Below are positions 1 through 64,000 of a stretch of 64,000 nt of DNA, piece after piece. Position numbers and translations under genes: made by a program. Location: contig OZ253442.1 in assembly GCA_965261085.1 (NCBI GenBank), positions 1 through 64,000 on the forward strand, read 5' to 3'. The notes beneath the pieces were generated by a model. It saw nothing but the letters and a program-made list of their open reading frames with translations. It was not told where the DNA came from and made no database searches. The stretch is from a bacterium. Lineage in GTDB: Bacteria; UBA8248. Within the stretch, counting starts at the first letter, position 1. Each line of letters begins with the position of its first letter.

Positions 1-230
1 GGGACGCATTTGCCCGCAGTTGCGTACTCCCTGAAAACCGGGACTGCGCTATCGTGCGCGCAGCGCGGGGAGGCGATTTTCCGCACCGGATGGAGTCGAT
101 ATCAATGAAGCGAGGGTTTTACGTGGAATCGAACCACGGGTTCAGATCGAAGAAGGCGAACTCTTTCTCCCCGGGCGGAATCGAACCGCGCCAAGAGAGG
201 CGCCGCGCTCATGGATGCAAGGAGGGCGGA

Positions 231-430
231 GAAATGAAAATAATCAAATTTTCTGTAAATATCGATAAATTCACGGGGTTTATCGATAAATTCCTGAAAA
301 GGAATTGTCTCATAACTGATTGTTACAAAAGGGTTAATACTCAAGCCTGAGTGCTCGGCACTAAAATCCAGCGACAAAAAAAGTTTTTCGGCTCCCCGGC
401 ATTTCCCCGCAACAGCCCGCATTTGCTCGC
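231..430. repeat. Dispersed ~200-bp AT-rich element, copy A
   Basis: 231-299 aligns ungapped to 26736-26804 (57/69 identical). Two CGATAAATT boxes 21 bp apart, followed by a GCATTT-C/G-CCC-type 10-mer tail. Positions 5-27 match 26903-26925 at 22/23. Confidence 0.75.
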
Positions 431-569
431 GCGGCGGGAGAGGCTCTCATCGGCCGCGTGACTCCCATACCCCCGGTAGCCGAAACCGGGACATTCAACA
501 ACCTCATATACGAAACACATCGCCTGGGCTATACTCTCGCCATCCAACCATCACCATCTACGCCACCAT

Positions 570-1904
570 GTGGAGGAAAACATGGACGATCTCAGACAAA
601 AAGCTCTCGATTATCTCGACGCCCAAACAGGCGAGGCGCGGGAAATCGCCCGGGAAATCTGGAACTTTGCGGAAATCGCTCTCGAGGAATTCAAATCCGC
701 GGAATTGCTCGAAGGCGTTTTGGAGCAAAACGGCTTCGAAGTGCAGCGCGGCGTGGGCGACCTGCCCACCGCCTTCATCGCGAGATGGGGCGATAGCGGT
801 CCCGCCATTGGAATTCTCGGGGAATACGACGCGCTCCCCCACTGCGGGGATTCACACGAAAAACAAGGCCACGGCTGCGGGCACAACCTCTTCGGCACGG
901 CCGGCGCCTATGCCGCGATTGCAGCGGCGCGCGCGCTGCGCGAATCGGGGGCGAAGGGCCAGGTCGTCTGCTTCGGCTGTCCGGCGGAAGAAACCCTGGA
1001 GGGCAAGGTATACATGGCGCGCGATGGCGCGTTTGACGGCATCGACGCCGCTGTCACCTGGCACCCCGGGGAGAAGAACTTCACCCGGGGGGGCAGCACC
1101 AACGCCATGGATTCCATCGTTTTCGAGTTTTATGGCGAAACCGCCCACTCGGCCCGAGACCCGTGGAACGGCAGAAGCGCGCTCGATGGCGTGGAAATCA
1201 TGAACTATGGCGTCAACATGATGCGCGAGCACGTCATCGAGCCGGTCAAGATTCACTACGTCATCACTGACGGTGGGGTGGCCCCCAACGTCGTGCCCTC
1301 CTATTCGCGCGTGTGGTACTACGTGCGGGCGCCCAAGAGAGCGCTGGTCAACGAATTGAGCGAGCGCGTCCGAAACTGCGCGAAAGCGGGCGCGCTGGCA
1401 TCGGGTACGCGGATGAAGGAAACACTGCTCACCGCCGTGTACGAGAATCTTCCCAACAACGCCCTGGCCCACTGCGTGCAAAGGAACCTGGAATTCGTGG
1501 GCGCACATACCTATTCGGACGAGGCGAAGGAATTCGCCCGAAAACTGGGGTATGAGGAACCGCTCTCCGAAGAGATATTTCCACTCAACCCGGCGGACAT
1601 ACGCCCAAGCAACGAGCGCGGCAACGTGAGCTGGCTCACGCCCCTGGGCAACCTGATGACCACTTGCCACGCACCGGGAACGCCCGGGCATTCCTGGCTC
1701 GCCACCCAGCAATACGGCATGGAAATCGGAGAAAAGGGCATGATGACATCCGCCAAAACCATGGCGGCCGCTACGCTTGAACTCATCAGCAACGAGAACC
1801 TGTTAAAACAGGTGAGAGATGAGTTCAAGGAGAGAACGAGAGGTTTTACCTACGACCCCCTTATCCCCGAGGGACAAAAACCGAATCCCTTGGGCATGAG
1901 GTAG
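570..1904 (+). CDS. M20 family amidohydrolase (AbgB-like aminobenzoyl-glutamate hydrolase type)
   Basis: GEYDALP, HGCGHN, GCPAEE, WHP and GHSW motifs; GGAGG RBS region. Confidence 0.9.
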   Translation: MEENMDDLRQKALDYLDAQTGEAREIAREIWNFAEIALEEFKSAELLEGVLEQNGFEVQRGVGDLPTAFIARWGDSGPAIGILGEYDALPHCGDSHEKQGHGCGHNLFGTAGAYAAIAAARALRESGAKGQVVCFGCPAEETLEGKVYMARDGAFDGIDAAVTWHPGEKNFTRGGSTNAMDSIVFEFYGETAHSARDPWNGRSALDGVEIMNYGVNMMREHVIEPVKIHYVITDGGVAPNVVPSYSRVWYYVRAPKRALVNELSERVRNCAKAGALASGTRMKETLLTAVYENLPNNALAHCVQRNLEFVGAHTYSDEAKEFARKLGYEEPLSEEIFPLNPADIRPSNERGNVSWLTPLGNLMTTCHAPGTPGHSWLATQQYGMEIGEKGMMTSAKTMAAATLELISNENLLKQVRDEFKERTRGFTYDPLIPEGQKPNPLGMR

Positions 1905-1950
1905 AAATTATCCACGAATCATTCATCATCCAGAATCAGGAGAGCACACC

Positions 1951-2790
1951 ATGAAATTCGGCGTTGCGATTTTCCCGACCGACTATTCCATCGCCCCGCA
2001 CCAGGTCGCTAAAGAGGCGGAAGACAGAGGCTTCGAGTCCATCTTCTTCCCGGAGCACACCCACATTCCGGCGAGCAGAAAAACCCCCTGGCCCGGCGGT
2101 GCGGAACTCCCGCTTGAATACTCGCACTCGCTCGATCTTTTCGTGGGTCTCGGGGCCGCAGCGGCGGCCACGGAAAAAATCATGCTGGGCACGGGCATAT
2201 GCCTCGTCATCGAGCGCGACCCTATAGTCCTTGCCAACGAAGTGGCCACGCTCGATCACATATCGAACGGTCGCGTGCTCTTCGGGGTGGGCGGCGGCTG
2301 GAACCGCGAGGAGATGGAAAACCACGGAACCAGTTTCGAGAAGCGCTGGTTCGTCCTGCGCGAGCGCATCGAGGCCATGAAAGCCATCTGGACGGAGGAC
2401 GAGGCGAGCTACCATGGAGATTTCGTGGATTTCGATCGCATCTGGTCCTGGCCCAAACCGATCCAGAAGCCGCACCCGCCGATATTCGTGGGTGGAAACG
2501 GGGCGAGAACGCTCGAGCGCGTGGTGCGCTACGGAGACGAGTGGATGCCCCTGCCCCGGGGGGATGTGGATATGTCGCCGCGAATCCAGGAGCTTCAGGA
2601 ACTGGCGGCCAAAGCGGGACGCGCTCCCATTCCCGTCAGCATTTTCTTCGCACCTCCTGACGCCGATAAGCTTCGCGCTCTCGATAGCAATGGAGTGGGG
2701 AGGAGTATTTTCATCCTGCCATCGGCGGAGGCCGACGTCGTTTTGCCGAAACTAGACGAGTTGGCCAGCGTCGTGGCGCAATACGGCTAA
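1951..2790 (+). CDS. LLM class (putative F420-dependent, Rv2161c-like) oxidoreductase
   Basis: FPEHTHIP, GVGGGWNREE and PKPIQKPHPPI motifs; AGGAG RBS. Confidence 0.9.
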   Translation: MKFGVAIFPTDYSIAPHQVAKEAEDRGFESIFFPEHTHIPASRKTPWPGGAELPLEYSHSLDLFVGLGAAAAATEKIMLGTGICLVIERDPIVLANEVATLDHISNGRVLFGVGGGWNREEMENHGTSFEKRWFVLRERIEAMKAIWTEDEASYHGDFVDFDRIWSWPKPIQKPHPPIFVGGNGARTLERVVRYGDEWMPLPRGDVDMSPRIQELQELAAKAGRAPIPVSIFFAPPDADKLRALDSNGVGRSIFILPSAEADVVLPKLDELASVVAQYG

Positions 2791-2809
2791 GCCGAGAAAA
2801 ACCAAAAGA

Positions 2810-2847
2810 AAAGGCCCCCGGTGGGATTCAAACCGCCGGGGGCCTTT
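2810..2847. terminator. Bidirectional intrinsic terminator between convergent genes
   Basis: AAAGGCCCCCGGTGG / CCGCCGGGGGCCTTT stem with A/T tails. Confidence 0.8.
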
Positions 2848-2862
2848 ATCGTTCGAATGCGG

Positions 2863-3327
2863 CTAGTGGCAGATGATTCCGTTTTTCTCGGCATACTGCT
2901 GGTGGTAGTCCTCACCCATCCAGAATCGTGACGCCTGCGTGATCTCCGTCACTATCGGTCCCCGATGACGACCCGATTCTTCCTGCTCCTGCTTGGAGGC
3001 TAGCGCATCGGCCTCCTGCTCGGGCGAGAAGAAATAAATAGCCGAGCGATACTGGGTGCCCACGTCGGGGCCCTGGCGGTTCAGCGTGCAGGGATCGTGA
3101 ATCCGCCAGAGCACATCCAAAAGCTCCCGGTAAGAGACTCTCTCCGGCTCGAACTCCAGATAGACGACCTCCGCATGGCCCGTGCGGCCCGTGCATACTT
3201 CCCTGTAGGTGGGCTCGTCCTTCGCGCCGCCCGAATACCCTACAGCGGTGTAGGACACGCCTTCCACCTTGCGAAACGCCGCCTCCACTCCCCAGAAACA
3301 ACCTGCGCCGAACATGGCCTTTTCCAT
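2863..3327 (-). CDS. msrA: Peptide-methionine (S)-S-oxide reductase MsrA
   Basis: GCFWG, TGHAE, QGPDVGTQYRS and EDYHQQY motifs. Confidence 0.97.
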   Translation of the reverse strand: MEKAMFGAGCFWGVEAAFRKVEGVSYTAVGYSGGAKDEPTYREVCTGRTGHAEVVYLEFEPERVSYRELLDVLWRIHDPCTLNRQGPDVGTQYRSAIYFFSPEQEADALASKQEQEESGRHRGPIVTEITQASRFWMGEDYHQQYAEKNGIICH

Positions 3328-3353
3328 AAGCTCTCCTTAATGAAAAACAAAAA

Positions 3354-4451
3354 TCACGGCTCTATCTCCACGCTCCCCGGCGGGCCTTCCACCACTTCGC
3401 CGAACACGGCGGCGGGAGCAACGCCCGCTCCATGCAGCTCATCCAAAAGCGCTTCCGCCTTGTCCGCATTCACCGCGATGATGAGTCCGCCGGATGTCTG
3501 CGCATCATTGAGCAAGGCGACCATCTCCTCATCGACGCCCGGTTTCGGCTCGACGAAAGGTTTTGTCCACACGCGGTTGCGATCGCCCCCTCCCGCCGTG
3601 CCTGCGATGGCGTGGGGAAGCAAATCTTCAAACCGGGGCACATCGGAGAAAACGACGCGCGCACGCGCGCCGCTGGCCTCCATCACGTTGTGCAGATGGC
3701 CCAGGAGACCGAACCCGGTCACGTCCGTACAAGCATTTACGCCCACGCGCATCATGCATTCGCTCGCTTTTTTATTGAGCTCCTGCATGGAGGCCACCGC
3801 TTCTTCGAACACGCCGTCGCGGAGTTTTCCGTTTTTCCCGAAAAGGCCGCGCGCGGCCTTTACTAACGGGTTCACCTGTTTCGTCACGTTGGTGACGACG
3901 CCGGTGCCTATTTTTTTCGTCAGAATGAGCTTATCGCCGGGTTTCGCCCCCTGGTTCGTCACCATCTTCCTGGGGTCGACCGTTCCGGTGACGGCCATGC
4001 CGTATTTGGGCTCCGCGTCATCCACGCTGTGCCCGCCCACGATGACGCCGCCCGCCTCGCGCATTTTATCCGCGCCGCCCGCCAGGATTCTCCCCAGCAC
4101 GTCGAGGCCGATGTGGCAGGGAAAACCCACAAGATTCAACCCGGTAATCGGCTGCGCGCCCATGGTGAAGCAATCGCTGAGCGCATTGGCCGCTGCTATC
4201 TGGCCATAGTCATAAGCGTCATCCACGATGGGCGTGAAGAAATCCACCGTCTGGACGATGGCCAAATCCTCTCTGAGCCGATAAACGCCCGTGTCGTCCC
4301 CGGCGTTCGTCCCGTAAAGCAGATTCGGATCCGAAAACGGTTCAAACTGGCTCAACGCCTCTCTCAGGTCCTCCGGACCCAGCTTCGAGCCTCACCCGCC
4401 CGCCTTGACCATCCGGGTAAGCTGTACTTTTCTCTCTGATGCCGTTGCCAT
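3354..4451 (-). CDS. selD: Selenide, water dikinase SelD, selenocysteine-containing (UGA at 4392-4394 = Sec20)
   Basis: ATG 4451 after GGAG RBS reads MATASERKVQLTRMVKAGG-UGA-GSKLGPEDL in frame into ORF 3354..4355 (DFFTPIVDD, GGHS, DVTGFGLLGH, QTSGGL). SECIS-like hairpin follows the UGA. Confidence 0.95.
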
Positions 4452-4585
4452 TATCTCTCCTGAAAATTCCTGCGCGGCTTGGGAAAATTCCCATCCGGGG
4501 GGATAATAATACATCTTCAGATGATAGACAAAAAACATATATCTTTCCCATGTTTCCAATGAGCGCCTCCAGAAAGGACACCTGA

Positions 4586-5554
4586 ATGAAAGTCGTGATA
4601 TCAGATGATTATCAAGACTGCATCCGCAACCTCGAGTGTTTCTCCAAGATGGCGGAATACGACGTCACCATCCACAACGACACGGTCGACGACCTGGACG
4701 CACTCGCAGAGCGGTTTCAGGAAGCGGAAGCCATCGTCCTGATCAGGGAGCGCACCCACATCACGGATGCGCTGCTCGCCAGACTCCCGAACCTCAAGAT
4801 GGTGAGCCAAACCGGCGCCGGCTTCGGCTCGCACGTCGACCTGGAAGCCTGCACGCGCCACAAGGTGGCCGTGGCCGCAGGCGGCACGGGTACGCACTCC
4901 ACCTGTGAGATCACATGGGGCCTGATCCACTGCGCCATGCGCTCCATTCCCCTGGAAACCCGGAACCTGGCGGGCGGCGGCTGGCAGACCACGCTGGGGG
5001 AGGACCTGTACGGCAAAACGCTCGGCGTGTATTCCTACGGCAACATCGGGAGCCAAGTGGCCGCCGTGGGAAAAGCCTTCGGCATGAACGTCATCACCTA
5101 CGGGAGAGCGGGTTCCGCAGAGCGCGCCCGGGCGGACGGCGTCCCGATGACGGCCAGCAAAGAGGCGCTCTTCGCGGAGGCGGACATCATAAGCCTCCAC
5201 ATTCGCATGACACCCCAAACCAGGGGCATCGTGACAGCGAAGGATTTGGGCCTCATGAAGCCGAGCGCCCTGTTGGTGAACACCAGCCGCGCCGGGCTGA
5301 TTGAAGAAGGAGCCTTAGAAGCGGCGCTCAATGCGGGAAGGCCCGGTTTCGCCGCAGTGGATGTCTATGAGAAAGAACCGGTTCGAGGAGCACAGCATCC
5401 ACTATTGGGCATGGAGAACGCGATTTGCACGCCGCATCTCGGCTACGTCACGCGAGGCACGTTTGAAAGATACTTCGGGATCGCTTTTGAGCAAATCAAC
5501 GCTTTCGCTGATAGAAACCCTATAAACATCCATAACCCCGAAGTTCTGGATTGA
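4586..5554 (+). CDS. D-2-hydroxyacid dehydrogenase family protein
   Basis: LIRERT, SYGNIG Rossmann variant, NTSRAG, DVYEKEP and TPHLG motifs. Confidence 0.92.
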   Translation: MKVVISDDYQDCIRNLECFSKMAEYDVTIHNDTVDDLDALAERFQEAEAIVLIRERTHITDALLARLPNLKMVSQTGAGFGSHVDLEACTRHKVAVAAGGTGTHSTCEITWGLIHCAMRSIPLETRNLAGGGWQTTLGEDLYGKTLGVYSYGNIGSQVAAVGKAFGMNVITYGRAGSAERARADGVPMTASKEALFAEADIISLHIRMTPQTRGIVTAKDLGLMKPSALLVNTSRAGLIEEGALEAALNAGRPGFAAVDVYEKEPVRGAQHPLLGMENAICTPHLGYVTRGTFERYFGIAFEQINAFADRNPINIHNPEVLD

Positions 5555-5660
5555 GAGGATTTTCGCGCTCACTTCGCCGGCTGGCTTGATTTTTCACGCC
5601 AGCCGTTGTTCAATCGCGACCCGAAGCCGAAAAACCATTTCACCTTTGAGGTTCGCCAAC

Positions 5661-6803
5661 TTGGATTTCGCTTTCAACGAGCGCCAGGAACTCATGCGCC
5701 GCACGCTGCATGAGCTTTTAGAGAGAGTATGTCCCTCTGAATACGCGATGGAGTGCGACAAGAAGGGCGAAGCTCCCATCGAGGCCTACAAGGCCCTGGC
5801 CGATGACGGCTGGATAGGCGTATCCACGCCCGAGGAATACGGTGGGATGGGAGGCGATGCGCTCGATCTGGCCCTGGTCCTCGAAACCACGGGCATACAC
5901 TACCTCGACCTCGCCACCATGATCTTCAGAAACGTCTGCTACGGCGTGGACGCCCTACTCGTCAGCGGAACGGAGGCGCAGAAAAAAGAGTTCATTCCCG
6001 CCACCGTAAAGGGCGAGAAGTATTTCGCATTCAGCCTCACCGAGCCGGACGCAGGTTCGGACGCCGCGGCCATCATCACCCGCGCGGATCGGGAAGAAGA
6101 CCGCTTCCGGCTCACGGGTACGAAAAACTTCACCTCCGGCATGCCGACGGCCACGCACATCCTCGTCGCCGCGCGCACGGACAACTCAGGCGCCAAGCAT
6201 GAGGGCATCACGAATTTCATCATTCCCGCCGATGCCGAGGGCGTCACCTGGTCGAAGCTCGAATTGCTCGGCCACCGGGCGATGGGCACCTGCGTGGTGC
6301 ATTATGACGCCGTGGAGACGAGCGAAGCCGACATTCTGGGAGGAGTGGGGGACGGCTGGAAAGGCTTGATGGCGTACATCACCACCGAGCGTTTATGCCT
6401 GTCCGCGGCGCGAACGGGCGCTGCGGCGGCGGCGCTCGAACTGGCTCTCAATCACGCGAAAGAAAGGAAACAGTTCGGCCGCCCCATCGGCAAGTTCCAG
6501 GCCGTCAGTCACATGCTCGCCGAAATGCACATGCTCGTCGATACGGCGAGGCTCCAAGTCTACCGGTTCGCATGGCTGGTCTCTCAGGGAAAAGCGGGGC
6601 GCATCGAGGCGGCGACGCTCAAGCTCTATGCCGGGGAAGCCTACAAACGGGTGGCCGACCTGGGCGTTCAAGTGATGGGCGGGTACGGCTACAGCGGAGA
6701 ATACGCAATGGAGCGCCACTACCGCGACGCGCGGCTGGCCACCATCGGCGCAGGCACGAGCGAGGTGCAAAGAAACATCATCGCAAAGGCGCTGGGGCTT
6801 TAA
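5661..6803 (+). CDS. Acyl-CoA dehydrogenase
   Basis: Probable TTG start (MDFAF); LTEPDAGSD, RKQFGRPIGKFQ and GAGTSEVQ motifs. Confidence 0.92.
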   Translation: MDFAFNERQELMRRTLHELLERVCPSEYAMECDKKGEAPIEAYKALADDGWIGVSTPEEYGGMGGDALDLALVLETTGIHYLDLATMIFRNVCYGVDALLVSGTEAQKKEFIPATVKGEKYFAFSLTEPDAGSDAAAIITRADREEDRFRLTGTKNFTSGMPTATHILVAARTDNSGAKHEGITNFIIPADAEGVTWSKLELLGHRAMGTCVVHYDAVETSEADILGGVGDGWKGLMAYITTERLCLSAARTGAAAAALELALNHAKERKQFGRPIGKFQAVSHMLAEMHMLVDTARLQVYRFAWLVSQGKAGRIEAATLKLYAGEAYKRVADLGVQVMGGYGYSGEYAMERHYRDARLATIGAGTSEVQRNIIAKALGL

Positions 6804-6896
6804 TAATTCCACCCGGGATACTTGATGATTTCGCCGAAAGAGCCGAAACTGAAATCCATCCGAGCGATGAAGCAGTATTCATGAGGAACCGATTTC

Positions 6897-7364
6897 ATGC
6901 CGTTGGATAAAAGCGTTCTGGAAAGAACGTTCCCCGAGTTCGAATTCCGGCTCGAGCGCGGAAAAATCAGAGAATACGCCCTCGCTTTGGGGCTGACCGA
7001 CCCGGTGCATACGGACCTGGAAGCCGCTAGAGCCGCGGGCTTTGACGATCTGCTCGCTCCGCCCACGTTCGTGCGCCAGTTCTGGCATGAAAACCCCGGG
7101 AACGACCCCATGCCGCATCTGGGCTACGACCCCAAGCGCCGCCTCCACGGAGAGCAGGAATTCGAATACCACAAGCCCCTGGTCGCCGGCATGAACCTAA
7201 AGGGCCGAAACGCCATCGTCTCCACCCGCGAGAAAGAAGGCCGCCGGGGCGGGATGATGACTTTCGTCGTCATCGAAACCAGATTCCTGGATGAGGCGGG
7301 CGAGTTGGTTCAGGTGGCGAGGCGCACCCTCATCGAAACAGCGGCCCCTCCCAAAGAGGGTTGA
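6897..7364 (+). CDS. MaoC/FAS1-like dehydratase, N-terminal-type hot-dog subunit
   Basis: ERGKIREYA, APPTF and LHGEQEFEY motifs. Confidence 0.85.
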   Translation: MPLDKSVLERTFPEFEFRLERGKIREYALALGLTDPVHTDLEAARAAGFDDLLAPPTFVRQFWHENPGNDPMPHLGYDPKRRLHGEQEFEYHKPLVAGMNLKGRNAIVSTREKEGRRGGMMTFVVIETRFLDEAGELVQVARRTLIETAAPPKEG

Positions 7365-7376
7365 TGGAGCTTTTAG

Positions 7377-7808
7377 ATGACGACAGCTACTCAATACGCG
7401 AAATGGGCAGAACTCACCGAAGGCGTCGAGCGTGAGTTGACGGTAGGCCCCATCACCCGGACGGACCTGGTTCGCTACGCGGGCGCCAGCGGGGATTTCA
7501 ACCCCAACCATCACGATGAGATTTACGCCATCCGCGCGGGGTTCGACAAACCCTTCGCGCACGGGATGCTTCAGGGCGGATATCTCGCCCGCCTGCTCAG
7601 TGAATGGCTGGGGCCCGATTCTTTCAAAAATCTCAAAATCCGCTTCAGCGCGCAGGCATGGCCTGGAGACATGGTGATTTGCAAGGCCAGGGTTGTGCGC
7701 CAATACGAAGAGGCGGGGAACCATCTGGTGGAAATCGAGGCAAGCGCCGAGAACCAGCGCGGCGACGTACTCATCAAGGCGGAGGCGATAGCCGCCCTTC
7801 GGGCTTAA
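7377..7808 (+). CDS. MaoC family (R)-hydratase
   Basis: YAGASGDFNPNHHD and AHGML hydratase-2 motif. Confidence 0.9.
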   Translation: MTTATQYAKWAELTEGVERELTVGPITRTDLVRYAGASGDFNPNHHDEIYAIRAGFDKPFAHGMLQGGYLARLLSEWLGPDSFKNLKIRFSAQAWPGDMVICKARVVRQYEEAGNHLVEIEASAENQRGDVLIKAEAIAALRA

Positions 7809-7824
7809 CTTCAGGATTAGTCAA

Positions 7825-9036
7825 ATGCTGGAAGGCTACCGAATTCTCGATCTCGGACAGGTCATCGCTGGAACCATCGGCAGCATGATCCTCGCCGACA
7901 TGGGCGCCGAGGTCATCAAGGTCGAATCCCCCCAGGGCGACATCGGGCGCAACCCCGCCATTGCGGGCATCGGCCCCGTTTCAAGCATCTTCCTCACGTT
8001 CAACCGGGGCAAGAAGGGCATCGTCATCGACCTCAAGAAGCCCGAAGGCAAAGAGGTGTTTTTGGATCTTGTGGAAAAATCAGACGCCGTGATGGTGAAC
8101 TTCCGGCCCGGCACGATGGAGCGGCTCGGCCTCGGGTTCGACGTGATGAAGCAGAGAAACCCCGACATCGTATTCGTGGATTCGAGCGGATATGGGGAAC
8201 AAGGCCCCTGGCGCGATAAACCGGCTTTCGATCTGGTCGAACAGGCCGTGAGCGGCCACATGTCCATCACGGGCGAGCCGAACCGCCCGCCCGCCCGAAA
8301 CGGCTCTCCCACGGCGGATATCTCCACCGCGCTCTATACCGCCATCGCCTGCATGGCGGGCCTGTTGGCCAGGGCGAAAGGAAGAAGCGGGGCGCACCTC
8401 GAAGTGCCCATGTTCGACGTTCAACTCGCCATGCTCGGTTATATCTCGACCATGTATCTCAACAACGGAGACATCCCCGATCCGCCCGGCAGCGCCCATG
8501 AGTACATGGTGCCCTACCAGGCGTTCCCAACGGCCACGATTTACATCGTGCTCTCCCCGCGTGAGGAGCGTTTCTGGAAAAAGATGTGCGAGGTCATGGG
8601 AATGGACGAACTGGCGGACGACCCACGCTTTCGGATGAACGACCTCCGCTCCAAGAACAGGGACGTCCTGCTCCCCATCATGGAAGAAATCCTGATGACC
8701 CGCTCGGGGGAGGAATGGCTCGCGCTCTTCGAGGCGGCGGGCGTGCCCTCAGCCCCCGTGAACCCGCTCGATCGCGCTCTGGATAACGAGCAGGTAGAAG
8801 CGAGACGCCTCATCCGCGAATATGAATACCCCGGATACGGAACGGTAAAAATAGTGGGCAATCCCATCCTGAACCGCACGGAAAATGGAAACCCAGATCC
8901 CGCCCCCGCTCCCCTCTTGGGAGGCGACACCGAGGGTATACTCCGCGATATTCTTCAGTTGAGCGATGAGCAAATCCATGCGCTCGTCTCATCCAAAGTC
9001 GTCTTCGCCACTGGATCTAAAGTGTCCGAAAAATAA
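7825..9036 (+). CDS. CaiB/BaiF family III CoA transferase
   Basis: LADMGAEVIKVE, NRGKK, NFRPG and GYG motifs. Confidence 0.93.
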   Translation: MLEGYRILDLGQVIAGTIGSMILADMGAEVIKVESPQGDIGRNPAIAGIGPVSSIFLTFNRGKKGIVIDLKKPEGKEVFLDLVEKSDAVMVNFRPGTMERLGLGFDVMKQRNPDIVFVDSSGYGEQGPWRDKPAFDLVEQAVSGHMSITGEPNRPPARNGSPTADISTALYTAIACMAGLLARAKGRSGAHLEVPMFDVQLAMLGYISTMYLNNGDIPDPPGSAHEYMVPYQAFPTATIYIVLSPREERFWKKMCEVMGMDELADDPRFRMNDLRSKNRDVLLPIMEEILMTRSGEEWLALFEAAGVPSAPVNPLDRALDNEQVEARRLIREYEYPGYGTVKIVGNPILNRTENGNPDPAPAPLLGGDTEGILRDILQLSDEQIHALVSSKVVFATGSKVSEK

Positions 9037-9325
9037 GCCGCACCCGCCATGCGCCTGGACGCTCATCGAACCTCCTACCGTCCTCGCCCGGATTCGCCCC
9101 TCGGCACCGAACCCCCACAAACTGCCGGAAATCATTAAATCCTATTCGCGCCGACTCCCTCTTTTCTCTTCAAATACTCCCGGTATTCAGCGGAAGACTG
9201 AAAGAAAATTATATTATTTATATTTACAAGCACTAAAATTTAAAAATAAGGGTTGATTTCGTTTTATATTCGTTATACATTTCGCTTTATCTTTGCTACT
9301 CCACGAGACAACCTGGAGAGAGACC

Positions 9326-10858
9326 ATGCTGGCCAAAACCCAAGCAGCAGCCGTACTGGGCGTAGACGCCTACCCCGTCGATGTGGAGGTCGACCTCGCG
9401 TCGGGTCTCCCCTATTACTCCACCGTCGGCCTGCCGGACGCCGCCGTCAAGGAGAGCAAGGACAGGATTCGGGCCGCCATCGTCAACACGGGCTTCATTT
9501 ATCCGATGGGGCGCATTACCGTCAGCCTCTCGCCGGCGGACGTTCGCAAGGAGGGCAGCGCCTTCGACTTGCCCATTGCACTCTCGTTGCTGCGCGCGAA
9601 CGGGGTGTTTCATGCCCGCTCTCAAACGGAAGATTCCCTGTTGTTCCTGGGCGAGTTGGCACTGGATGGTTCCTTGCGGCCCATCCGGGGGGCGCTGAAC
9701 ATCGCCGTTCTCGCCAAGAAGATGGGCAAGCGCGGAATCGTTCTCCCGGCGGAGAATGCGCCCGAAGCGGCCGTCGTCGAGAAGCTCGAAGTCTATCCCG
9801 TACATACGCTTCCCCAAGTGGTGGGATTCCTCAGAGAGGAAATCGAGGTTCCCAGGGCTTGCTACCAAAAAAACGGCGTCGAAAAAAAAGATACCGAAAA
9901 AATCGATTTTTTAGATATTAGAGGTCAACACCAGGCCAAGCGCTCCGTGGAGGTCGCGGCCTCGGGCTCGCACAATCTTTTGATGATAGGCCCGCCCGGC
10001 AGCGGAAAAAGCATGTTGGCGAAAAGATTCCCCACCATACTCCCGCCACTATCTCTGGATGAGGCCATCGAGACCAGCCAGGTGTGGAGCGTGCTGGGCA
10101 AACTCACGAAACATGATTCTTTGATTCAGGAAAGACCCTTCCGCGCTCCGCACCACACCATCAGCGACGCAGGTCTGGTGGGGGGAGGCGCGTTGCCGCT
10201 GCCGGGAGAGGCTTCGCTCGCGCACAACGGCGTGTTGTTCCTCGATGAATTGCCCGAGTTTCGGAGAAACGTGCTTGAATCCCTCCGGGGTCCGCTCGAG
10301 GACGGGAAAATCACCATCAGCAGGGCGCAGGCGAGCCTCTCGTTTCCAGCCCGCTTCATGCTCACCGCGGCGATGAACCCGTGTGTTTGCGGCCTGCGGG
10401 GAGAGGGCGCATGCACCTGCACACCCAAGCAGGTGGCCCGGTATCGCTCCCGCATCTCGGGGCCGATTCTCGACCGCATCGACATCCACATCCAGGTGCC
10501 GAGAGTGCCCTGGAAAGAACTCGCCGAAGACCCCGAGGGCGAGAGCTCGGCGACGATTAGAAGCCGCGTTCTCGCGGCGCAGAAAATCCAGAAAGCGCGC
10601 TTCAAAGACCACCCCGGCGTGTACGCCAACGCCCACATGGGGCCTTCCCTCATCAACGAACGCTGCAAGCTCGACATGGAGGGCAGGCGATTGCTCAAAC
10701 TGGCGGTGGAAAAGCTGGGTCTGTCGGCGCGCGCCTATCATCGTGTGTTGAAGGTGGCGCGGACGATCAGCGATTTGGCCGGAGAAAGGGATATCGCCCC
10801 CCAGCACGTGGCGGAGGCGGTCCAGTACCGGCAGTTGGATAGACAGATCCCCGTCTAA
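9326..10858 (+). CDS. comM: YifB/ComM Mg-chelatase-like AAA ATPase
   Basis: VGLPDAAVKES, GPPGSGKS, PFRAPHH, FLDELPEF and LSARAY motifs; intact. Confidence 0.93.
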   Translation: MLAKTQAAAVLGVDAYPVDVEVDLASGLPYYSTVGLPDAAVKESKDRIRAAIVNTGFIYPMGRITVSLSPADVRKEGSAFDLPIALSLLRANGVFHARSQTEDSLLFLGELALDGSLRPIRGALNIAVLAKKMGKRGIVLPAENAPEAAVVEKLEVYPVHTLPQVVGFLREEIEVPRACYQKNGVEKKDTEKIDFLDIRGQHQAKRSVEVAASGSHNLLMIGPPGSGKSMLAKRFPTILPPLSLDEAIETSQVWSVLGKLTKHDSLIQERPFRAPHHTISDAGLVGGGALPLPGEASLAHNGVLFLDELPEFRRNVLESLRGPLEDGKITISRAQASLSFPARFMLTAAMNPCVCGLRGEGACTCTPKQVARYRSRISGPILDRIDIHIQVPRVPWKELAEDPEGESSATIRSRVLAAQKIQKARFKDHPGVYANAHMGPSLINERCKLDMEGRRLLKLAVEKLGLSARAYHRVLKVARTISDLAGERDIAPQHVAEAVQYRQLDRQIPV

Positions 10859-11072
10859 TCCTCTCGCCAGAAGGCGGTTTTTCCGGTTGTCTTTTCGCTT
10901 TTCAGGCATCGGGTGAAGCAGCGGCGTCTCCAAAAGACTGCTTCTCATCGCCGCCGCCTTGAGATTGACTCGCATCCGCCTTGTTTGTATTTTCAGAATC
11001 GGGTGGGACGAATACACATCGGGCGATTTTGGACTATACTGTGCCCATCTCTCACTATAGAGGTTCTTGAAT

Positions 11073-12188
11073 ATGGGGACAGAATACGCTTGGTTTCTCC
11101 CGTCGGCCAGGGCGGGTGACGGCCACAAGATCAACACCAAGGTGCCTGAGCGAAAACCCACCATCGAATATCTCTCCCAAGTGGCGAGCGCCGCCGAGAG
11201 GGCCGGCTTCGTGAACCTCCTGGTGCCCACCGGCACCCACTGCATGGACGCCTGGCTCGTGGCGGCGGGCGTGGCCCAGCATACCGAAAGAATCAAATTC
11301 TGCGTGGCGTTTCGCCCGGGCCTCACCAGCCCCGTATTCGCCGCCCAGACGGCGAGTACGCTCGACGCGATCACCGGCGGGCGTCTGACGCTCAACGTCG
11401 TCACCGGCTCGAGCCACGTGGAGCAGATGCGCTACGGCGACCACCTCGTGCATGATGAACGCTACGACAGGACGGAGGAGTTTCTGGAAATCGTCACTCG
11501 CATCTGGAGCGGAGACGGCCCCCTCACCTACGAGGGAAAGTATTTCGACATCCGTGGCGCCGCCTTTTTCCCGATCCAACTCTCCAAGCCCTGGCCGCCC
11601 ATCTATCTGGGCGGGAGTTCGGAGCCCGGACGCCGGGTCGGGGCGAAATTCTCAGACGTGCATATGATGTACGCCGTGGACGTCGAGACCATCGCCAAGG
11701 ACGTGCTCGACATGAAACAGCGCGCAGCGGAGGTCGGTAGAGAGGATCAGATAAAATTCGGCGTCCGGATGCACATCCTCTGCCGGGAGACCAAGGCGGA
11801 GGCGAGACGGGCGGCGAATGCGCTCATCGAGGGAAGCGACATCTCGAACGTCCAGGCCTGGGCCGACATGAAGACCAATACGGAGAGCACCGGCCAGACG
11901 CGCGTCAACGAACTGGCGAAGGGCGAGTCGCTCTGGATAACCGACACCATGTGGATGGGCGTGAACACCGTTCGCGCAGGCGCGGGCGCCTCGCTGGTGG
12001 GTACCCCCGACATGATCGCCAAGGCGCTCAAGGAATATGTGGACGTGGGCGTTCATACGTTCATCCTCTCCGGCTGGCCGCACATAGAGGAAGTGGACAT
12101 ATTCGGACGTGAGATAATGCCCCTGCTCGCGGAAACGGAGCCCATCACCCTGGAGCCGCCTCTGCCCGCACTCGCCGAATACGATTGA
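11073..12188 (+). CDS. LLM class flavin monooxygenase, alkanesulfonate monooxygenase (SsuD)-like
   Basis: WFLP..GDG, LVPTG..C.DAW, AFRPG, NVVTG, GGSS, LVG and FILSGWPH motifs. Confidence 0.88.
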   Translation: MGTEYAWFLPSARAGDGHKINTKVPERKPTIEYLSQVASAAERAGFVNLLVPTGTHCMDAWLVAAGVAQHTERIKFCVAFRPGLTSPVFAAQTASTLDAITGGRLTLNVVTGSSHVEQMRYGDHLVHDERYDRTEEFLEIVTRIWSGDGPLTYEGKYFDIRGAAFFPIQLSKPWPPIYLGGSSEPGRRVGAKFSDVHMMYAVDVETIAKDVLDMKQRAAEVGREDQIKFGVRMHILCRETKAEARRAANALIEGSDISNVQAWADMKTNTESTGQTRVNELAKGESLWITDTMWMGVNTVRAGAGASLVGTPDMIAKALKEYVDVGVHTFILSGWPHIEEVDIFGREIMPLLAETEPITLEPPLPALAEYD

Positions 12189-12228
12189 TAAGAGAAAAAA
12201 CCACCAAGGCAACGGAAAGAGGAAACCT

Positions 12229-13410
12229 TTGATGAACAGTTCCGCCGGCGCGCTTTGCGCCGAATCGCAAAAATGGATCGAGGTCGCCGAATCCCTGGGG
12301 CAGGAGAAATTCGCGCCGCGCGCGAAGATGATCGACGAGGAATCACGCTTTCCGGCAGAAAACTACCAGGACCTGGCCGACGCCGGTCTTCTCGCCCTCA
12401 TGGTGCCCAGGGAATTCGGCGGCATCGGCGCGGATTCGCTCACCTACGTCACGGTGCTCTCCAAGATTGCGAATGGCTGCGCCTCCACGGGCCTCACGTT
12501 CAACATGCACAGCGCCGTCGTGGATTTTCTGGGACAAATCGCCTCCAAAGACCAGATGACGCGCTACTTCTCGGAAGTCGTGAACGAGGGCGCCATCTTC
12601 GCCTCCATCACGAGCGAGCCGGGCAGTTCCTTCCGGGACAAGCTGGCGGTTCGCACCTCTATTCGCGAGGAGGGCGGCGGATACCGCATTCACGGGAAGA
12701 AACATTTCTGCTCCCTTTCCACCGGGGCGACCTATTACTTCACCTGGAGCTATCTCGACGGTGCGGAAAGCCTGCAAGACGGCCTGCTGAACGTGATGAT
12801 TCCCGCCAAGAGGGACAACATCGAGATCATCGATGATTGGCACACCATCGGCATGCGGGGAACGGCGTCCAATTCCCTGATGTTTCACGACGTCGCCGTG
12901 CAGGCCGATGAGATCATCGGGGAGCCTGGCAGCATTCTGGGCAAGGACATGAGTATGTGGTCTCTGGGATACACCGCCGTCTACATCGGCATCGCGGAGG
13001 CGGCCTATCAGTTCACGGTGGACTACGTGAAGAAAACGAAATCGGGCATGGGGGTTCCGCTCGGGGAGCTGGACAGAACGCAGCGCCAGATCGGCGAGAT
13101 GGCCATGCTTCTCGAAAACGCGCGCCGGGCCGCGGAAAAACTGGGCGAGTTGAGAGGAAACCTGGGGAAGATGGAGTTGACCTTCATCCTCAACCAGGCG
13201 AAATACCTTGCTACCGAAGCCGCCAAGGAACTCGCCGAGCAGGGAATTCGCCTGTGCGGCGGACGCGGGCTTCACCGCTCCTTGCCGATCGAGCGTCACT
13301 TGAGAGACGCGGTGGCCGGCATCGTCATGCCGCCCGCCAACGACAGGTGCCTCGAAACCATCGGACAGATCGCCCTGGGCCGCGAAGCGAAAACTCTCGA
13401 TTTCCAATAA
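12229..13410 (+). CDS. Acyl-CoA dehydrogenase-fold flavoprotein (possible DszC/SfnB-like monooxygenase)
   Basis: NMHS, GKKHFCS, W..IGMRGTAS and IERHLRDA motifs; follows the SsuD-like gene. Confidence 0.82.
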   Translation: MMNSSAGALCAESQKWIEVAESLGQEKFAPRAKMIDEESRFPAENYQDLADAGLLALMVPREFGGIGADSLTYVTVLSKIANGCASTGLTFNMHSAVVDFLGQIASKDQMTRYFSEVVNEGAIFASITSEPGSSFRDKLAVRTSIREEGGGYRIHGKKHFCSLSTGATYYFTWSYLDGAESLQDGLLNVMIPAKRDNIEIIDDWHTIGMRGTASNSLMFHDVAVQADEIIGEPGSILGKDMSMWSLGYTAVYIGIAEAAYQFTVDYVKKTKSGMGVPLGELDRTQRQIGEMAMLLENARRAAEKLGELRGNLGKMELTFILNQAKYLATEAAKELAEQGIRLCGGRGLHRSLPIERHLRDAVAGIVMPPANDRCLETIGQIALGREAKTLDFQ

Positions 13411-13564
13411 CGAATCGTCTTACGCACCCGCATTCTGGTGGCAGGGAAACGGACGAAGGTTTCGCAGGTGGCGGCCCGACCGCAGAGGGGTTTACCTCTC
13501 CGTTTATCTTGCCATCAAAAAGGTTCTCATCACTCCCCCCTCTGGAGGGGGTAGATTCTCGTCT

Positions 13565-13689
13565 GTAGGGGCCGCATATATGCGGCCCGGCCGAAAAGAG
13601 GGGAATGCTGCTCTATGCGGGTCGCATATATGCAACCCCTACAATAACGAAAGGCGACAAGGCAGGCGGCCACGGGGAGCCGCCCCTAC
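13565..13689. repeat. Cluster of GTAG-type REP-like palindromes
   Basis: GTAGGGGCCGCATATATGCGGCCC (13565-13588), an inverted copy at 13619-13642 and a third at 13665-13689; relatives near 26398-26456. Confidence 0.7.
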
Positions 13690-13876
13690 GCGATATTTCA
13701 TCCGCAAGACATCTCTGCATTCCGCATAAAAGCATTGCGGGACGACGATCAAAAACAAAAGGCAGGCCGCATATATCAGGGGACAACCCGCCCCCTGATC
13801 CTTACGCAATTCCCCCGCACGCATCCGAAAAATATGGTTTTGAAAAACAGCCCGGCAAACAGGGAGGATTTTTCGC

Positions 13877-15430
13877 CTATTCCCTCGTGCCCGCCCTTCC
13901 CGCGCGGCGCGGATCACCAAAGGCGGTGAGGTGGCCGCCATCCCCCGCCTCCACGGCATGCACGCCGCCGAAGAAGTGGTGCGGATACGCGTGGGGCAAA
14001 ACATTGAAACCGTTTTCCCGCGCGCACTCCAAAACCGCGTCTTCCACCGCATCCTCCACATGGAGGGGGCCGACGTCGAGGTGCATGCGGGGGGCCTTCA
14101 CCGCCTCTTCAAGCGGCATCTCCCGGTACAACAGGTTCAGGAGGACCTGCGCCACCGCCGTGGGGATGCGGTAAGAACCGGGACTGCCGATAGCCAGTCG
14201 CAATTTCTCCCCCGCAAAGGCGAGGGTGGGGGCATAGCCCGCCATGGGGCGTCTGCCCGCCCCCAGGGAATTTCCACACCCCGGGCGGGGGTCCATCCAG
14301 TTCGTGTGGTTGTTCAAAACGATGCCCATGCCTGGAGGCACGACGGCCGAGCCCCACGCCATGCCCAAAGTCTGCGTATGGCAAACCACGTTGTCTTTGT
14401 CGTCCACAACCGTGAAATGGGTGGTGGAACCCGGCTCCGCGTCGTGGATGTGAACGCCGGGCGCTCGCTCCTCCGCTATCGCGGCGGCGTACTCCTTGCT
14501 CAAAAGGCGCTCCACCGGCATGTCGTAATGGTAGGGGTCGCCATAGACCGAGAACCTGTCGCGAAATGCCGCGCGCATGGCGCGTGCGAAGGCCAGACCG
14601 CGCGCGGCCTCATCCGCCGCATCCCATTCGGGCAACAGGACTTCGAGAAAATTCAGTATCTGAATAAGGACGAGGCCTGAGGAAGGAGGCGGCGCCGTGA
14701 AGAAAAGATGACCCCGGTAGCTTGAAGCAAGCGGCTCCATCCACCGTACCCGGTAGTCTTTCATATCCGAGGCGCCGAGATAGCCACCACCGCTTCTCAC
14801 CTCCTCCGCAATGGTTTCTGAGAGCGCGCCATCATAGAAATGAGCAGGGCCTCTTTCTGCTATCTCGCGAAGCGTTTTCGCCAGATCCGGCTGGCGCAAG
14901 AGTGCGCCCTCAGAAAGCGGCGCGCCGTCCTCCGAGTGAATTCCCGCGAACTCAGGATACTCTCCACAAAGACTCTTGAAGCGCGGCTCCGCCTGTTGAC
15001 GACAAAAGAACCAACCGACGTGAAAACCCTCATCCGCCAAGCGAATAGCACTCTCGAACAGATCGCCCCAAGGCTTGCGCCCGTATTCGCGGTGTATCGC
15101 CTCGAGCCCGCGCAGCAGACCTGGAATCAGGATGGAGCGATGGCCCCGGCTGTGCGCCTCTCCTGTGTGTTTTCCGTTTTCATCGCACGCGAAAATGCCC
15201 GGTTCCATCCCGACGGGGCATTCATTGCTGAAATCGATGAATCTCGCCTTATTCTCGTCCGCGCGCCAGATGAGCGACACGCCGCCGCCGCCCAGACCGG
15301 AATAGAAAGGCTCCGCCACGCCGAGGGCCAGGGAGACGGCCACCGCCGCATCACAAGCGTCTCCTCCCTCTTCCATGACGCGCAACCCCGCTTCCACCGC
15401 TTTCTCATGGGCCGCCGCTACGGCGAACAT
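13877..15430 (-). CDS. ggt: Gamma-glutamyltransferase family protein
   Basis: SGLGGGG, QPDLAKTL, TTHF autoprocessing Thr, GSPG and GDPRR motifs; no signal peptide. Confidence 0.9.
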   Translation of the reverse strand: MFAVAAAHEKAVEAGLRVMEEGGDACDAAVAVSLALGVAEPFYSGLGGGGVSLIWRADENKARFIDFSNECPVGMEPGIFACDENGKHTGEAHSRGHRSILIPGLLRGLEAIHREYGRKPWGDLFESAIRLADEGFHVGWFFCRQQAEPRFKSLCGEYPEFAGIHSEDGAPLSEGALLRQPDLAKTLREIAERGPAHFYDGALSETIAEEVRSGGGYLGASDMKDYRVRWMEPLASSYRGHLFFTAPPPSSGLVLIQILNFLEVLLPEWDAADEAARGLAFARAMRAAFRDRFSVYGDPYHYDMPVERLLSKEYAAAIAEERAPGVHIHDAEPGSTTHFTVVDDKDNVVCHTQTLGMAWGSAVVPPGMGIVLNNHTNWMDPRPGCGNSLGAGRRPMAGYAPTLAFAGEKLRLAIGSPGSYRIPTAVAQVLLNLLYREMPLEEAVKAPRMHLDVGPLHVEDAVEDAVLECARENGFNVLPHAYPHHFFGGVHAVEAGDGGHLTAFGDPRRAGRAGTRE

Positions 15431-15734
15431 ATGGCCTCCTCCCGTGCCTTCTCCATCATCAACTCCCGAGAATCATAAGCACACCAAAGCCCTGAGGCGC
15501 ACTCCCCACTCGGGAACAGCAAAAAGACAGCCTTGTCCCGAAAGGATTATCCAGCCCGATTACCGAAAACCATGACCGAAAAGGAAGAAAGACATATCTT
15601 TCGGGGGGCCTGAAAGACCCGACCACCCTGCGCCCCGATAGCGAAACGTGAACACCGGGCGCCACTCTCAGTGAACGCAACATATTACATCATCGCGCTT
15701 TTCGGCCACTCACGATGACAAACCTGCATTACTT

Positions 15735-17256
15735 GGGGTTGTTGAAAAACCCCTGACTCTATGCTTGGATGTATGGATATTACGCGCCCGAGAAGGGAAT
15801 ATCCGCGATGTTGGGACGCAAGAACCGCGCCCAGATGGATTTGTTCATCACCGGTTCGCTGGAGAGGTTGATTCCCGAGGATCACATATTGGCCCGCGTG
15901 AACCGCGTTCTGGACCTGAGTTGGCTGCGCGAGGAAGTGGCGGATTGTTATTGCGCGGACAACGGCCGTCCTGGGATCGACCCCGAAGTGGCGGTTCGGT
16001 TGATGTTGGCGGGCCTTCTGCTGGGGTTCGTGCACGACCGTCGGTTGATGCGCGAGGCGCAGGTGAACATCGCGATCCGGTGGTTCATCGGTTACGGGCT
16101 GGAGGATCGGCTGCCGGATCATTCGAGCCTGACGCGGATACGGCAGCGCTGGGGGGAGGCCCGGTTCCGGGAGATATTCCGCCGCACGGTCCGTGCGTGC
16201 CTGGATGCGAAGGTGGCCAAGGCCGAAGTCGTGCACGTGGACGCCTCATTGATCCGCGCGGACGTGAGTTGGGAGAGTCTGGTGGAGCGTCACGTGGACG
16301 AGGTGATAGCGGAGAACCCCGTCGAGGAGGAGGCCGGGAAGAAGGGTGGAGGAGGCCGCCGTGGCGGGGGTTCCGGGAAGGTGAGCCGGACGGACCCGGA
16401 CGCGCGGCTGGCGAGAACGGGCGGGGGATTCGAGCCGAGCTACAAGCAGCACGCTGTGGTGGACGACACGCGCGGGGTGGTGCTCGACGTATCGGTGACG
16501 GAGGGTACGGTGAACGAGCGTGAGGTGCTCGAATCGCAGGTGGAAGCGGTATGCGAGGTATCGGGGCGCGCGCCCGCGATGGTGACGGCGGACTCTGGCT
16601 ACGCCTACTCGAAGGTCTACGCGGCCCTGGAGCGCCGGGGTGTGGCCGCGCTCATTCCGGCGAAGAGGGAACCCTCGCAGAGCCGTGTTCCGTTGCGCCT
16701 GTTCCGCTACGACGCGCGGCACGACATCGTGAAGTGTCCGCGCGGCAAGATACTGAGCCCCCGTCGGCCCGCAAAGGGGGGGCGTTATTATCGTTCGAAG
16801 ACCCGTGATTGCGCGGGCTGCGCGCTTCGCGAGGATTGCCTGCCGAAGGCGTGGTCGAGCAAGGTGGTGTTGGTTCCGCATGCGTATCCGGCGCTGTTGC
16901 GCGCGCGCCGGCGCCATGCGCGATGGAGGGAGGAGGAGCGGCGGATGTACCGGCGTCATATGTGGCGCTCGGAGGGCTACCACGGCGAGGCGAAGACCTG
17001 GCACGGGCTTGCGCGCGCGGTGCGGCGCGGTCTTGAGAACATGAAGATACAGTCCTACCTGACGGCGGCGGCGATCAACCTCAAGCGGCTCTCCGCCGCA
17101 CTTGCTGCAAGGTTATTCGCCCTCTGGAGGGCCTGGTCGGCCCGGGAAGAGCCTCTGTGCGTCCATCGCGGCCTCGCAAGCTGCGCGGGCTTCCTGTCCG
17201 CCGCCGCGTGACCCTCCATACCGCCCGCTCCCGAAACCGGGTTATTCAACAACCCC
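15735..17256 (+). mobile_element. IS1182 family insertion sequence, 1522 bp
   Basis: 18-bp terminal inverted repeats GGGGTTGTTGAA(A/T)AACCC (17/18 match); 5-bp TACTT duplication at 15730-15734 and 17257-17261. Confidence 0.93.
15808..17211 (+). CDS. IS1182 family transposase
   Basis: LIPEDH, GRPGIDP, PDHSSL, VDAS, TDPDA, ADSGY, CP.G..C..C zinc region and E..HGEAK..HG motifs. Confidence 0.93.
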   Translation: MLGRKNRAQMDLFITGSLERLIPEDHILARVNRVLDLSWLREEVADCYCADNGRPGIDPEVAVRLMLAGLLLGFVHDRRLMREAQVNIAIRWFIGYGLEDRLPDHSSLTRIRQRWGEARFREIFRRTVRACLDAKVAKAEVVHVDASLIRADVSWESLVERHVDEVIAENPVEEEAGKKGGGGRRGGGSGKVSRTDPDARLARTGGGFEPSYKQHAVVDDTRGVVLDVSVTEGTVNEREVLESQVEAVCEVSGRAPAMVTADSGYAYSKVYAALERRGVAALIPAKREPSQSRVPLRLFRYDARHDIVKCPRGKILSPRRPAKGGRYYRSKTRDCAGCALREDCLPKAWSSKVVLVPHAYPALLRARRRHARWREEERRMYRRHMWRSEGYHGEAKTWHGLARAVRRGLENMKIQSYLTAAAINLKRLSAALAARLFALWRAWSAREEPLCVHRGLASCAGFLSAAA

Positions 17257-17340
17257 TACTTGCTGTAATTTAAGCAGGTTCTCTTCGTAAATCACGGTTT
17301 TTGACGCATCGCCACTTTCCTCGAATTCTGGACCGCTCCG

Positions 17341-18687
17341 ATGACAGACAAACCGCCAGATGGGGATAATCCCGCCCTCACCGGCCCTGATGAGGGGGAG
17401 ATAAATCCGCCGGCCAAAAAAAATCGGCGACCCAGGAAACGGCGCTTCACATTTTCTTTCGTCAGGAAATTCCTCCTTTACCTGGTGCTCGGCGTGGGCT
17501 TGTTCGCCGCCGCCGAGGGAGGATATTTCTGGTGGCAGCACTGGGAGCGATACGTCTCGACGGACAACGCCTATGTCAAGAGCACACTGACGCCCGTGAG
17601 CACCGAGATTGCGGGCGTGGTCAGAAAACTCATGGTCAAGGACAACCAGGCGGTCCGAAAAGGGGACCTCCTTCTCGTCCTCGACAAGCGGCGTTTCGAG
17701 GTGGCTCTCCAAAAAGCCAAGGCCACCGTGGCCGTCGCCCGCGCAAGATATGAGGCGAGCAAGGTATCCGTCACCCACTCCATGGGCCGCGCTAGCGGTC
17801 TGCAGCAGGAAGCAAGCGCCCGCCTGGAGACCCTGAGGCGCACCCTTCGCTCGGCCCGCGCGCTGCTCGTTCAAAGAAAAAACGAAGTGCGCGCCCATGC
17901 GGCCACGGTGAACCAGGCGCGCGAGGATTTGAACAGAAAACGGCGCCTGCACGAGCAAAAAATCATCTCCGACGAGAGCCTGGCGCTCGCGCGCGCTTCT
18001 CACGACGTCGGCAAGGCGAATTACGACGCCTCCCGAGCCGCGTTCAACGTGGAGGAAAACAAGGTTTCGGCGATCGTGAACCAAATCGAAGAAGCGCAGG
18101 CCGCCGTGGCGCTGGCCAAAAACGAAGACCGCTCACGGCGCATGAAAAGCCATGACGCCGATTCCCTCAAGGCGGAACTCGAAGAAGCCCTCGCCACCTA
18201 CAGGGAAAAGGAGCTTCTACTCTCCTACGCCGAGATTCACGCGCCCGTGTCCGGCTACGTGGAGAAATCCGTCGACCCGGGAAGCTACGTGCAGCCCGGG
18301 CGTCCTCTGCTGCTCATCGTTCAACTCGACAAGGCGTACATACGGGCGAATTTCAAGGAAATAAAACTCGAAGGCATCCACGTGGGCCAGCCCGTGGATA
18401 TCGTTCTCGACGCCTATCCGAACAAATCGTTCAAGGGCCACGTCGAGAGTCTGTACTCGGGCACGGGAGAGACCTTCTCCCTCCTGCCGCCCGAGAACGC
18501 CACCGGCAACTGGGTGAAGGTCACCCGCCGCATTCCCGTGAAGATATTTCTGGACGAAACGCCGTCGGCGAACTTCCCGCTTCTGGTCGGCATGTCCGCC
18601 TACGTGACCGTGGATACCAAAATACGGCGCGGCCCCCGCCTGCTGGCGTACCCGATGAACAAAAAACCCAAAAACCAGAAACCTTGA
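17341..18687 (+). CDS. emrA: EmrA/HlyD family efflux membrane fusion protein
   Basis: STDNAYV, ANFKE and FSLLPPENATGNWVKV motifs. Confidence 0.88.
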   Translation: MTDKPPDGDNPALTGPDEGEINPPAKKNRRPRKRRFTFSFVRKFLLYLVLGVGLFAAAEGGYFWWQHWERYVSTDNAYVKSTLTPVSTEIAGVVRKLMVKDNQAVRKGDLLLVLDKRRFEVALQKAKATVAVARARYEASKVSVTHSMGRASGLQQEASARLETLRRTLRSARALLVQRKNEVRAHAATVNQAREDLNRKRRLHEQKIISDESLALARASHDVGKANYDASRAAFNVEENKVSAIVNQIEEAQAAVALAKNEDRSRRMKSHDADSLKAELEEALATYREKELLLSYAEIHAPVSGYVEKSVDPGSYVQPGRPLLLIVQLDKAYIRANFKEIKLEGIHVGQPVDIVLDAYPNKSFKGHVESLYSGTGETFSLLPPENATGNWVKVTRRIPVKIFLDETPSANFPLLVGMSAYVTVDTKIRRGPRLLAYPMNKKPKNQKP

Positions 18688-20258
18688 CGACTTCATCCGC
18701 TCCCCGAAGCGGGGGAAAACCCACCTCGGATACGGGCTACCCCACCCCTTTCAACCGCGCGATGATAACGCTCGCCGTCGTATCGGCCGCGTTCATCTCC
18801 ATAATGGACGCCAGCGTCGTCAACGTGGTGATGCCGCACATGCGCGGTTCGTTCAACGTCGATCTCTCCACCATCACCTGGGTGGCGACTATCTACACCA
18901 TCGCCCAGATCATCACGATCACCATGTCGGCCTGGTGGAGCACCTTTTTGGGCCGGAAGCGGTTTTTCCTCATCTCCTTCGTCATCTTCACCCTGGCGTC
19001 TATCCTGGTCGGCACCTCGCAAACCTTCGCGCAGATGCTCACCTACCGCATCCTGCAAGGGCTGGGCGGCGGCGGGCTCATACCCGTGGCGCAGGCGATA
19101 TTGCGCGAGTCGTATCCGCCGAACAAACAAGGCTGGGCCATGGCCATGTTCGCGGCGGGCGTGGTGCTGGCGCCCGCGATGGGGCCGGTGGTGGGCGGGT
19201 GGCTGGCGGAGACCCTCAGCTGGCCGTGGGTTTTCTACATCAACGTGCCCGTCGCCGTCGTGGGAATTACTCTCGTCTCCACCTACGTGTTCGACCCGCC
19301 CCACATGAAGCGCGGGATCAACAAAGTGGACTGGATGGGCATCATCCTGATCGGCGTCGGCCTCACCGCACTTCAAGTTGTCCTGGAACGGGGACAGGAC
19401 GAAGACTGGTTCGAGTCGGGCCTCATCATTTTGATGACGATATTCACCATCATCTCCTTGACGGCGCTGGTCCTCTGGGAGCTCAGGACGGAAGAGCCCA
19501 TCGTCGATTTCAGGGTTCTCAAAAACTTAAACCTCGGTTCATCGTGCTTCGTGGTCCTCATCTTCGGAATCGTGATGTTCGGAACCACCTTCATCCTGCC
19601 GCAATTTCTGCAAAACCTGCTCGATCACAGCCCGTATGAAACCGGCCTCGTCATGCTGCCCCGGGGTATCGCGCTCTTTTGCATGATGCCCATCGTGGGG
19701 CACCTGTATAACCTGGTGGACTACAGGATATTGATGTGCGGCGGCGTCGCGCTGGCCATGACGTCGTTGTTTCTGATGTCGGGGCTCTCGTTGCAGACGG
19801 ACTACTGGGACATGGTGTCACGCCTCGTCATCCTGGGGTTCGGCATGCCCTTCGTCTTCGTCACCCTGACGACGGTCGCCTTCAGCACTACCGCGGCGAC
19901 CGACATCAACTCCGCCACGAGCCTCTACAACCTGGCGCGCCGCCTGGGGGGCAACCTGGGGTTCGCCGTAATGGCGATACTGCTCGAGCGGCGCACGGCC
20001 CTTCATCGCACGAACATGGTGGGACACATCACCGAGTCGAACACCACGTTTCTTCACTACAAAGAGACACTCTCGGAAATGCTCGTCCGCAAGCAAATCG
20101 ACCCGCACACCGCGCAAATCAAGGCGATGGCCCTCATCGAGCAGACCATCGACAAACAATCCACCATGCTCGCCTACAATGACATCTATTGGATCATGGG
20201 ATGGAGCTTCATATTCGTCATCCCGTTCATTCTGGTCCTGAAAACCAAGCAGGTGTAA
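18684..20258 (+). CDS. emrB: DHA2 (EmrB/QacA) MFS efflux transporter
   Basis: 14-TM pattern; WVFYINVP and LERGQ.EDWF motifs; overlaps the emrA stop. Confidence 0.88.
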   Translation: MTTSSAPRSGGKPTSDTGYPTPFNRAMITLAVVSAAFISIMDASVVNVVMPHMRGSFNVDLSTITWVATIYTIAQIITITMSAWWSTFLGRKRFFLISFVIFTLASILVGTSQTFAQMLTYRILQGLGGGGLIPVAQAILRESYPPNKQGWAMAMFAAGVVLAPAMGPVVGGWLAETLSWPWVFYINVPVAVVGITLVSTYVFDPPHMKRGINKVDWMGIILIGVGLTALQVVLERGQDEDWFESGLIILMTIFTIISLTALVLWELRTEEPIVDFRVLKNLNLGSSCFVVLIFGIVMFGTTFILPQFLQNLLDHSPYETGLVMLPRGIALFCMMPIVGHLYNLVDYRILMCGGVALAMTSLFLMSGLSLQTDYWDMVSRLVILGFGMPFVFVTLTTVAFSTTAATDINSATSLYNLARRLGGNLGFAVMAILLERRTALHRTNMVGHITESNTTFLHYKETLSEMLVRKQIDPHTAQIKAMALIEQTIDKQSTMLAYNDIYWIMGWSFIFVIPFILVLKTKQV

Positions 20259-20490
20259 GTTCCGGACGGTTTCCCGTGAGCGATGCGGCCGAAACGGCAC
20301 TACCCCCGGAGAGAAGGTAAAGTGCGGGCTTCGGTGAAGATACGCCGTAGGGGAAAAAGGAGGGCTATTTCTTTGGGTAAATCCCGAAAGGATCCTTCGG
20401 CACTACCTTCCACACGACGATGAGCACGACCACTACGATGAGCGCAAGCGTTTCCATATGGAACCGACTCTCCCATGAATGTGCGAAAAC

Positions 20491-20567
20491 TGGTGGGCCG
20501 CCGGGGAATCGAACCCCGAACCTACGGATTAAGAGTCCGTTGCTCTGCCTAGTTGAGCTAGCGACCC
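20491..20567 (-). tRNA. tRNA-Lys(CTT)
   Basis: Cloverleaf GGGTCGC...; anticodon arm ACGGA-CT-CTT-AA-TCCGT; TTCGATT T-loop; encoded CCA. Confidence 0.96.
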
Positions 20568-20777
20568 GATATCTGAATTATTGCCGATCGGTTATCATCG
20601 AAACCGAAGTTAGCACAGAGATCCGTCATAACAAAACCGGCGCGGCTCATCAACTCTTGAACACTCCCGCGATGAAACCCGTTTTCACAGCCTTCGCACA
20701 GAAATCTTCTCCGCTACCATGAAGCATAAATCTTTGGCTCCCGCCCGGCGTCTTTCGGGCCTTGTGTGGACACCGGC

Positions 20778-22100
20778 CTATTTTTCCGGAATGAGGCCGC
20801 GGGGACTGAAGCGCAGAACCAGCAACAGGAGCACCCCCATGGTCATCAACCGCATGTGGGCCGCGCTTTCGAGCAGATGGCGTCTTAAAGCGTTGTCTTC
20901 CGCCAGGCCGGAGGTGAGCAGATCCATCAGCCACAGACCGATGGGTTCGGCCTCGACCCAGAAGAACCAGATCACGAAGCCGCCAAGAACGGCGCCCCAG
21001 TTATTGCCCGACCCCCCGACGATGACCATCACCCAGATAATGAAGGTGAAGCGCAGCGGCTGATAGGAGGCGGGCGTAAACTGCCCGTCCAGGGTGGTGA
21101 GCATGGCCCCGGCGACGCCGACCACCGCCGAGCCCAGAACGAACACCTGGAGATGGCGGCTCGTGACGTCCTTTCCCATGGCGGAGGCGGCGAGTTCGTT
21201 GTCCCTGATGGCCCGCATCATCCGGCCCCATGGTGAATGGAGCGCCCGCTCGGAGAGCCACAACACCACGAGGAGAACGATGGCGAACAGCCCCGCGTAG
21301 CACAATTTGACGAAGATGGAGGAAAGCTCCATGGGCGATGCGCCCAGCCGCACGGCCCAATCCTGAAACCACAGAGCCTGTTGAAGGTCGACCTCATACG
21401 GCACGGGGCGGGGCAGACCGCTCACGTTCTTCACGCCACGGGTCAACCAGTCTTCGTTCTTCAAGACGGCGATGATGATCTCGGCAATACCCAGCGTGGC
21501 GATGGCCAGATAATCGGCTCTGAGGCCCAAGGCGATCTTTCCGATCACCCAGGCGACGGCGGCGGCGAAGAGGCCGCCCACAATCCAGGAGAGCAAAATG
21601 GGCAGCCCCAGGCCGCCCAGGAACCCGGATATTGTCGGGTCCACGGCTTCGATGGCTTCCACCGCAGGATAAAAAACCGCCCGCGCGAGAAAATAACCAC
21701 CGATGATGATGCAGGCGAGGACGAGTTTTCGCGGCGCGCCGGCGGGCGTGCGACTGGCGGCGAAAATAGCGGTCAGAATCGTCGCCAAAGAGATGCCCAA
21801 GGCGACGATGACCCCGGCGCCCCCCGCTCCCCAGGCCTCCGGAACCGGTGCAACGGAGACGAGAACCGCCGTGACCCCGCCCAGCGCCGCGAACCCCATG
21901 ACGCCGATGTTGAAGAGCCCGGCGTAGCCCCACTGTATGTTGACGCCCAGAGACATCACAGCCGATATGAGACAGAGGTTCAGAATCGCAAACGCCAGGG
22001 ACCAACTCTGGATTACGCCGACCACTACCAGAGCCGCGAGCATGGTGGCGAACATGGAGACGGGCCGCATATTCTCTCTCCAGCGGTTCGCAGGGTTCAT
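20778..22100 (-). CDS. livM: HAAT (branched-chain amino acid-type) ABC permease, LivM-like
   Basis: WGYAGLFN, LRADYLAIATLG and SPWGRMMRAIRDN motifs. Confidence 0.88.
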   Translation of the reverse strand: MNPANRWRENMRPVSMFATMLAALVVVGVIQSWSLAFAILNLCLISAVMSLGVNIQWGYAGLFNIGVMGFAALGGVTAVLVSVAPVPEAWGAGGAGVIVALGISLATILTAIFAASRTPAGAPRKLVLACIIIGGYFLARAVFYPAVEAIEAVDPTISGFLGGLGLPILLSWIVGGLFAAAVAWVIGKIALGLRADYLAIATLGIAEIIIAVLKNEDWLTRGVKNVSGLPRPVPYEVDLQQALWFQDWAVRLGASPMELSSIFVKLCYAGLFAIVLLVVLWLSERALHSPWGRMMRAIRDNELAASAMGKDVTSRHLQVFVLGSAVVGVAGAMLTTLDGQFTPASYQPLRFTFIIWVMVIVGGSGNNWGAVLGGFVIWFFWVEAEPIGLWLMDLLTSGLAEDNALRRHLLESAAHMRLMTMGVLLLLVLRFSPRGLIPEK

Positions 22101-23110
22101 GGGGATCTCCGCCCAAAAATGCCGGTGGGCCGGAGCAGCAGGACCAACACTAGAATGGTAAAGGAAACCGCAAACTTGTAATCCGTCGACAACAACTGCA
22201 CCAACCCTTGCGGCGTCCAGTCTCCGGGCACGAGATAGGCGAGGAATTTCTTGTAGGCGTAGGTGAGCACGACTTCTGAGAAAGCGATGGTGAAGCCTCC
22301 GGCGATCGCGCCCAGCGGGTTGCCCAGACCGCCGACGATGGCGGCGGCGAAGATCGGCAACAGAAGGTTGAAATAGGTGAACGGCTTGAAGCTCTTGTCC
22401 AGGCCATACAGGACACCTGCGATAGTGGCGAGCGCCGCGGCGATGACCCAGGTGGTCCGTACGACCCGTTCCGGATCGATCCCCGAGAGCAGGGCCAGGT
22501 CTTCGTTGTCGGAATAAGCGCGCATGGATTTGCCGGTGCGCGTGCGGTTCAGAAACCAGAACAGCGCCGCCACCACGAGCACCGCCGTCAGGATGGTCAA
22601 ACCCTGCGTAGTCTTGAAGGCGACGCCCTCGCTGAAACCGCTAAGGCGCTTGAAGGTTGGCGCCGTGATAATGAAACGCTCCCCGTCGACGAACCACCGA
22701 TCGCCTGGCCCGATGATGAAACGCACCAGGCTGTTGTAGACGAACATCACCCCGACAGAGACGATCATCAACACTGCGGGTTTCGCCTTCACCCGACGGT
22801 AGAAACGATACACCCATCGATCGAACAACAGGCAAAGAGCAATTGTGCAGAGGACACCGAACGGCAGGGCCAGCAACGCTGTCGGCAACGGCGCGATCGA
22901 AACGCCCCACGATTGCAGCAACCAAGTCAGCAGGATAGTCGCCATGGTCCCGAAGGCCATGGTGTCGCCCTGTGCGAAGTCCGAAAAACGCAAGATGGCG
23001 TATATCAAGGTGACGGCCAAAGCGCCAATCGCCAACTGACTACCATACGCCATGCCGGGAACGATGACGAAATTCGACAACAGGATCATCGCGTTCAGGA
23101 TGCCGTCCAT
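22097..23110 (-). CDS. livH: HAAT ABC permease, LivH-like
   Basis: TRTGKSMRA..DN..LA..SGI, GGLGNP.GA and LRPTGIFG motifs. Confidence 0.88.
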   Translation of the reverse strand: MDGILNAMILLSNFVIVPGMAYGSQLAIGALAVTLIYAILRFSDFAQGDTMAFGTMATILLTWLLQSWGVSIAPLPTALLALPFGVLCTIALCLLFDRWVYRFYRRVKAKPAVLMIVSVGVMFVYNSLVRFIIGPGDRWFVDGERFIITAPTFKRLSGFSEGVAFKTTQGLTILTAVLVVAALFWFLNRTRTGKSMRAYSDNEDLALLSGIDPERVVRTTWVIAAALATIAGVLYGLDKSFKPFTYFNLLLPIFAAAIVGGLGNPLGAIAGGFTIAFSEVVLTYAYKKFLAYLVPGDWTPQGLVQLLSTDYKFAVSFTILVLVLLLRPTGIFGRRSP

Positions 23111-23114
23111 CGTC

Positions 23115-23823
23115 TCAGCCGCCCAAAAACGCCCGGCGGACTTCCGTGTTCATCATCAGGGCCGGGCCGGTGTCGGTATAGCGGTTTCGCCCCTGCACCA
23201 GCACGTAGCCCCTGTCGGCGATGCTCAGCGCCTGGCGGGCGTTCTGCTCCACCATCAGAATGGCGATGCCGCTTCCGGCGATGTCGAGAATGCGCACGAA
23301 CAATTCGGTCATCACGATGGGCGAGACCCCCGCCGTGGGCTCATCGAGCATCAACACCTTCGGACGGGTCATGAGCGCGCGGCCCACCGCCACCTGCTGG
23401 CGCTGGCCGCCGGAGAGTTCGCCCGCGAGCTGGCGGCGCTTCTCCTTCAGGACGGGGAAGAGGTCGAACACCTCCCCCATGGTGTCCGCAATGTCTTCGC
23501 TGCGAATGAAGGCCCCCATCTCCAGGTTTTCCTCCACCGTCATGGAGGTGAAGACGTTGCCGGTTTGCGGCACCAGACTCATGCCGCGTACGACGCGATC
23601 CTGCGGCGTCAGCCCGGTGATGTCCTCCCCGCCCAGGCGAACCGAACCCTCGCGCATCACCAACATGCCGAAAATTGCTTTCATGGCCGTGGATTTGCCC
23701 GAGCCGTTGGGGCCGACGACGACCGTGATTTCTCCACATCGGGCGCCGATGGTGCACTCATGGATGATGTCCGGCCCGCCGTAGCCGCCGGTCATGTTCT
23801 CGCCGAGGAGATAATCTTCCGAA

Positions 23824-23837
<14 letters not shown>
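23115..23837 (-). CDS. livF: HAAT ABC ATP-binding protein, LivF-like
   Basis: GPNGSGKS, LSGGQ, DEPT and VEQN motifs. Confidence 0.9.
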
Positions 23838-24615
<778 letters not shown>

Positions 24616-24638
24616 GAAATCCGCAAGGAACGCCTGAC

Positions 24639-25823
24639 CTAGTGGTACCGCACGGTGGTAATCTTCCCGCCCTTCACCAGTATCTCGCGGTAGTTGCCCG
24701 CGCTCTCACCAGCCCCGATCAGTTCGACCGCCGAGGCGCCCACGTAATCGACGTCGCCGCCCTTGGCAATAATCTTGAGCGCCTTGGCCAGTTCTCCGGG
24801 ATAAATTTTCTCGCCCGGCGCATTGGCGACCATCATCACCTTGTCCTTGAGTTTCATGCTCTTGCTGGAGCCGGCCGCCTGCATGGCCAACAGGATCAGG
24901 GCCGCAGCGTCATAGGACTCGGCGACGAACGGGTTGCCCCCCTTGAAGCCGGCCTTCTTGGCCAGCGCGCCGAGCTTCGCCGCGCCCGGGCTGTCCGTGC
25001 CGGGAACGGTGCCGTAGGAACCATCGAGCGCCTTGCCGATCGCCTTCGGCAGGCTTTCGCCGATCATCCCGTCGGGCAGCACGAAGGTTTTGAACGCGCC
25101 GGTGTCGACCGCCGCCCGAATAACGCCCTTGCCGCCCTGGTCCACGTAACCGGCGACAATCAGAACATCGCCGCCTGCGGCTGCGAGCGCGCCGACTTCC
25201 GCCGTGTAATCCGCCTTGCCGTCTTCGTGCGCTGCGGAAATCGTAATCTTGCCGCCGGCCTTCTCGAAGTTGGTCTTGATGCTATGGGCCAGCCCCTTGC
25301 CGTAATCGTTGTTGGTGTAGGTCAGGGCCGCCGACTTGACGCCTCTTTCTTTCAAAATCGCGCCCAGGACCTGCCCTTGCCGAGCGTCGGAGGGAGCGGT
25401 GCGGAAAAACAGGCCATTGTCCTTGAGAGTAGAAAGCGCCGGCGAGGTCGCCGAGGGGGAGATCATCACGACCCCGTTGGGCATGGCCACGTTTTGCAGC
25501 ATGGCGATGGTGACGCCGGAACAATCGCCGCCGACGATGGCGTTCACCTTATCGGACGTGACCAGACGCTCGGTCGCCGCCCTGGCGGCCGCAGAATCCG
25601 TACAAGTGCTATCGCCGCGCACCGAAACCACTTTGCTGCCGCCCAAAAACGCGCCGCTGTCGCTGACTTCCTTCATCGCCAACTCAGCGGCTTTGGCCAT
25701 AGGCGGGGTGAGGGATTCAATGGGCCCCGTATAGCCGAAAATGACGCCCAATTTCACGGTTTCCGCACTGGCCGGCGCGCTTGCAAGCAAAACCAACGCC
25801 ATCGCAACGAATAGTTTCTTCAT
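24639..25823 (-). CDS. HAAT ABC substrate-binding protein
   Basis: Signal peptide (MKKLFVAM...ASA); ISPSATSP, FFRTAPSD and NNDYGKG motifs. Confidence 0.9.
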   Translation of the reverse strand: MKKLFVAMALVLLASAPASAETVKLGVIFGYTGPIESLTPPMAKAAELAMKEVSDSGAFLGGSKVVSVRGDSTCTDSAAARAATERLVTSDKVNAIVGGDCSGVTIAMLQNVAMPNGVVMISPSATSPALSTLKDNGLFFRTAPSDARQGQVLGAILKERGVKSAALTYTNNDYGKGLAHSIKTNFEKAGGKITISAAHEDGKADYTAEVGALAAAGGDVLIVAGYVDQGGKGVIRAAVDTGAFKTFVLPDGMIGESLPKAIGKALDGSYGTVPGTDSPGAAKLGALAKKAGFKGGNPFVAESYDAAALILLAMQAAGSSKSMKLKDKVMMVANAPGEKIYPGELAKALKIIAKGGDVDYVGASAVELIGAGESAGNYREILVKGGKITTVRYH

Positions 25824-26198
25824 CACTTTATCTCCCATAGATGATGGTCAAAAATGGAATCGAGTGTCAGGAACCTCGTGGATGAAGTAAATTATACACG
25901 AACCCAGATGCGGATGATCGAAAAAAATATTGCATACAAACGATTCCATACGCCCGGCGCATCGGGTAGGAACTGTCGCCGAACCCACCCTGAACGCGAA
26001 GACTTAAATACCTCGTAGGCTCATCATACGGACCATTTTCATCATCTTGCAAACATGACGCAGCCGGGCCGGGAGGCTTTTGATGACTATGGGACAGGAG
26101 ATATCAAACGTCTTGGGACGCGTGTTTCATCTCCTGTTCGCCAGGACATGGGCGTCGGGCACGTGGATCCTCACCTATGGCGGACGTGGCTCTTGATT

Positions 26199-26470
26199 GT
26201 TATCCCGGAACGCGTCCATCCGGGAGCCAGCGACTTTGGTTCTGGATTCCGGCATGCGCCGGAATGACGGCAATCTCATCGTATTTAGGCAACCTCGAAG
26301 AAACGTGGGCGGACACATACGAACTTCCCTTTCTCAGGGAAGCTCGACACCCCTACGAGGGCTCTCTCCAATCACGGCGATTCCCGCAGGAGCCTTCGTA
26401 AGGGCCGCATACATGCGTCCCGTATTTCACGGAACCAGGAGGGCCGCATATATGCGTGGGGCGGTCCCGA
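26199..26470. repeat. Mixed REP-like palindromes
   Basis: GTTATCCCGG...CCGGAATGAC hairpin element (26199-26268); GGGCCGCATA(C/T)ATGCG copies at about 26402 and 26441. Confidence 0.55.
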
Positions 26471-26735
26471 GGAGGAACCGCCACCTACATGATGGCCGGC
26501 GAACAATCTTTCCTCACCCGCGTTTAACCCACGCACTTCCCCGCAATTCCCGTCATCGCGCCTTCTCCGGGGTGTGTCAGAATCCGCCGCCAGGAGAGGA
26601 GGTTTATTCATGGAATCAGGCGATGGGGCGAGAGTGAAGGACGGCGAACCCTCCTTCCTCAGTCGGGTTCGACCTCACTCGGGTTTGCTCATGAGGAGGA
26701 GGGGAGGCGCGCTGGTGGACTTAAACATGACGGCG

Positions 26736-26930
26736 GAAATGAAAATAATCCAATTTTCGGAAAATATCGATAAATTTCCCGCAAAATTCGATAAATTCCT
26801 GAAACCCGATGGCCTTTCAAGATATTGAAATAAGAAGAGTTATACATAAATATTAGCGCATTACACTCCAATATGGAGCCATGAAAAATTTCTTGAGTCC
26901 CCCGCATTTGCCCGCATTTGCGTACGCGAA
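26736..26930. repeat. Dispersed ~200-bp AT-rich element, copy B
   Basis: Homologous to 231-430 and 5-27; ends with CCCGCATTTG x2. Confidence 0.75.
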
Positions 26931-26940
26931 GGAGAAACCC

Positions 26941-27744
26941 CTATTTTTTCCTGGGCGCAGCCAGCGCCAAAGCGGAAGGGGCCCTGCGGAGGCTCAACAT
27001 ATAGACCGTCAGCGCCTCGAGGTCCGGCGGTGATAAATGGGCGTAGGCGGGCATGGCGGATCCGGAAGAAACCTTTTGCGGGAACTTGAAATGTTCGACG
27101 TGCCACTTCGGGTCTTTTCGGCGTTCCCCCGCAAACGTCAGGTCGGGCCCGACGACTCCGCCGACTCCTCTGATTTTATGGCATCCGATACATCCGTTCG
27201 TCAGATAGAGAAGCTTTCCCTTTTGAACGAGGGGAGCCCCTTTCAACACACCTGCGTGACACGGACCACAACTCGCTTGAATTAACGGGCCCCGGAGGAG
27301 GGGCTCTCCCCAGAACGGGACTTCTCCGTGGGCATCCTGAACGGTCGTTGCTCTGCCCTGGCCCTGGTGGCACACGGTGCAGCCGAATTGCTCAAAGGGA
27401 TGCAGCGGCATTGAGGGATGCCTGGCGAAGGGCTGGGCGGCGCCTTGAAACGCCGGGTGCTCGACCCCCCGGTGGCACATGACACACCTGTCTACGCGCT
27501 CACCACCGGCCACGATGATCTGCTCGAACTGGTCTCCACTCCCCAAAACGGTTTTGCGCTCCTCTTCGGTTGCGGCTCTTGCGACGAGCATTTCACGGTA
27601 CGTCCGCTGATAGCCCCTCCATTCGCGATCATAATCCTTCCAGACGGACAGCAGAAAAAAGAAGGCCGCGCACACGCTCAGCACGGCAAAGGCGACCACC
27701 CACCCAAACGACACATAGGAAGCGTTCTGTTTTGAATTCGCCAT
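26941..27744 (-). CDS. Membrane-anchored tetraheme cytochrome c (cytochrome c subunit of a Rieske/cyt b complex)
   Basis: N-terminal TM helix; CVMCH, CTVCH, CGPCH and CIGCH; C-terminal GPDL...MP class I domain. Confidence 0.88.
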   Translation of the reverse strand: MANSKQNASYVSFGWVVAFAVLSVCAAFFFLLSVWKDYDREWRGYQRTYREMLVARAATEEERKTVLGSGDQFEQIIVAGGERVDRCVMCHRGVEHPAFQGAAQPFARHPSMPLHPFEQFGCTVCHQGQGRATTVQDAHGEVPFWGEPLLRGPLIQASCGPCHAGVLKGAPLVQKGKLLYLTNGCIGCHKIRGVGGVVGPDLTFAGERRKDPKWHVEHFKFPQKVSSGSAMPAYAHLSPPDLEALTVYMLSLRRAPSALALAAPRKK

Positions 27745-27756
27745 TCGTTATCGGCC

Positions 27757-29253
27757 TCAGTGCAGTCCCGTGGCCTGCCACGGCCATATCCAGGCCCAGT
27801 TCGCTCCACGAAAATAAAGCCCGATCACCGTGTAAATCACGTAAGCCGCCAGAAAATAGGAATACAAGGCCAAGGCCCCCATCCGGCTCGACCCCGTCCG
27901 CCGCCAGGTGTAAAGCGACCCGGTGGCGAACAGAGCGATCAGGATGGTCCCCGGATTCAAGAGGTCGACCCAGATTTGGGAAGCGCCCGGAACCAGTTTC
28001 CGGACGGCATAGTGCTCGTTCAGATAGGTCAGAATGAGGACGACCGGAATGTTCGCCAGGATCGACCAAAGCGTAATCCGCCGACCCTGGCCAGAGGTAA
28101 ACCAGTTTCCCTGGCCTGCGGGGTTGCGGTCTATGTAGGGAATGCTCATGAGGCCGATAATCGCAACGGCGGGAACGATTACGCCTCCCGCCAAAGCGGA
28201 ATAACTCACGATTTCCTGAAGCCCAAGGAAATACCAGGGAGCTTTGGCGGGGTTGGGTGGATGGTCCGGGTTGGCCAACTCCTCGAGAGGAGCATCAAAA
28301 AAATAGGCGACGACGGAGAGAACCGCCACGACTCCCACGAAGACGACCAGCATTCTGAAAACCGTATGGGGCCAGCTCATGACCTCTTCTTCCGGGGCCT
28401 GGGCACCCACCATGGGCGTTTTCCCTTCAGCCAATTCCACGAGCATGTACGTCTTGTGCGGCGAAAAAGCCGCCGACTTGCCCTCAACGGCCCCCAGGGG
28501 GTTAGCGGGCGGACGAGAGAGGCCCCCGTCTTTGTGAATCCGCCAGAAATGGACGCCCATGAGTATGAGCATGATGCCCGGCAGGACCACGACATGCATG
28601 ACGTAAAACCGGATCAACGCATTCTGCCCTACCGTGTCGCCTCCGAGCATCAGCGTGCGGATGTACTCTCCAATCAGGGGCGGATAACCGGCGATGCTCG
28701 ACCCGACGGTGATGGCCCAATAGGCGAGTTGATCCCAGGGAAGCAGATAGCCCGTGAAGCTCATCATCAGGGTCGCCCCCCAGAGGAGCACCCCGATGAC
28801 CCAGTTGAACTCACGCGGCGCTTTGTAGCTGCCCGTATAGAACACCCGGCACATGTGCAAGAAGACGATGGCGACCATCGCGTGCGCAGACCAGCGATGG
28901 AGGTTTCGCAAGACGACGCCATAGGAGACGACGAATTGCAGGTCTTTCATGTCGCTATAGGCGCGTTCGGTCGAAGGGACGTAGAAGAACATGAGCAAAG
29001 AGCCGGTGCCCACCAGAATGACGAAGAGGAAAAAGGAGATGATGCCGAGTCCCCAGGTGTAGGTGGGTTTCAGGCTGTTGACGTGCGTTCGCGCTGGAAG
29101 GACGTGAAGGAAGAAATTCGAGAACATGACCGCCGAGCGGTCCAGATCGTTGTCCGGATAACCGCGGCGGAAGATCGAGCGGACTACGCGGTTGTCCCTA
29201 ATCCAGGATGCGGCTTTTCTCTGTCCTGATTTCGGTGGGGATTCAATAGCCAC
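27757..29253 (-). CDS. Cytochrome b (fused b6 + subunit IV type) of a Rieske/cyt b complex
   Basis: HRWSAH...[18 protein letters not shown] and H-x14-H motifs; APWY in place of PEWY. Confidence 0.92.
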
Positions 29254-29262
29254 TATGTCAGC

Positions 29263-29763
29263 TCAGAGTCTGAAATGCTCGGAAGGACCGACGACTTTGC
29301 GCGTATCGACCACGACGCGGCCATCCGGCGATTTCTTTACGAGGAAAAAGTCGAGTCCCCGAGGCGCAGGTCCCCCGAGCACCTGTCCCCGGCCGTCGAA
29401 AGTGCTACCGTGGCACGGACACCGGGCCCTTAGAATATCCGGAGACGCCCCGGGCGCCCCGACAAAGGGGCCAATCACGCAACGAAGATGAGGACAGATG
29501 GCCGTGCAGGCCCGGAATCCATCCTTTTCGCGAAAAAGAACCACCTTCTTCTGTGCAAAAAACGTGATGGACCCCACGGGGTATTTCTCCAGGGAATCGA
29601 GTTTCAAAACCGCCTCGCCTTCATAAACGACGTTGGGGAACAAGAACCGGACGTTGGCGAGAACCGGACCCAGCAGGGAAATCAGGAAGGAAACCCAGCC
29701 CAAACCCAAAAGCATCCGGCGCCGGGGGGTCGACTCGTCCAGGCTCGCAGTCATGTCATCCAT
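29263..29763 (-). CDS. Rieske [2Fe-2S] subunit (QcrA/PetC-like)
   Basis: RRR + TM helix; CPHLRC, CPCHGS and GPAPRGL motifs; start coupled to the upstream stop. Confidence 0.9.
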   Translation of the reverse strand: MDDMTASLDESTPRRRMLLGLGWVSFLISLLGPVLANVRFLFPNVVYEGEAVLKLDSLEKYPVGSITFFAQKKVVLFREKDGFRACTAICPHLRCVIGPFVGAPGASPDILRARCPCHGSTFDGRGQVLGGPAPRGLDFFLVKKSPDGRVVVDTRKVVGPSEHFRL

Positions 29764-31807
29764 GCTCCATCCACTCTTCCTGGAAAGAAAAATTCTCGAT
29801 GGTGACGGCGCCCGTGGGACAACGCTGGGCGCAGAGCGAACAACGGATGCACGCATCCGGATCCATGATCATGGCCGCGCCTATCCCCGCCTCTCCGGCG
29901 CCTGCGGCGGACGTTCCATAACGGGCACCGATTAAAGCCGCCAAGTCCTCTCCTCCCTGAAGGGCTTCCAGGGGAACCATTCGCAGGCAGCGCGACGGGC
30001 AGACGTCCACACAACCGCCGCACAGTATACACTTGGCGCCATCGAAGATCGGGTTTGCGCTGCAACGCAGACACCGGAGTCCCTGATCCACCGCTTCCCC
30101 GGGCGAATAACCCAGTTCCACCTCGGCGACACCGATTCTCCGCTCAATGGGCAGCGCGTCGGGGTTTCGCCGGGAGGCTGTCTGGTAGCCGGGATTGATG
30201 ACGGGAAGGGAAAATCCATCTCCCGGCTCGTGAAGCAGCGCTTGCCGCAAGGGCTCGATGGGGGCCCACTGGAAATCGGTCTGGACGTTGACTTGACCGC
30301 CTGAAAGATAAGTGTGAATGGAGCGAGCGGCCCGGTGGCCGTTTTCCACTCCTTCGATGAATATGCGGGGGCCCATGGCGACGTCTCCTCCCGCGTACAC
30401 GCCCGGAGCGGTTGTGGCCAGGGTTTCGGGATCTACGCGGATTGTCCCTCGCGGCGTCGTTTCGATGCCGTCCCCCTCACCGATCCAGGACAGGTCGGAC
30501 GACTGGCCGACGGCTACGATCACGGAATCGCAAGGAATCACGCGCTTCGTGCCGGGTCCGAATTCCGGGCTGAAGCGACCCTCTTCGTCAAAGACACGGG
30601 CGCATTTGTGGACTTCCAGCCCGACCACCCGGCCCCCGCTTTCCACAATTCGAATGGGTCCCACCCTGGGTTCGATCTCGATCCCCTCATCGAGCGCTTC
30701 CTCGATCTCGAAATCCGCCGCCGGCATCTCCTCGCGGGATTCCAGGCAGATGACGTGGACGCTCCTCGCTCCTACGCGCATCGCCTGCCGGGCCACGTCC
30801 ATCGCTTCCCGCATGAGGACGGAGTCTTCCGTCTGGTCGGCCTCGCTTGCGGGAGCGTCCGCCTGGCCGGAGACCCGGGCCGCGACCCGGGCGGCGTCCA
30901 TGGCCACGTTTCCCCCGCCGATCACGACGACTCGCTCACCCAATTCGACGCGGAAATCCAGATTCACGTTCAGCAGAAATTCGACGGCCCGGAAAACGCC
31001 GTCTGCGTCCCGCCCTTCCACGGGAAGGCTGCGGCTCACGTGGGCGCCGATGGCGATGAACACCGCTTCAAAGCCTTCCGCGCGAAGAGCGGAAAGGTCG
31101 AAGTCTCGCCCGATGGCTTTGTTCAGCCGAAGTTCTACGCCCAGGCTGAGTATGGCCTGGATCTCGGCCTGTACGAGATCCCGCGGAAGCCGATATTCAG
31201 GAACCCCGAGCATCAGCATACCTCCGGGGACTCCCTGTTTTTCGAAAACACTTACGTCATAGCCGAGCAGGGCGAGATCGTGGGCGCAAGTCAGCCCCGC
31301 CACACCCGATCCGACGACGGCCACCTTTTTCCCTGCCGTCTTTCCCTGTCGGGGCTTGCGACGGGCCGCCTCCAGCACCGAGAAATCGTTGATGGTGCGT
31401 GTGGAGGGCTGATAACGGAGGTCTCGCATACTCCTGAGACTCCGGTGCGAGAAGGAGGATTCTCCCTTCCCGGACGATAAATCGGCCTCTACTCCGTAGC
31501 GCTCCGTGACGAATCGTTTGAGCGCCCGGATAGCCACCGGCGCATCGATGTTTCCCCGACGGCAGGCCGCTTCGCATGGCGCCGCACAGACGCGTCCGCA
31601 AACCGACGCAAAGGGGTTGGGCCCCCTGGCGATGATATATGCGCGCTCGAAGTCCCCTTCGGAGATGGCGGTCACGTAACCCCGCGCGTCCGTATGGACG
31701 GGACAAGCCGCCTGACAAGAAATCGTTTCCCGCCAATGGTCGTGGCCGGGCAACTCGACCCGAAAGGAGCGCTCGGGGAGGGGAGCATCCCGATTCCCTG
31801 AACCCAT
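29756..31807 (-). CDS. FAD/NAD(P)-dependent oxidoreductase (GltD/NfnB-like) with a C-terminal 2x[4Fe-4S] domain
   Basis: CQAACP, CGRVC..PCE..C, GSGVAG, GGGNVA, CLRC, CILCGGCVDVCP and CIRCSLCAQRCP motifs. Confidence 0.9.
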   Translation of the reverse strand: MGSGNRDAPLPERSFRVELPGHDHWRETISCQAACPVHTDARGYVTAISEGDFERAYIIARGPNPFASVCGRVCAAPCEAACRRGNIDAPVAIRALKRFVTERYGVEADLSSGKGESSFSHRSLRSMRDLRYQPSTRTINDFSVLEAARRKPRQGKTAGKKVAVVGSGVAGLTCAHDLALLGYDVSVFEKQGVPGGMLMLGVPEYRLPRDLVQAEIQAILSLGVELRLNKAIGRDFDLSALRAEGFEAVFIAIGAHVSRSLPVEGRDADGVFRAVEFLLNVNLDFRVELGERVVVIGGGNVAMDAARVAARVSGQADAPASEADQTEDSVLMREAMDVARQAMRVGARSVHVICLESREEMPAADFEIEEALDEGIEIEPRVGPIRIVESGGRVVGLEVHKCARVFDEEGRFSPEFGPGTKRVIPCDSVIVAVGQSSDLSWIGEGDGIETTPRGTIRVDPETLATTAPGVYAGGDVAMGPRIFIEGVENGHRAARSIHTYLSGGQVNVQTDFQWAPIEPLRQALLHEPGDGFSLPVINPGYQTASRRNPDALPIERRIGVAEVELGYSPGEAVDQGLRCLRCSANPIFDGAKCILCGGCVDVCPSRCLRMVPLEALQGGEDLAALIGARYGTSAAGAGEAGIGAAMIMDPDACIRCSLCAQRCPTGAVTIENFSFQEEWMEHG

Positions 31808-31817
31808 TCCCGTGATC

Positions 31818-32198
31818 CTATTTCGCCAGGGTGCGGATGAATGCGACCACGTTTTGGACATCGGGGTCCGAAAGAACCCCGCCCCAGGGGGGCATCAACG
31901 GCGATTTGCCTACCGCCACGCCGCCGAGCTTGGTGATCTTGGCTATATACTCGTCCGATATGGTCTTCATATATTTGGTATCCGTGTGATTTCTCGGCTT
32001 CGGGTTGAGCGCACCGGCTGCGGGACCGTCGCCCTTGCCCGTTGGCCCGTGGCAGGAGGCGCAAAGCTGCTGGTATTTGACCTTGCCGGCCGCAGCATCG
32101 CCTTTTTGCTGAGCGGCCCCGTCATCGGAGGCCAGGAGAAAGATCGCCATTCCGAGTACGCAGCCGGCGCAGATGAAAAACCTTCTCGATCGAGACAT
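31818..32198 (-). CDS. Periplasmic monoheme cytochrome c
   Basis: Signal peptide; CASCH, GDGP and MPPW motifs. Confidence 0.92.
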   Translation of the reverse strand: MSRSRRFFICAGCVLGMAIFLLASDDGAAQQKGDAAAGKVKYQQLCASCHGPTGKGDGPAAGALNPKPRNHTDTKYMKTISDEYIAKITKLGGVAVGKSPLMPPWGGVLSDPDVQNVVAFIRTLAK

Positions 32199-32246
32199 TC
32201 GTTTTCAACCTCCCTCACGATTCTACGGGGTAAACCACCATCTCCA

Positions 32247-34913
32247 TTAAAGCGTCCGGGGAACGAAACTAAGACTCGTCAGCGAATGCTTGTGCGGAGA
32301 TTCTCCAATCTTCTTCAATCGTCCCTTACCCAGCTTATACCGATAGCGGTTGGTCAAGGGATCCGGCACCCTGTGAACCACCGAATTGGCCGGGTTTTCG
32401 GGAAAGCCGAAATAGGCGAAGGTGACGCCTGCGCGAACCGCATCCGTGACAATGGCCACTGCGGTGAAGCTCCCCTTGCTTTTCTTGATTCGTCCGGCCT
32501 TCATCAGCTCGGTGAACGTCTGCTCCTTGTCGTCGACGCCGATGTATCCTCCCGTCTGCACGAGCAGGTCGTCGTTCTCGATGGCCACGAGGTCTCCGGA
32601 CTCGATGCCTCGGGCGCTGGCGTCTTGCGGGTGAATTTCCAGGAACTGCTGCGGCCAGCGCTGCATGATGTAGGGACGCCGCTTGTCGTCGTAGCCGGAT
32701 TGCCAAAGCTCGTTTATCCGGCCGTTCGTCACCCACAGTTCGTCTCCTTGCGGAGTGACCCGATCGTAGAAATCCTTAAAATCTTCCCAGTAGCTTTTCA
32801 GCAAAACCGCCTTGCCGCTCTGGGTCCCGAAGGAGGTGAGCCATTTCCTGTGCATCGTGGGTCCTTCCGGGGTTCCCAATTCAAGGGTCTCGTCGTGTAG
32901 CCGCTTCGTCCCGACAAGTTCTCCCTTGACCATGCGGATGGGGGTTTGAATGCCGGCGGTTCCGTATTCGCGGAGCAGTTCGTGCCCTCGTTTCCCATCG
33001 CGCTTGGCCTTCACCACGAGCGGATGGTAATTGAGGACCCCTTTGCGTCCGAAGCGGGCCGCCTCCTCGAATATCTGGTTGCTGTTCTTCCAATCGAAAC
33101 CCTTGAATCCCATCTTCCTGGCGAAGGCCGCGATGATCCACCAGTCGGGCCTGGCCTCTCCGGGGGGGTCGGCGAACTTGCTGTAGAGCCTGAGACGACG
33201 CTCGCCGTTGCACCGGGTGAAGTCTTCCTCGCCCCAGGTGGCTGCCGGAAGCACCAGATCCGCATACTCCGTTCCGATCGGAGTAACAGGATAAATGTCC
33301 TGGTTGGCCACGACCATGCCGCCGGTGTCCACCCGTCTCTTTAAGGCGTTCACCGCCGTCTCGACGTCAAAGCTCTCGATCTGATGGGGATTGTTACGAG
33401 TCAATCGCTGGAAGACGCCCATCAATTCCTGGGATGCCGCCATGGCCTGACACCAGGTGGTTCCGATGACCCATGCGAAACGGACGTGGCCATCCACGAC
33501 CCACCGGTCCAGATCGATTTCCTTCTTGCGGCGTCCCGGCGCCTTCTCCGGAGACAGGTTCCTCGGATAACCGGCTGCGCCCATCCAGCCTCTTTGATGC
33601 CCCCCTCCGCGCGAGATCACACGGCCCGGTCGCGACCCGGCCCCACAAACCAGCCCGAGGGCCGCGAAGGAAGCCGTGTTCCCGAAGCTGTTGCACCAGT
33701 AATTTCCCTTCTCGAGCATGAACGAGGTTTTTTTGCGCGTCCCGTCGGGTTTGGGCTTGGCCAGGATTTCAGCGGTCTTCCGAATCGATGCCGCGGACAC
33801 ACCCGTAATCTTGGCGACTTGGTCCAACTCGGCGTAGGGATAGCTTAGAACCCACTTTTTGTAGCCCTCGAAGTCGGTCCCGTACTTACCCCAGGTCGTG
33901 ACCCACTGCCACGGCGTGTTGCGGGTTCCGCGTCCCATGCCGGCGTTGATCTCCCACTTGTTCGCCAACTTTCGCGCAATCCACTCCTTATCCTCCCAGC
34001 CGTTTTCCAGGATCAGGCGGATGATGGCCAGATGAAGTACCGTATCCGTTCCCGGAATGACGGGAAGGAAGAGACCTCCCTGTTTCTCACCGTAGACAAC
34101 GCCCGTGGTCTTCCGGGGAAGGGCGAAGATCAGTTTCTTGGCAGGCGTTTTCCCTCCCATGATCCAGGAGGTGAACAACACCGATTTGGTTTCCCACGGG
34201 TCGACGCCGGAGAAGAAGATCACTTCGGCCTCTCCCCAGTCGTCATAGGAGGCGCTGAAAGGATTGATACCGGAAAAATCGATCCCGGGCGTGTCCGGGC
34301 CGGGACCCGGCTTGTCATGCGGGGCGTAGGCCGGCGTTCCGATGGCGCGGAAAGCGAGCTTGGAGATGGCGTAGGTATTTTCGAAATACTGATAGGAATA
34401 CGTCTTCATGGCCCAGGCGTGCTCGCCGTACTTCTTGAGGACATGTTTCGAGATTCCCGCCATGACGCCCAGGGCCGTATCCCACGAAACCTCCTGGAGG
34501 GTTCCACCAACCCGCATCATCGGCTGACGCAGGCGATCCTGGGAGGGTTCGTTGGGATTAAAAAGCTTCTTGGCCAGGACGCCGCCCCGGATGGAGTGGT
34601 TCCCCCCGACGTTCACGACCTTCGAATCCTTATCGGGCATGACGATAACGTGGTGGGGGCGACCGTTGGCCATAATAATGTTGTGCATGTTCGGGCTGAT
34701 CCAGCCGCCGCTCATCATGCCGGTGGGGAAATCGACGCCCAGGGCATTCTCCCCGCCCTTGGGCCCGCCCTCGCGCCCGACCGGCCACCTGTACACCTTG
34801 TACCCGCAGCCCACGATGCAATAGTCACACACCGTGGTGAAAACCTCCGCGTCCGGCGGCGGGAGGGGGACACTGTCTTCCGCAAGGTAGTAGTTCGTTA
34901 CCTTTCTTGCCAT
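32247..34913 (-). CDS. idrA: AioA/IdrA-family molybdopterin oxidoreductase large subunit (iodate reductase IdrA-like / arsenite oxidase-like)
   Basis: C29-x2-C32-x3-C36-x70-S107 [3Fe-4S] motif; EKG, RGGGHQ, NGERR and NGR motifs; adjacent to a Rieske gene and two CcP-like genes. Confidence 0.85.
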   Translation of the reverse strand: MARKVTNYYLAEDSVPLPPPDAEVFTTVCDYCIVGCGYKVYRWPVGREGGPKGGENALGVDFPTGMMSGGWISPNMHNIIMANGRPHHVIVMPDKDSKVVNVGGNHSIRGGVLAKKLFNPNEPSQDRLRQPMMRVGGTLQEVSWDTALGVMAGISKHVLKKYGEHAWAMKTYSYQYFENTYAISKLAFRAIGTPAYAPHDKPGPGPDTPGIDFSGINPFSASYDDWGEAEVIFFSGVDPWETKSVLFTSWIMGGKTPAKKLIFALPRKTTGVVYGEKQGGLFLPVIPGTDTVLHLAIIRLILENGWEDKEWIARKLANKWEINAGMGRGTRNTPWQWVTTWGKYGTDFEGYKKWVLSYPYAELDQVAKITGVSAASIRKTAEILAKPKPDGTRKKTSFMLEKGNYWCNSFGNTASFAALGLVCGAGSRPGRVISRGGGHQRGWMGAAGYPRNLSPEKAPGRRKKEIDLDRWVVDGHVRFAWVIGTTWCQAMAASQELMGVFQRLTRNNPHQIESFDVETAVNALKRRVDTGGMVVANQDIYPVTPIGTEYADLVLPAATWGEEDFTRCNGERRLRLYSKFADPPGEARPDWWIIAAFARKMGFKGFDWKNSNQIFEEAARFGRKGVLNYHPLVVKAKRDGKRGHELLREYGTAGIQTPIRMVKGELVGTKRLHDETLELGTPEGPTMHRKWLTSFGTQSGKAVLLKSYWEDFKDFYDRVTPQGDELWVTNGRINELWQSGYDDKRRPYIMQRWPQQFLEIHPQDASARGIESGDLVAIENDDLLVQTGGYIGVDDKEQTFTELMKAGRIKKSKGSFTAVAIVTDAVRAGVTFAYFGFPENPANSVVHRVPDPLTNRYRYKLGKGRLKKIGESPHKHSLTSLSFVPRTL

Positions 34914-34925
34914 GGTGCGTCCTCC

Positions 34926-35468
34926 TCAGCGCTGCAGCGGCGCAAGGTTCGAGTGATAACCGTATATGAGGCCCATCATCCCAATCGCGTAGATGTCGTC
35001 TCCACGGGTCTCCAGAACGACCTGGGGGAGGCTTTCCGTGGCTTGCCCCGCCGCGACCATGCCGTGCTTCATCAGGTCAAAGGACGTCAGATGAAAAGGG
35101 CACGGGCCTATGGCCTTGTACTTCCCGTTGTAGGTGCCCTGGAGGGGACCCCCCATGTGAGTGCAAAGGGTGCTGAACGCCACGACGTCTCTCTTAGAAC
35201 CGACGCCGCCGCCGGCCTCGACGCCCAACTTGATCAGCATGCATCCCGAGAAGACGTCCTTCCACGGATATTGGAAGTATTGCGGCGCATCGACCTTCAG
35301 ACTGCTGAGTTTTCCGATTTTCTTGCGGGGATAACCAGCCTTTTGCAGGGCCGCCCCGGCCATACCGGGAATGCCCTGGACCAGCACCACGCTCACGGCG
35401 GCTCCGCTGGTCAGGAGAAAGGCTCGCCGGGACATGCAAGGCCGGTTTTCCTTGGCTTCCTGAGTCAT
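34926..35468 (-). CDS. idrB: AioB/IdrB-family Rieske small subunit with Tat signal
   Basis: ATG 35468 after AAGGAGG; SRRAFL twin-Arg; CTHMG, CPFH and GQAT..LPQ..GLIYG motifs. Confidence 0.85.
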   Translation of the reverse strand: MTQEAKENRPCMSRRAFLLTSGAAVSVVLVQGIPGMAGAALQKAGYPRKKIGKLSSLKVDAPQYFQYPWKDVFSGCMLIKLGVEAGGGVGSKRDVVAFSTLCTHMGGPLQGTYNGKYKAIGPCPFHLTSFDLMKHGMVAAGQATESLPQVVLETRGDDIYAIGMMGLIYGYHSNLAPLQR

Positions 35469-35478
35469 GGATTCCTCC

Positions 35479-36618
35479 TTACGGCATGGCCGCGTACGGC
35501 GGCAGTTCAGGGGGCTGGACGAGCAAAGGCTTATCGCTCGAGAGTGACTCCAGGAAGGCCAGCAGGTCCTCCTTCTCCTCGTCTGAAAGCCCCAATTTTT
35601 TGAGAAGGGGACTCTTGTTCGAGTCCTGCCCGCCTCCTTCGTTATAAAAATCAATGACCTCTTCGAGCTCGAAAAAAGCGCCATTATGCATGAAAGGGGC
35701 CGTGTATTTCAGTTCCCGGAGGCTGGGGGTGCGGAACTTCCCCCGGTCGGCTTTCCTCTTGGTGGTGTAGTAGAGCCCCAAATCCCGATCCGCCTTTCGG
35801 TACACGGATTCAGGAACCCCCCGAATCACGTGCTGAAAACGAAGCGTTATCTGCCGCAGGGGGTCTTCCTTGAACGCGGGATTTTGGGGAACGCCGATGT
35901 TGTGATAGTCATCGTCCGACAACAGGGACCCGTTATGGCACTGGACACACTGGGCCTTTCCGCGAAAAAGAGCCAAACCCCGTTTCGCGCTTTCGGAAAG
36001 CGCTTTGCGGTCTCCTTTCATGTAGCGGTCGAACGGCACGTCCTTCGCACTGGAAACCAGTGTGCGCTCGAAAGCCGAAATGGCGCGCCAGGCGTCGTCG
36101 ATGGTCGGCCAGGCGGCTCCGAATACCTCACGAAAGCGTTTGACGTACTCCGGAACCTGACGCAGACGCTCCTCCATCATCATGGTGTCGCCGTTTCCGG
36201 CCACGTTGCCGGTAGCGGCGCTCTTGGCCTGGGCTTCCAGACTCGGAACCTCGCCGGCCCAGAACAATTTTGCGTAATAGGCTGAATTCAGGATTGTCTG
36301 GGAGTTCCTCCAGTGCTGCGTGCCTGGATAGCCCCGGCTCAGATCCCCCCCGTCTCCCCAGCCGCTCTCCGGGCTGTGACAAGAGGCGCACGACGTGCTG
36401 GCATCCCCCGACAACCGGGCGTCGAAAAAGAGCAGCTTGCCCAACTCCACCTTGGCCGGAGACATGGGATTGTCCGCCGGAACCGGAACCGGCGGAAGGG
36501 GCCCCAGGGGAGGAAATTTCCCCTCCTGGGCCGAAACCGACCCTCCCATCAGAAGGGCGGCGATGAAGCAAACGGCCATTGTGGAACCCAAGAACCAATT
36601 TTTCATTCGCCCTTTCAT
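35479..36618 (-). CDS. Di-heme cytochrome c peroxidase/MauG family protein (IdrP1-like)
   Basis: LGKLLFFD.RLS, CASCH, CVQCH and FRTPSLR..APFMHNG motifs. Confidence 0.9.
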   Translation of the reverse strand: MKGRMKNWFLGSTMAVCFIAALLMGGSVSAQEGKFPPLGPLPPVPVPADNPMSPAKVELGKLLFFDARLSGDASTSCASCHSPESGWGDGGDLSRGYPGTQHWRNSQTILNSAYYAKLFWAGEVPSLEAQAKSAATGNVAGNGDTMMMEERLRQVPEYVKRFREVFGAAWPTIDDAWRAISAFERTLVSSAKDVPFDRYMKGDRKALSESAKRGLALFRGKAQCVQCHNGSLLSDDDYHNIGVPQNPAFKEDPLRQITLRFQHVIRGVPESVYRKADRDLGLYYTTKRKADRGKFRTPSLRELKYTAPFMHNGAFFELEEVIDFYNEGGGQDSNKSPLLKKLGLSDEEKEDLLAFLESLSSDKPLLVQPPELPPYAAMP

Positions 36619-36628
36619 GGCCGTCTCC

Positions 36629-37735
36629 TCAATTATCGCCTAGTTTGCGAATTGCATAATCGGGAAGTTTCGGCTCCTTCACGGAAACCGGAGAGCCGGA
36701 GAGACTTTTCAGGAATTCCACCAGGGCCTTGCGCTCATCCGCCTTGAGACCCAGGGGTTTCAGCCGCGTACTCTTGTTGGGACCGCGGCCGCCGCCCTTG
36801 TCGTAAAAGGCGACGACGTCCTCCAGCGCGGCGAATGCGCCGTTGTGCATGTAGGGAGCCGTTCGAGCGACTTCCCGCAAAGTGGGCGTTCGGAACTTGC
36901 CCCGGTCGCTCTCTTCTTTCGTCACGACGTAGAGGCCCGGATCGGCCCTGAGGTTCATGAAATTCGGAACACCGATAACCTTGTTGAACCGGCGGAAAGT
37001 GATGTGGCGCAGCGGATTCTTGAATATCTGCTCGTTTTCGGGAACGCCGAGCGCATGAAATTCGCCGTCGCTCAAAAGAGATCCGCCATGGCACTGGACG
37101 CAACCGGCCTTCCCCTGGAACAAGGCGAGTCCCTTTCGAGCCTGGGCGGAAAGGGCTTTTTTGTCGCCCTTGAGATACTTGTCAAAAGGAACGTTCCGGG
37201 AAGTGATGGTATGGAGGAACGCCGTAATGGCCTTAAGCGCCCCACCGAAGGAAGGTTCCCCTCCATACGCCTCTTTGAATTTCTTGACATAGGAGGGAAT
37301 CTGCTTGAGCCGCTCGGGAAACAACCGGCCATCGACCAGCATGAAGTGGGCCTCGGTGAGGTGATCGCGAACGAGCGTGGGCAGGTCGGCCCCGCTCAGG
37401 CGACCGTCCCAAAAGACGCGTTTGTTGTAGGCGGCGTTCAGGAGAGTTTGCGCGTTCCGAAAATACTTGCTCCCGGGATAGCCCGTGGACAGGCTCTGTC
37501 CATCACCCCATCCCTTGGCGGGTTGATGGCAGGTGGCGCAACTGATCCCCCCGTCCCCCGATAACCGGGGATCAAAGAACAGATACCGGCCCAAATCGGT
37601 CTGTGCGGGCTTCTGGGCCTTGGGCGGCGGAAGAGGCGAGAGAGAAGCCCCCCAGCCGGCGGCAGGAAGAAAAACCCAGAAGCTCAACAGGATTCCGCCG
37701 ATCACCCGACACCCGACAGCGCGAACAAGATCCAT
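36629..37735 (-). CDS. Di-heme cytochrome c peroxidase/MauG family protein (IdrP2-like)
   Basis: LFFDPRLS, CATCH, FWDGR, CVQCH and APYMHNG motifs. Confidence 0.9.
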   Translation of the reverse strand: MDLVRAVGCRVIGGILLSFWVFLPAAGWGASLSPLPPPKAQKPAQTDLGRYLFFDPRLSGDGGISCATCHQPAKGWGDGQSLSTGYPGSKYFRNAQTLLNAAYNKRVFWDGRLSGADLPTLVRDHLTEAHFMLVDGRLFPERLKQIPSYVKKFKEAYGGEPSFGGALKAITAFLHTITSRNVPFDKYLKGDKKALSAQARKGLALFQGKAGCVQCHGGSLLSDGEFHALGVPENEQIFKNPLRHITFRRFNKVIGVPNFMNLRADPGLYVVTKEESDRGKFRTPTLREVARTAPYMHNGAFAALEDVVAFYDKGGGRGPNKSTRLKPLGLKADERKALVEFLKSLSGSPVSVKEPKLPDYAIRKLGDN

Positions 37736-37808
37736 TCTTCCCTACCCCCCACGGCTAGTATTCTATACCCTATAAGATATCCGTCTCAACCGTGACGAAA
37801 ATTCGGCC

Positions 37809-38552
37809 TTATTTCGAAGAGAACGTGAAGGCGGCAGCCTCCTTTCCACCGGCGGAGATGGTGATGTTTTTCTTTTTCATCCCCAGAGCCGGATGCCACG
37901 CCCTCAGGGAGTATTTCCCCGGGGGTATATCCTTGATCTGAAAGGTCCCATCCCCGCTCATGATCGCGTAATAGGGGTTCCTGGCCACGAAGAGAAACCC
38001 CTTCATCCAGTTGTGCACGTCGCACTCGATCCGGACGATCGGGCTCCGCCGAACCTTGGCCTTACGGACGACCTTTTTCCGAAATTTGGGTTGAGAGATG
38101 TTCCACATGGACCGTTTGGAGCGTCCTATGATCTCGTAGGTGTGAATGTTGTGATGGGCGGCGTCGCTGTTCAGGATGGTGACCTTGCCCCCTTCGGCGA
38201 CTATTTGCAGGTAGGGGACATAGGCGCACTTCTTCTGGTCCACCACGACGCTCTGGATTTTCTTGGGAAAGGCCTTGCCCTGCTTGACCTTGTGGAGATA
38301 GACGATCACGCCCCGGAGAGAGCCGTCCTTCGCGTCCACCTCCTGGCGGGTGACCTGGCCCTTGCCGCAGGCGTCATGGTCCTTGGTAATGATGTATTTG
38401 ACGGGCGCGGGAGGAGCACCCTTGAAGCTCACTCGGCCGGTGATGGTCCCGCCGCTGGTGGTAGATACGACTTTATACTTTGCTGAGGAAGAGTCAGGAG
38501 AAAAAAGAAAAAGCAGGGGAAAAACGAAAAGTAAGAAGGATTTACCCATCAT
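37809..38552 (-). CDS. Secreted carboxypeptidase-regulatory-like/cupredoxin-like domain protein
   Basis: Signal peptide; GTITGRV, DQKKC, HNIH, CDVHNWM, NPYYA and PGKY..AWHP motifs. Confidence 0.75.
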   Translation of the reverse strand: MMGKSFLLFVFPLLFLFSPDSSSAKYKVVSTTSGGTITGRVSFKGAPPAPVKYIITKDHDACGKGQVTRQEVDAKDGSLRGVIVYLHKVKQGKAFPKKIQSVVVDQKKCAYVPYLQIVAEGGKVTILNSDAAHHNIHTYEIIGRSKRSMWNISQPKFRKKVVRKAKVRRSPIVRIECDVHNWMKGFLFVARNPYYAIMSGDGTFQIKDIPPGKYSLRAWHPALGMKKKNITISAGGKEAAAFTFSSK

Positions 38553-39040
38553 TGAAAGAACTCCCTCGCAATGTCTTCTGTTGGCTTACGGCAACACGAT
38601 TATCGACCATCAACTATCCCGAGTCGTTTTCCGTCCTCCTCATCAGCGAAGTGTCGTCAAGGAACGGGAATGTCCTTTCGATGCGGGTCGCGCTCAAGTC
38701 GGCGACAAGTGGAATCGTCCCCACCACGGACGCAACAGAAACCCAACGTTCATCGTAGCGTGTCGCATGCTCTTTATGAGCTTGTTCATAATTTCAATAT
38801 ACGAGCAACTCTTGAATGTTGCAACAAGATTGAAATTCGACCTTTCTCGTGAGGCGGGCCGTTGCGCTCTGAGACCTACTTGCTTAGAGAGAACAAGAGA
38901 AGGGAGACTCAGCATCGAAACGCAGTGTGACCTACGTGAAAAACCAAAGACCACATCTAATAATGAAGAAAACTTTCCCCAGCAAATGACGAATGCACGA
39001 ACAGATGAGAAGAGAATCGAGTGTCTGTTTTAGTGGCTGT

Positions 39041-39080
39041 TACAGGGACATACAGGGATATACGAAGACGCACAGGGAGC
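39041..39080. repeat. Four degenerate tandem 10-mers (TACAGGGACA)
   Basis: TACAGGGACA TACAGGGATA TACGAAGACG CACAGGGAGC, 60 bp from the tRNA-Arg 3' end. Confidence 0.55.
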
Positions 39081-39139
39081 AAATTCAAAATATCCAGATC
39101 GCTGCTATCTGGTTGATTTTATTTTCCCTGATTTTCAGA

Positions 39140-39216
39140 TGGCACGCCCGGTAGGACTCGAACCTACAACCTTCGGATCCGAAGTCCGACGCTCTATCCA
39201 ATTGAGCTACGGGCGC
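39140..39216 (-). tRNA. tRNA-Arg(TCG)
   Basis: GCGCCCG...TCGGA-CT-TCG-GA-TCCGA...GCCA. Confidence 0.96.
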
Positions 39217-39273
39217 GTGATATCCGTTGGTCTTGTTCGGAAGACAGGTTCCGCTCAAGAATGTGTAAACGTA

Positions 39274-39350
39274 TGGGGTGAGTGAGGGGACTTGAACCCC
39301 CGACCTCCGGGGCCACAACCCGGCGCTCTAACCACTGAGCTACACCCACC
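39274..39350 (-). tRNA. tRNA-His(GTG), G-1 encoded
   Basis: CCGGG-TT-GTG-GC-CCCGG anticodon arm; C73 discriminator; CCA. Confidence 0.96.
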
Positions 39351-39423
39351 ATGCCTCCACCCGCCTCGCCTGCGCGTGTGGCCACGCATCCGGCGAGAGG
39401 AGCAACGCAATTACCCCAAAAAA

Positions 39424-39500
<77 letters not shown>

Positions 39501-39863
39501 CCACCTCGGCGACTTTCCCGTGGCAACCCACTCGCAGGCACCGATTTTCCGCTCAAAAGGCAAGAGAAAATATCACAAATCGAGATCGTCAACAACGCCT
39601 AGATCAGGAAGACCCATCCTGCGCGAGAAGTCACGATGGAAAAAGGATGGCTTGGCGCTCAGGCCAGGACAGGAAGATGACCTGGAGCGATTACGCGGAC
39701 ACGCGAACCCGGTAACGCACGCATGGGGCCTTTCGGCCCCGCCCAGCGAGCGCCCCTCTTCTCCCCAAATTTTTGTATTGAGCGTTTTAGTATAAGGAAA
39801 CCGCCGGAAATGTCCAGTGCCGCCGGGCAATGGCCACTATCCCAGGCGGGCGCAGCAAAAAAT

Positions 39864-40757
39864 CTACTCTCCCTCGAAGGGTTTTCTGCGCACCCTGCCC
39901 TCGCCCACCAGGGCCGCCTTCATGAGGAGAACCAGGGTGTTGGTTCTGGGGATGAGGTGGATGAAGCGATCGAGTTTCTGATCGATCACGTCGATTTCGC
40001 TCTCAGAAAGTCCGAGCGCCGCCACACGCTCCCTGCTCAAATCGACGGCGAAGGGAAACTCCTGTGCGGCGGCCGCCGCAGCTCCTTGCGCCTGGGTGAC
40101 GGTAATCCGGTACCCCGCCTTCGCCATCTCTTCTTTGAGAAACGGCCACACCCGCTCCAGAAAGGCGGGATGATGCCCCAGAGCGCGCCAAACGCTGCCC
40201 AGCCCCCCGGTCGTCTCGCGAATCTCTTCATACAGAGCACCCAAAGAAGCATCGACGGCGGCCGGGTCCACCAGACTTTCTCCACGCATCGAGGAGGGCG
40301 GACCCTTTGGCAACTCATCGGTGTCGGATTCTGCGCCGGGGCGGACGCCACCTATCTTCATGCCGTTGAGCGCGCCCTTCAAGGCGGCGGCGAGAATGAG
40401 GTTTTTGGGATTCGCGTCATTGTATATGTCCAGGACGCCGTCGACCGCGCCGATATCCTCAGGCCTGTAGTCGAAATTATCTTCTAATTCTTCGCCCACG
40501 TCGGGCACGTCGGGCGGCATGGGCGGGGCCATCCGCATCCTGAGGTTATCCGCGCAGCGCTCGAAATAAGCGATCGATGCATTGGGCCTGAGCGCATCCC
40601 AGGCCGCGGAAAAGTATTGTTCATGAACGGCCAGGGTGCGATAGATGAGGTTCACCTGCGTGCTGCGGAGCACCTGACGCATGTCTTCATAGATCGCCGC
40701 AACCTTCCCGGTGGCGCGATCTTCGGTGATTTCATCCAGGGCGATGGGTTTCATCAT
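39864..40757 (-). CDS. DehI family (group I haloacid dehalogenase-like) protein
   Basis: Internal duplication of E..A.G....IYE.IR...V...R.LA..P.F...W..L.P; GGGG RBS region before MMKP. Confidence 0.72.
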   Translation of the reverse strand: MMKPIALDEITEDRATGKVAAIYEDMRQVLRSTQVNLIYRTLAVHEQYFSAAWDALRPNASIAYFERCADNLRMRMAPPMPPDVPDVGEELEDNFDYRPEDIGAVDGVLDIYNDANPKNLILAAALKGALNGMKIGGVRPGAESDTDELPKGPPSSMRGESLVDPAAVDASLGALYEEIRETTGGLGSVWRALGHHPAFLERVWPFLKEEMAKAGYRITVTQAQGAAAAAAQEFPFAVDLSRERVAALGLSESEIDVIDQKLDRFIHLIPRTNTLVLLMKAALVGEGRVRRKPFEGE

Positions 40758-40898
40758 TCCCCCTTCGAGGCCCGAAAGGCAAAAGCGAAAAAGCGGCCCG
40801 GCGAGGCGCCGCGCGAATCGCCCAGAGTATATGGGTGGTTGTCGGATGGAAACAAGCCAGTTTCGTTCCAGAAGCCCATCTGTGTGCAATAAAAACCC

Positions 40899-40962
40899 TT
40901 GACATAAAAGTTGAATGGCAATATATTTGATTCAGTCAAATATTGATGCCCTCATATTTGAC
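40899..40962 (+). promoter_or_regulatory. Sigma70 promoter with overlapping palindromic operator (probably MarR)
   Basis: TTGACA (40899), 17-bp spacer, TATATT (40922); ATATTTGA-N5-TCAAATAT overlaps the -10; extra half site ATATTTGAC at 40954. Confidence 0.8.
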
Positions 40963-41064
40963 GAGGATTAAACAAGAACCATCAGACGAAATGCCCGGGA
41001 AACATCGAGGCTGCGCCTCCAAAACCCGGGCCACGAAATCCGGGAAAGACGGCACAGGGGAGTC

Positions 41065-41559
41065 ATGAATAAAATGGACATCACGCCGCAAGCCTGTTGC
41101 GAAGGGGCAGCACTCGAGACCCACGGCCTCGGCGCGCGTCTTCACGTAGCGCTCGATAATCTCTTTCATCAGAAAAAACCCGCCGACAGAGAGGCGGTGT
41201 GCCGCCACGACATCACCAACAACCAGTGGACGCTCCTTCACATGCTCGCCCATGCGGAAACGGGGCCCCTGCCCATGGGGGTGATCGCCAGGCGAATGCG
41301 CCTCACCCCGAGCGGCGTGACGCGCTGCGCGGACCCACTCGTCGATAGCGGGCTCATCGAGCGCTGCATGAAAGAAGGAGACCGCCGCGTGTGCTGCCTG
41401 GGATTGAGCGAGGCGGGCGCCGCGCTCCACGGGACCATATCGGAAGGCTGCGCGCTCGAGGACGGCGCGCTTCTGGACGCTTTCTCCCCCGAGGAGCAAG
41501 AAGAGATCGTCCGCGCGATAGAAAAACTCGCGCGCGCCGCCAAGGAGTCCTCGTCATGA
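41065..41559 (+). CDS. Cys-rich MarR family transcriptional regulator
   Basis: IT..QW..L, TR..D.LV..GLIER and DRRVCC motifs; 8 Cys. Confidence 0.88.
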   Translation: MNKMDITPQACCEGAALETHGLGARLHVALDNLFHQKKPADREAVCRHDITNNQWTLLHMLAHAETGPLPMGVIARRMRLTPSGVTRCADPLVDSGLIERCMKEGDRRVCCLGLSEAGAALHGTISEGCALEDGALLDAFSPEEQEEIVRAIEKLARAAKESSS

Positions 41560-42653
41560 TCACCGAAGCGAAAACAGTCCAGGCGGTTGATAACGCTACA
41601 CCGCCCGCGGACGAGGCCTCCTGCTGTGCGCCCAAGCCGAAATCCAGATGGACCTCCCCCTACCTGTGGGGTTTCATCTCGATAGGCGCTCTGCTGCTGC
41701 TCATTCTGTGGGCGGGGGCGGGCCGGGAGATTTCCGCCGGCCTCATCACCGCCGAGATCAAGCGAAACCTCCTCTTCATGCTGAAGAGCTTCTGGGGCAT
41801 TGCGCCCTTTTTTCTCTTGAGTGTGGGGGTCTCGGCCTGGGTCACCGTCGCCGGATACGCGGATAAAATAAAAGCGGTGTTCAGCAAGCGCCAGGGTCTC
41901 GCCATCGGCGGCGCGGCGGGGGTGGGCGCGGTGGTTCCTTTTTGCTCTTGCGGCGTGATTCCCCTGATCGCCGCCATGCTCGCAAGCGGCGTACCCCTGG
42001 GTCCCGTAATGGCCTTCTGGATAAGCTCGCCCCTGATGAGCCCCGAGAAATTCGTGCTGACCGCAGGCGTTCTGGGGACGGATTACGCCTTCGCGCGGCT
42101 CATCAGCGCCATCGTCCTGGGAGCGGGCGCCGGATACGCCACATATCTCATCGGGCGCGGCGGAAGGCTCGATGGTCAACTCAGGGCCACCATCGCGCCG
42201 AGTGCGCCCAAAGCCCACGATGAGAACCGAATAAAGGGGCCGTCTTTGAGCGGCTTCACCGCCCAGGCGTGGAGCGTGGGCTTTTATCTCTCCAAGTGGC
42301 TGGCCGTGGCGTTTTTCTTAGAAGCGCTGATCGTCCACTACGTCGACCCGGCGTGGATAGGCGCGATACTCGGGGCGGATAACCCCTGGTCGATTCCCCT
42401 GGCGAGCGCGGTGGGCATCCCGCTCTACACCTCGGGCGTCGCCGCCATCCCCATCACCAAGGGGCTCCTCGCCGCAGGCATGGGCAGCGGTGCGGCCATG
42501 GCCTTTCTCATCGCGGGTCCCGCCACGTGCATACCCGCCATGGCCGGCGTGTGGGCGCTGGTGAAGCGAAAAATCTTCGCCATCTACCTCGCCACCGGCA
42601 TCCTGGGGTCACTGGTTGCGGGATACGCATTTCAGCTTCTCATCCGGCCATAA
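41556..42653 (+). CDS. ArsP/DUF318 family permease
   Basis: PFCSCGVIP, MAFWISSPL, GIPLY and AFLIAGP motifs; ATGA overlap with marR. Confidence 0.85.
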   Translation: MITEAKTVQAVDNATPPADEASCCAPKPKSRWTSPYLWGFISIGALLLLILWAGAGREISAGLITAEIKRNLLFMLKSFWGIAPFFLLSVGVSAWVTVAGYADKIKAVFSKRQGLAIGGAAGVGAVVPFCSCGVIPLIAAMLASGVPLGPVMAFWISSPLMSPEKFVLTAGVLGTDYAFARLISAIVLGAGAGYATYLIGRGGRLDGQLRATIAPSAPKAHDENRIKGPSLSGFTAQAWSVGFYLSKWLAVAFFLEALIVHYVDPAWIGAILGADNPWSIPLASAVGIPLYTSGVAAIPITKGLLAAGMGSGAAMAFLIAGPATCIPAMAGVWALVKRKIFAIYLATGILGSLVAGYAFQLLIRP

Positions 42654-42682
42654 GGCTTAAGGCCGCTCATCGGTGATATCCT

Positions 42683-42721
42683 GCCCGGCGCCTGTTTTCC
42701 ACCTCAGGCGCCGGGCTTTTC
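42683..42721 (+). terminator. Intrinsic terminator
   Basis: GCCCGGCGCCTG / CAGGCGCCGGGC stem followed by TTTT. Confidence 0.8.
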
Positions 42722-42879
42722 TGGTTCCTGAACCTGGAGTTTGCGGGACGACATCCGCTTCAGCCTATAATCGTTTCCCGAAAGACGCCCGGCCCCTCGA
42801 CAAGATGCGCGCCCAGTCGTAATCTCCCGTAAAATTCTACAAATACCCTCATACCGGAAACACACGGGAGACATATTAC

Positions 42880-43737
42880 ATGCCGATATCCCCTCACGCC
42901 GCCGAATACGCAGAACCCAGCCGCATGCGCGTGGGCTACGTCATCACCACGCCCGAGGTGCGCTCGCCCCTGATGCCGGGCGTGCGCGGGGATTTCGGTG
43001 AGAACCTCGCCGTGCTGAAAGAACTGGGCTACGACACGCTCGAAGTCGCCATGCGCGACCCAGGCGACCCCGACGCGCAGGGGGTGGAGGCGGAAATCGC
43101 CCGCTCGGGCCTCTCGGTGACGATGATAGGCTCGGCCCCCAGCGAGCTTCAGGACGGGGTGGTGATGTGCCACCCCGACGCGCAAATCCGCGAGGTGGGC
43201 GACGCCCGTCTGCGCGCCCTCATCGATGCGGGCGAGAAACTGGGCGCGCTCGGCGTGAACATCGGCCGGTTTCGCGGCACGTGCATTCCCGGCGAGATGT
43301 GGGAGACCTCGAACGCCTGGATGCGCGACGCCATGCGCGCGGGTGCGGACTACGCCGCAAAGCGCGGCATGAAAATCTACATCGAGCCCTACAACCGCTA
43401 CGAGACGAACTTCATCAACACCGTGCGCCAGGGGATGGAATACGTGAAGGCCGAAAACCACGCGGGCCTCGCCCTGATGATAGACAGCTGCTGGATGAAT
43501 TCGGAGGACGCCTCCATACCCGGGGCCATCTTCGCCGCGCGCGAGTGGATAGAATACGTGCACGTGGCCGATTCCACGCGCGGCTATCCGGGTTCGGGCC
43601 ACATCCACTTCGGCGACTTCATCCGCGCGCTGAGGGAAATCGGCTACGAGGGCGTGCTCTCGGTGCAGATCGACCAGAAGCCCGCCTTCCGCATCGCTGC
43701 GGAGCGGAGCATCACGCTGCTCAGGTGTTATTTGTAG
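42880..43737 (+). CDS. Sugar phosphate isomerase/epimerase (xylose isomerase-like TIM barrel)
   Basis: EPYNRYETNFINT, HVADS.RGYPGSGH and GYEG.LS motifs. Confidence 0.88.
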   Translation: MPISPHAAEYAEPSRMRVGYVITTPEVRSPLMPGVRGDFGENLAVLKELGYDTLEVAMRDPGDPDAQGVEAEIARSGLSVTMIGSAPSELQDGVVMCHPDAQIREVGDARLRALIDAGEKLGALGVNIGRFRGTCIPGEMWETSNAWMRDAMRAGADYAAKRGMKIYIEPYNRYETNFINTVRQGMEYVKAENHAGLALMIDSCWMNSEDASIPGAIFAAREWIEYVHVADSTRGYPGSGHIHFGDFIRALREIGYEGVLSVQIDQKPAFRIAAERSITLLRCYL

Positions 43738-43768
43738 GGGCGGGTGATCGGGGCTCCACCAGTATAGT

Positions 43769-44086
43769 CTACATCGCGCGCGGCAATGCGGCCCGAGGCG
43801 GGAGACCCTCCCTCGTGGGCAGAAGGCGAATAGCATCGCCTGATTCCCCCTCGGCGCGGGCAAGTTCGAAATGCGCTTGCAGATTGAGCCAGAACTCGGG
43901 CTCGACGCCGAACCAGTGGCCCAAGCGCAGAGCCGTATCGCCGGTGATAGAGCGCTTGGCGTTGATGATCTGGCTCACACGGTTGGGTGGCACGCCAATC
44001 TGGCGCGAGAATTCCGTAGGCGTGATCCCGAGTTCCGCCAATTCGTCCTTCAATATCTCACCGGGGTGCACGGCTCGCTTCAACAT
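43769..44086 (-). CDS. higA: HigA family XRE antitoxin (orphan)
   Basis: HPGEIL.DEL, R.IT.DTALRL and FWLNLQ motifs. Confidence 0.88.
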   Translation of the reverse strand: MLKRAVHPGEILKDELAELGITPTEFSRQIGVPPNRVSQIINAKRSITGDTALRLGHWFGVEPEFWLNLQAHFELARAEGESGDAIRLLPTREGLPPRAALPRAM

Positions 44087-44127
44087 CTCATCTTCCCTCT
44101 CATGAATGATAGTCCACTATCTCGACC

Positions 44128-44592
44128 CTACTTCCCGCACTCCCCGCGCGCGAGCTTGGTGGCGATGTGGCCCGGAAAGGCGGGGAAGATCTCGATCACC
44201 CTCTTGTCTTTCACCTCGCGCACGACGACGGTGTGCGAGTACCTTCTGGACAGGAAAAACCCGGTGAGGCGAAAGCGGCCGAAGGACTGCCAGGTGAGGA
44301 TGAAGGGATAAGTGATGGATTTTTTCTTATTAAAAGGCCGCGAGATGCGAAGCTCCCCCTCGCCGCCGATGGGGTAGGCCAGTTTCTTGAACCCGCCCTT
44401 TTTCCGCTCCACGAGCCAGATAGCCAGATCCCGCTTTCCCTCGGGCAGCGTGATGCGCACCTTCTGCTCGACCTTGTAGCCGTTCAGGATCGTGTAGCTC
44501 ACTTCGCAGTTCAGCACTCTCTCCAAGTTCGTCTCGGCGCTTGCGCCGAGACACGAGGCGAGCAGCACGAAAACACAGATGATGCGCTTCAT
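44128..44592 (-). CDS. Hypothetical exported protein
   Basis: Signal peptide MKRIIC...ASA; GAGG RBS; GC3-rich coding pattern. Confidence 0.65.
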   Translation of the reverse strand: MKRIICVFVLLASCLGASAETNLERVLNCEVSYTILNGYKVEQKVRITLPEGKRDLAIWLVERKKGGFKKLAYPIGGEGELRISRPFNKKKSITYPFILTWQSFGRFRLTGFFLSRRYSHTVVVREVKDKRVIEIFPAFPGHIATKLARGECGK

Positions 44593-44721
44593 CCGAAAAC
44601 CTCAGGAATGGAAGGGTCGCATACGACGGCGAACGTATTATGGATGATTCGAGCAGGTGATTTCCAGCGGGGACGGTCGGAGGCGCTTCCATCAAACACG
44701 GAAAACTTATCCCCCCAACAA

Positions 44722-44755
44722 AAAACCGCCCCGAGCCGGAACCCGGGGCGGTTTT
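44722..44755 (-). terminator. Intrinsic terminator after the AhpD-like selenoprotein
   Basis: AAAACCGCCCCG / CGGGGCGGTTTT inverted repeat. Confidence 0.75.
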
Positions 44756-44770
44756 ATTCTGCGGCGTTAT

Positions 44771-45448
44771 TCAGCCGTTCCTGTTCGGATCCAGTGCGTC
44801 GGGTTCGGGGTATTCGTTCGGCCAGTGGTCCACCATCGTCTTGTAGTAGGTCTTGACCTTCCCGCCGTCGAGATGCAGGGATTTCTTGATCTTGTCGACC
44901 TCTCGCTGTTCTTCGAGCGGGATGCCGAGCGAATCCATGTAGCGGTTGAAGAGGTTGAAAAGCCCGCTCACCATCGTGAGTTCGACGATCTCGGCTTCCG
45001 AGAAATGCTTCCTCACCTCCTCGAACACGTCGTCTCTCGAACGCGCGGTGTTGAGCGTCACATGCTCCGCCCACAGGATGGCCGCCTTCTCGCGCGGGGT
45101 GAACAAATCCGATGCCATGTAGCCGTCCGTGCCGATGACTTCCACTTGTTCTACAGTGATGCCCGCCGCTTGACCAAGCGACGTGTTGTGCGTGTATCAG
45201 TAGGCGCACCCGTTGAGATGGCTCGTCTTGATGACCACCATCTCCTTTATCTTCGTCTTGAGCAGGCTGCCCCCGCCCTCGCGCTGGAGCGTCGCTATGA
45301 AGGGCAGCATGGCCTTGGCGACATGGGGGGTTTTGGCCAGCACCCGCATCGAATGCGGGACGCGGCCCAGCATGGCGGTGGTGGCCTCGTAGAAGCGGGC
45401 CACGTCGGCATCCGCCTCCTCGGGCTGAATCATCTCTATTCTGGACAT
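44771..45448 (-). CDS. AhpD/carboxymuconolactone decarboxylase-like selenoprotein (CxxU; UGA at 45197-45199 = Sec84)
   Basis: ORFs 45197..45472 and 44771..45145 are one frame: KEMVVIKTSHLNGCAY-UGA-YTHNTSLG...TPREKAAILWAEHVT. Hairpin CGUCGCUU-GGUC-AAGCGGCG follows the UGA. Confidence 0.88.
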
Positions 45449-45557
45449 ATCAGAACTCCCCTGTCTGCGCATCCAATAATAAAATAGACGCCTTGTTCAT
45501 CATCGGCTCCAGCCGCCGGGCGGCGGCGAACAGCCGAATCCTCATAAATTTTCCCCA

Positions 45558-46160
45558 TTATGACCCATCCGCCGCCTCCCGGGCCAGCCACGCGCGAAAC
45601 TCCGCGAGCGCGAGACCCCGGTGGCTGATGCGGTTTTTGAGGTCGAGCGGAAGCTCAGAAACGGCGCAGCCGTGCTCGGGCAGATACATGAGCGGGTCGT
45701 AGCCGAAACCGCCCTCCCCGCGCGGTGCGCGAAGTATCCGCCCGCCCAGCACACCCTCGAAAAAACCGAACCAACCGTCGGGCTTCACGTAGGCCAGTAC
45801 GCAGGCGTATCGCGCGCCACGCTCGGCTTCGGGTACTTCGCGCATTTTTTCGAGCAAGAGCGCGTTCCGCCCCGAATCGTCCAGCCCGTTTCCGCCGAAG
45901 CGCGCGGAGCGGACGCCCAATTCACCGGGCAGCGCATCCACCTCCACGCCCGAATCATCCGCGAGGGCGGGGAGGCGGCTCGCCTCGCATGCGGCCCGCG
46001 CCTTGATGAGCGCGTTTTCCGCGTAGGTGGAGCCGGTCTCTTCGACGTCGAATTCGATGCCCGCCTCATGTGGGAGCAGCAGTTCGACGCCCATGCCCAG
46101 GAGAGCGGCGCGCACCTCGCGCGCCTTTCCGGGATTTCCACTCGCGAGAACGATCTTCAT
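45558..46160 (-). CDS. rdgB: RdgB/HAM1 non-canonical purine NTP pyrophosphatase
   Basis: ASGNPGK, ENALIKA, ADDSG, GFGYDP and SHRG motifs; overlaps the rph stop. Confidence 0.95.
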   Translation of the reverse strand: MKIVLASGNPGKAREVRAALLGMGVELLLPHEAGIEFDVEETGSTYAENALIKARAACEASRLPALADDSGVEVDALPGELGVRSARFGGNGLDDSGRNALLLEKMREVPEAERGARYACVLAYVKPDGWFGFFEGVLGGRILRAPRGEGGFGYDPLMYLPEHGCAVSELPLDLKNRISHRGLALAEFRAWLAREAADGS

Positions 46161-46894
46161 TTCGCGCCGATATACGCGGCCTGAACTTCCAGAAGCTCCC
46201 CGATGCCTTTTTCCGCCAGGGCGATCAAGCGGTTCAGATCGCTTTTGCGAAACGGTGTCTGCTCGGCCGTTCCCTGAAGCTCCACGAAACGGCCCCCGGC
46301 GGTCATCGCGACGTTCATGTCCACCTCGGCGGTCGAGTCCTCCGAATAATTCAGATCCAGCATGGGGACGCCCCCGACCACGCCGACGCTCACGGCGGCT
46401 ACCGCCTCGCGGATGGGTGATTTGGCGATGCGCCCATCTGCGAGCATGGCGTTCACCGCGCGCGCCAGGGCCACGTAGCCTCCCGTGATGGCGGCGCACC
46501 GCGTTCCGCCGTCCGCCTGAATCACGTCGCAATCGATGTAAATCGTGATCCCCTCTATTTTCGAGAGGTCGACTATCGAGCGCATCGAACGCCCGATCAG
46601 GCGCTGTATCTCCTGGCTGCGGCCCGCGCGCGCGCGTTTTCTGTCCACGCGCCAGGGCGAGCTGCCCGGCAGCATGGCGTATTCCGCCGTCACCCATCCC
46701 TCGCCCGAATCGCGCTTGTGGGGCGGGACACGCTCCTCCACCGAGGCGGTGCACAAAACCCGGGTATCACCCACGGCGATGAGGCAACTCCCCGCGCAGG
46801 TTTTCACGTAATCGGCCTCGACGCTTACTTTTCGGTTCTCATCGTGAAGCCTCCCGTCCGCGCGCACCTCATCGCCCATTCCTTTCCTTGCCAT
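46157..46894 (-). CDS. rph: Ribonuclease PH
   Basis: GWVTAEYAMLP, EIQRLIGRS, QADGGTR and DMNV motifs. Confidence 0.97.
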   Translation of the reverse strand: MARKGMGDEVRADGRLHDENRKVSVEADYVKTCAGSCLIAVGDTRVLCTASVEERVPPHKRDSGEGWVTAEYAMLPGSSPWRVDRKRARAGRSQEIQRLIGRSMRSIVDLSKIEGITIYIDCDVIQADGGTRCAAITGGYVALARAVNAMLADGRIAKSPIREAVAAVSVGVVGGVPMLDLNYSEDSTAEVDMNVAMTAGGRFVELQGTAEQTPFRKSDLNRLIALAEKGIGELLEVQAAYIGAK

Positions 46895-46994
46895 GCTCTC
46901 TCCTATCGAAAATGAACCTCGCGTCCAAACGCAGGGGATACTACGGGGATTTCATAGGTAAATCCAGAGAAGAAGAGCCGGGCCGGCGAACGGG

Positions 46995-49900
46995 CTATGC
47001 CTCTGCGGCGGGTGCGGTGTATTTCGTCTCGCGGAGACCCACGGCGCGCCTTAAGGAGCTCACAAAATTCTGGGCCGCGAGATAGATACAAGGCACCAGG
47101 AAAAGCGTGAACAGGGTGGAAAGCGAGAGCCCGCTCAAAACGACGAGTCCCAAGGGTTTCAACATCTCGGAGCCTTTGCCCCAGCCGCTCGCCAGGGGCG
47201 TCAGCGCAATGACGGTGGTGAGCGTGGTCATGAGAATGGGGCGCAGCCTCGTCGACGCGCCCTTGATGATGGCTTCTCTGATGTCCATGCCGCGTTCTCT
47301 CAAGCGTTCGACGTAGTCGATCATCACGATGGAGTTGTTCACCACGATGCCCACGAGGAGGATGACGCCGATGAGCACCGTCGAGCCGAAAGGAGTGCCG
47401 GTGAGATAAAGACCCACAAGCGCGCCCGTGAGTGCGGGCGGCACGGCGAAGATGATGACGAAAGGGTTCACGAGCGAGTCGTACTGAACGGCCAGCACCG
47501 TATAAACGAGGAAAAGCGCCAGCAAAGCCAGGATGAGCAGTTCGCGGTTTGATTTCTTCAGGTTCTCCTCATCCTCGCCGGGCAGGATGAAGTAGCCCCT
47601 CGGCACGTCGACTTCTTTTAAGCGCGCGCGCACGTCCGCTCCCACATCGCCCAGGGAGCGGCCCTGGATGTCGCCCGTTATCTGGATGATGCGGTTCTGA
47701 TCCGTGCGGACGATGACCGAACTGCCCTGCCCGTAGCGAATGCCCGCCACGTGATGGAGGCGCGTGGAGCGTCCGTCCCGGGGAAACAGGGGCAATTGCG
47801 CCAAATCCTGCTCGCTCGTGATCTCGGTGTCGGAGAACTTCACGCGCACGGGCACGCGCGTATCCACCCTGTTGATGAACGTGGCTATCGACCCATCGAC
47901 CGCCGTGGCCACGGTATCGCCCACGTCCTCGACCGAGAGGCCGAGTTCAGCCGCGCGCTCCCTGTTCACCTGAATACGGAACTCAGGCCTCGGCCTGTCC
48001 TCGTTCATCTGCACGTTGTGTAGCCCCGCCACACCCTGTAGCTTCTCCACGACCTCTTCGGCGATGCGGTTGAGGGTGGGCAAATCCTCGCCCCGGACAC
48101 CCAGGGAGAAACTCTTGTTGTGCCGCGTGTTGGAGGTGCGCAGGCCCCGCACACGGCTCTTGAAGGCGTAAATGCGCGCGTCGGGGTACGTCATGCGCGC
48201 GAGCCGGGGCCTGAGCTTCTTCAGGTAGCCGAACACGCTCACGTCTTCTTTGAGCGTCACGTCGATTCTCCCCCGGGAGGCGGAGGGCGAGAAATTCCTG
48301 CCGAAAAGACGCCCCCCCGCAGTGGCGAACACCTTGTCGACGGCGGGGTCGCGCACGAGCATGTCGTGAATCTCGCGCGTCACCTTTTTCGTGTAATCGA
48401 GGGTGCCGCCCGGGGAGAAGCGAATGTCCACCGAGATGCGCCCATCATCCACCTGGGGCAGGAGTTCGTTGCCCAGCTTGTCGACGAGCGTGTAGCTGCT
48501 CGCGCAGACGGCCAGGGCGACGATGATGACCACCCACCTGAGCTTGAGCACGGGCCGCAGGAGGTAGCGATACACCCGGTGAACCAGATCGACGAGCCAG
48601 CCGAAGAGGCGGAAGAGCGGAAAGCGGCTGAAACCGCTGCTCATCGGTATCTGCAGGAGCCGGGCGGAGAGCATGGCCACGACAGTGAGGCCGACCAGGA
48701 GGCTGCATATGAACGCCAGCGTGATGGTGAGTATCAACTCGCGGAACAGGAGCGCCACGTAGCCCGAGATGAGCAGAAACGGCATCACGGCGGCCACGTT
48801 CGTGAGCGTGGAGGCCACCATGGCGCTTTCCACCTCTGAGGAGCCGCTCTCCGCCGCCTCCACGGGGTCGCCTCCTTCCGCCTGATGGCGCGAGATGTTC
48901 TCGAGCATGACGATGGCGTTGTCCACGAGCATCCCGACGCCGAGCGCCACCCCTCCCAGGCTGAATATGTTGAAGGTGAAGCCCAGCATCCACATCAGGA
49001 AAAACGTGAAGACCGAAGCGACCGGGATCGCCAGGCCGATGATCAGCGTGCGCCTGAGACTCCCCAGGAAGCAAAGCACCACCAGTATCGCCAGCGCACC
49101 GCCCACCAGGGCGGAGGAGAGGACGCTCTTGATCGAGGCGCGGATGAAGAAACTCTGGTCTGAAATCGGAACGAGGTTGATGTCGGGCGGCACGATGCCG
49201 TAGCGCTTCAGGAAAGCGAGTCTATCCTTCAAGCCGTCCACGACGGAGACCGTGTTGGCGTCGGGCTGTTTCAGGGCCACCATCTTGACGCTCTCATCGC
49301 CGTTCAGCCACACGAAGATGCGCCGCTCCTTGCCGCCGTCCTGAATTTTTGCGAAATCACGCAAGTAAACCCGGCGGCCATCCTTGGTGGGGAAGATCAG
49401 GCGTGAAAGTTCGCCCGCGTTTTTGAGCTTGCCCGCCGTTCGGCTCGAATACTCGCGCTGGGCGGTCTTTATCCGTCCGGCGGCGAGGTCCATATTCTCG
49501 GCGCGCATCCTTCGCAAGACCGCCGGGAGGTCGAGTCCCAGACCCTGCATCCTCAGCAAATCGACGAGTACCTGCACCTCTTCGTCCTGGCCGCCGAACG
49601 CCTCCACCGAGGCGATGCCGGGGACGGTCATGAGCTGGGGGATGAGCACCTTGCGCGCCCAGGTCTGAAGCTGCGGGCCTTTCAGGGTTTTAGACGACAG
49701 GGCGTATTCGATGATGGGCACCTGCGCCGGGTCGGACTTGAATATCCGGGTGTTCTGAAGCTGGTCCTGTATCTCTTGGGGCAAGTTTCTTCTGGCGACG
49801 TTGAATTTGGTGATGGCGTCCTGAAGCGCCAGATCGATGTCGCGCTTGAAGTCGAAGAACATCCACAGGCGCGCTGCGCCCTCGCGGCTGATCGAGAAAA

Positions 49901-50135
49901 TGCGCACCACCCCCTGGGTGGTCGCGAGTTCGCGCTCCACCACCTTGGTGACCTGCTCCTCGACCACTTTGGGGTCGGCTCCCTCGAAATCTATGCCGAT
50001 GAATATCCGGGGATAGATGATTCTGGGCAGAAAATCGACCGGCAGCCGCGTGAGCGCGAAAAAGCCGAGCACCAGCGCGCACACCACGCCCATGATGGTT
50101 CCCACGGGCCTTCGGATGCAGCTTCGGCTCAGCAT
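46995..50135 (-). CDS. RND efflux permease (AcrB/AcrD/AcrF family)
   Basis: RPV, GMLVDNAIV, GIVVNNSI and RLRPILMT motifs; 1046 aa. Confidence 0.93.
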   Translation of the reverse strand: MLSRSCIRRPVGTIMGVVCALVLGFFALTRLPVDFLPRIIYPRIFIGIDFEGADPKVVEEQVTKVVERELATTQGVVRIFSISREGAARLWMFFDFKRDIDLALQDAITKFNVARRNLPQEIQDQLQNTRIFKSDPAQVPIIEYALSSKTLKGPQLQTWARKVLIPQLMTVPGIASVEAFGGQDEEVQVLVDLLRMQGLGLDLPAVLRRMRAENMDLAAGRIKTAQREYSSRTAGKLKNAGELSRLIFPTKDGRRVYLRDFAKIQDGGKERRIFVWLNGDESVKMVALKQPDANTVSVVDGLKDRLAFLKRYGIVPPDINLVPISDQSFFIRASIKSVLSSALVGGALAILVVLCFLGSLRRTLIIGLAIPVASVFTFFLMWMLGFTFNIFSLGGVALGVGMLVDNAIVMLENISRHQAEGGDPVEAAESGSSEVESAMVASTLTNVAAVMPFLLISGYVALLFRELILTITLAFICSLLVGLTVVAMLSARLLQIPMSSGFSRFPLFRLFGWLVDLVHRVYRYLLRPVLKLRWVVIIVALAVCASSYTLVDKLGNELLPQVDDGRISVDIRFSPGGTLDYTKKVTREIHDMLVRDPAVDKVFATAGGRLFGRNFSPSASRGRIDVTLKEDVSVFGYLKKLRPRLARMTYPDARIYAFKSRVRGLRTSNTRHNKSFSLGVRGEDLPTLNRIAEEVVEKLQGVAGLHNVQMNEDRPRPEFRIQVNRERAAELGLSVEDVGDTVATAVDGSIATFINRVDTRVPVRVKFSDTEITSEQDLAQLPLFPRDGRSTRLHHVAGIRYGQGSSVIVRTDQNRIIQITGDIQGRSLGDVGADVRARLKEVDVPRGYFILPGEDEENLKKSNRELLILALLALFLVYTVLAVQYDSLVNPFVIIFAVPPALTGALVGLYLTGTPFGSTVLIGVILLVGIVVNNSIVMIDYVERLRERGMDIREAIIKGASTRLRPILMTTLTTVIALTPLASGWGKGSEMLKPLGLVVLSGLSLSTLFTLFLVPCIYLAAQNFVSSLRRAVGLRETKYTAPAAEA

Positions 50136-50148
50136 AATGGCGCTCCTC

Positions 50149-51702
50149 TCAAGGCTCTACGAGCCGGATGGGCCGCTTGTCCCGCAACTGGGTGGTGGCG
50201 CTCACCACCACCCGCTCGCCCACCTTCAAGCCCTCGAGAATCTCGATTCGCCCATCCACCATCTCGCCCAACCGCACCTCGCGGCGCACCGCCATGAAGC
50301 GCGGGCCGCGTCCCCCCGGGGGGCCTCGCCTCGTCCCTCCTGCGCGCGCGTTCGCTTCGGCCACGCCCCCGCGCGCTGCGCCTCTAGCGCCGGGAGCACC
50401 TCGTCCGCCGCCGCTTCTACCAGCTCCTCTTTGCAACCTTTCCACGACGAAGACGGCGCCCGCCTTCGTGCGCAAATCCCCGTCCCAGATAACGGCGTGA
50501 ACCGGCAGGTTGATCGCGCTCCTCCCCAGCAAGGGGTCAAACCTCACGCGGGCCAGAAGGCCGGGCCTTAAGTAAGAATCGGGGTTTTGAACATCCACCT
50601 CCACGATGAGCTGGCGCGAACTCGGGTCGACGCTCGGAAAAATCCGGGTCAGCTTTCCCGAATACGCGCGGCCCCGGTAGGCGTCGAACTCGACTCGCGC
50701 ACCCTGGCCTTTCTTGATGAGAGGCAAATCCAGCTCGCTCACCCGCACGCGGGCGCGCAGCGTGTCCGTCTGGGCGATGGTGAACAGATGCGCCCTGTTC
50801 ACCGCCAGGTCGCCGGGCTCGATTTTTCTCTCGGTGACGACGCCTGGAATCGGCGAGCGAACGGTGAAGTATTCAAGCTCGACCTTTAGCCGCCTCACCC
50901 GCTGCATACGCTGGCTCACCTGCGCCTGCGCCATGTCGACTTCTTCCACGCGCGCGCCAATTTTCACCAGCTTGAGCTTTTCTTTTGCAACCTGCACACG
51001 GGCGGCGTCCTCGGCAACGCGCGCCCTGCGCTCGGCCACGTCCGCGCTGGCGCGATTCGCCTCCGTCGACACTTTACGCCACTCCCGTGCGCTGATGACG
51101 CCTTTTTTGTGCAAGGCGTCCAAGGAGCGCGCGTTGGCTTCCGCCTCCTCGCGTCGGGCGAGGGCGGAGCTGATTTCCGCCTCGCTGCGCTTGCGCGTCG
51201 CCTCCGCCTGTGCGACGACGGCCGCTGCCGCCGCGATTTCCTCGGGCCGGCTTCCGGCTTTGAGTCTTTGGAGATTCGCCCGCGCTGCGTCGAGTTCGCT
51301 CTCCGCCAGCTTCAAGTCTATCCGTTTGATGGTGGAATCAAGACGCGAGAGGATTTGCCCCTTCTTTACCTGCGAGCCCTCGCGCACCAGAACCTCGCGC
51401 ACCTGCCCTTCGGCGCGCGACATGAGCTTCACCTCGCTTCTGGCCAGAAGGGTGCCAGTGGCCGCCACGCGCCTGCCCAGACGGCCAGTCGAGACTTTCT
51501 GCGCCTGAACCGAGACGATGCGGTTTCGCCTTCCCCTCGGGCGGCCCGCGGAGGCGTAGGTGAACTCGCCCGCTACGATGAGCACCATGATGAGCACAGC
51601 GGCTGATCTTGCAGACATCTTCTCGTGGCTCCCGAAAGAGAAACACGGCGACGAACCATTCACGCGACGGATGTTAAAAAGCGACGCAAACGATCTTATC
51701 AC
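50149..51702 (-). CDS. RND membrane fusion protein (start uncertain)
   Basis: Lipoyl/coiled-coil pattern; RSPIPGVV, LRPG and GLKVGERVV motifs; Gly/Arg-rich insert. Confidence 0.85.
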   Translation of the reverse strand: MIRSFASLFNIRRVNGSSPCFSFGSHEKMSARSAAVLIMVLIVAGEFTYASAGRPRGRRNRIVSVQAQKVSTGRLGRRVAATGTLLARSEVKLMSRAEGQVREVLVREGSQVKKGQILSRLDSTIKRIDLKLAESELDAARANLQRLKAGSRPEEIAAAAAVVAQAEATRKRSEAEISSALARREEAEANARSLDALHKKGVISAREWRKVSTEANRASADVAERRARVAEDAARVQVAKEKLKLVKIGARVEEVDMAQAQVSQRMQRVRRLKVELEYFTVRSPIPGVVTERKIEPGDLAVNRAHLFTIAQTDTLRARVRVSELDLPLIKKGQGARVEFDAYRGRAYSGKLTRIFPSVDPSSRQLIVEVDVQNPDSYLRPGLLARVRFDPLLGRSAINLPVHAVIWDGDLRTKAGAVFVVERLQRGAGRSGGGRGAPGARGAARGGVAEANARAGGTRRGPPGGRGPRFMAVRREVRLGEMVDGRIEILEGLKVGERVVVSATTQLRDKRPIRLVEP

Positions 51703-51796
51703 AAACCAGGGGTTATCTCTTTTGGACGCAGACAGGTTCCTGGGGGAGTGTCATGGGGAATGGGCGAGCAGCCGGCACCCAAAGGGCGATGGCGCC

Positions 51797-52666
51797 TTAG
51801 CCCAGCGTGCGGAGCCACTCGGCGATTGCCCGGCCAATCTCATCCGGAGAATCCTCCTGGATGAAGTGAATCCCCGGCACGCTCACTTCGGTCTGGCTCG
51901 GCCAGGTGCGGCAGAATTCGCGCTGCTCGCCTATCAGGATGGCGCCCGGCTCGGCGTTCACGAACAGCTTGGGAACGGGCGACTCGCGAAGCCACGCGGC
52001 GTAGTCAGCGACGATTCCGGCCACGTCGGCAGGCTCGCCCTCGATGGGAATCTCGCGCGGCCACGTGAGGGTCGGGCGGCGGCCTTCTCCGGGTTCTGCG
52101 AAGGGACGGCGGTATTCGGCCATCTCCTCCTCGGTAAGCTCCCGCTGTATCGAGCCCGGCAGCACGCGCTCGACGAACACGTTGTTATCCAAAACCATGG
52201 ACTCGCCGCTTTCCGAGCGGAACCCCTGAAAGACCCGCTGCGCCGCATCTGGCCACTGCGCCCAGGTGAGCGGCTGCACGATGGCCTCCATGTAGGCCAG
52301 CCCCTTCACGGCGCCCCGGTGCCGGTTGGCCCAGTCGAAGCCCAAGGCCGAGCCCCAGTCGTGCATGATGAAGGTGACGCGCTCGCCGACGCCCAAAGCC
52401 TCTAAAAGCGCGTCGAGATGCCGCCGATGCTCCACAAAGCGGTAGCGGCCCGGGCCGCTGTCGTCCAGTTTGTCCGAATCGCCCATGCCGATCAGGTCGG
52501 GCGCAATGCAACGGCCAAGCGGAGCGAGGTGGGGGATGACGCCGCGCCACAGGTAGGAGGAAGTCGGGTTTCCGTGCAGCAATATTATGGGGTCACCATC
52601 GCCGGTCTCGACATAGGACATCGTGCGGCCGAGCACCTGCGTGCGTTTCTTTTCAATCCACGGCAC
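51797..52666 (-). CDS. dhaA: Haloalkane dehalogenase (DhaA/LinB type)
   Basis: HGNPTSSYLWR, HDWGSALG nucleophile, E acid (YMEA) and HFIQED base. Confidence 0.93.
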   Translation of the reverse strand: MPWIEKKRTQVLGRTMSYVETGDGDPIILLHGNPTSSYLWRGVIPHLAPLGRCIAPDLIGMGDSDKLDDSGPGRYRFVEHRRHLDALLEALGVGERVTFIMHDWGSALGFDWANRHRGAVKGLAYMEAIVQPLTWAQWPDAAQRVFQGFRSESGESMVLDNNVFVERVLPGSIQRELTEEEMAEYRRPFAEPGEGRRPTLTWPREIPIEGEPADVAGIVADYAAWLRESPVPKLFVNAEPGAILIGEQREFCRTWPSQTEVSVPGIHFIQEDSPDEIGRAIAEWLRTLG

Positions 52667-52778
52667 TGCGGATCTCCTTTTGGGGCTTGGCGTTCAGGCT
52701 CTTCAACGACGCCCGCGCACCACGGAAGCGTCCGATTTGTCATCAGAGTGATGGAATCTCGAGCGATGGAGGATAAAT

Positions 52779-53762
52779 CTAGCCGCCGATGGAACTCATC
52801 GTGCGCTCAGGCTGGATGAACTCTTCCTGTCCGATGAGGTGGCCCGGCGTCTTGGTGAGAACCACCTCGCCGAGCCAGGCCTTTATCTCATCATCCGAAG
52901 CGCCGCCCCGCAGCATCTTCTTGACGTCGTGCTCGACCGTGGAGAAAAGGCAGGTCCTCACCATGCCGTCCGCCGTCAAGCGGATGCGGTTGCAATCCTG
53001 ACAGAAAGGCCGCGTGACCGAGGCGATGACGCCCACCTCGCCCTTGCCGTCCTTGTAGCGGTAGCGCGTCGCGGGGTCGGAAGGGTGTCCGCTCACCAGT
53101 TCGAGTTCTCCCTCGATGGAGAGGCCCTCCAATATTTCCTCGGCCGTCAGCACCTTCTCTTTCGTCCAGGTGCGGTCCGCATCGAGCGGCATGTATTCGA
53201 TGAAGCGAACGACGTGGCCCGTTTCGCGCGACCACCTGGCGAAGCGCGGCAATTCCTCCTCGCTCAAGCCCTTGACCGCCACCGCGTTGATCTTGATCGG
53301 CGAGAATCCCGCCTCCGCAGCGGCCTCTATGCCTTCCATCACCTGGCCGAAAACGTCGCGGCGCGTCATGAACAGGAATTTGCCCGCGTCCATGGAATCG
53401 AGGCTGATGTTCACGCGCCGAAGCCCCGCCGCGTACAGATCCTTCGCCATCTTGGGGAGAAAAACGCCGTTGGTCGTAAGAGCCAGGTCCATATCGGGCT
53501 GAATTTCCATCATCTGCTCGACCAGGCGGTGTAAGTCCTTTCGCAGGAGCGGCTCGCCGCCGGTCAAGTGATAGCTCGTGAAGCCCAAATCGGTGGTGAT
53601 GCGCACCACGCGGGCGATTTCCTCATAATCGAGAACCTCCGCGTGGGGCAGCCACGTCATGCCCTCTTCCGGCATGCAGTAGAAACACCGGAAGTTGCAC
53701 CTGTCCGTCACCGAGATTCTCAAATCATCGTGCGCGCGTCCGTAGCGATCGAATAACGCCAT
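52779..53762 (-). CDS. moaA: GTP 3',8-cyclase MoaA
   Basis: CNFRCFYC, TGGEP, FC..CNRIR, CLF and C-terminal IGG motifs. Confidence 0.96.
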   Translation of the reverse strand: MALFDRYGRAHDDLRISVTDRCNFRCFYCMPEEGMTWLPHAEVLDYEEIARVVRITTDLGFTSYHLTGGEPLLRKDLHRLVEQMMEIQPDMDLALTTNGVFLPKMAKDLYAAGLRRVNISLDSMDAGKFLFMTRRDVFGQVMEGIEAAAEAGFSPIKINAVAVKGLSEEELPRFARWSRETGHVVRFIEYMPLDADRTWTKEKVLTAEEILEGLSIEGELELVSGHPSDPATRYRYKDGKGEVGVIASVTRPFCQDCNRIRLTADGMVRTCLFSTVEHDVKKMLRGGASDDEIKAWLGEVVLTKTPGHLIGQEEFIQPERTMSSIGG

Positions 53763-53773
53763 TTCCTCTAGCC

Positions 53774-55729
53774 TTATCTTGAAGGTGGAGCCATCACCTG
53801 GCCGGTCAACTCCGTATTATACCCCCCTAATGCCTCCACGGCATCCTTAAAAGCCGCATCGCGCAAAATATCCATCACCTTTTGTATCGCGGGCGTCTCC
53901 CAATGCTCCCCGGGCACGATGAAATCGAAGCGCTCCCGCTCCAGTGGGATGAAATCGAGGTTCAGCATCCTGGCAGCCGCGAAAATCCCCAAACCGCAAT
54001 CCGCGCGCCCCGCCACCACCGCCATGGCCACCGCCATGTGCGTGGTCTCCACCCGCTCATAGCCCCGAACGTCCTCGGGCGAGAGGCCGGCGCGCTCCAT
54101 CAAATGATCGAGCAGCACCCGCGTGCCCGCCCCGCTCTGGCGGTTCACGATGGCGACATCCTCGCGGTTCAGGTCGGCTACCCCAGTGATTCCCTTGGGA
54201 TTGCCCCTGGGAACCAGGATGCCCTGTTCGCGCTGGACGAAATTCACCACCACGACCGCGCGGCCCCTGAGATAGCGTTGAATATAATACCAGTTGTACT
54301 CCCCGGTCTCGGGGTCCAGCAGGTGGCTGCCCGCGATGTGCGCCTCGCCGTCGCGCACGGCGATGAGGCCCGCCAGCGAACCCACCGCCGAGGCGGAAAG
54401 ACGCGTGTCGTTGTGTCGTGTTCTCAACGCATCCGCCAGCAGATCGAGCGCGTTGTCGTGGCTGCCCGCCATGAGCAGGTTCCCCCGGATATCGGCCATG
54501 GGCCTCAACAGCTCGACCGTGACTTCTTCGCCCGTCTCGATTCCCTCCGAGTGGGCGGGCACGCGCACCACGCCGTCGGCCTCTACGAGCGAACTGATGA
54601 CGCTGGCCCCGCGCTTGGCGGGCAGGCAGACCATCCGCTCGCCCACCCGGCCGAGCTTCACGCGCAGAAATTCCTCCATCCCGAGCCGAGAGGCGCTCTT
54701 TCGGCTCATGAAGGCTTGTATGCGTTCTTCTTCCCCTGGGGCCGCGCCCGCCATGTGGGCCATCAGAGGACGCACGAACTCCTGAAGCGCGAGCACCGCC
54801 GAGACCGGATAGCCCGGAATCCCCAGCACGGGTTTCCTCTCGCCCGATTTCGACTTGCAAACGCCCAGTATGGTGGGCTTGCCGGGGAAGATGGCCACGC
54901 CGTGCACCAGAAGCTTACCCAGTTTTTCCACCACGGCGGCGGTGTAATCCTCCCGCCCGGCGGATGAGCCCGCGTTCACCAAAACGACGTCCGCGCTTTC
55001 GAGCGCGCCTCGAACCGCAGCCTCGATGGCCGAAAACCTATCCTCCAAAATCGGGCCGGGGAGCGCCTCTCCCCCCCACTCGGTGATGAAGGCGGACATG
55101 ACGCTCGAGTTGAACTCCACCAGATCGCCCGGCTTCAAATCGGCCCCGGCTTCCACGAGTTCGTCTCCGGTGGGGATGATGGCGATTCTCGGCCGGCGGC
55201 GCACGCTCACCCGCGTGATGCCCGCCGCCAGAAGCGCGCCCAGATCGTAGGGCCTTAAAGTATGTCCCGCCGTGAGGATGAGCTGGCCCTCGACGATGTC
55301 CTCTCCCGCCACGCGCACGTTCTGCCAGGGCGAGAGGGCCGCCTCGATACGAACCGCGCCGGGAGTCGCCTCGTGCACGTGCTCGATCATGACGACGCAA
55401 TCCGCCCCATCGGGCAGCGGGTCGCCCGTGTCGAGGGGGTGGGCCTCCTCGTCCAAGAGAAACTCTTTGGGACTCACGGGCGTGGCGCCCGAAGTCTCCA
55501 CCGAGGCGAGGGCGTAGCCGTCCATGGCGGCGGCGTGAAAGTGCGGGCTGGAAATCCGCGCGTAGGCCGCGCGCGCCGTCACGCGCCCCAAAGCCTCGGA
55601 AGTCGGAACTTCCTCCCCCTCGAGGCGGAACTCACCCACTTTCTCCAGAAGACGCGAGAGCGCCTCTTCGCGCGGGATGTTTTCCAAATAAATTTTCCGG
55701 CCGCCCTGGGCCAGTGATGAATCGTTCAT
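53774..55729 (-). CDS. Molybdopterin molybdotransferase MoeA fused to a PBP/LysR-type substrate-binding domain
   Basis: AAMDGYA, PTGDE, PGKP and PGYP motifs, then GSHD, REQG, NRQ.GAGTR and THMAVA. Confidence 0.92.
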   Translation of the reverse strand: MNDSSLAQGGRKIYLENIPREEALSRLLEKVGEFRLEGEEVPTSEALGRVTARAAYARISSPHFHAAAMDGYALASVETSGATPVSPKEFLLDEEAHPLDTGDPLPDGADCVVMIEHVHEATPGAVRIEAALSPWQNVRVAGEDIVEGQLILTAGHTLRPYDLGALLAAGITRVSVRRRPRIAIIPTGDELVEAGADLKPGDLVEFNSSVMSAFITEWGGEALPGPILEDRFSAIEAAVRGALESADVVLVNAGSSAGREDYTAAVVEKLGKLLVHGVAIFPGKPTILGVCKSKSGERKPVLGIPGYPVSAVLALQEFVRPLMAHMAGAAPGEEERIQAFMSRKSASRLGMEEFLRVKLGRVGERMVCLPAKRGASVISSLVEADGVVRVPAHSEGIETGEEVTVELLRPMADIRGNLLMAGSHDNALDLLADALRTRHNDTRLSASAVGSLAGLIAVRDGEAHIAGSHLLDPETGEYNWYYIQRYLRGRAVVVVNFVQREQGILVPRGNPKGITGVADLNREDVAIVNRQSGAGTRVLLDHLMERAGLSPEDVRGYERVETTHMAVAMAVVAGRADCGLGIFAAARMLNLDFIPLERERFDFIVPGEHWETPAIQKVMDILRDAAFKDAVEALGGYNTELTGQVMAPPSR

Positions 55730-55773
55730 TCGCTTACACCTGATACGATGAGAAAATCCCGTTCAAACTGCGC

Positions 55774-57015
55774 TCAATAAAGATGCACGCGCACTTGCGC
55801 GCCCTCGCGCAGCCCTTCCGCTTCGAGCGGAATCGTGATGTAGCCGTCCGCTTTCGTCATGGTCGATATCATCGCGGAATTGCCCATCAGGGGATGGGCC
55901 ACGCGCCCGCCCTCGCCGATTGAAAGCGTGACACGAACCAGGTCCTCGCGTCCGGGAGCCGAGGCCACGTTCCTTGAAAGGGTGGCCGCAAGACCATCGG
56001 AACTTAAGTCTTCGCGTACGACCTCGCCGCTCAACTGCCGGATGACGGGCCGGACGAAGGCGTGAAAAATCATGAGGGCTGAGACCGGATGCCCCGGAAT
56101 GCCGATGACGGCCTTGTCTTCTCCGCCTCGAACGACGCGCCCGATGATGGTCGGCTTGCCGGGCTTGATGGATATGCCGTGCACCAGAACGCCCGGCTCT
56201 CCCAGGGAGTCGATGGCCTCCACCGTGTAATCGCGAAGGCCCATGGAGCTTCCGCCCGAGATGAGCACCACGTCCGCACGGCTTACTGCTTGCTCCAAAC
56301 GCTCTTTGATGATGCCGAGATCATCGGGGAGGATGTCTTCGGTCTCGGGCTCGCCCCCCGCCTCAACCACCCCCGCCGCGAGAGAGAAGCGGTTGATGTC
56401 GCGCACCTGGCCCGCGCGGGGCGTCTCGCGCGGGTCGATGAGTTCATCGCCCGTAGGCAGTATCGCCACCCGTGGGCGGCGGTGGACTTCCACCGAGGTG
56501 ACCCCCACGCCCGCAAGCGCGCCGATATCCTGACTCCTGAGGCGCACGCACGCTCCCAGGAGCAACTCGTCTTTTTTGAGATCATCGCCTACGCCAAGGA
56601 CGTTCTCACCCACGGCGGCGGGACGCCTGACCTCGAGCGTCTCCGCGTCGGGAGCGGTGGTGAACTCCTCCATCACCACCGCGTCGGCACCCTCTGGAAC
56701 CATGCCGCCCGTCAGGATGCGCGCCGCCTCGCCCCGGCCCACGGAGAATTCCGGCGCCGCCCCCATCGGCACCTGGCCGACGATATCGAGATAGGCGGGT
56801 ATGGACTCGCTCGCGCCGAAAGAATCCGCCGCCTTAAGCGCGTAGCCGTCCATCGTGGCGCGCGGGAAATCGGGCAGGTCGACGGGGGAGTGGACGTCTT
56901 CGGCCAGGACGCGGCCCACTGCATCGAAAGAGGAAACACTCTCCGCCCCCAGCGCGCGGAAACCCTCGAGCGCCTCTTTTGCTTCTTCTGGCGAAACGAC
57001 CTTGAAGAATTCCAC
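55774..57015 (-). CDS. moeA: Molybdopterin molybdotransferase MoeA
   Basis: MDGYA, TGG, TGDE, SGGSS, KPGKP and PGHP motifs. Confidence 0.94.
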   Translation of the reverse strand: MEFFKVVSPEEAKEALEGFRALGAESVSSFDAVGRVLAEDVHSPVDLPDFPRATMDGYALKAADSFGASESIPAYLDIVGQVPMGAAPEFSVGRGEAARILTGGMVPEGADAVVMEEFTTAPDAETLEVRRPAAVGENVLGVGDDLKKDELLLGACVRLRSQDIGALAGVGVTSVEVHRRPRVAILPTGDELIDPRETPRAGQVRDINRFSLAAGVVEAGGEPETEDILPDDLGIIKERLEQAVSRADVVLISGGSSMGLRDYTVEAIDSLGEPGVLVHGISIKPGKPTIIGRVVRGGEDKAVIGIPGHPVSALMIFHAFVRPVIRQLSGEVVREDLSSDGLAATLSRNVASAPGREDLVRVTLSIGEGGRVAHPLMGNSAMISTMTKADGYITIPLEAEGLREGAQVRVHLY

Positions 57016-57282
57016 CCGGTCTCTCCGTCTTCAAAATGAAAAACCAACCGCTGCGCGCGCAGGGCTGGTCGCAAAATCCGGTGGACATTCACGGGCGTTC
57101 GCCCGGCGTCCCCCTATCAGGCAAAAGACCGCGCTGCGCCCTACGAGGCTATCCCCGGCCCATCTCCCGCAACTCCCGGTAGGCGCGGCTGCGTCATCGC
57201 CCTCTATGAGAAACAACCCGCCGCGGCGAGGAGTACCAAGCCCAGGAATCCACGCGCGGTGGACTCAGAGCGAACCGGCTAT

Positions 57283-57483
57283 TCAGCCCTTATCGCCCTC
57301 TCCGGCGGCGGACGCCTCTTTCTTATCGGGCAATTCCGGGTCGTCGCTTATCCCCTTCTTGAAGCTCTTGATTCCGCGAGCGAGGCCCGAACCGATCTCG
57401 GGCAGGCGCTTCGCGCCGAAGACCAGCACGCATATCGCAAGAATGACCAGCAACTCGGGAATGCCCATATTCATCGGGAACAT
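57283..57483 (-). CDS. tatA: Twin-arginine translocase subunit TatA/E
   Basis: GIPELLVIL...FGAKRLPEIG..L..GIKSFKKG; AAGGAG RBS. Confidence 0.93.
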   Translation of the reverse strand: MFPMNMGIPELLVILAICVLVFGAKRLPEIGSGLARGIKSFKKGISDDPELPDKKEASAAGEGDKG

Positions 57484-57508
57484 CGGCAAAACTCCTTTGG
57501 ATGAATGA

Positions 57509-58690
57509 TCAGGAAGCAGCGTCCGCGAACACCTGCGAAGCGGCTCCGACACCATCTCCAGCCTTTGTAATATACCCTAATTTGGAAAAAATCACCTCCA
57601 GCGCCGAGAGAAGGTAGACCACGTTCGCCTGCGTGGCCCCGTGGCCCATCATTCCGATACGCCATATCTTGCCGGCCACCGGGCCCAGGCCGCCGCCGAT
57701 CTCGATGTTGAAATCGTTGAGCAGGCTCTTGCGAACGGCGGCGTCATCCATGCCCTCTTTCAAAGTGATGGTGTTGAGCGTGGGCGTGCGCGCGCCTTCT
57801 TGCGCGAACATGGACATCCCGAGCGCCTCCACGCCCGCTTGCAACGCCTTGCTCGCCAGGGCGTGTCTCGCAAAACGCGCCTCGAGACCCTCATCGAAGA
57901 TGATCCTGAGCGCTTCTCTGATCGCGTAGTTCATCGTAATCGGCCCGGTGTGGTGATAGACGCGATCGTTGCCCCAGTATTTCTCGACCATGCTCACGTC
58001 GAAATACCAGCTCGTGACCTTGGATTTTCGCTCACGCACCTTGCCGAGCGCGCGCTCGCTGAAGGTGATGGGCGCAACGCCCGGCGGACAGGCCAGGCAC
58101 TTCTGCGTGCCGCTGTAGGCGATCTCCACCCCCCATTTGTCGAGTTCCACGGGCACGCCGCCCAGCGAGGTGACGCAGTCGAGCAGCAAGAGCGCCCCGT
58201 GCTCGCGGCACATCGCGCCGATTTCCTCCATCGGCTGGAGCACGCCCGTGCTCGTTTCCGCGTGGACGATGCCGACCATCACCGCGTCGGGGTTCGCATC
58301 GAGGGCCGCCTTCACGTCCTGTGGGTCGATGGGCTTGCCCCACGGGGCCTCCACGATGACGACCTCCGCCCCGTAGCGCGCGGCCACGTCGCTCATCCGC
58401 CCGCCGAACACGCCATTCACGCAGATGATGGCCTTGTCCCCAGGTTCGATGATGTTGCAGACCGAAGCCTCCATCGCGGCGCTGCCCGTGCCCGATACGG
58501 GGAACGTCACCTGGTTCTCGGTGTTGAACAGATCGCGCAGCATCACCTGGCAGTCGTCCATCACCGCCAGGAAATCGGGGTCCAAGTGCCCCACCACGTG
58601 GGTGCTCATGGCTTTTAAAATTCTCGGGTGAACCGGGCTCGGCCCCGGCCCCAGCAACAAACGCAAATGCGGATTCAACTCTCCAGACAA
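57509..58690 (-). CDS. Alanine-glyoxylate/serine-pyruvate aminotransferase (class V)
   Basis: LLGPGPS, HAETSTG, GTQKCL, YHHT and WRIG.MG motifs. Confidence 0.93.
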   Translation of the reverse strand: MSGELNPHLRLLLGPGPSPVHPRILKAMSTHVVGHLDPDFLAVMDDCQVMLRDLFNTENQVTFPVSGTGSAAMEASVCNIIEPGDKAIICVNGVFGGRMSDVAARYGAEVVIVEAPWGKPIDPQDVKAALDANPDAVMVGIVHAETSTGVLQPMEEIGAMCREHGALLLLDCVTSLGGVPVELDKWGVEIAYSGTQKCLACPPGVAPITFSERALGKVRERKSKVTSWYFDVSMVEKYWGNDRVYHHTGPITMNYAIREALRIIFDEGLEARFARHALASKALQAGVEALGMSMFAQEGARTPTLNTITLKEGMDDAAVRKSLLNDFNIEIGGGLGPVAGKIWRIGMMGHGATQANVVYLLSALEVIFSKLGYITKAGDGVGAASQVFADAAS

Positions 58691-58973
58691 GACTTATCCC
58701 TCGCTCGAATCAAGTTTTTGGAATGGATGAGAAGCCTCTGACCCTCTCACTCGGCCCCTCGTTCCGAAATATGACCGCGAGATACTACCACACGCCCCCA
58801 CCACCGCAAAGGGGGGTGGGGTGTATCTAAGGGATGGTGCGGCTTCGTGAGTATGAGGAGGCATGCGACGCACCTTTCAAATCAAAAGAGTTTGACAAGC
58901 ATTCTCGTGAGAACCTAATGTGGGGAACTGGCATACAACCTGGAAGAAAAGAGAACTTTATGGGGAAAGAACG

Positions 58974-59294
58974 ATGACCGAATTCGAAATCGCAACCTTG
59001 GCTATACAAAATTCAACCTTGGCATTCCAGAAATCGACGCTGTCATTTCAGGAGTCGCAGTTGGTGCTGCAAAAATCGGCGATTGAGGTGCAAAAAGCCG
59101 CGCTCATGGCGCAATACGCCGCCGTATGGGTGGCCGGCGCGGTGGGTTTTGCGCAATGCGCGCTCATCGGCGTCGGTCTCTGGTTCATGCGTCGCGCGGC
59201 GATCGCGCGGGACAAGGCGCTGGACATACTCATGAAACGAGCGGAGGACCAAGGCCTCGCGCTGCTAACCCTCATCGAGCGAACAGCGAAGTAG
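58974..59294 (+). CDS. Hypothetical small membrane protein with heptad repeats
   Basis: TLAIQNS/TLAFQKS/TLSFQES/QLVLQKS repeats followed by a TM helix. Confidence 0.6.
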   Translation: MTEFEIATLAIQNSTLAFQKSTLSFQESQLVLQKSAIEVQKAALMAQYAAVWVAGAVGFAQCALIGVGLWFMRRAAIARDKALDILMKRAEDQGLALLTLIERTAK

Positions 59295-59395
59295 AACCGA
59301 CAAAATCGTCGTTCAGGTAAAATTTCGCCAAGCTATTCAACACCTTACCCTATCTGTTTAGGACAGCGTCCCAATCCGCCAGAATAATGGCGTGC

Positions 59396-59836
59396 TCAAG
59401 CCTGCTTCCGGGGATAAAGCTCGTGGTCGGGATCGACCCAGACGACGTAGAAAGTGTCCAAGAGCAAAACCCCGTGAACGCGCCCATGCTCATTCGCAGT
59501 GAGTTGAAACTGCCACGCCTGCTCGGAGCGAAACTGCTCGTTGAGGGTGCGAAACCCTCGGGGTTCGGTGGTTTCGCTAAAATCAATGGGATGCGACCGC
59601 AAAGCGCTCGATCTGTTCGTTCGAAACTCCTTTACGGTCAAGCGCGATACATCCCTCAACCGCTCCAGAAGAGTCTTCAGATACCCGTCCCGGCAACGAG
59701 CAAGACTGAATTTCGCGTTTCTAGTCAGATCCAGATGCTTGAACGAAAACCTGAGTGTATCTGCATCCGGCAGCGGTTGAATAGATGGGATTGTTTCGGC
59801 TAAACGTGGAACCTTACCCCGCCTGATCTTCCCCAT
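59396..59836 (-). CDS. Hypothetical protein, putative RelE-like RNase toxin (PanT)
   Basis: FSFK.LD and GRVHG...FYVVW.DP.H.LY motifs; overlaps the Panacea gene. Confidence 0.65.
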   Translation of the reverse strand: MGKIRRGKVPRLAETIPSIQPLPDADTLRFSFKHLDLTRNAKFSLARCRDGYLKTLLERLRDVSRLTVKEFRTNRSSALRSHPIDFSETTEPRGFRTLNEQFRSEQAWQFQLTANEHGRVHGVLLLDTFYVVWVDPDHELYPRKQA

Positions 59837-60278
59837 CGACCCTCGCCTTGTAGTAATCCCTCATGTCTTCATGAGAAATCACGTTATTCGATGGGGCATC
59901 CGGCTGCAGATCCCCACGCGCATTTCGCCAAGGGTCCTCTTGATGAGTAAGCTTTTCCAGATCGTAGGCACTCAGTCCTGCGTATACGTCCATTACTTCA
60001 TCGAGATGGTCTCTCGCTTGCGAATCGAAATCTTCCTCTTCGGGTTCGACGTCGATCGGCCGCCACGACCACATCTTGTATTCTCCGTAGACCGACGGCA
60101 CGACCGGACCGTGGACCCACGCTTCGATGGGATCGCCGAAGAGAGGCGCATCATAGAGCGCAAGATGCCACGCCTGCGCGTAGTAGAGCAGCTTTTGCAA
60201 CTTGAGATTCGAGATAGGGTCGCCGTGCTCGTGCGAGAACCCGATGATGTACTGAGCGACCTGATAGGCGCTCGGCAT
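59814..60278 (-). CDS. Panacea domain (DUF4065/SocA/GepA) antitoxin
   Basis: ISNLKLQKLLYYAQ, EAWVHGPVV and TH.E.PW motifs; GGGAG RBS. Confidence 0.9.
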   Translation of the reverse strand: MPSAYQVAQYIIGFSHEHGDPISNLKLQKLLYYAQAWHLALYDAPLFGDPIEAWVHGPVVPSVYGEYKMWSWRPIDVEPEEEDFDSQARDHLDEVMDVYAGLSAYDLEKLTHQEDPWRNARGDLQPDAPSNNVISHEDMRDYYKARVDGEDQAG

Positions 60279-60391
60279 TTCAATCTCCCTTCTGCGGCGG
60301 CGCGTCGTGAACCGGGCGCGGAGCGCATTCACTCTTGCTTTACCCATGAAACCACTTCGGGTCGGAATGTTCAAGCCCGCTCGTCCGCCAC

Positions 60392-60895
60392 CTACTCCCC
60401 ATCCAGCGCGATGTTGTCGTAATCGGGTATCGCGCCCATGCCCTTCTTGGCGGCCATGGATTTCCGCTCGTATTCCATCACCAGTTCCCCGCGCTGGTTG
60501 TAGGCGCGCGTCTTGATGGTGACGATGCCGCGATCGGGCCTGCTCTTCGATTCGCGCTTGTCCAGAATCTCCGATTCCGAATAAAGCGTATCGCCCGCGA
60601 AGACGGGCGCGGGCATCTTGATGTAGGTCCACTCCAGGTTCGCCACCGAGCGGTAGGAGGTGTCGGTGACCGTCATGCCGGCCACGACGGCCAGCGTCAG
60701 CGCCGAGTTCACGAGCGGTTTTCCGAACTCGGTCTTGGACGCATAGTGGGCGTCGAAATGAATCGGATGGGCGTTGTTCGTCAGCAGGGTGAACCAGGTG
60801 TTGTCCGCCTCGAGTATGGTGCGGCCCGGCCTGTGCTTGATGACCTCGCCCACCACGAAATCCTCATACCAGCGTCCCATCTGAAAATCAGGCAT
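60392..60895 (-). CDS. MaoC family dehydratase (itaconyl-/mesaconyl-CoA hydratase-like)
   Basis: YEDF..G...H..GRTI.EADN, HPIHFD, PVFAGDT and NQRG motifs. Confidence 0.85.
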   Translation of the reverse strand: MPDFQMGRWYEDFVVGEVIKHRPGRTILEADNTWFTLLTNNAHPIHFDAHYASKTEFGKPLVNSALTLAVVAGMTVTDTSYRSVANLEWTYIKMPAPVFAGDTLYSESEILDKRESKSRPDRGIVTIKTRAYNQRGELVMEYERKSMAAKKGMGAIPDYDNIALDGE

Positions 60896-60995
60896 TTTTA
60901 TTCTCCTCGTTATGCTCCCGTCCACAATCAAGGCACGGTGGCCCGGCAATGCGCCTTCTCGCGCTGCGGACGCATCTTCTTTCCCATTCGTCCCT

Positions 60996-62147
60996 CTAGG
61001 CGGGGTATTGCTCCAGAAGCCTCTTGGCGATGATCAAGCGCTGAATCTCGTTCGAGCCCTCGCCCACCACCAGGAGTTTCGAGTCCCTGAAATAACGCTC
61101 CACCGGCAACTCCTGGATGTAGCCCATGCCGCCGTGCACCTGAATGGCCTCGCTCGCGCAGAACTCCGCCGTCTCCGAAGCGAAGAACTTGGCCATGCCG
61201 GCTTCCAGGTCGCATCGCTTGCCCTCGGCCTTCAGATTCGCCGCGTGGTAGGTCATGAGCTTCGACGCGTGGATGCGCGTTCCCATCTCGGCGAGTTTCG
61301 CCTGTATCAACTGATGCCCCGCCAGCGGCTTCCCGAAAGTCTCGCGCTGCTGGGAATAACGCATCGAATCCTCGAATGCCGCCCGGGCGAGGCCCACGCT
61401 GCGCGCCGCCACGTTGACGCGGCCGCCCTCCAAAGCGCTCATGATCATCGGGAAGCCCTCGTTCTCCTCGCCGAGCAGGTTTTCGAGCGGCACACGCGCG
61501 TCCTCGAACACCAGCTCGCTCGTGCGGATGCCCCGGTAGCCCATCTTCTTGAGATGCCGGCTCACCTGAAAGCCGGGCGTTCCCTTGTGCACGAGGATGC
61601 AGGAGATGCCCTTCGCTTTCGATTTTTCCGGATCGGTGCGCGCGAACACGCTGAACATCGTGCCGTGCTCGGCGTTCGAGATAAACATCTTCGATCCGTT
61701 CATCACCCACTGGTCGTCCTGGCGCACAGCGCGCGTCTTGAGAGCGGCGGCGTCAGAACCCGAACCCGACTCGGTGAGCGCCATGCCCGAATGCCACTCG
61801 CCTGTGGCCATCTTCGGTAGGTAGGTCTTTTTCTGCTCGTCCGTCCCGTAGTTCAGAATCATCCAGGCGGTCATCATGTGCGTACCCAGGATGCCCGCCA
61901 CGCTCATCCACCCCACGGATAGCTCCTCCATGGCGATGGCGTAGCAAACCTCGTCCATGCCGCTTCCGCCATATTCTTCGGGTATCGTGAAGCCGAAAAA
62001 TCCGAGTTCCTGCATCTTCTCCACGGCGGGCGTGGGGTATTTGTCGGCAAGTTCGTATTCCATGGCGATGGGGATGACTTCGCGATCCACGAAATCCTTC
62101 ATCATCCGCTGAACGCTTATCTGTAATTCGGTGAACTGGAAATCCAA
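60996..62147 (-). CDS. Acyl-CoA dehydrogenase
   Basis: LTE..SGSD, KMGYRG, FGKP, HGGMGY and GEGSNEIQ motifs. Confidence 0.94.
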   Translation of the reverse strand: MDFQFTELQISVQRMMKDFVDREVIPIAMEYELADKYPTPAVEKMQELGFFGFTIPEEYGGSGMDEVCYAIAMEELSVGWMSVAGILGTHMMTAWMILNYGTDEQKKTYLPKMATGEWHSGMALTESGSGSDAAALKTRAVRQDDQWVMNGSKMFISNAEHGTMFSVFARTDPEKSKAKGISCILVHKGTPGFQVSRHLKKMGYRGIRTSELVFEDARVPLENLLGEENEGFPMIMSALEGGRVNVAARSVGLARAAFEDSMRYSQQRETFGKPLAGHQLIQAKLAEMGTRIHASKLMTYHAANLKAEGKRCDLEAGMAKFFASETAEFCASEAIQVHGGMGYIQELPVERYFRDSKLLVVGEGSNEIQRLIIAKRLLEQYPA

Positions 62148-62193
62148 GGGATGTTTCCTCCTGAAATTGAATGGCCGGAATTTCCGCCAGGTA

Positions 62194-63372
62194 TTAAATC
62201 ACGCCTTCGCGGCGTAGGTCCGCCGTCTCTTCGGAAGAATAGCCGAGAGCCTCGAGCACCTCTTCGGTATGGGCGCTCAGGCCCGGCGGGTGCTCGAGCT
62301 TCGGCTTCATATCGCTGAACTTGACCGGAAAGCGGCACATTCTCAAGTTTCCGTATTCGCCTTCCACCTCGGGGAAAATCTCGCGGTGCGCCGTCTGGGG
62401 ATGATCGCACACTTCGCCCAGATCGTTCACCGCCCCGCAGGGAACGCCCGCTTCCAGGAAAATCCGCCGCCATTCCTCGCGCTCTTTCGTGGCGAGAATC
62501 GGCAGCACCTGCGCAAGCAGCGCGTCCTTGTTCTCGTGCCTGTCGGCGTTGGTCTCAAATCGCGGGTCGTCCACCCATTCGGGGTGTTCGAGGACATTGG
62601 CGAACAGCCGCCAGGTGTTTTCGTTTCCGCACGCGACGCCGATGAGTTTCCCCCCCTTGGCGGGGTAGGCCCCGTAAGGCGCGAGGAAGTGATGCCCCAC
62701 CCCTACGCGGCTCGGCTTCTTGCCGTGTAAGTAGTAGTGAAAATGGAAATAGCCCTGCATGCTCACCATGCAGTCGAACATCGAGACGTCAAGTTCCTGG
62801 CCCTCGCCCGCGCGGTCGCGCTGTCTGAGGGCCATCATCGCGCCCAGGGCCACGAAAAGCCCCGTCACCCCGTCGCAGATGGAATGGGCCATCTTGGCGG
62901 GAGATTCGGGCGGCCCCGTCATCTCCATGATGCCGGCTTCGGCCTGGATGAGGCCGTCGAACGCCTTCATGTCGCGGTAGGGGCCGTCCTGCCCGTAGCC
63001 CGAGGTGTGGATGTAGATGATGTCGGGCTTTATCTTCTTCACTTCCTCATACCCGAAGCCGAGCCGGTCGACCGCGCCGGGGCTGAAGTTTTCGAGAAAA
63101 ACGTCCGCGCCCTCGAGCATTTCCCCTAATATCTTCTTGCCGCGTTCGTCTTTCAGGTTGAGCGTCACGCTCTTCTTGTTGGGGTTCACCCAGAAATGCA
63201 CCGCCCCCTCGCCGAAGACCGCATCGTCCCAGAGCCTGACCATGTCGCCCGTGCCGGGGACCTCGACTTTCAGGACTTCCGCGCCGAAATCGGCCAGATG
63301 GCGCAGCCCCACCGGCCCGCTGATGGATACCCCCAGCGAAACGATTCGAACGCCATCGAGCGGAAGCGCCAC
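62194..63372 (-). CDS. CaiB/BaiF family III CoA transferase
   Basis: LADFGAEVLKVE, NPNKKS, ENFSPG and SGYGQDGPY motifs. Confidence 0.93.
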   Translation of the reverse strand: MALPLDGVRIVSLGVSISGPVGLRHLADFGAEVLKVEVPGTGDMVRLWDDAVFGEGAVHFWVNPNKKSVTLNLKDERGKKILGEMLEGADVFLENFSPGAVDRLGFGYEEVKKIKPDIIYIHTSGYGQDGPYRDMKAFDGLIQAEAGIMEMTGPPESPAKMAHSICDGVTGLFVALGAMMALRQRDRAGEGQELDVSMFDCMVSMQGYFHFHYYLHGKKPSRVGVGHHFLAPYGAYPAKGGKLIGVACGNENTWRLFANVLEHPEWVDDPRFETNADRHENKDALLAQVLPILATKEREEWRRIFLEAGVPCGAVNDLGEVCDHPQTAHREIFPEVEGEYGNLRMCRFPVKFSDMKPKLEHPPGLSAHTEEVLEALGYSSEETADLRREGVI

Positions 63373-63522
63373 TGTATGACTCCTCGAAAATGCGTGTTCC
63401 CTCGCGAGGCAATGGAGGCGGCAACGGCCGATTCCATGCCTTCGCGAGTCAAGCGGTTTCTGGAAAATGTGTCCCTACGAAACCACGACAGGAGCCATGA
63501 CAATACACCAACGATTTCAAGG

Positions 63523-63759
63523 ATGACAAGGCGATGGGGTACGGGGAAACTGAAATATCAGGTGATTTTCGGTAAACACACAGAAGAAGAAATGAAAAAG
63601 TTTTTTGAAGACGATCTGCCAATGTATTTCGACGCAGTTGGAGGAGCCATCGGCGTTGGTCGGCAAGACCTACACGACTTACCCCCCGGACCTGGTGACG
63701 TTGATGATCTCATCGAGATTCTGAAGAAAGGACTCGGGATAATTCCAATACGAGATTGA
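63523..63759 (+). CDS. Possible small hypothetical protein or gene remnant
   Basis: Protein-like composition in an AT-richer stretch; start and reality uncertain. Confidence 0.25.
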   Translation: MTRRWGTGKLKYQVIFGKHTEEEMKKFFEDDLPMYFDAVGGAIGVGRQDLHDLPPGPGDVDDLIEILKKGLGIIPIRD

Positions 63760-63832
63760 TCCAGCTATTTCTCTAGAAACATATTCCGAACCATCACCCT
63801 CCGACCCATCCACTTAATTCAAGTCCTTGGCC

Positions 63833-63973
63833 ATCACTCCCCCCTTGAGGGGGAGTCGCAGAAGCCGAAGGCTGATGCGGTGGGGGGACGATTTCAAAGC
63901 AAAACCTCCCCCCACCGGCGCGCCTGCGGACTTCGTCCTTGCCTTGCCGACTCCCCCTCAAGGGGGGAGTGAT
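63833..63973. repeat. 141-bp palindromic MITE/REP-like element
   Basis: Perfect 26-bp terminal inverted repeats ATCACTCCCCCCTTGAGGGGGAGTCG; inner inverted repeat CGGTGGGGGGA; another end may begin at about 63994; relic at about 13529. Confidence 0.8.
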
Positions 63974-64000
63974 TTAGAAGGGGCGGCAAACTCATCACTC

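Follow-up and report, generated by a model that had tools for sequence, protein, structure and literature searches.

A movable idr gene block joined to a predicted blue-copper carrier and a predicted NAD(P)-linked Rieske/cytochrome b complex

The closest described systems are the idrABP1P2 islands of Pseudomonas sp. SCT, Denitromonas iodatirespirans IR-12, Azonexus hydrophilus NCP973 and Ca. Methylomirabilis iodofontis, which are patchily distributed and encode two peroxidases (IdrP2 and IdrP1), a Tat-exported Rieske-type subunit (IdrB) and a 3Fe-4S/Mo-bisPGD catalytic subunit (IdrA). According to the available text of the published descriptions, the P2-P1-B-A order is the idr signature (PMC8692401, PMC10989891), two adjacent peroxidase genes separate idr from aio neighbourhoods (PMC8692401), and IdrAB receives quinol electrons by way of a bc complex and cytochrome c (PMC8692401). 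The genes around idrABP1P2 are given in that available text as poorly conserved, and the searched text of the published idr description makes no mention of a cupredoxin or azurin. AioBA of Alcaligenes faecalis and NT-26 shares its subunit architecture with IdrAB and has a cupredoxin (azurin) or cytochrome c as redox partner; in NT-25, the cytochrome c gene comes after the large-subunit gene. In two gene clusters of Kuenenia stuttgartiensis, Kuste4569-4574 and Kustd1480-1485, a GltD-like gene adjoins genes for a Rieske protein, b6-type cytochrome b/subunit IV and a multihaem cytochrome c. To our knowledge, such NAD(P)-linked Rieske/cytochrome b complexes are rare and have so far been discussed mainly for anammox bacteria.

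We analysed a 64,000-nucleotide stretch of DNA (the window; contig OZ253442.1, positions 1 to 64,000) from an uncultured soil or groundwater bacterium of the UBA8248 lineage. Ten co-oriented genes (g1 to g10) lie on the minus strand at positions 26941-38552, and all ten were found in the order and with the short spacing that had originally been listed. The intergenic gaps range from -8 to 73 bp (from g1 to g10: 73, 10, 10, 12, 48, 10, -8, 9 and 12 bp).

37809..38552, minus strand: g1, two-domain exported protein, a predicted type-1 copper cupredoxin followed by a CarboxypepD_reg-like beta-sandwich (residues, AF2 model and Foldseek)
36629..37735, minus strand: g2, dihaem cytochrome c peroxidase in the idrP2 position (CCP_MauG, E 9.9e-42; two CxxCH)
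35479..36618, minus strand: g3, dihaem cytochrome c peroxidase in the idrP1 position (CCP_MauG, E 7.1e-45; two CxxCH)
34926..35468, minus strand: g4, IdrB, Rieske small subunit with predicted Tat export (TIGR02694, 121 bits against a cut-off of 95.65; Tat motif SRRAFL; CxH...CxxH Rieske motif as CTH...CPFH)
32247..34913, minus strand: g5, IdrA, Mo-bisPGD/[3Fe-4S] catalytic subunit of 888 aa (domains Rieske_3 (3Fe-4S), Molybdopterin and Molydop_binding; tree; residues)
31818..32198, minus strand: g6, exported monohaem cytochrome c (one CxxCH)
29756..31807, minus strand: g7, cytoplasmic NAD(P)-binding FAD/FeS flavoprotein, GltD/NfnB-like (Fer4_20, Pyr_redox_2 and a C-terminal 2x[4Fe-4S] domain)
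29263..29763, minus strand: g8, membrane-anchored Rieske protein of the bc module (RRR motif and membrane helix; best PDB matches 9rk4 and 9rk3)
27757..29253, minus strand: g9, cytochrome b of 498 aa, a b6-type N-half fused to a subunit-IV-like C-half (Cytochrome_B and Cytochrom_B_C in a single protein)
26941..27744, minus strand: g10, membrane-anchored tetrahaem cytochrome c (four CxxCH; N-terminal hydrophobic helix; Pfam matches)

The original prediction had named AioBA-like genes with two adjacent peroxidase genes as the idr signature, and g2-g5 form the standard idrP2-idrP1-idrB-idrA set, in an order kept in 73 of 80 related idr loci; hydrophobic N-termini predict export of both peroxidases. 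The window IdrA was 61% identical over residues 12-888 to that of D. iodatirespirans IR-12 (L058), 58.4% identical to that of A. hydrophilus NCP973 and 28-31% identical to plasmid AioAs, and the match to AioA in the PDB reached only E 6e-86. A Mo-subunit tree of 89 rows was rooted on five AioA-type rows, and the 84 IdrA-like rows, the window included, formed one clade (SH-aLRT 100). As the prediction had anticipated, the window protein thus fell in the IdrA clade, outside canonical AioA. The window lineage (11 rows, SH-aLRT 100) is sister to Methylomirabilota/Rokubacteria rows, and this pair is sister (85) to a Pseudomonadota clade with IR-12 and NCP973. At the columns that discriminate AioA from IdrA, the window carries the IdrA-type residue in 17 of 17. 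On identity, clade and residues, assignment to canonical AioA was rejected. The locus further differs from AioBA in having two peroxidase genes, and neither ars nor aioXSR genes were found in the island. These results indicated that g2-g5 encode IdrP2, IdrP1, IdrB and IdrA of the IdrA clade, for which iodate activity is predicted from sequence.

We also considered a different chemistry, in which the IdrA branch would oxidise, for example, arsenite, antimonite or iodide and pass the electrons through the bc module to NAD(P)+ by reverse flow. The NCBIfam arsenite-oxidase model TIGR02693 matches g5 above its cut-off (462 versus 359 bits), which speaks for this chemistry; the same model fails to separate the IdrA and AioA clades. 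An ArsP_1-family permease gene lies 2 kb outside the island, but in a conserved flank that is also present in an island-free relative, and the available literature reports no assay for the window sub-clade (11 rows) or its Methylomirabilota sister group. With the Mo subunit nested among validated iodate reducers and carrying every clade-specific residue, with the peroxidase pair that separates idr from aio, and with ars and aioXSR absent from the island, we regard an oxidative role as very improbable. Nothing was found to support the oxidation of iodide, arsenite or antimonite offered in the original prediction.

The first gene had been described as an exported beta-protein. Export held, whereas a plain beta-protein did not, as g1 combines a predicted cupredoxin with a beta-sandwich. 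H134, C177, H180 and M183 are invariant, and all 33 homologues carry C-x2-H-x2-M. The AF2 model (pLDDT 90.3) gave amicyanin, plastocyanin and pseudoazurin as top Foldseek matches, with target-normalised TM-scores of 0.6-0.69, and the ligand spacing, His...Cys-x2-His-x2-Met, is amicyanin-like. Unlike these proteins, g1 has the additional C-terminal CarboxypepD_reg-like domain and two more invariant cysteines, C62 and C109; no Pfam cupredoxin model matched it. The fold and the His, Cys, His, Met set of a predicted copper site are those of a cupredoxin, and g1 is predicted to be a blue-copper carrier. A g1-type gene lies upstream of idrP2 in 33 of 80 idr loci; at three of the 33 metagenome loci, all three without idr, such a gene immediately precedes the one for the flavoprotein.

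Among 65 PDB matches of the g8 Rieske protein, the two best were 9rk4 (E 1e-14) and 9rk3 (E 2.8e-9), identified in the available text of their description as Kuste4569 and Kustd1480, respectively (PMC12954380). The predicted kinship with anammox-type complexes was therefore borne out, in that g8 is closest to Kuenenia Rieske proteins of complexes that bear an NAD(P) reductase. As in Kuenenia, the gene for a GltD-like FeS flavoprotein shares its operon with those for a Rieske protein, for b6-type cytochrome b and subunit IV and for a multihaem cytochrome c, and a high-potential terminal reaction is co-encoded (an HAO-like protein there, Idr here). This gene order is kept in relatives and in metagenome loci with enough sequence. 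Unlike the Kuenenia complexes, the window has cytochrome b and subunit IV fused, a tetrahaem rather than a hexa- or octahaem cytochrome, and a molybdoenzyme in place of the HAO-like octahaem partner, and its host is no anammox planctomycete. An ordinary Rieske/b6/subunit-IV set is also present elsewhere in the same genome. Given this separate set and the closeness of g8 to Kuste4569 and Kustd1480, g6-g10 are assigned by sequence as a second, specialised Rieske/cytochrome b complex of anammox type, with its flavoprotein, tetrahaem c and monohaem c.

Complex prediction, run on alignments built in this analysis, paired the cytochrome b with the flavoprotein C-terminus (residues 500-683) at a score of 0.49, against 0.00 for the best of three controls. 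Of 80 solved complexes, 58 passed the mark that this score exceeds, as did 2 of 110 mismatched pairs; the score falls in a range (passing scores of 0.60 or below) that holds only 7 of the 80 solved complexes plus both passing mismatches. The runs shared at least 87% of contacts, with partner pLDDT of at least 74. The prediction hints that the flavoprotein may bind the membrane part.

The ten genes lie within an accessory island bounded by conserved sequence.

25824..39124, no strand assigned: accessory island of 13.3 kb; about 325 bp stand in its place in the same-genus genome G015
39140..39216, minus strand: tRNA-Arg(tcg), whose 3' end abuts the island; last in a tRNA-Arg(tct)/His/Arg(tcg) trio
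38553..39139, minus strand: non-coding stretch upstream of the cluster, its leader or promoter region, without a Pfam-bearing ORF
25839..26940, no strand assigned: non-coding island tail with short interspersed repeats at about 26238-26604

In G015, the one same-genus relative with an empty site at the matching position, C1:86793-87615 matches window positions 25001-25823 at 89.7% (left flank) and C1:87941-88823 matches 39125-40000 at 83.7% (right flank). Amino-acid and sugar ABC transporter genes stand at the island flanks. The tail has many short 88-100% matches in G015 and G007, and its bin 26000-26453 showed very high contig depth. The island of L001 is flanked by the same tRNA trio as the window's, while L002-L005 and L012 carry the same colinear block, over 10.9 kb and with 91% nucleotide identity, elsewhere on the chromosome; no mobility genes were seen at either chromosomal site. 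The island is thus a movable 13-kb gene block, sharing with other idr islands its patchy distribution, and its ten genes have been gained, lost and relocated together in the window lineage.

To what extent the two halves form one unit was assessed by their distribution. A fused cytochrome b orthologue (at least 89% identical) was present in 14 of 22 genus genomes, the same 14 that hold IdrA, and the other eight lacked both; 12 of the 14 have both genes on the same strand at a distance of 3 kb. Since the members of the genus are close kin, this co-occurrence represents few independent events. Among relatives, 7 of the 80 loci from genomes and 1 of the 33 from metagenomes showed the colinear arrangement. 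The ten-gene arrangement is not due to chance, and the linkage originally proposed stands for the window lineage, where both halves were inherited, lost and moved as one block. It does not stand in general: among the 47 idr loci whose downstream sequence extends for 6 kb or more, 40, including that of the experimentally studied Denitromonas, had no module within 10 kb, and Idr therefore does not need the module. Conversely, 32 of 33 metagenome module loci lacked idr, as did the modules of G025 and G065; in G035 the module is unlinked to idr. The modules of these three genomes stand behind an Rrf2 regulator, with a g6 homologue (71-76% identical) directly upstream of the flavoprotein gene, so that g6 travels with the bc module in relatives without idr. 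A NapA-like enzyme is encoded next to related modules at three of the 33 metagenome loci. Being common without idr, the module must have a function of its own and is reusable rather than an intrinsic part of Idr.

These counts are what would be expected if the idr cassette merely had a general-purpose NAD(P)-linked Rieske/cytochrome b operon as its neighbour, the two being co-carried by physical linkage only, with the module serving other acceptors and Idr drawing on any cytochrome c or cupredoxin pool. The stand-alone modules, with their own Rrf2 regulator and cytochrome c, fit that arrangement. So does G028, from another genus, in which the order is flavoprotein, Rieske, cytochrome b, multihaem c, cupredoxin, P2, P1, B, A, with 740 bp lying between the module and the cupredoxin-idr genes. 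However, the flavoproteins of G028 and the window fall into different clades (SH-aLRT 100), and idr and module were brought together on at least two occasions, each with its own module lineage and gene order. In the window, only 48 bp separate idrA from g6, with no Rrf2 gene and no terminator-like site listed by the scan of this spacer. The retention of all ten genes at two chromosomal sites, the perfect co-presence and co-absence across 22 genus genomes and the separate ordinary b6-type complex in the genome also argue against mere adjacency, which we consider unlikely.

Transcription was assessed from promoter-like sites in or near the leader (38824-38796 and 39145-39116) and from RNA-library contigs, which cover parts of both halves; one covers part of the leader and the start of g1 (38377-38737). 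Two contigs cross the idrA-cytochrome c spacer, reaching 28 and 14 nt into idrA, and come from runs that are only presumed to be RNA. Co-transcription of the ten genes is hinted at by these contigs.

We consider it slightly more likely than not that the block is an expanded iodate-reduction island with its own electron supply, a self-contained quinol-to-iodate branch. Quinol would be oxidised at the Rieske/cytochrome b complex, and the high-potential electron would pass from the Rieske protein to the tetrahaem cytochrome, then to the cupredoxin, the soluble cytochrome c or both, and on to IdrB and IdrA, which would reduce periplasmic iodate. The two peroxidases may clear oxidant by-products, as proposed for Denitromonas. 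Unlike in the published idr islands, genes for the bc-type complex, for its cytochromes and for the cupredoxin are here part of the island, and the complex is a flavoprotein-bearing b6-type rather than bc1. The self-contained chain of the original prediction is thus retained as the best reading in its quinol-to-iodate part, and not in its oxidative direction.

The flavoprotein would link the low-potential b-haem branch to NAD(P)(H), either by feeding in NAD(P)H or by reducing NAD(P)+ through quinol bifurcation driven by the high potential of iodate. In the first case it would be a built-in NAD(P)H dehydrogenase whose electrons enter on the b-haem/quinone side, giving an NAD(P)H:iodate chain and no bifurcating NAD(P)+ reducer. 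The genome appears organotrophic and aerobic-capable, with the flanking ABC transporters, one haem-copper oxidase and no RuBisCO large subunit found (genome completeness 96%), and cytoplasmic NAD(P)H should therefore be plentiful; the closest solved relatives of g7 (NfnB-type and GltD) work reversibly. However, NAD(P)+ reduction by bifurcation is the only proposal for this type of complex in the available text of its description, and the measured Rieske potentials of the Kuenenia complexes, +303 and +335 mV, fit that scheme (PMC12954380). The sequence itself fixes no direction for the link, and we hold the dehydrogenase variant to be possible but doubtful.

The combination had been put forward as not known to be described, and our literature search found no description of idr together with an NAD(P)-linked Rieske/cytochrome b complex. 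In this lineage, a known iodate-respiration enzyme is joined, in one block, to a predicted blue-copper carrier and a predicted NAD(P)-linked Rieske/cytochrome b complex.

Ten co-oriented genes occupy the minus strand of the window at positions 26941-38552, with intergenic gaps from g1 to g10 of 73, 10, 10, 12, 48, 10, -8, 9 and 12 bp (start codons refined against relatives) and GGAGG-like sequence 5' of most of them. The content and order given in the original prediction were confirmed by Pfam and NCBIfam for g2-g10. The genes, listed from 38552 to 26941, are:

g1, minus strand: 247-aa exported protein; beta-sandwich model matches confined to the C-terminal 50 residues (Pfam, NCBIfam)
g2 and g3 (idrP2 and idrP1), minus strand: two dihaem CCP_MauG proteins (Pfam, NCBIfam)
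g4 (idrB), minus strand: Tat-Rieske small subunit (TIGR02694, 121 bits)
g5 (idrA), minus strand: 888-aa 3Fe-4S/Mo-bisPGD subunit (TIGR02693, 462 bits)
g6, minus strand: monohaem cytochrome c (Pfam, NCBIfam)
g7, minus strand: NAD(P)-binding flavoprotein resembling GltD/NfnB; FeS domain at the N-terminus, 2x[4Fe-4S] domain at the C-terminus
g8, minus strand: membrane-anchored Rieske protein
g9, minus strand: 498-aa cytochrome b, a b6-like half fused to a subunit-IV-like half
g10, minus strand: membrane-anchored tetrahaem cytochrome c

The best solved relatives of g5 in the PDB are arsenite oxidases (E 6e-86). Identity of g5 to plasmid-borne AioAs is 28-31%, to IdrA of the iodate reducer Azonexus hydrophilus NCP973 58.4%, and to IdrA of Denitromonas iodatirespirans IR-12 61% over residues 12-888. 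An 89-row tree (IQ-TREE quick, LG+G4; L022 omitted because its frame held X or a stop) was rooted with four AioAs and one Cytobacillus AioA-like row. The 84 IdrA-like rows formed a single clade (SH-aLRT 100) that includes g5 and excludes AioA; the original prediction had an AioA/IdrA-type subunit. The window lineage (11 rows, SH-aLRT 100) is sister to Methylomirabilota/Rokubacteria rows (97), and this pair is sister (85) to a Pseudomonadota clade with IR-12 and NCP973. At all 17 columns where the four AioAs are invariant and 97% or more of the 84 IdrA-like rows differ from them, g5 carries the IdrA residue. Of 80 related loci, 73 share the P2-P1-B-A gene order, the published signature of idr (PMC8692401, PMC10989891); among the 66 with 3.8 kb or more of upstream sequence, 62 do. 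Clade placement, identities, discriminating residues and gene order thus make this half of the island a new member of a known family. A different substrate for the molybdenum enzyme is very improbable.

Three other IdrA-like loci were observed. An unannotated frame on replicon pTHAF190c_a of Vibrio sp. THAF190c is 48% identical to the window protein and forms a long basal branch (0.84) in the IdrA clade. From a contig assigned to a 'Methanobacteriota archaeon' bin comes an IdrA of 68-69% identity, preceded by a peroxidase gene and idrB; its position in the tree, among Planctomycetota rows, may reflect mis-binning or gene transfer. The idr cluster of NCP973 is carried on a 318775-bp plasmid, preceded by genes for a sensor kinase and a sigma-54 regulator and followed by a cytochrome c gene and moaA; TnsA-like and IS21 genes adjoin it.

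The original prediction described g1 as an exported beta-protein; it is not a plain one, the C-terminal beta-sandwich being joined to a predicted blue-copper domain. The motif C-x2-H-x2-M is present in all 33 g1 homologues found upstream of idrP2, and H134, C177, H180 and M183, together with C62 and C109, are invariant in a 23-row alignment. The AlphaFold2 model (pLDDT 90.3, pTM 0.84) gave amicyanin, plastocyanin, pseudoazurin and other cupredoxins as best PDB matches in Foldseek (target-normalised TM-scores 0.6-0.69). The predicted fold and the invariant ligand residues indicate that g1 is a blue-copper protein. Its family lies upstream of idrP2 in 33 of the 80 loci, Denitromonas not among them; in three metagenome loci that lack idr (L172, L184, L193), a member of the same two-domain family immediately precedes the flavoprotein gene. 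No publication joining iodate reductase with a cupredoxin was found in the literature searched, and a text search of Reyes-Umana found neither 'cupredoxin' nor 'azurin'.

The genome is a single 4.27-Mb contig with two cytochrome b genes, one in the island and the other in an ordinary Rieske/b6/subunit-IV set at 2.30 Mb. A DDE transposase gene adjoins the ordinary set (contig 1, 2299573-2303898; positions 5573-9898 of extracted locus L083). In the PDB, g8 matches 9rk4 (E 1e-14) and 9rk3 (E 2.8e-9) best, better than any b6f Rieske protein. These are Kuste4569 and Kustd1480, Rieske subunits of two Kuenenia complexes that bear an NAD(P)-oxidoreductase (PMC12954380), and they match the anammox-like type named in the original prediction. 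Solved relatives of g7 are NfnB/GltD-type enzymes. The bc half of the island belongs to the anammox type and is a second complex beside the ordinary set.

Complex prediction, run with custom alignments, gave weak support for cytochrome b with residues 500-683 of g7, at a score of 0.49, the best of three controls reaching 0.00. Of 80 solved complexes 58 pass the mark used, as do 2 of 110 mismatched pairs; 0.49 lies in its low band (0.60 or less), which holds 7 of the 80 solved complexes and both passing mismatches. Runs agreed in at least 87% of contacts, with partner pLDDT at least 74. The FFLH histidine of g9 was considered as an extra N-terminal ligand, by comparison with a novel b haem in the Kuenenia models, and was set aside as non-discriminating because it also occurs in the genome's ordinary cytochrome b6. 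In the Nitrospinota MAG K_2_bin.39 (L007, 15940-15960), cytochrome b stops at TAG, six codons short of the end of the window protein.

Of the 22 genomes in the window's GTDB genus, 14 encode an orthologue of the fused cytochrome b (89% identity or more). IdrA was found in the same 14, counting a fragment at a contig end in G005 and two pieces in G022. Neither was found in the other eight, one of which (G018) is 79% complete. Of the 14 genomes, 12 have both genes on one strand, separated by 3 kb. In G015, of the same genus, the island's flanks are 325 bp apart, compared with 13.3 kb in the window; this comparison bounds the island at 25824-39124, against the 3' end of tRNA-Arg(tcg). Locus L001 carries the island at the same site. 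A colinear copy of 10.9 kb (91% nucleotide identity) is found in loci L002-L005 and L012 between sugar ABC transporter and DUF1330/Lhr genes; downstream of it, these loci match the window's genome at 1.58 Mb. The ten genes are one unit, inherited together. Neither chromosomal site showed an integrase or transposase; the ends, searched for mobility genes and att-like repeats, yielded only short interspersed tail repeats.

These repeats (window 26238-26604, about 34-90 nt) have many copies at 88-100% identity in G015 and G007, both of the same genus, and contig depth over 26000-26453 is very high in all four runs compared. Just outside the island, at 39864-42653, are a DehI-family (haloacid dehalogenase-like) gene and an ArsP_1-family permease gene, which belong to the flank shared with the island-less G015.

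Among the 80 species-genome idr loci, the module lies downstream of idr in seven only (L001-L005, L012 and L007), which are seven of the 47 with at least 6 kb downstream; it was found nowhere else within 10 kb. In G028, of another genus of the family, it lies upstream of the cupredoxin-idr genes, and in G035 the two halves are on separate contigs. G025 and G065 (95-98% complete) carry the module, and no IdrA was found in them. In G025 and G035, genes for an Rrf2-family regulator and a cytochrome c like g6 open the stand-alone module. In G025 (L147, 14896-19001), where Rrf2 precedes the module, an NAD-linked formate dehydrogenase lies farther upstream, consisting of FdhA with a NuoG-like N-terminus and a NuoF-like gene. 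Absence of g6 from the locus table is not evidence of its absence, since tblastn with a 126-aa query misses divergent cytochromes c; a cytochrome c gene after idrA in Azonexus, for example, went unscored. The g7 tree, read without the mis-framed L001 row (branch length 10), has one clade of the window, L002, L007 and two database proteins and another of G025, G028, G035 and G065 (SH-aLRT 100 each). Together with the order in G028, these clades indicate that idr was joined to modules of two lineages and in two different orders.

A metagenome scan with a cytochrome b alignment returned 33 loci (cytochrome b 43-66% identical); where enough sequence is available, the genes again run flavoprotein, Rieske, cytochrome b and then multihaem c. 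Only L165 (cytochrome b 89%) carries idr. In three others (L174, L175, L197), a NapA-like enzyme with NapG- and NapH-like genes follows a 1009-aa multihaem c. L174 (6927-20354) reads Rrf2, flavoprotein, Rieske, cytochrome b, the multihaem c, a NapA-like Tat molybdoenzyme, then NapG-, NapG- and NapH-like genes. Database names place flavoprotein homologues (50-62% identity) in NC10, Anaerolineae and Chloroflexota. The synteny proposed originally stands in part: both halves occur in the same 14 of 22 genus genomes, while the module accompanies 7 of 47 idr loci and is also found without idr. Mere adjacency of idr and the module is rather unlikely.

The stretch, whole or in part, was found in 20 public runs from nine studies. 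Parts of both halves are matched, at 90% likeness or more, by contigs of two metatranscriptomic runs from one study and of two further runs whose RNA origin is a guess; these contigs give no levels, starts or strand, and uncovered stretches were left uninterpreted. Two records from guessed-RNA runs cross the idrA-g6 spacer, 31922-32274 (no mismatch) and 31804-32260, reaching 28 and 14 nt into idrA. They are a weak sign of co-transcription, with DNA carry-over possible.

A single haem-copper oxidase and a single Chlor_dismutase-family gene are encoded in the genome, in which no RuBisCO large subunit was found. Nitrite oxidation coupled to iodate has been raised for oxygen-minimum zones (PMC11373643); none of the seven molybdopterin enzymes has an NxrA/NarG-sized frame, and a nitrite oxidiser of this kind was rejected. 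The host's GTDB phylum comprises only 51 species genomes, and NCBI titles of close relatives read 'Nitrospinota bacterium'.

The best-supported reading of the gene content, family placement, inheritance as a unit and repeated joining is that of an expanded island for iodate reduction, supplied with a quinol-oxidising complex and carriers of its own. We infer the electron path and the role of the cupredoxin from the Denitromonas model, in which quinol feeds bc1, cytochrome c551 and then IdrAB (PMC8692401). Unlike in that model, the bc step here would be replaced by the dedicated flavoprotein-bearing Rieske/cytochrome b complex, which would oxidise quinol with NAD(P)H as either donor or product. 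The Kuenenia complexes are proposed to bifurcate quinol electrons to NAD(P)+ and a high-potential acceptor (PMC12954380). On that pattern, the very positive iodate couple would pull one electron via Rieske, tetrahaem c and cupredoxin or cytochrome c to IdrAB, pushing the second via b haems and FeS clusters to NAD(P)+. We regard such an electron-bifurcating quinol:iodate/NAD(P)+ oxidoreductase system as unlikely. If true, it would be the first non-anammox case of the proposed NAD(P)H-generating Rieske/cytochrome b mechanism with an identifiable, genetically linked high-potential acceptor, and its Nap-linked and stand-alone relatives would work in the same way on different acceptors.

The original prediction had left room for this architecture to be already published; no account of idr beside such a module, or beside a cupredoxin, was found in the paper texts searched, and tables and figures in the supplements of idr papers may show neighbours. 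Models of iodate respiration take a housekeeping bc1 complex and a cytochrome c as the electron source of IdrAB; in this case the supply chain is encoded in the island, which names the cupredoxin family, the monohaem c and the tetrahaem c as concrete candidate partners. The purpose of the anammox NAD(P)-reductase-bearing complexes was still called unclear in a 2025 paper. The island, its Nap-linked relatives and the stand-alone copies show that this type of complex is widespread outside anammox and that its pairing with periplasmic reductases of high potential is a repeated one. With ten defined genes and a simple soluble substrate, the unit offers a test case for donor versus bifurcation models, and the island extends the likely iodate reducers to a small, uncultured phylum-level lineage met in several sequencing studies.
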